DNA from: Balanoglossus misakiensis
Taxonomy: Eukaryota; Animalia; Hemichordata
Length of the DNA stretch: 64,000 bases
Direction of reading: 5' to 3'
Assembly: GCA_040954595.2 (NCBI GenBank)
Contig: CM082594.2
Coordinates: forward strand, 9,069,612-9,133,611
Made by a program: the position numbers and the translations under genes. The notes under the pieces were generated by a model. It was given only the letters and a program-made list of their open reading frames with translations. It made no database searches and was not told the origin of the DNA. Shown in pieces: positions 1-64,000 of the stretch; position 1 is the stretch's first letter; every line of letters begins with the position of its first letter.

Positions 1-466
1 CAACAGGTCACTTGAGGTCATGATAGTAGCCTTTTCAACTGCATATGTGCTACCTACCTAGTCATAAACGTCATTGATTTTAAGGATTTAACGTCCTTGA
101 TATTACTGACAGTTAAAAGTTCAGTTCTCACATGACAACATAAATCGTCCATAACATACAATATTGTTACCGTATACTAAATCGTGCCATACTAATAATT
201 CTAATAAATACAAATGTAGAACGCTTCCAGTACGTTAAATGAAATGAAAATATACAACTACTCGTATTCAAATTAAGCCTCTGATTATTGGCGTTATTAT
301 CTGTTATTAAGAAATGAGAAATACTCAGCGCCCATAAATTAGCTTTCCATAACGAAAATGAATATTAGTATCACTTCCTTTCCACAAGAAATCATCCCTG
401 GGATGGTTTCGAATAACTGAAGTGTTTTCCTCTCATTACATCATCTTCTCGTATGTACATGTGTTC

Positions 467-3400
467 TTACAATATACTGTTGTAGACAAATTGTTGGTCA
501 CGTAGTTTAAGGTAGTTGGGCTCGTCTCGGCTTTTTTCTAATGGTTCAAGGTAGAGAGATTTATCTGGGCTTCTTTCGAACGGTATGTGCAATATTTGCT
601 TGATTTCTTCAACCAGGGTTTTGAAGTTGGGTCTGTCGTCGGGGTCGTCATGCCAACACTGTAGCATAAGTCCATACCTGTAGTGCACAAACCGATTGAA
701 GGTTTAATTCGTTTAAAATGTCTCGATCATCTCGAGTACCTAAAACTGTTGTATGCTGAACGAATCTTACAGATTTGTGAGAACGATCTGATTTGTGAAG
801 TTAATATGCAGTCCATCCAAACGTCATATACCGTATATGCCTAGCAATGTTACCAATGAACTTTGGTGTCATGATGACGTGAATTTCAGAGTCACGAGGC
901 TAATAGCTCCCCATGTCGTCTCATGACATTTGAAATGAGCTAAACCAAAGCAAGAAATCGTACACTTACACATCATCAGGGGCGTATTGAGGTTGGTTCA
1001 GTCTTTTCCCTGTGTCCAAGTATCTCAACAAATCCCAGTTGTCAACAGACCCGTAAGGTAATTCACCACGCGTGACAAGCTCCCACAGTAGCACGCCAAA
1101 CGCCCACTGCCATGGAAACAAAACAGAGTCGTCAAACATACCAGTGAGCGACACAATTTTGAATTTAAGTAATTTTGAAACGAGATCACTCAGAAAGTAC
1201 ACACTGTGTGGACACTTACAACATCTGTTTTTGTGGTAAAGACCTGTCGTCGAAAACTTTCTGGTGCCATCCATTTTACCGGTAATTTCACGGATTTGTC
1301 TCTTGTGGAATAGTACTCCCTCTCATAGATGTCCCTGGACAATCCAAAATCTGACACTTTCACAATATCCATTTCGTCAACCCTGTTGAAATATATCAAA
1401 CGGAACACTTTTAAGAAGATTAGTAAAATCTTGGTATCACACATTTCTCATATTGTCAAGAATGTGCTGGAAATTTTGAAATACTATTTCAGTCAGCTAT
1501 GTGTGTTCAAATATTTTTACTGAAATGGAATATATAATTCTCGAGGCAAAGAACGAGCGAATGATACCTACATGCAATTTCTGCAAGCAAGATCTCTATG
1601 TACAAACTTTCTTTCAGACAGATAAGCCATTCCTTCTGCTACATGTAACGCAAAAGTAAGTAGATTCTTCAAGGTGAATTCCTTGAAAATAAAAAAAAAC
1701 ACATCACATATTCAAATACTAGTAGCTTAACTAATTAATTAATTAATTAATTAATTATATAGAGAAATACACACTATAACAGGAAATCATCTCACCTGGC
1801 TTTCGCTTGTGATGTATGTCTTTAGATCGCCCTTCCTCAAGTACGGCAGAACAATCAATGGGAATTCGTTCTTTTCCAAACAAACACCAATCAGTGACAA
1901 AACATGAGGGTGATCAAAGTCTCTCATCAGTAGACCTTCCAGGAGGAATCTTCTCAGATCTTCTAAAGATGCATCACCTATTAAGGAGATGGCATGTCAG
2001 TATTGTTGCCTCGAGGCAGATGCAAGTATCTGATTCTCGATCAGCCCAAGGTAGAGGCTGATTAGCCCATCAATACCACCGTCAAATAGAGTCTACGGCC
2101 TTGTTATTTTAGGGTTCAATCAACATTTCTGTATACAATTCAATGGTTCTGTAATTTAAGTTCAGATAATGTAGGTCAAATGAGACCTCACTACGTTTTT
2201 TCCTAGACGATAAATCTCTGGTATCCTAAAGTCTTTCTATCAGTTTCAAAAACATCTTTGTTATTTCTAAAACCCATCTTGTGAATTACCTTTGAGCAAT
2301 TTCACTGCAATTTCCTGCGATGGACGCCCGGGCTTGTAATTTTTCCGAAGTGTTCCCTTTACTACAATTCCTTTGTGACCTGTTTGTGATAGGAGTAATA
2401 TCGATATAGAAAATGTTACCGTTGTACTGAATAATTTCGCGTGAACTGTAATTGTGGCATCAAAACCTATTGTGCAGGGTCCATGATATTAGAACAGTAA
2501 AAATCAATCACAGATGCATAGATTCATGGAAACTATATAAACCTTACCTTGTCCAAGGATTTCTTTTTCATGCAATATTAGATCCTTTCTGTCTATTCTT
2601 ACCCCCTGAACGTCAGCTTGCATGTCCTTATCTAAGTAGCCGTACGGGTCTTGGCGCCAGTCATGGGCTATGAACACTGCAGTGCAAAATGAAAACGCAT
2701 ACTACAAGGTTAAGAAATAATTGAGCGTGTTTCAAAATATGAGTTTTAGAGCTTGCTGCTAAATACACGATCGGGTTCCCCTAGATCAGGGCTTTAAGAA
2801 AATATATACTTTAAGGAGATTAGAAATTCGATCATCGACAGAAAAGTACAATTTCTGAAAGCGTCTGTTTTGTATGTCGCACACGGACTCCAGTTACTCA
2901 CATGATTGGTACACGTGATCAATCTTCATTTTCTCTACAACCGTTCGCTTGATACGTTCTTTATTTCTCCGCCGAAGAAACAGTAAAATGACCGCGGCGA
3001 TAATGACGATCAAAATCAACAGAAGTATCAGCACAATAATCGCCACAATCCATGGACTCAGGCTGTCATCTTGTCCAACGTAATGCAGATAACCAACAAA
3101 ATGGGAGTTCTTTTCAAAAATCCCAAATTGAACCTTCGTATAGCAAAAAAGAAACAAGGTTGGTTAGAAAGTAGTTTGGTTGTGTGCAATGGCGGACAAT
3201 GAAGCTGATGTACATGTACACAGTTGATTTGACCACTACTTGCTTGTGTTAAAATTGATTAAGAAACTAACAGATGCAAGACAGGATTCCTGCTACAAGT
3301 GAGTACTAGTCTTACCAACACTTGCGGATGGCCATGAGGTCTCTCGTATTCCCGCCGTACAGGAGGCTTGCTCTTAGGAGGTTGGCATGTTATTTCAGTG

Positions 3401-6400
3401 GAATACAGGGATATGATTCGGCAGAAGTCAGTCCCTATCTGAACCGTGACGTCTGCAACCTGTACACCACAGTCCATCCTTTCCCCCTTGAAGTGAAAAT
3501 GGAACTGTTCCATTAGTGATTTTGTTCAAGTGTTCCACGTTTCTAATTAGCAGCTCTTCTTCGTCTTAAAATCAGGGTTCAACTGAAGAGCAGGTTTTAG
3601 AAAAATTTGACATGGATAATATCCAGATTCTAGTGTACATACTTTACCTTGATGATCAGATAAGTGGCTTCTCCTTGGTTATAGTCAAATACATCATCAA
3701 TATGCGGAGGATCATACTTTGAGTCAGAGAAGGGGTAAACAATCGGATCCCAAGCAACTTCTAATTGCGTGTACTTCGTTTCGATGTACCGAAAGATGTT
3801 TTCAGGAAGCCAATCTGAAACGCCGTCTAGGACGAAGCCAACGAGAAAGGACACGTCTTCCCCGGTTTGCGGATCGGTGGTGATGTACGGGCACTCGCCG
3901 TCATCGTCATCCACGTCGCGTCTTCTCCTGCTGGTGGTGGTGTTGTTTTGGTCCATAGTAGCGTTGGAGTAAATTGTGATTTCTGGCGTTGGGCATGACA
4001 TCATTGCTTCAGTGACGTCACTACACACCTAAAAGAAGACAGAGTTTGGAACTGATGTAGTTTCTCTGGTATTGCCAAAACAGTTATATACAAAATAATA
4101 TCATATACTCAGATTTGTGGAGATAGCTCAGCAAGTCCGTAAAGAATAAACCTTCGTAAACCAAATTACATGTATTGTGATAACAAGTGAGGTTTATATA
4201 ACTAATGTATGATGTATAACAATCGAATTTTCATGTCAAAAATGCATGTGATATATTATAAGTAACCACTTAGCCTACCGAATAAAACCTCATGGCGAAG
4301 GAATTTGTCTCCACAGACACGACAAACAATGGGTATGCTATCACGTTCAGATTCGTGCCAGTCACAGTCTGCATGACACCTCCCCTATAAAATAAATTCT
4401 TTCTCTTTAACATCATAATAAGAGACAAAAACGAGGAGTTAACTGTAAAATAAGGAAATAATGGACTTTCATAATACTGGATTAACGATTTTTGATGTTC
4501 TTCAATTGTATAGAGCTTTTTTGGGTGTTCAAGAAATAGCAGAACTTAAACAATTCTTCTTGTATTAAGACACCTACCGATGTGGATCCCATTATATAGT
4601 CTTTGTTGGCATAAGTCACTAAATACTGCACTTCAAAAATTCAATTCTGGACAAAATCTTTAGAGAAATGATATTGACTACCTGATGAACGTCCTCAGAG
4701 GCGAAATGCTTTGAATCCTAGGATCTTCTTCGTAGAAATAATGTCTTACACTTTGTCTGATGTGTGTACCGTCGATTGTGAGGTTGATGAGTGACTGCAA
4801 AGGCTCTGCCACTGGTGGCGTAATACATATTATGTAACTTTCAGAGGTCCTGTGAAATTAACGTGTACACACAACTATTATATTTTCTTGGCCGAAGAAG
4901 CCATCGCAGAATTATGTACAATAACGAAATGGCACTAGTTGTATATATTGTATACTGATGTAATGATACCGAACGTTTGTATAGGCGTCTCACCATTTTA
5001 TTTCGCATGGCTTTCCCGCCATTTCCACCGTGATGTTTCCTGTTGTATTCAAGTGTCGTCCCCTGATAACCAACTTTGTGCCGCCAGATTGTGGTCCAGT
5101 TGCCGGATCAAAGTCTTCTATCTGTGGATCCTGTGAGGATAAAAAAATGTTTGAAACCTCCCTGTGATGTTATGCAGATTCGAAAATGAAATGTGTGGAG
5201 CATTATTTGAAAAAAGATGTATTAAAATTGTTGTACTCAAAACGACTAGTTCACAGATTTATACTCACCACATACGAGAAGTTGGTTTTCGATTCAAGAT
5301 TAAGGGGCGTGAGTCCAATGACAACGCTGATTACCACCGCGCCCTCTATGGCGACCGATTGCTGTGTGATGCAACTGATATCGTGACTGCAAATAAATGG
5401 AAGTGTAAATTAAAATGATTGCCCTCCTGTGGGAATTTTTGTAATATCTATCAGCTAGATAACAAATAATTTTACAGGAGTTTACTGGACTGGTAACCGG
5501 TTTTTATACTTACACCATGGAGGACGCATTCGTGAGTAGAACAATCTGACTGCATGGAGCGTCAGCGATTTGAATACTGGTCAGATCTAGTGACACGTTG
5601 GTATCAGTGCGTACGTTGATATCCACGCGTGTGTTGCCATCTATGATGCCAACGTCTGGCTCAAACTAAATACAAATGATGGCGATGTGTGTTATAGATG
5701 TGATCCTACAAACGATTCACTTGATTTGCTCTTACAAAGTAACTCAACCATCATTCAAACTTAATAAAATTCGTGCTATTAATTTGAGACATATTCTTAA
5801 CCTGTGGAAAAACTCAGTGCCCAAGTCGTTAGATTTCAGATCCCTTACGCTTTACCTCAATGATGTAATCTCCAAGCAGGTCTATCATTCCGCATTGGTT
5901 GTCTAGCAACGACTGGGGCGTGGTTCCAGCTTTCAACCACTTCTCAGCTTCGCATGTTAGATCAGAGTGACACCTGTTTCAAATGAAACATACACCATAC
6001 GGTGTTCAGAGATCAAAAACTTTACACGTGCCCCAATTGGTTACAACTTCAGAGGCCCCGGATGTTCCTTGTTTCTTCGGCTGTTTGCTTTATTCTTTAT
6101 TATCGCTATGGTAACCTATGTGTACGTGTCCTCCAGCACAAGTACATTGTATACTATTGCGAAATCAAGAACTAAAAATGTCCTACCTGTTATCGGAGAC
6201 ACACCACCCACAATTCACAGCGGCAACACATGATGCACAAGTGAGGAGCCTAGAACACTCTGTGGTTATTTCTGTCGTAACTGAATAGAATAAAAGAAAA
6301 ATTCAATCATGTGTCGTGTTTTTGTAAGAAAAAGAAAATCGTCGTCATAGAAAAAAAGGCATATCATCTAACTCCCGATTAACTAAAAAGGATCGTCGAA

Positions 6401-7601
6401 AATATGATTGTGGTTTAGCTTGTGAAAATGTTCAAATTCTGGTGTTGACGCGCGCTTTCTGACAATACCTGTACCGGCGTCTGTCGCTGTTATGGTTTTG
6501 GTTGTTTGAAGAGGCACCGTTGTTTCATGTTTGGTTGTCCATTGCTGTTCAAACGTTGTTAATGTTATTCCGGTTTCATCTGTTGTTCCTTCATAGGTCA
6601 TTGTAAGGTCATCAGTGGTGGCCATGTCCGTCACACCCATTTCTGATCCGAAAGTAGCTTTGAATAATTAAGATTGAGAAAGTTCTTAAAGAAGGATGTT
6701 GTTTGTATGGCTAAACATGTCTTGTAATGAATTGTGGAAACCAATTAAATATTAACTGATCGCAAATCATGTATGATAAATACTAATAATTGGCATTTGT
6801 CGCCCAGGTAAAATATTAACTAGAAATGCCCCATTATATGAGAACTACATAGTCTTACCTGAGTCTGTAGTATTAATCACGTATTCTGTTTCCATAGTAA
6901 CATTAGATATGGCTGCTGTAGTTTCATTGAGCGGAGGCTCGGTTGTGTTTTGTGCCAGTTCCGTTGGTAACGTAGTAACATTACTGAAGATCGCTGCAGT
7001 TACATTTGAGGGGGCTATAGTTACATTGGAGGGTGGGGAAGTTAAATTGGAGGGTGGGGAAGTTACGTTGGTGGGTGGGGAAGTTACATTGGTGGGTGGG
7101 GAAGTTACGTTGGAGGGCGCTGTAGTTAAATTGGGGGGTGGGAAACTTACAGTGGAGGGTGGGGAAGTTACAATGGGTGCTGTCAGTGTGGTTAAACCGG
7201 ACGGAGGCTCCGTTGTGATTTGCGTCTGACCTGTGTGTATCATTAGGATAAAAAAAGAATATTTAAATAACATGAAAAAAATGAATTTATCTGCCTAGGA
7301 GAAACACATCATTATACCCTGATCGTGAAAAGCCTTCTAACATATGTTCGTTCAGACTTGTTTCATTTTCAGTCAGGTCAGTACAGATACTCAATCCACA
7401 ATCTCACGAATACAATTGATGTGAATCCAAATAAACACATTTAAGGCGTTTTCACTCATCTACTTCTAGCTACAGGTAAACAGTTGGAAATATAACATTT
7501 GGAAAGATAAAAACAGTCAAAATGTGTTTCACCAACTCACCGATAATTGTGTATTCTAGGGTTATCGAAGTTATAAGGAGTAACTTCCAGAGACTGTACA
7601 T
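467..7601 (-). CDS. MET/RON (HGF receptor)-family receptor tyrosine kinase, ~20 exons, ~1,100 aa: signal peptide, mucin-like Thr/Ser/Pro stalk, PSI, 4 IPT/TIG, TM, tyrosine kinase
   Basis: Approximate GT-AG exons that join in frame: 7601-7541 ([21 protein letters not shown], signal peptide); 7230-6860 and 6657-6469 (mucin-like); 6280-6187 and 5973-5856 (PSI: [25 protein letters not shown]); 5665-5514, 5386-5269, 5130-4994 ([24 protein letters not shown]), 4850-4682, 4385-4279, 4028-3648, ~3489-3316 (IPT domains); 3133-2900 ([31 protein letters not shown]); 2677-2548, 2379-2290 (GQGHKG...IAVK), 1977-1796 ([16 protein letters not shown]), 1681-1570 ([10 protein letters not shown]), 1382-1220 ([14 protein letters not shown]...[11 protein letters not shown]), 1106-970 ([14 protein letters not shown]), 677-467. 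The PSI+IPT ectodomain and kinase motifs match the MET/MST1R family. Confidence 0.9.
1727..1757. repeat. (TAAT)n microsatellite in RTK intron
   Basis: ttaactaattaattaattaattaattaattat seen directly. Confidence 0.85.
6960..7175 (-). repeat. Coding 21-bp minisatellite encoding [ST]N[VL]TSPP heptads (mucin-like)
   Basis: Repeated unit gaagttac[ag]ttgg[at]gggtggg on the + strand. Translation [55 protein letters not shown]; about 8 imperfect copies. Confidence 0.9.
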
Positions 7602-8519
7602 GTTGATTTCGATCGGCGACTGCTTGAACCATAGGTTGTCTAGTCTGGTATAGTTTGTGGAAAGGGGACACTCAGAACGCAGGTTCACTGAGTTGTACAG
7701 GTTTACAGTCGGGTGTGGTGCGATCTTCTTCTTGTTGTATGAAACAGATCCATTGTTGTTCTTAAAAGCCCTGCATTTAGACAAATCACGAATCGAGGGT
7801 TCATTCAAACATTTTTTGGACTGAAGGATCGTACGAACAATAACCGTTAAAGGGGCCCATTGAAAATTCACACTGCCGCGTATGTTTAATGGTTGAAAAT
7901 ACACCCATGAAAGCCTTGAGTGAATTTTAAGGACCGCAGTTGTGTTTGAAATAAAATAGTGTATTTGGTGGGCAAATGCATATATTGTCCCACTATGTCT
8001 CCACGCACTGAGACATTGATATATGGACTTCAATTTCCTTCTACAAGTTCATCCGGGAAGTTCGTCAAGTAAATGTCACTGCCTCGTACAAAAAAGATGA
8101 AATCCAAGATTTGACACCCATTATTTTCCGCTGCGCATGAGCAGTGATAATTCTCGGCGGATATTGATCGCTATGGCAACGCTTGCTGAACTCGGTGACG
8201 CCACGCGTACGAATGCCGAATACATGTAATAGAAAAAGCGATCGACTGCCGCCGATGGGTGGCTTCTAAGATCAGCTCTGGTTGAAATAGAAACAGACGA
8301 CGCTTGTATTTCCACGGTGTCTATTGATTTTCTGTGCAGTCGATAAGAATCTATGCCACACAGGTCACTGTGAATCCCTTCGTAGTCTTCAACGCGTGTT
8401 AGTAGAATGAACAAGGAGGAAGATAGTGGAAGAGATTGAGAAAATAGATTGTATGGAGACAAACGACAGATAAGGCTACACTTCACCAAAAGGCACTCCT
8501 CCAATTTGGCAACAGTGAC

Positions 8520-8925
8520 ACCAGATCACGTGACATACACCTGTGCGTACTCAGCATTGTCACATTTCTTTGGGGATTTTAGATGAGCGTATCCTTGAGT
8601 TTCCCACCTGCTTGCGTCAAACAGCAAACGTCGATATGGTGATATTTGCTGAACAGGCTGATAAAGAATTAATGCAATCAAATTTCAAAATTCATGGGCT
8701 TTGACCTATCCTCTGATTTCGTTAAAAATGATACAAGGAGTTAGTCAGCAATTCCCATACGGTCAAAACGACTATCTTAAGGGGCCGGGTTGTAAATGAT
8801 TCATTGCTTAAGCGGTACATACACTCACATATATATAAACATCGCACATAAGGCAAACGTCGATGCTAAAAATAACCCCCTGACACGTGACATGTGAGAA
8901 AAAACCGCTTTTTTCAGGTAAGTCA
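8520..8925 (+). promoter_or_regulatory. Probable promoter and non-coding first exon of the kelch gene, divergent from the RTK gene
   Basis: TATA-like atatataaa at ~8831-8839. CACGTG E-boxes at ~8527 and ~8884. Strong donor CAG|gtaagt at ~8917, with a candidate acceptor tcacag at ~9773 just upstream of ATG 9792. Confidence 0.45.
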
Positions 8926-9791
8926 ATTGACTCGGGTGTTTAAAAAATAACTCAGCAAATTTGTAGCTTAGTTTATATCCCAACTGCCGCAATATTTCTC
9001 AAATCTCAAATTTATAAGTACATTCAGTAAAAAGCAACAACAATTGTCTCGTCTAAGTGGTTTCCAAGGGTAAGGTGAATTCAATCTATTTCTTTCGAAC
9101 GGAATGCATGCGTCATGCAAGGCTGTATGAAATTAACACGGTTTATTTTTTATTAGGGTTTTCATTCGTTATGCACGTCACAGCGGTACAAGTTCGGATG
9201 TTTTAGAAGTTTCAACTCACGGAATTTGAAATTCATGTTGACAACAATATTAAAATAATATCAAAATTATTCTTCATTCTGGCTAATAGTATTAACGTAA
9301 ATTACTTATAAATATATATTTAATAATATATTTATTAATAACAGTGAATGTCCGTGAGGCGAATATGCTATCACTGCACCGTGTTTGACCTTAACCCTGA
9401 ACTCAAGGTGTAGAGATGAAGACCTTCATCAATATCATGATGAGATGTTAGGACAGTTCTGCTGTAGACGTAATGACATTTGAAAGTTCAAACCATATTC
9501 GAGGTTCTTGAATATATAAATATTTAACATGATTTACCTAGATTTGTGTAACCAATCAGATTCACATATTTTCTATCGCGTGTGGTGTCTAAAATATATT
9601 TTCAATCGGCTTGATCTCTTGCAAACACAGATTATGTCGACGTACGTGAAATCATTGGGGGGACATGTAATGTTTGGCCAACCTGTGCGTGTACGTGCAT
9701 GTAATGTTAATGCCCGGTGTATGAAATAGGAGCATACACAATTATACCGTCTAACGCATCTACTGATTCACAGTCTGACAGAATCAGAGGG

Positions 9792-12101
9792 ATGGGGTCG
9801 TGTGAATCTTCGCTGACATCGGCGACGTCGCCGCACGCGCACGCCCTACACCAGAAGCCGGACCACAAACAGTCTCCCCAGCGACTAGACGACGAGTTAC
9901 CGACAGAGGGGACGTCTGCGGGAACATCCGGGAACTCGGTTACCAAGGAGAAGAGCGGCGGGGATAAGGCAGACGGGATTAGTGGAAATGATCAAGATGG
10001 TTGCCATGGGTTCCGCGCTGAACATGCTAAGTACGTGTTTGCTGAGCTGGATAAGATGAGACGGCGCGGGGAATGCACGGATGTAGAAATCGTCAGCGAT
10101 GGCCGCGTTTTTCATCTTCACAGACTCGTCCTTTTGGCGAACACCGACTCGTTTAGTGGTGAATTTTCCCCGGCCGCGGGAGATCCAACGAGGCAAGAAA
10201 TAAACGCATCAACCTTTGAGGGCATAGATCCGGTGACCATGGAAACCGTGTCGAGTTTTATGTACGATGATAGCTTGACGCTCACGGAAGAGCGATTACG
10301 GCAGATACAGACAGACTACCGAGTCGTGCCGCTGATATCCTCGTTCAAGACGTCAATTCCCTCCACAACCGTGCAAAATTCCAACGGCTCTGGAAATGCG
10401 CCCTTATTGATGTCAAGAATTGAACGTTTTCGAAACGAACGCTTTTTGACTGATTTGGACCTGTATGTCGACGCACGAAAATTTGAATGTCACCGCTGCA
10501 TACTGGCTGCTTGTAGCGGATATTTTCGAGGTCTCTTCACATCCAACAGGGAAGGCACGAAAGATAGGGTCGTTCGCATCAGGGGAGTCGAGCCAGACAT
10601 CATCGGTCTGCTCGTTAATTTCGCCTACACGGGAATCATTGCAATCGAGGAAATCAATGTTCCCCAGATCCTCGCCGCTTCAAGGCGTTTCCAGTTTAAA
10701 AAGGTCGAGAAATTGTGCGTGTCTTTTCTGCAATGCAAACTCTCACTCGCAAACTGCATTTCCACCATGAGACTGGCTGCGAAGGAAAACGCGATGAGGC
10801 TGGCGGAGCGAGCGAAACAGGTGGCGGTCACACAATTCGAGGAGCTCGCAAAGCAGCCGACGTTTCTTCATCTAAGCCTAGCCGAGCTGAAGGGCATACT
10901 CGTTGACGAGCTGCACGTAGACTCCGAAGAACAGGTTTGTGACGCTGTAATGAAATGGGTAGCTTTTAGCAGAGCTGAAAAAGCCGGGTACATCTCCGAA
11001 ATCCTCGAATGTTTGAATTTGGAGCAGCTGTCGAACCACTACGTCCAAAGCAAACTTATGAAAGACTGTATTACGAAGCCGATATTCCAAAAACAAGGAT
11101 TCCACAAAAAGTATGCGAAAACTAATAAACACCCAAGAAAATACACAGAGAGTGTGATTTTCCTCGGCGAGTCTTCGGAAATGAAGTTCCATTCGGTAAT
11201 TTACGACCCCTTGAAGAAAACATGGGCAGAGGTTCTTGAACTCCAGAATCTTCCTTTGGATGAAGTGACGTCATCTATCTCTGCGGCGCTATTTTGGCAG
11301 GGGGAATTGTGGGTCGTTGTGGGTTGGCGTCATCATGTGATTTTTAACCTAAACGAACGCGAGTGGTACACGAACTCCGGCATTTGTAGCAAAGTTCGAA
11401 GCAAATTCGGATTTTTGTCTATCTCTGAAAATGTGTACATTTTTGGAGGAGAAAGTGCTTCCAGTGAACTACAACCCTCAGAGGATAAGTCGGTTGACAA
11501 CCTGCTGGATGTTTACAAGTATAATTCTGAACGTGATATATGGGAAATCGCTGCTCCTCTTCCTAGCCCAATTTTGCCAAAATCTTTCGTCGAATGCAAC
11601 AACAAAATCAACGTCATTAGCGCCACCAGTGACGGCAGCAGTATCAGAGGCTATTTACATCAGTATACGCCAGGCAACGATTCATGGGCGTTGGTGGCGC
11701 TCCTACCAGAAGACTGTTTTCCGAACGAAAGGAGGAATGGTGAATCGGTTGCAAGTGTTTGTGATCTATCAGTGGCTGCTATAGATGGAAGTTTATATAT
11801 TTACGTGGCAAGTACGGGTTCTTTTCACAGATACGATACCCGGATTGACGCGTGGCATTCGCTGCCTACCATGAACAGACTCAGAAGAGATCACCAAACT
11901 GTCGTCTGCATGACTAGAATTATGGTCTTTGGTGGTTTTGACATCGCTTCAGAATCTCCCGTGGCTGAAATCGAGGCGTTCGATCCACTCAGAGAGGAGT
12001 GGGAGATTGTGGATGAAATCTCGCGAGACTTTCCCCTGGAAAGAGCACACGCTGCCGTAACTGTGCCAAATAAACAATTATGGAGAACATATCTCACCTG
12101 A
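9792..12101 (+). CDS. Kelch-like (KLHL) protein with two tandem BTB domains, BACK domain and degenerate kelch repeats; single coding exon
   Basis: The 794-codon ORF opens at GTG 9717; the first in-frame ATG is 9792 (MGSCES..., 769 aa). BTB1: TDVEIVSDGRVFHLHRLVLLANTDSF. BTB2: LTDLDLYVDARKFECHRCILAACSGYFRGLF. BACK: LSLANCI...FLHLSLAELKGILVDELHVDSEEQVCDAVMKWV. Kelch repeats: VYIFGG...YKYNSERDIWE and IMVFGG...EAFDPLREEWE. Confidence 0.92.
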   Translation: MGSCESSLTSATSPHAHALHQKPDHKQSPQRLDDELPTEGTSAGTSGNSVTKEKSGGDKADGISGNDQDGCHGFRAEHAKYVFAELDKMRRRGECTDVEIVSDGRVFHLHRLVLLANTDSFSGEFSPAAGDPTRQEINASTFEGIDPVTMETVSSFMYDDSLTLTEERLRQIQTDYRVVPLISSFKTSIPSTTVQNSNGSGNAPLLMSRIERFRNERFLTDLDLYVDARKFECHRCILAACSGYFRGLFTSNREGTKDRVVRIRGVEPDIIGLLVNFAYTGIIAIEEINVPQILAASRRFQFKKVEKLCVSFLQCKLSLANCISTMRLAAKENAMRLAERAKQVAVTQFEELAKQPTFLHLSLAELKGILVDELHVDSEEQVCDAVMKWVAFSRAEKAGYISEILECLNLEQLSNHYVQSKLMKDCITKPIFQKQGFHKKYAKTNKHPRKYTESVIFLGESSEMKFHSVIYDPLKKTWAEVLELQNLPLDEVTSSISAALFWQGELWVVVGWRHHVIFNLNEREWYTNSGICSKVRSKFGFLSISENVYIFGGESASSELQPSEDKSVDNLLDVYKYNSERDIWEIAAPLPSPILPKSFVECNNKINVISATSDGSSIRGYLHQYTPGNDSWALVALLPEDCFPNERRNGESVASVCDLSVAAIDGSLYIYVASTGSFHRYDTRIDAWHSLPTMNRLRRDHQTVVCMTRIMVFGGFDIASESPVAEIEAFDPLREEWEIVDEISRDFPLERAHAAVTVPNKQLWRTYLT

Positions 12102-13717
12102 GTGGTTGGTCGTCGTCACGTGGTGAAGCGGTGTTAGTGGTGAACAGATGTTCAACCCAGATGTTCAACTGACATCCTCTGTACCGTGATAGGTTGTTGC
12201 AAAATAGAAATAATGTAACTATTCATGCATGGTATTGTTATGCTTTGTCCCATAAATGCCAAATTTGCCAATGTACAGTCTTTTCCCAGAGGTTATATAG
12301 CCCAATAGATACAGATGTCAGCTTTAGCTTCATTTCGATTCAAGTTTCATGATCACTTCTGTTTATACTTACATGTGTCAACTGTCAAAATGTGGTGAAA
12401 AAGTCGAAGTATGACATCAAAGTGTTGATTGTCGTCTCTGAGGGGGTTACCGTGGTAGCATGATGGAGAATGGTTCGAGTTGTACCCGTCAAAATATTAC
12501 TCCTTTTGTATATATACGATAAATATACGCAACACGTGATATACTTATAATATAAGACAACATTTTATTTTTCTTCAGAAGTACTTTGTGTATATTCAGC
12601 ATACATCTGCACAACTGATTGAAAATCGTAACATTTACAGTTTGAAAATTAACGAAAATGTGACATGAAATTGGCTTGTTACAGATTGGTGGACTCATGT
12701 ACGATAGATTAATGTTTGTGGTCTGTGGGGATGAGATTTGTCCTGGTAAACTTCTATGAAGGTACAGTCCAGCCTAGTTCTCATGCCCATTAATTGTGTT
12801 GATGTTGTTGTTTGCAATTCACGTACTTTGGTACAGTTATTACTACAACGTATGGAAACTGATGGAGTTACAATCTTGTTACAGTACCAATTCACATTTC
12901 AGACTGCTGGTGTTTTTGTTTCAAATTTGTGATCCAAGAGAGAGGTACTGTCCTGAAAATTGTATTTTAATTTAAAGGTATAAATAATATTAAATATTCT
13001 TTATTCACAAGCACACAGCCGTCATCGTGACATAATTAAATTACACTCAGTTCACATTGCATTGTTGGGGAAATATTACTTTGTAATCGGATAAAGGCAG
13101 GGATTCTCGTCGTGATGTTTTCTCTCGTGATAAGATTGCAAGATACATAGCGTGATAAGTTCGATATTAAATCAATCAAGTCCACCTTTCATCGATGTGA
13201 CAGGCACACATTATCGTTTTTGGTGTTATCTGCATCACTGTCGTTTGTCATGCGATTCTATGACAAAATGGAGTCGTTTGTCCCTCTCGAAGTTTCAGCA
13301 GCTTTTGGTGCCAAACGTAGCACTGCATCTTTCCCTTCGTCTCTTCGCCGAACCCTGGTTAGTTTTTGTGTAAATGATATCAAGTCGACATCGTCTCGCT
13401 CTTTGTTGTTATAACACCTTCACTACTACCGCATACCCCGGTAATACTCTTCAAACAGTTGCGTGCAAGCATGTCGTTCTCCAGCGACGGTTTCTTCTCG
13501 CCATTCCATGGCATGACGTCACCAGGTCAGTGTCATCTGGACCAATCGGACAGGTCCAGGAGTCGGGTACCCGCGGAAGTACATCCTTCCGCCGGGAGAA
13601 CTTTCTTCTTCACTGGAGCAACAGCTCGCGTTTCTGGAAGTCGCACGAGGGCGTGGACATGTCAAGTTGTCGGAGGTCCCCAACACCCAAACAGAGATGT
13701 TGGTTCAGTCCGGTTGA

Positions 13718-16094
13718 CTACACCACACACTCAGTTTTCGGTAGCGTGCGGAAAGACGATGACCTGCTCACAATCTTTCTGTAGTAGTCCTTTTTGTTGT
13801 TTTCTCTTTGTCCGCGGAAGGATACCGACCGACTGATGATTTTCCACGGTTTCTTGGACGTTTTCAATTTCTTGTTATTTTCCTTGTGCAAGATGCATGA
13901 CCTGATCATGTCCTCGAAAATCAGTTTAATTCTAGTGATTTCTGTGGCTGCCGAGGTTTCGTAGAAGTTCCAGTCGTGTTGTTTGGCGAGTTCTAAACCT
14001 TCCGAGTGAGAAACCTGTCTTCCTTGGGCGAAGTCGCACTTGTTGGCCAATAAAACCACTGGCACATTTTTGTTGCATTTCTGTAAAGTTTCGTGGAATT
14101 CTTCCGTCGCTTGGAAGCTTTGTCGGTTTGTCGTCGAATAAATGTATAAGACTCCGTCTGCAGATTCGAGATACTTTTCAGTTTTCTCCTGAAATGAAAA
14201 ACATGAATATAGTTTAAGATATTTGAAGAAAATCTACGAGTGTCGAAATCGGTAAAAAACATCATGCATTTGGAGTGTTTAATCTTAGACCCAGCCCAGG
14301 CCAATACTGCAAAACCGTTTTGAAAATATTTGTTGAATTGGCGCCAAGCCGAGTCATTGTTTTTGTTTATGAAGAGTTTTTGTTCCAGGAGTACCCCCTC
14401 CCCACTTGACAAAGGCAAAAGTATTCCAAGAATACGGCCACAAGACTGACCGATACAGATAAGTGAAATTCTTTCTACCATAAATTTTGTAACCAGTGAA
14501 GTCCTCTTTGTAAATGATAACCTTGGTTACTGTGGTACGTCCATGGTTAGTTACATACACTTAGAAAATGCTACTTCAGTTAAATCATGGAGGTTACATT
14601 GATTTGTAATGACATGAATGATGATCGTGTGCCAGGCTGAAATTATCTCTCAGATGTCGAAAATAACAAGTGACGTCATGTTCGTACCTGATCTGCCGTG
14701 TCCAGCAATTCCAATTGGACTTTCCTCCCATCGATTGTGTCACACTTCTCGTAGCATAATTCTGTAACGAAGCCGTGAAAATGGTAATGAGTTAATTTGG
14801 ACGGAAGTTAAAACCCAAATGATTAACAGAAGTAATATGTTCGACCGCCACCTTCTTTGTATCTTTATAGGTAAAGCGTTGATCCCCTCCTCTAAAACCG
14901 AAGACTTTCAATTAGCAAGTGAATAGATTGTTGGGAAACTGAACGCTGGAAACAACAGATTTATTCTTTTGTTTTCCAATTATGGAACCACGGCATTGAT
15001 TGCCGTATGATTCAACTCATGGGAACTTTTAAACGGACAATAGAACTGAGTCCTGACACAACACGCCAGGCTGTTCATGTAAATTCAAAACCCACGTTGA
15101 CGAGAAGGTGACAATGGCCCTCTCTCCTCCCCACCCCATGACGTCCCCAGACAAACTTTCATGTTTTGCCGATTGGCTTTCTTCCTTTTCAATTAAGCCT
15201 CTTAAAAAGTGTAATTTTCGGTTGGTATGGGTCACCCCTTTGTTCGCTGGAACATGGAATGCGAGGCCAGTGCCCATCTTTTTTTTCTAAACGATTTCGA
15301 GTTGGGACAATTTATCCTATGACCGTGAAAATGACCTTAAGATTCAGAGTAAATCCTCCGTGAAGGTCATTATGTGAATATATCCTAATCATTGTATTCG
15401 CTACAGAAAAATTCGTGCCAATACCTTGGCCTTTCGGTCACCCCAAAATTTGGCAATAGTGATATATTTTCCGTATTGTGTACTAGTATCCAAAAACTGA
15501 CAAAACTACTTACCCAGCTTTGATGCGTATTCATGGAGGTATCTTCCACATAGATATCGTACAGCGATGGCTATAAATAAAACAAAACATTTCGTAAATA
15601 ATCAGGTTATAGTCTGCATGTTGCGATAATGATAATTTATCACCGACAATTGAATTTTATCTCGTGATGACCGATGGCCTAGACATAGCGTTATGAAACA
15701 ACACTATCTAATGAAAGCAAGGTAGTCTGATTAATTTTTTTTTATCAGAAAAAGTGTTGGCCGTGATGCGGCAACTTTTCATTTTGGATAATTTTCATTA
15801 CCCACTGGACGCAAGGAAATGTCAAAACCATGCAATAAAACACACACACAGTTTTTGTCTGGGAATTTTTCGGCTACGTGTCACCATCTCCCGTTCATAA
15901 ACAAGCGTTACTATGGGCATTGAGCTCCGTGTTATAAAATTTCCCGTGGAAGACATCATAGACTGATATTTCAGATTGCCATCTGATCAGGTTTTTAAAT
16001 TGAAGGAATATTTACCTGTTTTTCCAACGCCACTTTGTCCAAGCAGAACGATTCTGCAGTGACTGGAAGCTTTGTCCATCTTCAGATTCGTCAT
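13718..16094 (-). CDS. RERG/RASL11/RASL12-like Ras-family small GTPase, 4 coding exons, ~226 aa
   Basis: Exons 16094-16016 (MTNLKMDKASSHCRIVLLGQSGVGKT, G1 box), 15570-15514 (AIAVRYLCGRYLHEYASKL), 14761-14688 (ELCYEKCDTIDGRKVQLELLDTADQ, G3) and 14188-13718 (VVLLANKCD G4, FYETSAA G5, ends PKTECVV*). All introns are GT-AG and phase-compatible. Confidence 0.88.
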
Positions 16095-18896
16095 ATTCTC
16101 AGGTCTGTGATCGGGGAGCTTAGCTGCCGAGTACCTGTCGTCGAGAGAGTTTCAGTGTTACTGTAGGGGTTCACATATTTGGCGTGAAAGAAGTACACGG
16201 GTCGAACAATGCCTGTAATCCTGTTAAAGAAATATTTACTCTCGGATGCTAATTTATGCAAACTCGGTGGTATACTGACAAATCAGCCCACTTGTGGTTA
16301 CGTAAGCAGGAACTAGTCGCCGGGGATTTTCGCTTCACACATTGAGACAGTGTTTTGTGCGGCGGGGAGAAAAAAGCTGACAGTGGCAATGGTTGCAACG
16401 TGTGCCAACATTTAGGAAACTGTGAAAGCGAATTTGGCCATTAAATACAATGGGGGGAAAACTTAATGCCAAGGCAGCGTTAAAATGCGTCTTTTCATGT
16501 GGCAACTAGCAGCTTTACAGGTAGACACAATAACTAATTAGACAAAAAGATCTCAAGGATTTCCGATTCCTAGGAGTGGATGGTGTGACGATCTCTGTGC
16601 TCCGGCCTTCCTGTATTTTCGCGAAAACCAAAAAATCCTCCGGCTAAGAATCAGAGGTACATTCCTGTTTTTGTGTTCTTGTTAAATGAGTTGGAATGAA
16701 AAGGCTGCGATTCCGCCCCGGGTCGTGTTTTGTTGCTTCAACGGCACCAGAGATTTTTATTCCTCTATCCGTTCAGGCGAGTTTCGAAGAAAACATTTTA
16801 GTTCAGTGCGTGAAACAATGCCAGGTAGGAGGGGACGGAGTGCATTTAATGGGGAAATATGTTGATTGTGGCATCAAAGCGTAGAATGGTGAGGAATTTC
16901 CTCCCGTATGGACCAGCGATTTGTCCCGTGGCTGCAGTTTAAAACCACTACTGTAATCACCTGAGTTCAATATCCTCAGCAAACAAGCGATACAGGTGGA
17001 CAAATGGCCGTATCTATAGGTGCACGTGCTCACTTAAAATTAGAAATCTGGATATAAAACCATTTCAGACAAGGAATGCGCGTTGAATGTCCAATTGGCA
17101 CCCGGCGTCCTGTTTTGTGAAGTTAGAAATTGCTGTTAGATTTCACATCACTGTACAAAAATGTTTCGTGGGATACATATCCACTTCAGACTAACTTCTG
17201 ATGTAATCTTTAACCTGGAACTCAGACAGCAGTCATGTATTGTCAGAGACTGCCAATTGATTAGTCAATCTGGAATTGAAAAGATTGCGCTGAATTTCGC
17301 ACCGACCACGATAAGGTCGAATAGAAGCATTCCTCCGTGACTGATAAGGTCGACTGTGCGGCAACTGCATGGTCCGGCCATGTCTTTTAAAGTCACGAAT
17401 TTTCTCGATTTGATTCTCAGTTGAGTAGTTAGCCCGATAATTAAACGATTTTGAAAGCTAATGACTCTCCCAAAACCAGCTGCACCCATTTATAAAGTGC
17501 GGTGACCAGTGGATGTCATTTTCTAGTATCCAGAGTCAGAGGCATACTGGGTTCACGGTGGTTGATCGCTTACAGTATGAAGGCTAAAATTCTCTAACGC
17601 AGACTTAGAACGACAGTTATGAGAGACCAACTACCGTTAGAACTTGACTCTTTCAGTATCATTACACCCACGCAACTTTCCTGCGAGACCTGGTACAGTG
17701 GTAGTCAATTCAACTGCTCCGAAGGTGAAGTGGTTAGACACGGCGGTTATGCGGACCACCTGTACTCAGCAAATTTGACCTGCCCTTGACGTTTCGTTTA
17801 CAAACACTTCAATTGTTTGCAATCAGCCTTCTCAACACACCTGGGTTGGGGTCTCCAATTATCTGAAATCGTCTCACCCCCCTCGACCCTATATTTCATG
17901 CTTCAACGCCTCCGTGGGACACTAATAAGGTCTCCGTGTGTGGCAGCTTGTAATTCGGTCTAAATGTACACCTGTCCAGAACTGGTTCGATTGACATGCA
18001 AAGACCGTCGGAAAAGCCTACTTGGTTATTTTCGATTTGGTGGAGATTTTCATTTTTGTTGATTCTGTCACTTATTCCGTGTCCGTTATATGCGGAATTT
18101 TACATTTAGCATTTATCTGCACCCGAATTTATAAAAATCAGCAACAATCGGCGCAACGTTGCGAAATGAATGTGACCTGGATCGAGAAAACTTGGATTCC
18201 ACATCGACTGTGCCAGACCTACAGCGAGTCCTTTGTCCGAGCCTCTTTACATACTCCTGCGGAACCGTGACTATATGAGCGCAGTTTCCGTCTCTGTTTA
18301 CCGGTGAAGTAACCCCCACTGTGTCCGCCAGGTAACCCGACACAAAATTCTGTGAATTCTTCACGGCATTTCCTGTTAAGTTCTGATCCCCTCCATCCCC
18401 GGCAGACTATTTTCGTCCTTATTACATCTCTAGACCTACTCACAGCGCACGCGCCCTTTGACCACCCGCTGATGGATATGAGACCGACACCTCGGTGCTT
18501 GGTATTCACTGGGACTGAAAAACACGGCGATAAATCTCTCCGCTGGATCAAGCCATTATTTATTAACATCTCGTAATATTTTAGCGCTTCGGGGAGTGTT
18601 AAGAGTGGTGGGCGTTTTGTTCACAACACAAATGTTGACTTATTTGTCCAATAATATAATTGGGCAACTTCACCGTCCAAACCGTGTGCTCCAAAGCTTC
18701 AGAAATCCCAGGCTCACATCTTTAGCAAAGTTTTCTTTTTCATTTTTCGCTCTTAATTCGACAAATATATTTTGTGTTGCCAGTATTTCACGATTAAAAG
18801 TTAGAAAATTTACTTTTCGCGTTAATAAAGCATAGGCCTATAGCAAATGCTATTCATTTAAGCAAATAACTCAAACAACCAGGAAAATTGCTTACC

Positions 18897-19222
18897 TTAG
18901 CTTTGAATGATGATTCGGCTGAATAGCCAGAAAGGACAAGCGAAGTTCAGCTAATGGTTGGAAAATTCCCCTGGTAATAACCCGATTTTCCAACTAATGC
19001 ACGAAATGTAGAAAGACTCGGTAAATTCGCGGTAGCGCGGTTGGCCGTCTGCACAGTGTATATGGGTTACTCCTGTCCGTCTCAGTGTCCGGTATGTTTG
19101 TGACTGGAACCCTGAACGGTAAAGTGCCTCTTATAAGTACAAGATACGCGAACGAGCATATTTAATCGCCACTGAACAAACACTCAGCTATTGGGTAACC
19201 ATGGCGCCGTTGCTATGGTTGC
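18897..19222 (-). promoter_or_regulatory. Candidate distal promoter and non-coding first exon (TATA plus tandem RFX X-box-like motifs), possibly of the RASL gene
   Basis: Minus-strand donor AAG|gtaagc at ~18896; TATAAG at ~19130-19136; gtaaccatggcgcc at 19195-19208 and gttgctatggttgc at 19209-19222. Confidence 0.3.
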
Positions 19223-22200
19223 GATACGAGGAGTTTGTCCTTCAGGAGCTTATACAAAGGGTCCGGTACGCCAAGCGTATAAAGGGCCGCACGTTAGAAA
19301 TTCCCAACGGAAGAAATCACGGGTTTCTTCCCGGAAGACCACGCCCCTCCGCGTAATTCATATTATATGTGAACATATTAAGTAATGCAGTAGATAATGA
19401 TTGAACCGAGATTAATATGCAAAGACCAGGTTTTACCGATTTATATAGAGCTATGACTAGTATTTCAATGCGCACGTGCAAAATGTAGAATTGTCTTTTC
19501 ATTTGAAAAGAAAATCACATGAAATGGCTTATCTGATCTCAAATTAAACATACAAGGAATGCATTTAGCGGTAAACAAACGGAGGTCACTGACACAACAG
19601 TTAGCAAAGTATGATCTACTGCTGTTTACGCGAGACCTAATCGTTTTATTGCGCATTCTCAAAATCCCCCACAACAAACCCCATACAATCAGAGGCAACG
19701 CCAGGCCGGACGATAAACTCCACCCGTTAAACTCAGATATGCAGAATTGCATCAAGTGAAACGATAGTGACGTGGCACAAGTATGTATTTCCTAAAACGG
19801 ACATACCAAGTCGACACTTGCATTCCTCGGAGTGCTATTCGCTGCCGAGTCACAGCTCTGAGAACGTGATTCGCGTTGAAACCAGTTCCGCTGCGACCAG
19901 GGTCCATATCAGTTATTAGGTCCGAACTAGAAATAGTCTGAACTGACAAAGAAAGCTGTAAAACTAACGGCTTGAAATGATGGGGCAGCCGCAAGATAGA
20001 AAACCACTGTGCATAGTTTAGCATGAAAACTTCTCATAAATGGCGAAGATATGATTGGAGCCAGCTTTTAGTTCGGCAAAAAAATTTCATGGCATACCCC
20101 AGAAATGAAATAAGGTTGTAAGGTATGGAGAACGATAAGAGAAAACTTCAGCGAATGCGTAATTATATCACTTGGCCAGAAATTCTCTCATACATGACCA
20201 TGCATGGAATGACCAATAAAAACTGTTCCCTCGGCCCTGTGAAACACTCTTCTATTTTAAGATGCAATGTATGAAAATGCGACAATGGAAATCTTCCGTT
20301 TTGATATTGCATGATAACCTGGTAGCTATGCATCAGCTTGTATCTTTAGCCAGATTTTTAAAGTTTCACCCTCAGCCCGGACTGTGCAGCCTGTCCTGAA
20401 TTGATCTGCTTATGCGCATACCATATGCATCAATTTCCAGATGTCCGCGTCCGAGTCAACCACCTGGGAATTTCATCACCTCCGCATTCACTATGAATTT
20501 GTCGACTGCAGTAATTGACGATTAAGTGATAATTATTGGTTCTTCCAAAGAGCTGGAGACAGTGTTATAATTTTGAAGAAACCCCCTTTTTGTGAAATAT
20601 GTCGTACGACTGCGAAATGGACAGCCGTCACGTGACCGGACAATTGACACCCATATTCCAATTAATAGTCCCCGATTTAGCGCCAGTGAGTTTTGAAGAT
20701 CCAAGCGGATCGTTGCGGAGAGACCCGCACATCATTGTCCCTCAAGCCAAATATTATGAGTACACTTTGTGTTACCGGTGCAATAACCGCGAGCCGGGCG
20801 TCGCAATTTCTAGACGGTATCACATGTTGCTGCCAATTTTCCTTAGCGAGTAATTGAAGGGCGTCAGTTCGACAATTTGAAGTATTTTGTGTTATGTAGC
20901 ATATCTACTTGTAGACTGCCAGGGATTTTTAAACTTTACCAGTTTACCCACCACAAATGCTGGGAGGGACTTCTATTATGATAACCGTATTGTTTCCATT
21001 TCTGATGACTTTTGTGTCGAGTTGTGCACTTGGCTGTTGTGTGCAGAGTTGGAATGTGAAGGGCGTTTCGCGTTACAATGAAGATCGACTTTCACAGCAT
21101 TGTGTCGTCAGAGTGCAAGTAAGCATCCTTGATATTGCGACCGAAGAATAAAAACCAAGAATCCAGAGCAATTGTCGAATGAATTGCCAGGAATTCCGAC
21201 CTTCTTCGCGGTGCCCCAACTGTAAATTGATCTTTTATTAGTCACAAACAAATTGTTGGCGAATCGGAGGCTTAATATTTGGGGACTGTGTCTTTGTCCC
21301 TCGCGTTTTTCCCCCATTTGATTAAAAATCGAAACCACGTTATGTGCAGTACTTACCCCAGAACACCCTATAATATTTTTCAGATATATTATTAGACTAA
21401 GTTTAAATATAGAAATGCACCAAGCTGTACCTGTCATTAATTTTATATTTAGAGCAGACGATTTACAAAACACTTTTAGCATCTGTCCAACTCTAAATGA
21501 TTCCCAACACGTATACTGTGTGATCGACTGTGTAAATCACTAATGGGCCTAGCAACTGTGGTCTTCATCCATTGACTTGTACATACTGCATGTCTGACTG
21601 ATGGATTTCTGAGAAGATTCGTGCGTCCTCGTGTTTCTATCTAGATTTAGACATATTTAAAATTAAGCTGGAATTTGCAAGCCAGTTGTTAGTTGCCTAT
21701 GAATTCTTGTCTGTCGTAAATGCGCAGTCGTATATGCGCCGTGACTGCGTGTGCGTGGTCCAAAATTGAGTTTCCGTCTTGTATAGGGTTGTAACAAGAG
21801 TGTTCGCACTTATTATATTGCTCTGTGGGGGTAATTTTGGCAATGTGGCGTAGCGCACGACCGTCTGGCCGTTTAACACTGAAGTGCTAAAAGCATTCAA
21901 TGCGTCCTGTCATGCCACGTGGTCCAGCTTTATTCGTGGTGTCCATGGAAAGCATGTGCGTGTTGCTCATAATATCTCAAGTTTCCGCTCATGAATGCTA
22001 TAGTTTTCATAATTCAGAGCACAATCAAAAATGGAAGAAACAAACTTTAACACAGTTGTGCCACGAATAATTCTGTCTCAGCGATGTTAGTGAACTTGGT
22101 TGTGGAATGGATTCTTTGTTGCTAGGCTTGTTGTTAGGAGCAGCAGATCGATCATGTTGGCCAACAGACAGGTGGTTACCGAGCCTCTCGGTTGGTTCAG

Positions 22201-23422
22201 GTTACACACTCCGTGGTGTTGACGTGAGTTGGTCTGACACGTGGAGAGGTTTGTGTCTGTGAGTGCCCAGATTCTTTTGTTAGTATCGTCTGAGAGTCTA
22301 CAGTAACGATTTCCAATCGACATGTCTCCAAAGTGAGAGTTTGGAGCAGACGATAGAGAAATTTTATCAGAGTCAGCGGTGTGAAGCGTATCGGCGATGT
22401 ATAGCACCCCCCCCCCCCCATGGGTGTTTTCGTACCACAGAAGTGACCCCCAATAGGAACTAACCCGTTTCGTGACATCTTTTATTGTTTGGTATGTTAA
22501 CTGCTGTACTAAGGAAAAACAATTTCACCATCCGAAGTTTCTTTCAAGTATCCATTTTGATTTACGATTTGCTCCCACAAATAAAAATTCTGCCGAGAGC
22601 AACGACTTCAAGTATGTTTCCTGCTGTAGAGATGAAATTTATAGTGTAATATTTTCCCGGGGAATTCCGAACTCGTTCACTAGGAAACCCGAAAGCGCGA
22701 GAGGCTCAAAAATGAGAAATCACTCAAACCACTCTTCAGGGTATCCGCTCTACTATAGCCGTACTCTGCATATAAAATGGTATTAGATGTTTGAAAACCG
22801 CAAACGTGTGTGTTTGAATAGCTAATGTGTACGCGTGACATTGTTAAGTGTTGATAGGATGCAAAACACATGGACATGCGCGTTGATCATGACGATAATA
22901 AAGTAGATATCTGATGAAAATGACATATGATGTCATTGGGATAGATCTTGGGTATTCCCCGATTATTGTCCATATTGTCATTTCGGCGAAAATTTGTATA
23001 ATTGTTTTTAATCGGTAATATTGACCTTCGCTATACTTGAACGTGACGTAACCGGAAGTAAAGAACCTCATTGGATATAAATTCCGGTTTATTTTACAAT
23101 TACTAGTACTTTTGCGGAAGAGGAGACATTTTTGCAAAAGATTACAGATTAGTTTTGGCAGCTCAATGTAATATTAAAGCTTGAATGCGGACTGACTCAT
23201 TCTTGCGGCACATTCTCAAACAATTCCACAGCTCAATCTCCGTGGTTACCTTTCAAGAATAAAGTGTTGAGTCATGTACATTATGTCGTTCAAAACAGTA
23301 ATGTAGATGTGATGTTTGTGTGATCAAAATGAAAAGAATGTAGGCTTTTCAGTCGGCGGGAAATGGACGGCGCTTGATCAAAGCTGGTCCTGAACTTTGA
23401 CCCCGGTTTGCCTGGTAACTCC

Positions 23423-23583
23423 CGGGTTGGAATTCAGACGCGAATTTCAAGATGTTTGTGCAATAATCAAAGCAAAGATACGGCGGTGAATGACCGAATA
23501 TCGATGGAAAGGTGTTCTCGGTTAGTATCCTTGCTTTGATTATTGCACAAACATCTTGAAATTCGCGTCTGAATTCCAATCCG
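23423..23583. repeat. Long inverted repeat (59-bp arms, 43-nt spacer): MITE-like or hairpin RNA
   Basis: 23423-23481 is the reverse complement of 23525-23583 with only 2 mismatches. Confidence 0.9.
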
Positions 23584-26500
23584 AGTCTCATCAGATTCGC
23601 TTAAGTTTTACTTTTAGCATATATGGCGCCTTGCCATATCGCCCTGCAAGCAGAATTATCTCTTTCAATTCATAAAAGCTATAACCGCTTTTATTCTCTG
23701 ATATCGGACACGAAAATAGAATCGGTAATGCATGGTTTGCAAAATGGTTCGAAGGATTTCTAGATAACACAGCTCTTAGTCATTCTATCGGTTATAGACT
23801 TTGATACTCGCAAGAAATTTAAAACTTTTTTCAATTACTCATCGCTTTCTCCGATGAAAACGAGATTTCGAACTAGTGTGGAGGCAATTTAAACCCTAAC
23901 CCAGACTTTTAAACGAAATAGATGGATAAACCAGGCAACTTTGACCAAGCACAACTGTATACCCAGCATAGACTGCAAACGATATAGTGCTTATGAAAAG
24001 GAAACACTTTTTCATATAATGTTTTACTCGGTCAGAATCATATAATGAGTTCTTATCTTGTTATAAGAACCCCTTATGTGTTTTTTTTTCTTGAGGCATC
24101 CCCTCAGAATAAAGTTCTTGTTTTCAGGTTGTCATTCCAAATCGATAACTATGATGGAAATCAGTGTTTTGAAACTTTCTGTTATCATGTTTACCGAACC
24201 GTGACGAGAAACACACAGTTAACTCTGTTTACACCCGAGTTACTCCATACGAGCGACCAACCTTGTCCCCTGAAAGGACAACGTCAATCATCGATGGAAT
24301 ACCACAAATGAAACTGGCCGTTGCAAAATCATAAACCGGGGATCTGAAAGTGTCTCTGTTCCCACGACCAAGAGAAATTTGCATGAAAGTAGTTCCATTC
24401 CCATTTCTCTCAGAAGCAAGTTAGGCGCTTGTGGTTCAATCTTGCTCGGGGTAATCAGCTGATAGTTAAGAAACCCCAAAGGGACCAGTGAAAGCGAATC
24501 TGCTATCAGCGTTATCGTAGAGATTAGCCAAAATCACGTGACTTAAATGTACTTTGCCCTACATCGGGAAGACCTGGATGTAAAATGCCTGATATTTTTT
24601 ATCTTCTTCGGTCGCGATATTCGTTCATAATGATGTTTTCTTCCGCTACGACTAAATAGTGGTGATTTCATTAGATGGCACGGGCAATAAACCGGAAGTG
24701 TCGCAAAAGGGCTTACGTGTACAACGAGGTCACTGATTGGCCAAACGTGCACCACACGACTGATAAAGCGCTGATACTGCCAATCGCGGAAGGCGTCCCA
24801 TTCCAAGGTTAAAAGCGCAAAAATCCGAATTCGAACAAAACATCCGCTCCTTCAAGTTGCGCAGAGATTTTATTATCAACTATGTACGTTTCGCAGAGAC
24901 AACGGAGAGAGCCAACAGGAAAGACTTTGATTGGAAATACAGAAAACTATCCGGAAGGTTTGCAGTAACAATCCCTCGTTCGTCACAACAAGTCTACCCC
25001 CTCCTATACTATTGTCATCTTATGTAAGCGGTCAATGCCCCAGGGCAGCTCTTTTTCATGGACGAAGGGCAACACTGCCCATAGTTATTTTCAATTGTAA
25101 ACAGATCAAAAATATACATCGATAACATTATGTGGTTTACTCTGACGTTATTATGACGTGCTTAAATTTAACTTTTGGGTATTTCTTACGAACCACTTTT
25201 CAGGGACCGTATCACCGGTGGTCATAATGTCATTATTTGAAAGTGCGCGAAAACTTGGCCGGTAGCAAGGCTAGAAATTTCATGAATAAGAGTCTTGTGG
25301 TCTCGAGCGGAGAAAGGCTATTCCATTTAATTAATGTTTACTTAAGGTAAACTACAGTTTCCTGAACCAGGTGTAATAAGTTGTTACTGGCCACCATCCA
25401 GTTTCAATGTGCATGATTCGTACTTGTCGATAGTACAGTAAATTGGACTCTCCATCCAGACACGGTGCTTTCCTTTTTAATTACTTAAAATTAAATCAAC
25501 TCTAGCACGATCATCATGAGTGTACATGTGTGGTGACATCGCGTTGTTCGAATATCTCTTCACTAGCTGCGCGTGGATTGATCGTGGTGGTCAGATGTTA
25601 GATTGTAGAATTCCCAAGTTACCTTGTTCTTCCCGTTCAACAGTTATAGGTTTCAATTGGAATTGGACCCCGTTCAGTGACCCCCCCCCCCCGCGCCGAT
25701 GTTCTTTTGTTTTTTCTTCCATTGTTCAGTCACGTTGCAGTGAAATCATAAGACACCTGCAGGGAGTTGAAGATACCGTAAATTTGATTTCTGATAAACT
25801 AAGTAAATACAAATACACCCCTGAGATTGTAAAAATGGTATCCTCTCAGGTTTTCGTATCCCGGTAACATGTTTCACCCTCGATAAGACAAATGAAATCG
25901 CCTGACAACCCCTGACAAATGGCCAGTCCAAAAATAACGTTCTTTTGTATGCTGCGGCTTTGCTACATATTTCAAGACTTCCCCTTTTGCACACTGGAGC
26001 CGGCAAAACGGTGTAGTATTTGCACAGATGAACATCGCCTAAAACACGGTTTGCCGCCAAACAGACATTGTCGCACGAACCCGGGAGCGACAAGTCCCCG
26101 AGGCCACAGTCCCAGATACGGTGTGTTTACAAAACCCTTTGTTCTTCAACATCTGTGTTGATTGTCAACACCGGCGGCTCAGATTAAAGACTTCGGTGCC
26201 CGTGAATGGCCGAGATAAAATTGGACGAAGTCGCTCTTTTCGGCATTATTTAGGCTATTTTGGTTCTTGCGAGAAGCAAATATGTTGCTCTGCTATTTGT
26301 TGTAGATACACGATGACTTGCAGGTCGTTAGAGCTATATTCTTCCCTGCTTGTACAACTACAATGATAAACACTCAAACGAAAAATAAATCAACGGTATA
26401 TACCGAAATCACTATCAAATTATCCACGTTTTGCCCATACAAAACCCCAGGGCGTAAGTAGAACCATACTGTATGTCGGATCGGATCGCATCATCTGAGT

Positions 26501-29500
26501 TTACTGTTCCAATCGCGCCACTTGCGTCATTCCATACCGCAATATTAGGCTCTTAATCGTCGAATCTCATCCGTTCCTAAATCGCAGATCTATCAGAGAT
26601 TACAGATTCAATTTTGGATGAGCCAGAATCACGTCACGTGGCCCGAACACACTTTTTGTTTAAACTGAAGGTAATGCGTACAGCGTCGTCGAATATGTGA
26701 AAGTCTTGACCCTATTTCAATTATCAAAAGGCAAATTAACTGTGACAATGCCAATCTTTTCTGCGACGCATGATCTCAATATATTACAAGCAGATAATTA
26801 TTGGTCCAGTTTATTCCCTTGTTCACACCTTTACACGTGACCTGGAAATGTTGCTATACCAGATGTCGTAATCTTGTCACTTGGAAACAAAAACAGGTGA
26901 TTGGACGAAAGTTCATTTCCTCGGTTTCAAAGAAACCAGCCAGGTGGAAAGGAAGCTTTCTTTGGTCGCTGGTAATTAAGATATCCCGCTGAATACCACT
27001 GTCAAAGAATGTCGCTGGACCATGATGAAAAACACACGTGGTAGCGTGGTCTCATTTCGGCTAAAACCGTATTCTCCTTGACGTACAATGGGTGATTAAA
27101 CTCCTTCAGCATGTCTCGAAGTATCTCTGAAATCAGAGTCCCTTCTGTCTGTCAACAGCTCGGGTTAGTTATTGTAGTGAACATATCGGGTCCTGACGAT
27201 AGATGCAATGTTGATTTGCTCTTGATCAGTCTGATCAACATTGATCAGAACGTTGGCCGTTGATTGATAAAATGAAACAGCTTTGCCCGAGATTCTATCG
27301 CTCTGATATGAATCAGTCTGACGATGGCCTGATTTCTTCGTGGAAGTGAAACTTTGATAAGATCATTTGACTGTGGTGGGTCGATTATTTTAGCACTGGC
27401 GCGCATGCCAGCGGTGGAGTGTTTGATAAATTTGGAATTGCTTTGCTGTGTCTGGATGACCCGTGATTGAGTGAGTTGTTGCAGACAGTAGCTCTGGTTG
27501 TCATTAGATGATCATTCTTGTTTAATCATGTTAGTCGTCAGCTGCCTTCACGTTTTGGGTGAGTTTGTTTGCTTGGCTGACGGCCTGGCTGGCTATGTGG
27601 GTGGGTGATAATTATGGTGCCCAGGTAGACAGACTGACTATAAATATGCTTGTTTGTTGGTCAGCCGGTCGATCGATGATTTATCGATTGATTGATCGAT
27701 TTCATTTCGTTTGTAAGTTAGTTTTGTGATTAAGAAAATGCATGTTGGTCAAATGCAGTGGCTTGTGAGTTGAGGCGACAGCTGTTTTGTTTTACCTTGA
27801 AGACCAGCTGAACTCTCTTTTTATAGCTAGGATCTCTCAGTTTGGCGTGTCTACTGTCAGGTCTGATGATTGATTGCAAATGGCTGCAAGTCGGTTGTTC
27901 TGTTCATACTGTACAACCCCCCCCCCCCTTCAATTTCTTGATTTAATGAACAAGTTATCCACAAAAGTGGTGATGAAATGGTAGCATAATATAAGACGTA
28001 ATATAAGACGTGAGACAAAGTCATTTCCATTTTTATATAAAATTCAAATCTTACAAGTAACCATGTGTTATGTTAGCTTACCAGTGCAAACGAGCTTACC
28101 AAACAATCCCTGACCCCAGAAATAAAAGAGAACGCGCTCCATGTCATATTTGTCAAGTGTCTATACATTCGAGAGTTTAAATATCACTTCTCAAATGCGT
28201 TTTATGACTTCTCCACATCCAATTCTGCAATAACAATTCAAACACCAACCAGGTCAACCAAATAACTAAAAACCAGACAAAGCAAATAATTTTCAAGTGT
28301 CCCATTTCTTTGACAAATATTTGGCTCTCTCTCCTGAGTTTACCAGGGAGTTGGTTGACCGGTACAGAATGCTAAACACGTCAACCCTCGGCAAACTTTT
28401 CGAAGAAGGTATTTTTGCATCGGGAGATTCGTGTACAGCATTTAATTAGTCTTTTTACACGGTTGCTCCGTGACGTCATCGATTATAGACGGATATTTCC
28501 AAGAGCGTTTGTCAGTTCTCATTTCATGTACATGTATATAACGAGTCTGCAATCAAGTTGGCAACTTCACTGCATATCTCAGCATTTTTTCAAACCCAGT
28601 TCGGGCGATTTGACCACATTACCATATACCAGTGCAGCACTGTGTTTACACGTAAACTACAAGCAAAACTCCATTCAAGTAACGGAACACAAAGTAAACA
28701 AACTACAAGTATGCGCATGTCCACAAACTGTATTCTCAGGCCAAGATGTGTCGTCAGTAAATCCGTGGCTTATTTGCGCATCACATCGCCTCCCCCCCCC
28801 CCCCCCCCCACAAAATTAATGATAAGCGTGGTTGGCCACTAACAAAAACAGTGTCTCATCTACTTTGTCATGGTTACACATGGTTAGACGCACCTGGATT
28901 TCGCGCAGCATGCACTGAGCATTCCAACATGCGCAGAAAGGGCCCAGCTGTTTGTTTATATTTATGGAAATCAGTTTTCTTGTTGATTGTTTTTTTCTGG
29001 CGTTTAACACATTACTGCGTGTCTACTTTGCATAAAGCAGCTTGTTGACAACATAAAACCAGGACCGTTGTTTTTCTAATTATACAAGATTTTCTGCATG
29101 TTCAAGGGTGTCGCAGATTATTATCTAATCAGTTTAAGGAGGGTCACTCTTCAGCAACCTTGACTTTTATGTTAACAATAATCTTCGAACCACTTGTTTT
29201 CTGAAGTACTCCACGAAGAATCAGATCTACTGTTCGGCCACTTGACCGTGGTGTAAACAGAGACCTTTATCAGGCACCGTCATTACGGCCAATAAAGTCA
29301 CACTGAAGGTCGATAGATAAATCTACCGCAAAGGGCGTTTGGGAACTCAACAAGTCGGATGATATTAATTAACTATAAGGACACCCTCATCGCGGGGAGC
29401 CGTGGAAGGAACTAAATATTTTGATAAAGTTGGTTCTTGGCCAAGGTTGTTGACCATCGTACAACTGTGAATGTGCGTCCGCTGCCCAGGGTGGCTTCTG

Positions 29501-32500
29501 TTCGGAGAAAATGTTTGATGAGTCGAGGGTGCCGGAGAGAAAGTTGGCGTTGAGTTGGGCTTTGCCTGTGGGCTTCCTGTTTGAACTTCTCTTCCATGGA
29601 TTGCATTGCTAGAAAATAACAAACATTGAGAATAAAGACTGAGCCATGCGGAACCCACGCTCGGTGACACATTCACCTGTGACTTTACTGATAAATACGC
29701 AGCAAAACGTGTACGCAGCAAAACGTGTTTTCGACGCCCAAACATCGACACTGGAAGCAAAACAAGGATGTTTGCAAGCCTCACAAAAACGAACAAGTCA
29801 TGCCAACTATAGCCGTGCCACCTACAGACACGAAGACTCTGTCGGCCTCTTTGATATCGAGTTGAAGAAGGTGATTTTAAAGACGGAGCGTGAGAGTGAC
29901 GCTGTCGTCAAACGGCCAATTCAGACGAAATCATTTCGATTGGTCATAAAATAGTCCCATTTCTTTCAGTCATTTGGATTTTCTACATCACTCCGTTGTC
30001 AAAGGAAAGGAGATTTTTGTTACTCGACAGCGACGAGAACTGTTAAAGGCCAAAAGATCAGCTGATTCTCGTCTTGGACAACTTGTAAACATGGCACGTG
30101 CGTCATTGAATCTGATGAAATACGGTCTTAGGGGAGACAAACTATGTCTGATGACCAAAAGCTCCCAGACTTTACTGTTCATACATTTGTTTAAAGAATG
30201 GCGTTCCTCCACTGCGATTCACGAGATTTGGCATCGACTTTTAAATCTGATAATTCATGTGTTCAATACGACAGAAAAAAAATCCAAGTCTCTCGTCAAG
30301 ATAAATTAATTTGACCTGGCATATCGGAGTTGGTATAGAATAAGTAGTATAATATAAACATATTAACAGCCACAAAAAGTCTCACTATCATTCTACCACT
30401 ATATTAATGCCATGACATAAACTAGTGTACACATGGCAACATCCTGTGCTGTATGACAGTGCATCTTGCAGCTGTGAATGTCAATGCCATCTGTGACGTC
30501 ACGTTGTTTGACCTTGCCGAACTTATCTCCAAGTAATGTCACAGCGTACGCTCTATCACTCTTAAAAGCTGGCGATAAAAAAAAGAACTATCGCCGAAAG
30601 CAAAGTGTGGATGATTTCCTATTTGACTCACACTTGAGTAAATCGATCATTTTCTGCTACTGTTCTTATTATTTCCCATGATGCAGTTTCGGATGTGCGC
30701 AAAATGATATCACTTATGGAATTTGGGATCAACAAAAGATTAGTACGAACAGAGTGTGCTACGAAAAGTGTTATGACGTTATGAAATGTGATTTGTTTTC
30801 TATTGGGATTTATTTGAGCCAAACAGCCATATTAGGTGTTGAACAAAGATTTTATATTTGCTTTCCGGACACAAACTGTCGTACACTACTGCATAGCATA
30901 ACTGTCAGTCATCACAGGTAGTTGTATGTCAACACTCAAGGTATAACTCACTCCATAAGTAGGCAATAATGCTTCAGTCAACACATTAGTGATAAGCGTG
31001 TTATCAGACCCACAACTCCTGTCAACAAATACAAAACCTGTCGTGGGGTTGACGTCCATATCGCGCATGTGTAGAAGTCTCAAGTAGCACTCGAGCAAAT
31101 ACATGTACTGCGCACTTGTAGAACCCGCCTGAATTCTGTCTGATTTTACTCCCGGATAATAATCTTTGTTCAGTAAAGCGCCCGTTCATTGCGGAAAAAA
31201 CACGCGAGGCCTGCCAAAAATAAGAGTTTTGACAGGATCGTGTTGCGTCCTGTTTGTTTTCAGTGCGAGGGTGTTGAGCACCAACGCGACCTTTGACCTC
31301 TGGGGCTTTAGTGTTGTTTTTGGCGACTGTTTTTACTCCAGTTTCCGCGCCAATTCATCATGATCTTATCACTTTGATATTTACCTTTTCAATCCATTTA
31401 CAACCGAATGTGTGTTTTTGGAGAAAAAAACATGGTGAGGCTGCATTTCGTCGGTTCGTGTACTCTGCGTGACCCAATCTAGGCACATGTGACCATTTGA
31501 CATTCTTTGGCTGCCCCCCCCCCCCCCCACATAATAATATTCACACCTGCGCGAGCATGATACCAGAATCTGAATTTCGGTAACGGTAAATTATGACCAG
31601 ATATACTCTATCAATATTAAGTTTGGTTCTTTTCCAGGCATACCACAACGGTGAGACAAAAATCTTTGGAATGCACACGACAGACACGTTTTAACATTCC
31701 TCAAGAATGTTCCATCTTTAATCCGATTGCCTCGATCGCACGTGAGATTCGCTATCTCGTCACGTACACACGCCAGTGTCCCCCAAATTCTTTTTTGGCC
31801 GATAGCTCGATACCCTTGCCCGATTAACTGACACGGGCGGACATTACTCATAATGTAAGATACTCTTTGGTAGTTTTCGAGAAATATTACTATATAAGTA
31901 TGCAAACAATCCTCTTGGGGGAAAAGAGTACGTGTATGTCGCGTGACAGTTCAGTTTCATTATGAAAGGGGTGTATCATGCATGACAGATTTCATCCTAT
32001 ATAATTCACGTGATCATTTCTAGAGTTACACGTGTCAAAATCATGTCATTCCCAAAAGATCGATAAAGCCGAACAAATACTGATGAACCCTACTTTTCCA
32101 AAATCGACAAAAATGTACATTTTTTTCTAAATGGTCTTATGTTTTATACTAGCTCCGTGTCAGAATTAGACATTGAATCATGACGTCACAGATCTGGCCA
32201 GGTGCCTGTCAAGATAGGTGGCTTCTGCTGTCACATTCCGACAACTACTTGAGATAATTTGTGTTGTTCTTGAAGCGACTTTCTAATTACTCCACCCATT
32301 TTTAGCCAAGATAAGCAGCCTAGAGGTAGCTAGATACTTATCATGGAGTGTACTGATTGACAAGCTTGAGTTCACTGTAGATGTTGGTGGGTATTTCAGG
32401 TATTTCCAGGGCATCTTAGTCTTGTCGCCATGTCAACATCGGACACCTCAGTCTTTAGGCAGAAGCGTTTTAACGTAAAGAGGTCTCAGCTATAACGATC

Positions 32501-34391
32501 CAGTGCCTCCATGACCATGATTTCGGACATGGGTTTTGTAACCTCAGACCTCGCATATTTTTGCGTCGCGTGCTAATTTGGGTAACACCTGTCATTTATC
32601 ACGGCTTGACATTGTCTGTTGCGGACAGTGTAGGCCGTGTTTGTGGACAGTAAGTGTAAACAAACGACACGCAACTTAACAAATGCACTGGAATAGCACA
32701 AATACGATTCATGGACATCTCCGGGGGTAGCGTCAACAGTCTTATCTTAATGACCAAGAAGATGCCACGGGGTTCTCAGCGCCCAGGTATTCAGCATTTT
32801 TGCCCTGATCCTGTCTCCTTCAAACGGAGGACATTTCCAACTGACAGAAATGAAAACATTTGGCAGTAAATTTGGTCGATTGTTCCGAGGTTGCAATTAG
32901 TGTCAAGGCTATGCCTGCCCAATTTGACCGAGGCAATGTTGCAACGTGGCAACCAAACCAGGTACAAACTGGGACAAAAGCGATTTCTTTTGGATATGGC
33001 CAAAAACTGTCTGATCAGCTGTTTCATTCACCAATCAGTTAGTCATTGTCAAGACATATGCCTTTGGCAATATGTACACCCACGATACAGTTGGATCGGC
33101 CATTACCGATAAAGACCGGCGTGCAGTTCTGCTTATAATTATTCAGTTGTAGCGCCCCCATACGAAGGCACGGAGAAGCCGAATATTTGTAGTTCAATAG
33201 ATGGGTCTAGTCGGTCTCTCTAAGGTATAAATAACTTCCAACTTTTAATTGTCATGTTGAAGATTACGGACAGTCCTGAATAGTACAGATTTGCTACATG
33301 ATATACTTAAAAGTAATCCGAGTTCAGAGCTGAGCCGACGCTGTTTTTTAAGCCCTGGTGTAAACAGTTGCGGGGCATCGGTCACTTTTCAAAGGTGTTG
33401 TCCGATGCACCTGGGTTTACCTTTCGCCCTGGCTGTACAAGCTTACACGGCTACCTTAAACACGTCGGCCCGTTTCATGGATATGTACAAGTTTAAGAAC
33501 CATGTTTGCTTTCTGGCCAACATGTGGTGTGCATATGTCCTAGGGGGAGTTTGATTGATCTTTGACCGACACAAACATCAACTACACAGTCTTCAAAACT
33601 GGGCGATTAACTGTGCTTTTTAACACCTTAGATTCAAAACATGAAAGATATATAGAACAGATTAATTAAAGAGTTGGGGCGCTTTCAGTAACTGTTTACT
33701 GTTTTCTGAACTAAGCACATACAAGGATTAGTATGTCAAGGTATTTTGACTGGTATTTCTCTAACGGCCAGCTATGGTTACCATACCAATAACATCTAGG
33801 CCTATATGGTGATGCTAGACGAAAATAAAATCAGAAGGGACATGCTTATTTTGCCACTGGTGGCGCTATTTCCAATAACGGTGTTCCAGTCAACCAAGAC
33901 CGATTTCAAACATCACGGAAAATGTTATGGAAAATGAAATCAATTACATATTATTGGATCCTGGCCTCTTAATGTACTTGTTTTTCTCATTGGCGCAATC
34001 AAACTACGTGATTAATTCACTTTCCAGTTCAAAATAACTTTATTCGACAAGAGTTTGTATGATTGTGCGAATGTTTAACAATGAGAAAGATTACAAAATA
34101 TATAGTTTCTCCTTCCACCGTGAAAACCTTACTGTTTCAATAGCATGTGAATTTAAACTTGTTAAGTAGATGTAGTATGTCTCCCTAAATGACGAGATAC
34201 TTCATATAAATAGTAAAAGACATCTAGACTTCATGATAAAATGTGGAAATTGAGACGCCACCAATAATACTAAGGGGTTAAGTAATCCAATTGAAACAAA
34301 AATCACAACAAAAAGACCTATAGGAATGTTATACGATTTACAACAATTTCGACTTTATAACAACAACTTCATTCAGTTTCAAATTATTGTT

Positions 34392-37300
34392 TCAAAAACG
34401 AAATCTCTGACGTTGGTCGAAATAATTCTGCTGTTCATCCAAATAAGACTCTTCATCTGTCTGTTGCAACCGGTCCCTGGTACGGTCGATCACTACCTTT
34501 GCAAGAAAGCGTTGCAGGCTGGGAGGTAGAATCCTTGACAAGATACTGGCGTCCCCTTCTCTTGGATCTGAAAACGAAGCAGAGGATAAATACGAGTGAA
34601 ACTGTGGCGAAGGGTTGAACCCGAAACGTCGTGCTTTTTCAGTATCCGCCTATAACTGGCGTTTTATTCCCACTTGTCGGTCAATATGGTTTTATTTGAA
34701 CGACTTTGCAGTTTTAACCTTTGCTTGCAAGATTTCTAACTCTCGTGACAGCCTCAGTTTGTTTTATCTGAAAACGTGTGAGCGTAAATACACCCTCAGC
34801 AGTTGTATACCTTCCCTGAGCTGACACACACCCCCACACACAATATTCAATATTCGACCTGTATAAATATTTGACACCTGCAAATTAACTGCACACCGCT
34901 GTCGGTTGTCAATCGCACCTGATCCAGTGTAAGAGCTGACGAAGAACTTTCGGCTTAATATGCAAATGATATTCAAATGTGACCGAGGAAGTGTGTCAGG
35001 AAGCGACGGGTCTGATGAAAAGGGTTGTCGGGGCAACCACCAAGATAAGATGTCGGTTCCCAGACTGAGCAGTCAAATTCTTTCTAACGAGGATGTCAAT
35101 TGACCATCTTTTTCTTCGTGTCATCTGATTGTCTCTGCTCGAGTTTGAAATTATATTCACTTAGACACAGGAATCTATAGTAAAAGTCTATCAAGTTCAT
35201 ACTTTGCCATTTTCTATTTAAAAGGTACATGAGCCAAATCGAAAAAAAAAATCAATTCATACAAACCTCACAATTTCTAAGATCGTTTATTGTACATAAT
35301 AATGACACGGATAGTATTGACCGTGCTACGTGTATCATCGTGAAGCTGCCAATACAAATGTCTAAACAGGAAGCTGATAGGGTTAATGTTTAGAGTCATC
35401 GATAAAGTACCTTGCTGCGAGGTAAGAGCTGTTGTATGTGGTGTTGCTAATTTTGGTCTAGGCATGGACCCTGTTAATAGACAGTATTGATAATTCTATC
35501 GATTGCAGTCTGAACAATTTTAGCTGAAATGTCACAGACATAGTCTCGTGTCAAGAAGCTCCCTCTCCCCCCAGTCCCCCTCTCTAACTGACGTTTCATC
35601 ATATAAGAACTAAAATTTCCAGACAAATGTTGATTTTCATTTCATCGGAGAATACTTCTATAGTAATAAGCTGAATGATCAGCCGCGGACTCAAATGTCA
35701 AAGGTTTATGACTGATAGTATTTGCGATCAAACCTCAAGTCTGACACATGTAAAGTCGATGTTTGGTCGCCATAAAATCGACCACATGAACTTAATTGAA
35801 CATTTTCAATAACGTCTGTTGTCCATAGGACTTAGATTGTTGTACCATGAAGAGATATAGTTTCTGTTAGACAACATACATTCTCCCAAGATGCACTGTA
35901 ATATACTCTTGTGAAACGTCAGAATTAGGCGTCTGCTGATATTGCATGACCAAGGGCATGTTGGTCGCATTGGGGTTTCATGACAGATTTCACAATTTGA
36001 AGGATATGACTAATTGTGCTATGTGAAATTGACTGATTTGACACCAGCCATTATTATTATTATTTTCATCAAAAGGTTACCCGAAATTGATGGGGTCAAA
36101 ATTTGCATTCTAAACCAAAGCTTATCCAAATAACAATTATGTTTCTTGAAATTACACTAGAATTATTGAATTGAATCATATATCTTTTCTGGCATATTTT
36201 GTTTAACTGTTCCATTTTGTTACTATGGGGAATTGTGTTTTATTCCAATAATAATTAAAAAATGGAAAATTGCCCTTTGTCAAATGATGCAAATGATCAC
36301 TACTCCTGCGAGAGATCGTAATTGGTTGCCAGAAGCAGACGCATGGATCGAAATAAAATCATTTTTCACAAAACGTAAGACGTACAACTTATAAATGACA
36401 CCCCGGTTATGACTATTAACATGAGAATTATTCCATCAACTTGTCAAGGATTAGTTGACCTATTGTTGATGGAATTTCAGCGGTTGCAATAATTGGATCT
36501 GTTTTACCGCAGCAATATACTACACCACACCACATATCACACTAAGCAGTACCATGTTACCACGTGTTTGTTTTAGACACGGGAAAAGGTCTAAACGGAA
36601 GTGGCAGCGAGAAGTGACTTAACGACGTGGCCTGAAGTGTGATTATTCTCTGTAGGTTGGTGTTAGCACCATTTGCCGTCGGCGTCAATTAAGATAATAG
36701 TTAGACTTCAAGCAAGTGATCTGTTAAATTGTTAAGTATAGCCTGAAGGATCCTAGCAATATGTGGGAGTTGTAATGGTACGTATCAGTATAAATCTGAG
36801 AGATATTTTGGACGTTTATTAATATTAAAAGATAACAAAACGCCCCAAAATGACAACGATCCAATTTCACGGACAGTTTTGGCTTTCTCGTGAATGCTTC
36901 CAACGCATTGAACATATCAGTCAAACATTTCTGCCACTGCCTAAATCATTACATATATTTCAAGAAGGACAACCTTGCCTTCATTTTGATTTACCTGCCA
37001 CGGGATATTAATGTCCGTCCAGTTATTAAAAGGTGTGTTGCAGCGTTATCGATGTCATTTCCGTTGGTAATATGTAATTGATCCCACCAAGAAACAAATA
37101 ATTTTTCGTATGTCTTACGAAACTGTCATTTTGCCATGAGATTCTGTATTTATTCTCACGGTGAAGTGTCAGTGAAATAATGAATCGGTTTTCTTATGTA
37201 TTCATATATAAACTTATTTGGTGGTGAATCTATTGCGAAACGAGCGGAGATTTGCTAAACGCAATAAGACAAAAATGTCATCATCATTTATGTTTTATTG

Positions 37301-37439
37301 TCCTACCTTGGGATCGTTTGCCTGGTCGCCTGCCGCACCATTTGGACCAGAAATCAAGACAAGGCAAGCCCATGTCCGCCGAGACAGAGGCACAGACGCA
37401 ACAACAAAGCACCAGTAAGATTAAAGTTGATCTGTGCAT
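34392..37439 (-). CDS. Putative neuropeptide/peptide-hormone precursor (102 aa, 2 coding exons)
   Basis: Exon 37439-37307 reads MHRSTLILLVLCCCVCASVSA-DMGLPCLDFWSKWCGRRPGKR-SQ and ends at donor AAG|gtagga (phase 1). It joins acceptor ttttcag| at 34567, giving DPREGDASILSRILPPSLQRFLAKVVIDRTRDRLQQTDEESYLDEQQNYFDQRQRFRF* (stop 34392-34394). Features: hydrophobic signal peptide ending V-S-A, two Cys, G-KR amidation/cleavage site, AATAAA at ~34044-34039. Confidence 0.75.
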
Positions 37440-37795
37440 AGTGTCCAAGTGAAATATCTGCAGAGAAATACGTAGACCCTGTGAAAACAAATAAAATGTG
37501 GAATAAGAACAAATAGGATATACATGTAAAACTAACTAAAACTTATTCAGTGAAAGACCCCAAATGCGAAATGTTCACACTATGGATGTCAACATCTTTA
37601 ATTGTTCAATTTAGCGTATATTTAGTCGTTTTAATTTCAAAAGTTTGCTGTTTTTCTGTATCACATTTTAGTGCAGTACAATGTACCATCTAAATTACTC
37701 AAGTCTCAGAACAGTCGGAAGACTTGTCAATTCCTCGATTTAAGAAATGATGCAACTGCAAATAAAAAAGTGCTGAATAATGCATAAGAACTTAC

Positions 37796-38003
37796 CCTCT
37801 TCCAATAATCGGATAAAGTTATAGAATGTCGACCACAGTCTCAAATTCGATGCGCCGTCCCCTGTCGGTCTTTCTTCTGTAACGGTTTTATGTTCAAATC
37901 CCTGTTCTTATAATGTCTGCGTGGTCGTTGTCCAAGTAGTGAAAGTGGGCAAGACGTCACAGTTCACGTGACCTGTGTGTCTTCCTACGTCTTTGCTGAT
38001 TGG
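37796..38003 (-). promoter_or_regulatory. Promoter and non-coding exon 1 of the neuropeptide precursor gene
   Basis: Donor AGG|gtaagt at 37795 and acceptor ttttcacag| at 37479, upstream of the ATG. TATAAG at 37912-37907, CRE-like TGACGTCT at 37959-37952, E-box TCACGTGA at 37964-37971, CCAAT at 38003-37999. Confidence 0.6.
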
Positions 38004-41000
38004 TTGAGAGCAAGTCTCTTGGAAACTGTTCTTCGCCGGTTATTTTTTACTACTGCCATATATCTTTCTGAGAATCTATTATTCTCGGTTTATGCAAATC
38101 GTTATTTCTATAAAAGGCGACTGTCTCTTAACAGGTTACGATGTGCAAAGAGTTTGAACAAAAAGAAATACTGACAAAGAAATTGATCGCAAAGTCAATC
38201 ATGTGTGTTGTAGACAAATAATCTCCAACTTGGAAACGGTTTCATGGTTGTCGCTAAGGAAGTTCCACACGCAGTAATGTGCAGCTCTGGTCGAGCATGA
38301 TGTCAATAAATATGAATACACTCGTCATCGGTGATCTCATGATGAAATACGGATTTGCACGGTCTGAAGTAAGGGTTGGAGAATTGTGTTCAGTTCTTTA
38401 ATAATTGATCAATCAATCAATCATGGAAAATTTGTACAACTGTAATTTTTCTTCCATCATGTCTTAAGAAGTTCGTTAGATGAGTTATGGTAGAAGACAC
38501 GGAAGTCTCTTCCGTCATGTGTTAAGGGGGTGTATGACTGTTATACGTGGTCACGCCTGCGTGGAGTCTAAAGCATGGATTTCTAGCGAGACTGAATCGG
38601 TAGATTTAAAACGAAAAACATCCTTGGCAATTTCCCGGACAATTCCAGATTTAGCGGGTGCAATGCGCTCTAAATAGCCTGAAGCTGTCATGTAACCAAT
38701 TTATTTCTGTCACTGGACGATCACTATACGACGATTAACCGTCTTCAGTAATTACCCCCGTAAATATGACTTCTTGCATTTGGAAAATATTAATAGGGAA
38801 ATTAAATGGGGAGTTCACATAGCGTAATTGATATTTTAACAAACCCATCTTAACGGATTAGTAATCCGATTTTATTTCTCATCCTCCCAGGTTTAGGCGT
38901 CTTTGAGGCGGGCGGAACTCTCTAAACTAGGTGGGCTCCTGAGTTGAATGGGCTAGTCAACGACTTCCCTAATACTCGAACGGGGAGGTAAGTGCCAGAG
39001 GAAATCGTCTGATATGTTGAAACTAGTGACACGTCACGTAAAAAGTAAACCAAATAGACACACAGGAACTTATGAGTCATCCATTTCTTTTGATATTTCA
39101 GTTTTCGGTACGCTACGTTTTTTGAGTGTCGTTCGCTGGCGGCTTTCCATAAAATATAAAGTCCTTAGTATCTTCACCAGTAATTACATTTCGTCTCGTC
39201 AGAGTTTTTCCTCTTCTGTAACGACAGACATAAATACACGTGAGCAACCTTCGCCTCACTGTTCATCGAATAGTGTACTAGCAGATTTAAATCGTTGTGA
39301 ATCAAAAACAACAGTTGATTCTGTTTGGAAGATCAGTAATCACTATTTAAAACTGTTCAAAGCAGTTTGTTAGAAGAGCGAAAAGAACGCCTTGAAGCTG
39401 ACTATGTCAATCAAGGACTTTAACTAATCTTGACATTTACCATTGAGAAGTTTTGAAAGTAAGGGGGATTATTTTAAACTGATCCTTCCTTTACAGGCGA
39501 TGTGTGCACCAATTTCCTTGAGCTAGTAGGCCTAATTAGGCGTGCAGCAGCATTTAGGACTGAGTGATTTTTTTAAAGCTGGTGTTTTTTATGAAAAGGT
39601 GACTGTCACAATAATTCAGCCTTGATGTTGGAAAACATGCAGTCATACAATCATTAATCTCAGCGTTTCTTCTCACACTTCCTAACAGAATGTTGCTCTC
39701 CCCGTATCCCATAGTATCCCAACTCACTCAACTTTGTCACGTGTGTGACATTCAAAATTGGACGGACATATGACGTAGTATTTAATAGCATTTAACGTCA
39801 CTGCACAGGTGTTATACGTCATCATCCAATGTTTAAAACTCGTGGTTTTATACTCCTCTGCTGTTCGTAAATCACGTCATTACTTTGTGACCGAAACTGA
39901 CGCGTTGGGAGACTTTTCATTATTCAGGGAGTTCAAAAATGGCAATGTCGTTTAGTAATTTTGATTGCCCTACCACGATTTTGGGTTTTTACGATATGAA
40001 TGAATTCGGATGAACATATATTAAATACTTGAAGGGAATACTTATTGAAACATAGCTGAGAGTTGCGTGTGCGTTTACGTCATGGCTAACCGAAAGCGAT
40101 TTTACAATTGTATGATTTTTTCATTCTGATCATTTTAGTAGTGGAAACAGTCAGGTGTGAAATAATACATTCTAATATTTAAGAGAGAATTGTCAAAAGT
40201 CGTCTCTCAGCACTGAAAATGTGAGAAAAATTAAAGACTGATTTCCAAAGCAGCAAAGTACGAAGTGGGCGGAATTCGCCTCCAAGAATGTAAAATATTA
40301 ACTACTTTTCTCCGAGTATTTTGACGTGGTATCATAAATCGTCAATATTACAATTACTCCCACTCATTACTTTAGGCTGAATACCCTTCAACCATAACAA
40401 TAATATTTTTAGTGTTTTCTAATTAACATGAACCCACAAACTTTCTTGGATCACACTTTTACAACATACATGTCAACTGTGTTTTATAGAGTAATTTTGT
40501 AAATGATAGTTCACCAAATTATGGTTAAAGGTCGCTTGTCTGATTGAATTGTAGTTGTCCATCAAGTGATTCATCAAAGTTGTCCTTTCCACGATACATC
40601 ATCACCTCCCCCATGAGATCAAAAACGTCGCAGTTCTAATTCTATCGTCGGTCTCTGTCGCAAAGCGGCCATTCTCTCGTTTAAAAGTGTCAAAAAATGG
40701 CAACCAATCGACGACCTGTGTGTTTGAGAAACGAAATGACTACAAACAAACACCGTCTTCCTTGACAAGGCAGTGCTCGTCGACAAGAACGGATTATTGT
40801 CAAAATTTATTTCTTTGCAAACATCCCGTGATGTTAATGGGAATATTAATTTCCTGTTCGGCAAGATAGTCTCAGTATAAATTGACTTTAGACCGCAAAC
40901 ATTTGCCTGACTAAATATATAAGAAATTCGTGTCAAATTAATATTAAAATATCCATAAAATATTGACGTTCTGGTTTATGTTTCTTGGGTACTCTTTGCT

Positions 41001-42923
41001 TATGGCCTTTGGTGTAGACATGAAACTTCACTGAAACTTGAATATTTCACGAGTTTATGATGATTTTGTCGTTAGCAGGGAGAAGGGGGAATTAATTGAA
41101 AACTAGGAAATATGAACGCTATTATTAATTTCGAAAAGCTTTTATTTATCCGTGCTTCTGGCCAACACAACTATACAAGATCCAAATTATAATAAGCGGC
41201 GACGTGTTCATTTGAATTTCAGAAACGCTCTTTCTGATTGGTTGGGAAAAAGTGAACAGGTGTTCGCAGATGTACGAGCGGAGCATGCTTGCCTCAGTTT
41301 TATATTGAAGAAGCAAGAGACGTCGTTTAGGGACCACGCCGTGCTTCAGGGCAGCAGAAATCTCTTTTTGACACGATTGACCGGAGAAAACTGAGCGTAT
41401 CTTCCTCAAGGATGACTTCGAATGTACCCTACTACGGAAGGAGTTCCTTTGTCTTTCCCCGTTAGACTCGAAACTGCTGAAATCGCGGAATTCTCCTGGA
41501 AAGGCTCTCCATGAGGCACCTCTTCATCACAGACAGACGAGAGAAGTGAAATTGTATCACAAAGGTGAGCGAACTATTGCATTTCAGCTTCACGTTGATC
41601 TCGTCAATGCACCGTGCTATAACACCACGACCTCTTTGAAACAGCGCTTTTTGATCTGGCGCAATATATTTTGGTGTTAGCGTAGTTTATCAAACCATAT
41701 TGGGCGACGGAGGACTGAACTACAAGCCAGCAGAGGGCGCTCTCTCGTCGCTGTACTTCACAGAGAGATCGCGTGCAGTCTTGTTTGTTGACAAGCAGAA
41801 GATTTAGACGTGTATACATTTAGAAAGAATTTGTGGTCCTTGTACCCAACTTGGGAAAAAGTTCTGAATGATGTCATAGGTCACCGGCAGGTCAGAGTGC
41901 ACCAATCTACAGACAAGACACGAACCATCATTTTTTAGGAAACAAGGTAATGTACTTTTCTTAATTTAAAAAATCTTGTTTTTCGAAAAGTGGATGAAAA
42001 TGGGGCAATCTAAGGGGTAAACACAAATACTTGGGACTCCACTGTGGAAAAGAAAATTGTTCAGCCATTTATTTTCAAACCAATCCCATGCTCAAATGCA
42101 CAGCAACTAAAATGTCCTTCCTTTACATAAAAGTAATGCTTTGATCAAGTCTTGTTAAAAGTATACATGGCTGATTTCTTCAACAAAAGTTAACATAGCA
42201 ATGGTGAAATAATAGAGCAAAAAAAAAAACTAAAAACAAACTTAGTCTGTACACAAATAACCTTTATATGAAGTTTCTAAACAAAGAAAGAATAGTACAT
42301 TGTGTCCATTCTATATTTCTTGGATAAAACATGCCATTATCACATTGAGTTTTCATGATTGGATTTCATTGTACCACAGAAAGAAGTTGGCAATTGTATA
42401 AATCTTATGTTGATTGTAAACATGATTTCAATGCATTGTCTTAAATATTCTGCATTTCAACAAGTTTATCTTTATTGTAAATATTTTATTTGTCTCTGCT
42501 GAGCTGTATTAAAATTTGGAAATGGGTTGATGCTTTTAAAAAATGTGTTACTACCATAATTCCATCATATAGGTGGCCTTTCATTAATTTTCCTTCTGGA
42601 CTCAGCATATTCTAATATAAAATGTTAATGGAAGGGAAACTGTGATAGTTCTTGCTACATTTAATGTAGTATGCATGCACCAAAGGGCCTAGTCACCAGA
42701 AGAACATGTTTTTTCACCATTTAGTTCCCATAAAAAGCTTTACATTGGCAGTTTGCAATAGTGACACTTCCACCCCCAATTTTTATTCTTAATTTTATGA
42801 GAAACCCTTTGACTTTGATTTCCAAGGCGTATTCTACCCTGTGGTTGATTTTTTACCCACAATTCAATTCTATATCCTGTCATTTCAGATGGCAAGAAGT
42901 GACACCCAGAGTCAACATCGGTG

Positions 42924-45453
42924 TTATGAAGATTCATAATTGATCACTCCATTGCTATGCGGTCGCTCTGGTTTTCTACATACAAAGAAGACGCAAGAAT
43001 ATTCATATTTCAACATATTCTTCTGGTTCTGTGTGTATGTGGATAAGACTCTTTGATTCTCCTCCTGTAAAGATAGAAACATTGACAATTATTGGAGTTA
43101 ACCATTGCTCCACTTGAATAAAGATTCCTTATAAACATGCACACATCCTGAAATATATACTTTACTGACATGTATACTTTGGAGTCAAAATACAATAAAA
43201 CTTTGACTCAGTCTCGATAACTTGTTGCCATAAATGATGCAGTAGGATGTGTTGTTTATTGATACTAACCAGAATCTCAAACCCAACATCTTTGACGATT
43301 CTCTTGACAACATCGTAACTCAACTCAAGTGATGATGCAGTAGGGACATCAGCAAAATGGTATAACAGAGGACCTGTAATAAACAACAACATACTATAAG
43401 ATTTGTCCATTAACTCATGGAAAAACAGAAATGTCTGTGTCTGTTACGAAAGGGTGAAATGTTGAACAATGTCACTTAGGCATCATGAAAGTTACTACCA
43501 CTAAGATAAAGCTCACTACTTACCTAAATTAATCCAGTATCCACCAGGCTTGAGTATTTTATAAATTGCTTCAATATAAGATATGATGTTGTGTCCTGTA
43601 TCTATGAAATAGCAAGTAGCCACACAGTTCCAGCTCTCTGTAATATAGAGCAATTATTTTACTCACAGATTCTCAGAGATTGTTTGACTATAAGCTCACT
43701 CTGATTATATATAACAGCCAATAAGTGAAACCTTACCCGGATCAGTGTAGACTTCCAAGAAATCTCCGGCTGCCATGGAGAACATGGCTGATTGTGGAAG
43801 TGTTGTTGGATCCACATCTGGAATATGTACTGGCCGGATTTGGTCTTCCTTCGTTCTGTTGTTGCAGAAGTTGTGCACCCATGGATAGATGGTTAAATAA
43901 TTCACCCCAGATGACCTTGAAAATAATGAGAATAACAACACATGGGTTAGATTGGTGCTGATATGCACAATTGGTCTTTTTCGCCAGCAAGCAACTAATT
44001 GTGAGAGACATTGAACATACCTGTTTAGGATAAAATTTGATGCAAAAAGCATATAGAGACTAATCTCGTTGCCTTGACAAGCGTAGCCCTTGCTAGCTAT
44101 TTCGTAGGCCAGCCTACCAAGTCCTGCACCAGGCACCAAAACACTAACTTCACTTGTATCACTGAAATAGACAAAGAAAAAAAAAATACTTTATGGATTA
44201 ATGAACCAAACGGGAAGAAGTATGATCAGGTATACACACCTTATACCACAATGGTTTGGTCCTAATCCATTTGTTTCAATGGTAAAGTTGGACCTCTATA
44301 CAGAGAAATGGGGGTGAAACAATGACTATTGAAAGCATGTCCCTCCTTACCACTGGTCAGCTGGAAATAGTGTGCATATCTTCTCAACGATTGGAGTGTA
44401 ACACTGGTCTCTTTCCATGCAGCCTTCTTCGGACCAATCTCTTACGCACTGCCTCAAGACTGTCTTGACTTTGTCCATGTCAAAGCCGCTAACTGGTACG
44501 GCTTGGTCTGAATCCTGCAGTAGATACCGGGTAAACCAGTGATATTGTCAGTCTAATAGTGGAGAGAAGTTTGAGATTTGACGTCAATTTTGTCAAGGTG
44601 AAGTGGGCAACATGCATGTACAGTTCAACCTGTGACTTTTGTCATGAGAAGTCTGTCCTTAATAGAGAGGAGTCCTGCTTAGAGAAGGGGTCCATAATGG
44701 CAGGTTTCACTGTATCAGAGAATGGAAATACTTTGATAACAACCAGTTTTCTGAAAGTCTGTTCTTACCACGTATACTGTTGCCTCTCCATGATTTTTAT
44801 TTTCAAACATGTCCTCAGCTCCCTCTATCATCACTTTAAAAACTTCATAATTGTGATCCATGCAGGTCCGTATTTTCCCCAGTTGTGGCAAGAAGTCAGG
44901 CAACATCTTCCGATGCCTGTCTGGAAGTTGCTGGAAATCTGTAAGCGATTTATTGACTCGCTCTGTGGCATATTTTCTAGCGTTTTTTAAAAGAGAAAAA
45001 ACAAGAGAGACTTCATAAAGTTCCATGATTTGGTAGACTTCCAATCATCATTGAGAAGACAATGTATCAAGAGTGACAGCCTGTTAGCCTGCGATCTAAC
45101 ACAGTTGTGTGAGTTTAGACAGGATGTCATAGTAGAAATGATAACCGTGAAGTTCTCTATGCATCATGATGACTCTCAAGTTTGGCAGAAAACGGTGAAA
45201 ACTTATGGACAGTGCTGACTGGAAATCTACATGTAACAGCATGCAACTTACACATACCAACCGATCGTCGAGTAACAAAACATACTTGTAGAATATCCCT
45301 GCCTAATCAATCGAGATGCAAAACTTTCCTACCCTTAAGTATAACTTAAGATGCTTACTTGTAGTATCTGAAGGCTCGCAAAACTTTCTGAAAATGCTCT
45401 CTTTCAAGTCTTTCTTCGTCGGTGTTTAGTATTTCACTTCCGCAGTGCGCCAT
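42924..45453 (-). CDS. CARNMT1: Carnosine N-methyltransferase (N2227-like family), 8 coding exons
   Basis: Approximate exons: 45453-45359 ([32 protein letters not shown]), 44976-44778, 44514-44351 ([31 protein letters not shown]), 44161-44021 ([29 protein letters not shown] motif I), 43915-43737 ([11 protein letters not shown]...[12 protein letters not shown]), 43638-43524 ([11 protein letters not shown]...PGGYWINLG), 43373-43270 (PLLYHF...LELSY), 43064-42924 ([16 protein letters not shown]...ESS*). Confidence 0.93.
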
Positions 45454-45879
45454 CTTGGATTATATGCTCATGCGCATTGCGTACTCTTGTGACCCTTGAC
45501 CTTAGAGTCTGGTCACTAGGGTCAACCTCGAGGGTCAACCCCCTGCCCCATTTCCGCCGCTGGCTGCGCTGTAATTCATTACATGCATTGAAAAATAAAC
45601 TTTTTAAAAGTTTCCCTTTAAAAACTGTCCCCATAGCTAATACTGGGCCATCTAGCTGTTCCATATAAACACATCTGTATTCTCATTACCTGTTCATATA
45701 AGAATAATAATCATCAGAACCGTGGGCGAGATTGCAGTTGTATTTGCACCATGGGGTTGAAGCTCAATCAAGTTAATGTAGACTTTTCTTGAGTAAATTT
45801 CTCTTTTTCTGTACTTCAAAGGAGGGATCTATAGGGGCAGACCTATGATCAAAATTAAAAGGTCGTTTCCCAAGAAAAA

Positions 45880-48800
45880 AGACACAAAGACATTATTTTA
45901 TTTTGAAGCAGTAAGTTTATTTCTTGGATTAATACTTGAATCATGGTCAGTTAAGTAGCTGTGTTTACCTTTACTGCTTAAATTTCTATTCGTCCTGCAT
46001 TCTCAGTTCAGCAAAATTTACAGCCTACAGAATGACTATCTTTCTAAACTACACTGCTGAACTTTCCGGAGGGGCAGACCCTGACACTAGGAGCGAAAAA
46101 ACTCCCACCTTCAAGTCAGGCAGCTCCGGGTTTGTTCACCTACATCAAAAAAACTGGATTCTTCCTTTTTTATATAATAATATTTCTTACGGGAATGATG
46201 AAGTTGACATGGAAAAGAAGAGAAGTCTGGATATTTTAAAAAACTCTGCTGAGTATCAAAATTTTCCATAGAGTTTGGAAACCACAATATCATACTCCAA
46301 ACCGACTGACTCCACATGTTCACGTTACTTGTATCACAGAGAGAGAGAATTGGAATTGAAAAGACAAGGTACCGAGTAAGTCTTGGTACATAAAACTGGA
46401 CAATATCTGCTCAATGGATTCTGAGATGTGGATTGGAGGAAAAAACGTCTACTATACAAGCTATCTCAATTGATGCACATGTGAAAATATACAAACAAGT
46501 TCTCTTTGGATTAGTACAAGAGATGTTTGTTTGGTTGAATGAGTCATCAAAGATAGCCAGAACACCATCAAACACTACGTCACAAGCATAAGTACGAAAC
46601 CTCGTTGACGAGCCATCAAACAGAAACGTAAATAGGCTTTGGTGAGTCATTAAAAAATAAAACGCCATTATTCTCTTGTATATGCAATTTCTTGGTATAA
46701 AAATAAAAACTGTTTGAAATTTTCAACTTCCTTCTCCTTGGCGTCAACTCCATCATTCCATAAGTACAATAGTTATATTCAAAAAGAGATCTTTAGGAAT
46801 TCCTACTTCTATCCTGGCATACACAATTGTCTCAAAGGTTTTTATCTTTGTTCTTTTATATGTTGTGCCAAAATCTTCTTTCTGTCTCACGCACATCTCT
46901 GAAATATTCAGACTGTGTTTGCTTGACACAGCCACACTGAGGAATATATAACATTATTCTCAGACACACATTCAAAGTGTCGAATTTTGGTATTTAAATT
47001 CCTCAATGTCTTCAACCTCTAGAAGTGGAACCCTTTACATGTTTTTGAAAGACTAGGCAAAGTTTTTTTGTGTCTTTTTAAGTACATAAATTAGTAATGC
47101 CAGGAAAAATCTTTGATTAATGTTTTTTGTTTCCTTCTTTCACTAAAAGTCTACATACTAAGTGCTACGGCTAAAACTAGTTTGTTTTTGTAGTTTTTTT
47201 TTACTTTGCCTTAAATAGGTTATTCAAAATCTGTGCAATTTGTTATATATCAGGTTTATAACTACTTGGTAAAGAAAATTTCAGTGATTTCTTCATCCGA
47301 CCTTTGATTTTTGAAAATGTAATATATCAATGTGCAAAAAATTGTCACAATAAATAATGAGTAATAATACGACAGTAGCGAATAAATATGAAATCTTAGC
47401 CATAACCTTTTGTGTTCCAAGCTTCGACCCAGTATGCACTACCCATCACCAAAACCTTCAAAACACAGGGAACCTCACAAAACACATCAGAACATGATTA
47501 CTATGTATGTCAGTAAAGACAGCACAAACTGGAACAAATTTACCGAAAAATTGTGTACAGCACAGAAAGAGATTGAGAAGTAAAATATTTATATCCAGAA
47601 ATCTTTACATTGATTCTTAGAAAATAGAAACATATTTTTTGTACAGTAATTTATTCAACATCTGCAATTAATTAATTCGAGTCATTATCAGACATTAGGC
47701 GTCTGACTCATTCTTCTGTTACTAAATATTTAAAACTTGGTATTGAAAAATTCTTGCTTCAAGTTGAAGCGGCAAATATTTCACAAAAATTATGAAAATT
47801 ATGAAAAAGTGAAGCTCTTGTAAATTCAGTCAACTTTCCCCTCAAAACATCAATGTCATCATTTACATTATCTATTATAAGATGAGACATAGGGCCAAAG
47901 CTTGGAACACAATCGGCATCAAAATACTCACAATATCTCTGAGAAAAGACTTTACATTAAATAATTCAATCTTATGCAAATAAGTTTTGATATAATAAAT
48001 AAAGTAACCTAAAGCTTAAATTGAAAATAAATGATGAAATTCATCCTAAAATGCAAAGCAACGCAAAATTGCTGTTGCCAAAGTACAAAACCGTTTTGCT
48101 TGCACACTGCCCTCATTAGTTAGAAATGCACAAGTACTTTTGTTTTTCATACGAAAGATGATGCTCTGTCAGTTTGATTGTTGTGCATGGTGAACTCAAA
48201 AGTACATGTAAAAGTCACAACAACAATCTCTTGATATATCTGTCATCCTTTCTCACTGAGAAAAGAATTATCAATTCTACAGATAAAAACACAGAGATAG
48301 TGACTATTGACACTGCTTTGCATGGTCTGACTAATGCTAAAATATTGCACAATTGAGGCAAAGGACCTCCAAAAAGGTTCAATTTTTCCCTTCAATAATA
48401 ATTTTTGATCAGCTGGTAAAAGGAATTCTCATTCCATGTTACAACACTAAATATGTTGCAATTTTCTTGCTTTTATTCAAAGTATCAAACATTTTGTTCA
48501 TTTCTAACAGAAATATCCTCTACATCGCTAAATATCTTAGAAATTAAAATTTCAGAAATTAATTCTGGTAAAGTTTGTGCAATTATTTCATTTATAGATA
48601 TATATGCTAGCATACTGGACTACGTATATTGGTGAAAGTTACAGAATTATAATCGTTATTTTTGTGATTTTTTTCCTTTTTTGGTTAACTACTAAAAAGT
48701 TAGAGTTTAAATGAAAGGTAAAAGTTCAAAAAAGAAGTCAGAAATCTTTTTCTGTCGTTTTAGGGATTCTCGGATGGAATAGAAATGATAAGGGCCCCAT

Positions 48801-51800
48801 AAGAAAACATTTCCAAGACACTGCACTTTGGGACGAGTTGGTTTTTTATGATTTCAAAAAGATTTCTGAGTCTTCATTTTTTTCAAAAGATAAATGATAT
48901 GTCTTGTTGCTAGAAGACACTAGTTATCTCATGTTATTACTTGTAAACACTACATGGCTATCACAGGTTAATAGATTCAACCTCACCTAACTTTTACTGA
49001 AAACACCCCAACCCCACCCCACCCCTCTCAACACAAATGGTATCACCCAGATCAGTTACCAAGTTACCTAGTTTGGGATATTCTAATAATCAAAACCAGG
49101 GAATGGTTTATTTTAAAGCTAGAGGATCGATAAATATTTTACTTTTGTAATATTGCACTTTTGAAGCAAAGCAATGCAAAGAGTAACATGCTCCCTTTTC
49201 AAAGTATTAGTATCAACTACAATTTTGTTTCCAAAATTATTAGCAATGGAATGTCTTCATCTTCGAGAAATTATGGTGTACGAAACAAACATGCAAGATA
49301 AATTTGGCAGAAAACATGTTTAACAGATAAAATCTTAGGGTTCTTTTCTTTGCCAACACACGCTACCTTTACAATACATGATCATATACAAGGTTGGTTT
49401 TAAACCCACTAACCCTTCCACCCCCATTGTTCCAGTACACTGGTCCGATTACACTGCTAAAACTATAGGGACGAACCAAGCTGAGGTAGTGGATGGGTTA
49501 AAATACAGCAAAGATGTTAGCAACAGATATGTTTCACTATGCTGTTAACGTGGGAATCAGCTCAGTTTTATTTACAGTGAGCTTGGTACTCATTTTTCAC
49601 TTCACAACAACTATCTGTTGATTTCACTGGCTATGGAACAAACTTCTGATGAATTTGACAGTCAAGCTTGGCAAAGTTGAGCATACACCTGTCAAGATTA
49701 GACAATAACAATGAAGTCATGTGCCATGATGTTTACAGGTTTCTGGTGACTTTTTTGGTGGGAAAGTCTACTTGATAACACAGAAATGTGAGTGTTGTGT
49801 TACAAAATGAATTCGTAAGTCTGATCAAAATACTCTATTCGTGTGTTACAAAATGAACTTCTATCGCATAAATTCAAACAATCAAACAAACACAATGTAA
49901 TGTTTGGTGAAATGGACCAAAGGAGTTAAAAGCTGTCATCTTTTTCGGCTCTGTCAATACAGACTAGAAATGGTATCAGGACGGTCACCCTCTGGGTATA
50001 TGGTCATTTCCCTCCCACCAGTTACAGGCCAGGGTTATTAAAAACACATAAAAAATGACAGCTACTTAGCCCCTTTACAGACAAAAAAAAACTGATATTA
50101 CCTGTTCGGTATGTAAATAACCACTCTAGGGTGACTAAAAACTGAATAATGGCAGTGACAAATTAATAATAATACTTTATAAATTTTCATTTTATACAAT
50201 CTGATATTGCACTGGGTTTAGGGTAAAGCATTAGATTTTATATCCCTGGTGGGTGTATAAAAATTCCCATCACTAAAATAAAATCACTGAAGTCAGATGT
50301 GGAGGTGGTTTTCATTACTGAGAATGGTAATCACATTTAGCAGGGCCATTTCCGTGGGTGAGGATTGGATCATCTAAACAAATAATTCATATAAATGATC
50401 AACTTTTTCCCCATGTATAACACCCCACATAAACTCAATGTGTGTCCTGCAAAATGATCACCATATCCTTCAATGCAGAAAAGCTCCATCCACAGAGGAC
50501 AAAACATAAAAATTTCCATTCTCTTAAAGCATAGGGTCATTATTAATTTAAGTACAAAGACCTCTCATCCTCATCATCTGTCGGTTGGTACCTTGGTACT
50601 CCATCTTCATCTTCAAGTTCATGTCTTTTTTTCTATACATGTATCACAAATTTTTGTAATTTCCCTTAGGGGTTCAATAATTAAAAGCGAGGTAGGCCAA
50701 ACTTCAATAAAAGTGACTCTCTTTGGTTGTCATGGATATCTGTCAACTGATACTATGGTAACATATCCACCTGTCAACAGAGAAGACATAAGAGTAGAGT
50801 AAGTGTCAATAGATATCTATCATACCAAATATCAATATACATGTATAAGTATCTATTTCTATACATATATGAGTATAAAACAACAATACAAAAGTTAATT
50901 TGAGATGCAAGTGCCATTGTTTGTATTTCTGGTAATTAAGTAACCCTACCACCCCTATCATCCCATGGATCAGTCCAGTATTACTGGTAACCATGAGTGG
51001 TCAAATGCTGAGTATAGTTTGTCCACCATTTTGAATTTTACACTACTACAGCACTAGTGGATTTTAGATGTGAAATGCTGCACAGTTGGTCACGGCTGAG
51101 GAAAAAATTACTTTCCATCTCTACGTGAGCATTTATGACAAACAACTTGTAGTACTTCGGTGCAATATATACCAGATAATACATGTACATCAATACAAAA
51201 TTGTATGTTTAATAAACAAGTTAGATGATATGGGAAAAAGCATTTCTGATAAAAACATGTAGCTGTAAAACACATAACGACACAGAAGGTGTTGTGTTGT
51301 TTTGTTAGAGAGGAAAGTCAGTCCCCTCAAGTTGCCACAATTAATGGAGAGGTTAATTAGGTTCAACAAGACAAAACAAAGTCATGGTTCATTAAGTTTT
51401 CCATGAATATTGGATGTTAAACATGACTATCAAACACTGATCTCTCTTCACTCTGCTTGTAGCATGAATAAATTTAAGCACTAGGTTCTTCATGACAGTA
51501 TGGTAACAGTGGAGTATTGGATTTCATCAAATTCACAGAGAAACCCAAAGTACAACGTCTATAACCCGATCAGCTAGCACACGCTACTTCACAATCAAGA
51601 TATAAAAACTTCAATATTAGGAAGGCTGGGTGCAATTCCAATTGTGTACAGCAAAAACCATGAACATTCTCCCATTTAAGGAGATATGGTTTTTAAACAA
51701 CACAAACTTTGACATTTAGAGATATAAAACATATAACAATAACAACTTAGCTTTGGTCAAGGATATTGACACAGTGAACATTTTTCTCATCACCAACTTT

Positions 51801-52260
51801 TGTCAAACATTTCACGGGGTTGAATTTGTATGTGTTTTGTTGATATTTATTGATAAAAGGAACAAAAATAATGGAAGCAAATGATGTTAAGAATGTATAG
51901 ATCAGGAAAAGGGAACATCAAAAACCATGACTATAAACGCAAAGTAAAATTGGAGCAAGCAGAACTGGAGGAAAGAAATCACAAAGGCGACCACCATAAC
52001 TGTACGAACGGGACTGCAGTAAAAGAACAAACGAAATGAAAATGACAAAAATAACTCAAGGCCTAAAAAGATACCAACCACCAAATATAATCATCACAGC
52101 TTTGACAGAATCAACAGACTTTCAAAAAAGACACTGTACTGACGACATCTTTGATGGCAAACGAGCCACTTACTCGTTAGCACCTGTCAATCAAATGCTG
52201 GTTGCTATGGTGATGGGCCAAACCATATCATCGTTGCTTTTTGTTTTGGTCATCTGGTCT
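45880..52260 (-). other. Inferred long (~6 kb) terminal 3' UTR exon of the CELF gene
   Basis: A donor lies ~22 nt after the CELF stop (gtgagt at 54664-54659), with a candidate acceptor cactag| at ~52258. The sequence is ORF-free and U/UG-rich on the minus strand. AATAAA signals at ~45902-45897 and ~45922-45917. Boundaries are inferred. Confidence 0.4.
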
Positions 52261-54687
52261 AGTGGTTGCCATAGGAACAGGGTGTGCAAAAGGGGGAGAA
52301 AAGAATGAGGCATGATGGGAAGGGTGCAAATCACTTGTGCAACTTAAATGAGTGGAGGGGAGAAAAACAAACAAACAAAACGTCAAAATAGTTGCAGAAA
52401 GATAAACAACCAGCTACTATGTGCACAAATAGTCTATGCAAATGTTGATAATTTCAAAAACATCCTGATATAAAAAAGAAAATGCTCGTGTGCTTCATCT
52501 CATGCCGTACAACAAACACATGTGAAGACAAAAAATAACAGACAAACAAATAAACATCCCATACCAACAGAGTTACATCACAATATTGACCTTTCCTCAA
52601 CAACTCACAACCACAGTTCAAGACTTGCATATGATTTGAATAATTTGCATGTCATTTGCATATGATTTACATGTGCCCTCTGTGAATATACTCACTGTCC
52701 ACAAATATGTCGTACTTCTAAGAACAACCTGACATTAAAGCAATCCTTGGACAAAATACAAGACTATACTCCACCAGCAAAAACATATCACTGAAGTTAC
52801 CTGCCAAGATGTAATACCTGTACATTAATTTACTTTCATGTAAATTTACATTAAAACTACAGCTATTGTCCTTTAAAGCTTCTGACATCTTCATCATGAA
52901 GATTGGACGTACAAACATATGTCTGTTACTCAAGACTTGCTCAGTTAACAATCCCTGAGGGAAAAGTGGATTTAAGAATTGTGCTAGATGATCTTAAAGA
53001 TATATGTTGGGTATACGATTGATACACAAAGGATTTCAGAGTGTGAAGTGTGTGTAATACAGCTTTTGTTTTTGGTGAATTTCTCACAGAAGAATTCTCT
53101 TGGGGACTCGCAGATCTGACGGATGAGGGTATAATGTTACTGTGCAGTGGTGATGTTAACACCTTTCGTTCAGTTAATGCCTCACTCAGATACTGTAATA
53201 TGATCACTAAGTAATGTCTTGATTTTGCACAGTTTGACATTTCTGCTTGTAAAAAAAGCAAATACGATATCACACAAGAAGATGACTTATTCATAAATCA
53301 CTTCCAACCATGATCAACATCTCAGGAAAATGTCAAAATGATTACTCGTATGACTTCATGCTTAGAAATCACCAAACAGGAGATCTGTTGAATATTTAAA
53401 CCAAAACTAAATGCAGTTCAACAATTTAATGACTTTAAAAAACCAGCCCTATCAATATGAAATAACATTGCTACTTAATTCTTTCCAATTTTATAATTTT
53501 CAACATAAACCATTCGGTTCATTTAATTGCTCAAGAGATGTAATTTTTTTCAATGAATACATTTCTTGATTCAATAAACTACCAAATTCATTTATAATAT
53601 TGCAGACATCAAAATTGATATATCATTAATGTTATCAAAACCACAATCACAAAAATCCAATAGTTGTCATTCAGAAAAAAATTACAAAATGACACCAAAT
53701 TAGATTCAAATCATTCCTCATACATGTACTTTCTGAATCCATCAAATTTGTTATAGTATATATTCATAATGTAAGTGCTTCTCAAAATTTCACAATACCT
53801 GTAAGTAATGGGCAATTTTTATGTACATAAAATACTTGAAGTAGTTGAAATTCACAGAAGGGATAGTTTGGCAAAGAAATTAAGGTCAGTTGCAAATTGA
53901 AATAAGCGCAGTTCAAAGCTGATGCCAAAAATTTGGGGAATATTCAGAGAAACAAAGAAGAGACCTCTTCCTTGAATACTAGGCCTTGATTTCCGTGAAC
54001 TGTAACAGCTACCCACACTTGTTGCCAAGGTTACAATCTGTTCACACAAATACAAGTGCTTTTTCTTGTCATTACAAGAAATCAAGGGTTTATTTGTCAT
54101 CTCTGTTCAGCTCACAGCTACTAGACACAGACAGATGAGTCCTCTAAAAAAATAACCATATCTCTTCGCTCCGGCACCAGCTACAGATTGAGTGTTTCAT
54201 TTCAGAAAACGTGTCAAAATAAAGAGTTATGTTTCTGAAGTAGTATTATCTAACATTGTGTTCACGGTGTGTGGGCGTAAGTTGTCACGGTCCAATGCTT
54301 GGCATTATCAACACTGAAATCCTTGGAGTGTGTCTTGTATAATGAAACCTACATATTACGACCATTTCTAGTTTGAAACTTGCAAGTAATAATTAATATT
54401 CAAAACTAAAACTAGGTAAGGGTGGTAAAAACCATGTTTTCACACCTTGTCAGGTGACTTAATTTTCCGATAGGCTCTTGTGAGGCTCTGTGAGCCAAGA
54501 ATATGAGAAAAATATGTAGGTGTGGTGTTTTTAAAGCACCATTCCCTTTATATAAAAAGAGCTGGCATGTACAGCAGATATGTTTTACTTTGGCAGGTAA
54601 CTTCAAAATCTAGGAATAACAAACTAGTAACTTGCTAACAGCGAACTTGGAGACCAAAACTCACCATGATGCCTGCAGTGTGTGTTT

Positions 54688-61925
<7,238 letters not shown>

Positions 61926-64000
61926 CTGGTGAATAGAAAAAGCTATTAACGTCACATAAACTCAAGAAATCTTTTTTTATTCTACACATCTTTTATTAAA
62001 CAGTCACCTGGAACAAAGTTAAATAATGTTAGCAATGGAAATAAAAAGATTAATGTTTCAATTACAAAAACATGAAAAGGACGCTGACAATATCATCAAA
62101 ATTTGACTTTTAACAACTTCAGTTTGAATGACATTTCTGCTCTTGTAAAGCTTTTTAAATCAGCAAACTCCATTAACAGGAGTGCACACAACCTCTCCTG
62201 TGAAATACAACAAGGACATTTTTGTTTAGAGATTTGTATGATATACATAATACTGCAATAACAGTAATGGGGTCACGTAATACATATTATTAAAGTTAAG
62301 TATTGCCAGCCATCTAATATGGAGGCCCTAGGGTTTGTGCTTTCCTATATTAAAATGCTTCTCTGTGTTACAAAGCCTCCTTTGCTTGTACTCAACTTGA
62401 AAAAAAATCCCAAGACTATCGTAAAAATATCCCTAGACCCTCAAGATGTATAGTATCACGTTGGCAGTGCATGCACTGTTATTTTCCATTTTGGCAATGC
62501 AACAGAATTATCTGACACCTTGAAGGCCGTCAGGAAGTTTAGATTCCCTAACTAGGTGATTATTCACCCCTTAGTAGCCAGACAAAAACACACAGTACTT
62601 TGCTGTATCATATTCCCTTCCTAACAAAATTTTTAATCATTGTTTACTTTGTTACTGCAAGATTCGTGTATGAAATCAAATGTATTCAGAACGACCGACA
62701 CTCAGAAAAGCTGAACAGCACTTGTAGATTCCAAGGATAAAGAAATTTATGACAAGAGAGGGAAATATTGCCATTGACCTTGAGACAAACACTGAATCTC
62801 CCAAGCTTTAGAAAAGCTACAGTTGCACAAGTACCAACTGTCACATCTCTGTTGTTGGACATGACTCAGATGCTGATTAACCCACAGGGGTACTCCAGTA
62901 ACATAGTAACTTGAAAATTATGTGATAAGATAGTGTTAATGAGATAACTCGTTTGCAGAGCAGAGGTGCTTCATTATCCAATGATTAATAACCTCAATTT
63001 ATCTTAACAGACATATCATCATCATTATCAACATTATAATTGATGTCTCACTTCCAAGCCTTTTGAAACTATCGCAATTAATTTGCTGTTGTTGCTTAAT
63101 TGTGACAGGTCAATGCATTACAAACTGGCCATGTTAATTTGTAAAATACACTCCAATAACCCATCAAGAAGTAAGCATATTTTGAGCAAGAATGATACAA
63201 ATACTCAGGAACCAACCAATAAAATATACAGTATCTTATAGCAAGTGCAGTTTATTTAGTAAGCTCTCTTAATGTGAACACCAGATGGCGCCATTGACAC
63301 TATTATACATATTCCACAACCAAGCATGACTTGACAATACCGGTACAGGGAGGTTGTTTCACAGTCCATTTAAAAATCAATAGGAAAGATAACATGTTTG
63401 TTCTTTCATTATTTATTTGCAATTGGGTGTTTGAAACCAGCCTCCGGGTGATACAAATGAATATACTGCAATGCAAACAAGGCATTTGGATAAAACACGC
63501 GGCGAAAAAGAACTGAGAAATAAAGATAATTAAGACCCCATCTGAGAATGGGTAAACAATTCATCACAGGTAGAAATTCATCACAGATGACATATCTGAA
63601 AATCTAACAGATGGTTTTGATCTGGCTGGGTTTATTTGGTGTCTCACCAGTCATAACTGATTGGAAATACAAAAGTTACATAAAACCACTGAGACTCAAC
63701 AGGTGGTCTTTTCATCGAGTAGACAAACACAGAAGGAAAAAAAATAGCTATGAATAATTTATGGCTATTTGATATAAAAAATGATCATGTGTAGTAATAA
63801 TAGCAACATGAGATTTGTCCATCTGTTCCTAAATAGGGGCAGACTATTTATCCCTGGGTGGGAACAGTGTGTATTTTGAGGGATACCTGAAGGATTCAGT
63901 GTTGGAATTAAAATTTAATAATATGCAAATTAGAATAAATGTCGGCCTGCCTTGTCTGGTAAAATGGATGACCATTTATTAATCATCTGTGAGATGGGGA

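What the first reader, a model, noticed from the sequence alone, without database searches (positions are those of the whole stretch)
34392..38003. Hidden neuropeptide gene encoding a Trp-rich, disulfide-bridged, amidated peptide (DMGLPCLDFWSKWCGRRP-amide)
Seen: a complete 3-exon gene that the ORF track does not show as a whole. It has a TATA/CRE/E-box/CCAAT promoter, a non-coding exon 1, an exon 2 with a ~21-aa signal peptide immediately followed by DMGLPCLDFWSKWCGRRP-G-KR, a 2.7-kb phase-1 intron, an exon 3 with an acidic associated peptide, and AATAAA. Known: G-KR is the prohormone convertase plus PAM amidation signal, and a peptide directly after the signal peptide is the layout of vasopressin/oxytocin and GnRH/corazonin precursors. 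Inference: the mature product is either an 18-mer ending RRP-amide, or a 14-mer ending WC-amide if G-RR is cleaved, with a C-x7-C ring. The FWSK core loosely recalls the somatostatin/urotensin-II FWK pharmacophore, but those peptides lie at the precursor C-terminus. WS..G.RPG loosely recalls GnRH. I do not recognise it as any described family, so it may define an undescribed peptide-GPCR signalling system.
Basis: partly seen in the sequence, partly recalled or inferred. Interest (0 to 1): 0.85.

Follow-up and report, generated by a model that had tools for sequence, protein, structure and literature searches.

The report
Acorn worm ring-shaped neuropeptide gene
An acorn worm gene, also present as an uncharacterized gene in the acorn worm Saccoglossus kowalevskii, encodes a small precursor predicted to release one ring-shaped, tryptophan-rich signalling peptide that is likely kin to the CCHamide-like neuropeptides of brittle stars, which would give a candidate partner for acorn worm receptors that still lack one.

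Summary
The gene is real. Two coding exons join in frame across a 2,739-nt phase-1 intron into a 102-residue precursor. The window is from an acorn worm close to Ptychodera flava. A search of 1.84 billion proteins found two true relatives: uncharacterized S. kowalevskii XP_002734917.1 and an unnamed 103-residue protein. Conservation centres on the peptide: 11 of 16 core residues are identical in all three, against 7 of 60 in the tail. No Pfam family, solved structure or paper names it. By eye, the best match is brittle-star CCHamide-like 1: peptide right after the signal, same seven-residue ring, K-aromatic-C, and P-G-KR in register; the family's histidine is missing, and the ring also partly recalls MCH. 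Verdict: a neuropeptide or hormone precursor (about 0.9), likely a divergent CCHamide/excitatory-peptide-type ligand (0.45) or a separate acorn-worm family (0.3). Expression, processing and receptor are untested.

The parts
37999..38003 (-). CCAAT motif (common in the window; weak evidence)
37965..37970 (-). E-box CACGTG
37952..37959 (-). CRE-like site, 7 of 8 bases of the palindrome
37907..37912 (-). TATA-like TATAAG
37796..37885 (-). predicted non-coding exon 1 (start inferred from the TATA-like site; GTAAG donor follows)
   Evidence: no RNA data
37479..37795 (-). intron 1, 317 nt, in the predicted 5' UTR
37307..37478 (-). exon 2: end of 5' UTR, signal peptide, peptide, cleavage site, two further codons
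37377..37439 (-). predicted signal peptide, residues 1-21; V-x-small residue before the cut in all three homologs
37323..37376 (-). predicted mature peptide DMGLPCLDFWSKWCGRRP, residues 22-39
37335..37361 (-). Cys27-x7-Cys35, the predicted disulfide ring; conserved pattern C-[LV]-D-[FY]-W-[SA]-K-W-C
37314..37322 (-). G-K-R amide donor and dibasic site (G not adjacent to KR in the two homologs)
34568..37306 (-). intron 2, 2,739 nt, phase 1, two codons after the K-R site
34392..34567 (-). exon 3 coding part: associated peptide with a predicted amphipathic helix and an acidic patch; stop at 34394-34392
34039..34044 (-). first AATAAA after the stop, 348 nt downstream (weak evidence)

Best explanation
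[quoted passage not shown] Shown: the reading frame, the splice signals, the peptide directly behind a hydrophobic leader, two homologs, and conservation centred on the ring. Inferred steps: signal peptidase frees the N-terminus at Asp22; Cys27 and Cys35 pair; a prohormone convertase cuts at Lys41-Arg42; carboxypeptidase trimming and PAM turn Gly40 into an amide, giving the 18-mer in this species, while the homologs would end as free acids or be cut elsewhere; the ring residues D-[FY]-W-x-K-W are the likely receptor-binding face because they, and not the C-terminus, are what is conserved. By analogy with EP, CCHamide and starfish bombesin it would act on gut or body-wall muscle and feeding. 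I put the secreted signalling peptide reading at about 0.9 and the family and receptor assignment at about half of that.
For: Homologs P0002 (S. kowalevskii, uncharacterized) and P0003; 11 of 16 core positions identical in all three, against 5 of 21 in the signal and 7 of 60 in the tail. Exon 3 is the best of 12 good acceptors in 23 kb by similarity to the homolog tails, and the top three of all 563 candidates are in its frame. Atlas neighbours of P0002 are almost all neuropeptide precursors with an N-terminal peptide: corazonin, GnRH and CCHamide tie at 0.89 (under 0.9, a lead only). Brittle-star CCHamide-like 1 peptides follow the signal directly and read C-x5-K-F-C-x3-P-G-K-R in 3 of 3 species shown; the window reads C-x5-K-W-C-x3-P-G-K-R, the only such match in 127,996 six-frame residues, and 340 of 200,000 shuffles with Cys and G-K-R fixed match it. 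Of 14 spiralian EP precursors listed, 13 have Trp four residues after the first Cys as here, 7 have four residues then G-KR after the second Cys as here, and their tails have a Leu/Ile-rich stretch followed by an acidic one, as the homologs do (by eye; helix predicted at 49-73 of P0002). Receptors of this group exist in S. kowalevskii and have no known ligand.
Against: The comparison with published precursors is by eye and post hoc; no score or tree was computed. The histidine found in all 14 EP rings and before the final Pro in 3 of 3 brittle-star peptides is absent in 3 of 3 sequences here; of 11 positions invariant in the brittle-star peptides the window matches 7, has Trp for Phe at one and misses 3. 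Neither homolog fits the strict or the loose CCHamide/EP pattern. Ring size is not fixed in np25 (four residues in starfish). The sea cucumber np25 gene has 3 coding exons, this gene 2. Pfam gives no family at E up to 10. The ring also partly fits MCH, which shows how easily short cyclic peptides give partial matches. Window tail against homolog tails is not significant alone (243 and 382 of 2,000 shuffles reach the score), and a profile of the two tails did not rank exon 3 in its top 8 of 2,200 segments. No annotated relative was found from P. flava or G. talaboti (2 hits among 118 candidates) although both proteomes are in that collection.
Confidence: 0.45

Rival explanations
1. A separate, so far undescribed acorn-worm neuropeptide family with its own receptor; resemblances to known cyclic peptides are chance or convergence. 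The conserved product may be the 13-14-residue ring peptide ending in Trp-Cys-amide, cut at Gly-Arg-Arg/Lys.
For: No hit outside two sequences in 1.84 billion representatives or with a profile; no Pfam, PDB or fold match; G-L-P-C, D, two Trp and G-R-[RK] are invariant here but absent from the brittle-star and EP peptides; G-R-[RK] is better conserved than the distal site.
Against: Ring size, K-aromatic-C and P-G-K-R register all coincide with CCHamide-like 1. Single-sequence searches do not reach across phyla for short peptides, so the empty result is weak. Pro follows the Arg-Arg in 2 of 3 sequences, which normally blocks convertase cleavage (recalled knowledge).
Confidence: 0.3
2. A relative of the MCH / somatostatin / urotensin II group whose ring sits at the precursor's N-terminus, acting on a receptor of that group; hemichordate somatostatin-type receptors also lack a known ligand.
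For: Invertebrate MCH has Met/Ile then D-W or D-V after the first Cys and a basic residue two before the second Cys; here Leu/Val, D-F or D-Y, and Lys two before the second Cys. F-W-x-K recalls F-W-K. S. kowalevskii has somatostatin/allatostatin-C-type receptors without an identified precursor.
Against: All these peptides lie at the precursor C-terminus behind a dibasic site; here the peptide is N-terminal in 3 of 3. W and K are not adjacent in 3 of 3. The shared phase-0 intron in the pro-region is absent. An MCH precursor is already reported for S. kowalevskii.
Confidence: 0.12
3. A defensive peptide (antimicrobial or mucus toxin) released from epidermal glands.
For: Two Trp, two Cys and basic residues are common in such peptides (general knowledge); tissue of expression is unknown.
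Against: The mature peptide is the most conserved part across distant acorn worms, no second copy lies in the window, and its net charge is only about +1 to +2; defensive peptides usually vary fastest in the mature part and come in families (general knowledge).
Confidence: 0.05
4. A cyclised GnRH/corazonin-type peptide.
For: Peptide directly after the signal, P-G before K-R, non-coding first exon; Atlas lists corazonin and GnRH clusters at 0.89.
Against: No N-terminal Gln, no GWxP or WxxG-amide motif (features); two Cys; S. kowalevskii GnRH-type precursor already listed under another record; Pfam GnRH and corazonin models do not hit.
Confidence: 0.03
5. The gene model is wrong (exon 3 misjoined or the locus silent), or the motif is a thioredoxin fragment.
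For: No RNA evidence here; tail similarity weak; thioredoxins match the D-F-W-x-x-W-C-G stretch at E 0.05 to 3.
Against: Length (102 vs 102 and 103), frame and acceptor rank support exon 3; P0003 is an unbroken 103-residue frame on a 1,301-base contig, most simply a spliced transcript (inference); the C-G-x-C active site and the rest of the thioredoxin fold are missing.
Confidence: 0.05

Closest known systems
Saccoglossus kowalevskii uncharacterized protein LOC100370850 (XP_002734917.1; P0002) and unnamed P0003
   Same: Same length (102-103), same Cys positions 27 and 35, core G-L-P-C-x-D-[FY]-W-x-K-W-C-G-R, K-R site 6-11 residues after the ring, Leu-rich helix then acidic patch in the tail.
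   Different: No Gly directly before K-R, so no predicted RRP-amide; no N-terminal Asp; tails only about 17-18% identical to the window's. No function is annotated.
Echinoderm CCHamide-like 1 / np25 (Zandawala 2017, PMC5627052; Semmens 2016, PMC4772807; sea cucumber Ajnp25, PMC6586643)
   Same: Single cyclic peptide right after the signal; in brittle stars a seven-residue ring ending K-aromatic-C and then three residues and P-G-K-R, as in the window.
   Different: Brittle-star peptides have Pro before the Lys and F-x-H after the ring, and no Trp or Asp; starfish Arn25 has a four-residue ring; three coding exons in sea cucumber. I saw no report of a receptor for np25, so its own CCHamide label rests on resemblance.
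Spiralian excitatory peptide (EP/GGNG) and arthropod CCHamide
   Same: Peptide after the signal, one ring, Trp four residues after the first Cys (13 of 14 listed), four or five residues then G-KR, Leu/Ile-rich then acidic tail.
   Different: Ring of eight residues in 13 of 14 (seven here), His in all 14 rings, G-N-amide end.
Bombesin / GRP / neuromedin B type, including starfish ArBN (Huang 2025, PMC12002301)
   Same: Peptide after a 21-residue signal in a 102-residue precursor; by eye a short tail stretch of the starfish precursor resembles window residues 58-68.
   Different: No Cys ring in BN-type peptides; PRxN and RIFGPxx-amide motifs absent here; BN genes have a phase-1 intron inside the peptide and a phase-0 intron in the tail, here one phase-1 intron after the K-R site.
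Ambulacrarian MCH-type peptides and somatostatin/urotensin II-related peptides
   Same: One ring with aliphatic-Asp-aromatic after the first Cys and a basic residue two before the second (MCH); Trp and Lys in the ring.
   Different: C-terminal position, larger ring (MCH), adjacent W-K and a phase-0 pro-region intron (somatostatin group) are all missing.

Membership tests
CCHamide/EP-type incl. echinoderm CCHamide-like 1 | Single peptide copy directly after the signal peptide, followed by a dibasic site | tested here: met
   3 of 3 sequences; definition
CCHamide/EP-type incl. echinoderm CCHamide-like 1 | Two cysteines able to form one ring | tested here: met
   Cys27 and Cys35 in 3 of 3; the bond itself is inferred, and the low-confidence model does not show it
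CCHamide/EP-type incl. echinoderm CCHamide-like 1 | C-terminal amide four (or five) residues after the second Cys | tested here: inconclusive
   Met in the window, not in P0002 or P0003
CCHamide/EP-type incl. echinoderm CCHamide-like 1 | Conserved histidine (in the EP ring; before the final Pro in brittle-star CCHamide-like 1; C-terminal in CCHamide) | tested here: not met
   No His in the peptide of the window or P0002; none in ring or matching position in P0003
Echinoderm CCHamide-like 1 (brittle-star form) | C-x5-K-aromatic-C-x3-P-G-K-R register | tested here: inconclusive
   Full match in the window; ring part in 3 of 3; tail part not in the homologs
CCHamide/EP-type incl. echinoderm CCHamide-like 1 | Whole-precursor clustering or phylogeny with the family | not tested
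   Compared by eye only; Pfam no hit; Atlas CCHamide cluster ties with GnRH and corazonin at 0.89
CCHamide/EP-type incl. echinoderm CCHamide-like 1 | Shared intron position and phase | tested here: inconclusive
   Ajnp25 has 3 coding exons, this gene 2; positions were in a figure I could not see
CCHamide/EP-type incl. echinoderm CCHamide-like 1 | Activation of a CCHamide/EP/BN/ET-group receptor | not testable with these tools
   Needs a cell assay
Bombesin/GRP/NMB-type | Phase-1 intron inside the peptide and phase-0 intron in the tail | tested here: not met
   Definition; here one phase-1 intron two codons after K-R
Bombesin/GRP/NMB-type | Linear amidated peptide with PRxN and GxLM-amide or RIFGPxx-amide | tested here: not met
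Somatostatin/urotensin II-related | Adjacent W-K in the ring | tested here: not met
   W-S-K or W-A-K in 3 of 3; definition
Somatostatin/urotensin II-related | Single copy at the precursor C-terminus; phase-0 intron in the pro-region | tested here: not met
MCH-type | Met/Ile then D-W/D-V after first Cys; basic residue two before second Cys | tested here: inconclusive
   Leu/Val, D-F/D-Y and Lys: similar, not identical
MCH-type | Peptide at the precursor C-terminus after a dibasic site | tested here: not met
GnRH/corazonin-type | N-terminal Gln (GnRH), GWxP or WxxG-amide motif, no ring | tested here: not met
Vasopressin/oxytocin-type | Neurophysin domain after the peptide | tested here: not met
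   No Cys after residue 35 in 3 of 3; definition
Elevenin (L11) | Eight-residue ring ending F-A-P-x-C, non-amidated tail | tested here: not met
   Three phoronid examples seen; the homologs share only the non-amidated tail

The most novel reading that the evidence does not exclude
The founding member of an undescribed neuropeptide family kept across both main acorn worm lineages, with a D-[FY]-W-x-K-W ring as pharmacophore and a receptor from a still-orphan GPCR clade; amidation was gained or lost within the family. Nearly as bold: it is the cyclic ligand of the orphan S. kowalevskii bombesin-type receptors, a living intermediate that ties ringed CCHamide/EP peptides to linear bombesin/GRP.
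Probability: 0.3. Interest if true: 0.7.

Novelty: new variant of a known kind. Interest (0 to 1): 0.5.

Why it matters
The hemichordate neuropeptide set is known to be incomplete, and two papers name receptor groups in S. kowalevskii with no ligand: bombesin-type and somatostatin/allatostatin-C-type; starfish also have ten orphan bombesin-receptor relatives. This gene gives one short, synthesizable peptide, with a RefSeq record in a laboratory species, that can be put on those receptors. A hit would fill a gap in the history of the CCHamide / EP / bombesin / endothelin group, which includes human GRP, neuromedin B and endothelin receptors; a miss would point to a new ligand-receptor pair. The layout itself (signal, one cyclic peptide, dibasic site, helical tail) is ordinary for neuropeptides.

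Tried and rejected
No genome is held for the window, so paralogs and synteny beyond 64 kb were not examined. No RNA holder was listed (no evidence either way). Word-index search with exon 2 among longer proteins: 2 candidates, none scored. Exact look-ups of three window translations: not in the collection. Three of the five phmmer hits (P0001, P0004, P0005) are long repetitive proteins with 5 to 8 weak stretches and were dropped. Thioredoxin matches in the PDB are a chance match to D-F-W-x-x-W-C-G. The one metagenome match to a degenerate DNA pattern of the ring lies two codons after a stop with no leader and was rejected. AlphaFold2 on three sequences gave mean pLDDT 59, pTM 0.25, and draws the ring region as helix at low confidence; Foldseek found nothing. 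Pfam on 150 of 151 reading frames of 50 residues or more between 22,000 and 44,000 found only two CARNMT1 exons, so no receptor or other known gene flanks it; Rfam found nothing. The cone-snail-derived DREP families (parts 1-2 of 8 read) have 40-71-residue peptides or other layouts and do not fit. Synteny with the S. kowalevskii gene could not be tested: its CARNMT1 was not among the 120 listed of 392 hits. Earlier scan findings by sequence, words and nearby place: nothing.
Full report
Observation. On the minus strand an ATG at 37439 opens a frame that runs to a GTAGG donor after 37307; joined to the acceptor before 34567 it continues in frame to TGA at 34394-34392, giving 309 nt and 102 residues. 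The intron is 2,739 nt and phase 1, and falls two codons after the Lys-Arg site; a 317-nt intron with a GTAAG donor lies in the predicted 5' UTR, which has no ATG. Residues 1-21 are a hydrophobic leader ending V-S-A, and DMGLPCLDFWSKWCGRRP-G-KR follows at once. The promoter evidence is modest: TATAAG, a 7-of-8 CRE and CCAAT are each common in the window; only the E-box plus CRE plus TATAA cluster is unique (0 of 100 simulated windows), and I wrote that pattern after seeing it. The first AATAAA is 348 nt past the stop, at a background of about one per kb per strand. The tail has 11 acidic and 10 basic residues of 60, so it has an acidic patch but is not acidic overall.

Organism. The upstream neighbour is carnosine N-methyltransferase. 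Its best single-domain hits are from Ptychodera flava and Glandiceps talaboti (the top row is a 638-residue rotifer protein at only 45% identity, which I set aside as a probable sum of two matches). Exon-wise identity is 77% to P. flava, 64% to G. talaboti and 51-60% to 16 other animals; in a 19-row tree the window groups with P. flava (95/90) inside a hemichordate clade (100/99). The window is therefore from an acorn worm near P. flava. Four earlier notes on this genome say the same; they are not independent support for the peptide.

Relatives. phmmer of the 44 exon-2 residues against 1.84 billion representatives gave 5 hits at E up to 0.001, of which 3 are long repetitive proteins and 2 are short precursors: P0002, the uncharacterized S. 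kowalevskii protein XP_002734917.1 (102 residues), and P0003, unnamed, 103 residues on a 1,301-base contig. A profile of the three found only the same two among 118 candidates; no annotated protein of P. flava or G. talaboti appeared, which is unexplained (missed annotation, divergence or loss). All three have V-x-small residue before the peptide and cysteines at 27 and 35. Identity in all three is 11 of 16 in the core (residues 22-37), 5 of 21 in the signal, 0 of 5 in residues 38-42 and 7 of 60 in the tail. This is the usual neuropeptide pattern (described). S. kowalevskii is a harrimaniid (recalled), and harrimaniids form one of the two main acorn worm clades (abstract), so the core is old within the class. 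An unbroken frame on a short contig makes P0003 most simply a spliced transcript; that is inference.

Is exon 3 right? The window tail is only weakly like the homolog tails (243 and 382 of 2,000 shuffles reach the local score), and a two-sequence profile did not place it in the top 8 of 2,200 segments. But among 563 in-phase AG sites in the next 23 kb the top three by global score are in this exon's frame, and among the 12 with a good pyrimidine tract it ranks first by both scores; it also restores the homologs' length. I take it as likely, not shown.

Processing. In every case the ring is the conserved part and the likely receptor-binding face.

Comparison with known families. Pfam, PDB sequence search and Foldseek name nothing; thioredoxin hits are a short chance match. 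The Atlas puts P0002 next to corazonin, GnRH and CCHamide precursors at 0.89, a tie below the 0.9 bar. Somatostatin and urotensin II need adjacent W-K, a C-terminal peptide and a phase-0 pro-region intron: none is met. MCH-type peptides share aliphatic-Asp-aromatic after the first Cys and a basic residue two before the second, but lie at the C-terminus and are already known in S. kowalevskii. Bombesin-type genes have the phase-1 intron inside the peptide: not met. The closest layout is echinoderm CCHamide-like 1 (np25): in 3 of 3 brittle stars shown the peptide follows the signal and reads C-x5-K-F-C-x3-P-G-K-R, and the window reads C-x5-K-W-C-x3-P-G-K-R; 340 of 200,000 shuffles with the cysteines and G-K-R fixed give that pattern. 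Spiralian EP precursors add Trp four residues after the first Cys in 13 of 14 and a Leu/Ile-rich then acidic tail, as predicted for P0002 (helix 49-73). Against: the family's His is missing, the homologs do not fit the pattern past the ring, the starfish np25 ring has four residues, the sea cucumber gene has three coding exons, the test was chosen after seeing the match and several families were looked at, and the comparison of whole precursors was by eye with no score. So it works like a CCHamide/EP-type precursor; membership is not shown.

Mechanism and odds. Secreted signalling peptide, about 0.9. Within that: divergent CCHamide/EP-group ligand 0.45, separate family 0.3, MCH/somatostatin-group ligand 0.12, GnRH-type 0.03. 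Defensive peptide 0.05, wrong model 0.05. If the first holds, the receptor candidates are the two S. kowalevskii bombesin-type receptors, whose ligand precursor is stated to be unidentified, or relatives of the starfish orphans ArBNR2-11; EP is myo-excitatory on gut tissue (abstract) and starfish bombesin contracts stomach and tube feet, hence the guess of a role in feeding and muscle.

Is it in print? Full-text searches of about 8.1 million PMC papers and 0.36 million preprints for four window motifs gave one irrelevant paper and for the accession, locus number and three S. kowalevskii motifs none. Supplement searches of PMC10508912, PMC6188537, PMC8557429 and PMC5627052 found none of the motifs; in the places shown, the S. 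kowalevskii entries of PMC8557429 were receptors, so that blank is weak. Topic searches listed no paper on it by title or abstract start. Not seen: Mirabeau and Joly 2013 (not held), Jekely 2013, the closed Supplemental Table 7 of bioRxiv 2026.04.13.718258, figures of all papers, PMC6617912 and PMC12969411 (listing and abstract start only), and subscription journals. Any of these could list the S. kowalevskii precursor.

What I saw of each paper. PMC12002301: passages, sections 7, 17, 19, supplement passages and part 5. PMC5627052: passages, section 7, supplement passages. PMC4772807: passages, sections 12, 43, 44. PMC8557429: passages, supplement parts 11 and 12 and passages. PMC8851493: passages, first part of section 5. 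PMC9048919, PMC10508912, PMC6188537, PMC5818035, PMC13554239, PMC11521371, PMC6422423, bioRxiv 2026.04.13.718258: passages. PMC6586643: passages and section 38. bioRxiv 2022.08.05.502922: parts 1-2 of 8.

Verdict. A real, unnamed acorn worm peptide precursor, most likely a divergent variant of a known kind, that makes a stated open question about orphan hemichordate receptors testable with one synthetic peptide. Interest 0.5.

Noticed in passing
window 42927-45453, minus strand: Eight-exon carnosine N-methyltransferase gene ending 4.9 kb upstream of the peptide gene's promoter; 77% identical to the P. flava protein.
   Followed up: yes
window 9711-12101, plus strand: A 796-codon intron-free frame with two BTB matches, BACK and kelch repeats; the doubled BTB and lack of introns suggest a retrocopy or a lineage-specific kelch expansion.
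   Followed up: no
window 13718-16100, minus strand: Ras-family small GTPase gene, RERG/RASL-like by eye (Pfam Ras; P-loop exon near 16040).
   Followed up: no
window 966-7294, minus strand: Exons of a receptor tyrosine kinase with a kinase match, an IPT-like exon with an RRRR site and a P-P-[ST]-N-V-T mucin-like repeat exon; MET/RON-like by eye.
   Followed up: no
window 57548-61992, minus strand: Exons of a CELF-type RNA-binding protein (RRM; CELF3-6-like from recall). From recall only, human CELF4/CELF6, CARNMT1 and RASL12 lie in the same paralogous chromosome set as GRP and NMB; if this holds it would be weak linkage support for the CCHamide/bombesin-group reading. Not tested.
   Followed up: no
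window 34502-34534 (residues 58-68), minus strand: The predicted tail helix resembles by eye residues 67-78 of the starfish bombesin-type precursor shown (four identities and four similar residues in twelve); the two homologs fit less well.
   Followed up: partly
window 14300-34300: About 20 kb downstream of the peptide gene with no Pfam match in the frames scanned from 22,000 on and one 70-nt inverted repeat at 23412-23594, 90% complementary, possibly a small transposon relic.
   Followed up: no
window 37392-37406, minus strand: The signal peptide holds four cysteines (residues 12, 13, 14, 16) that the homologs lack.
   Followed up: no
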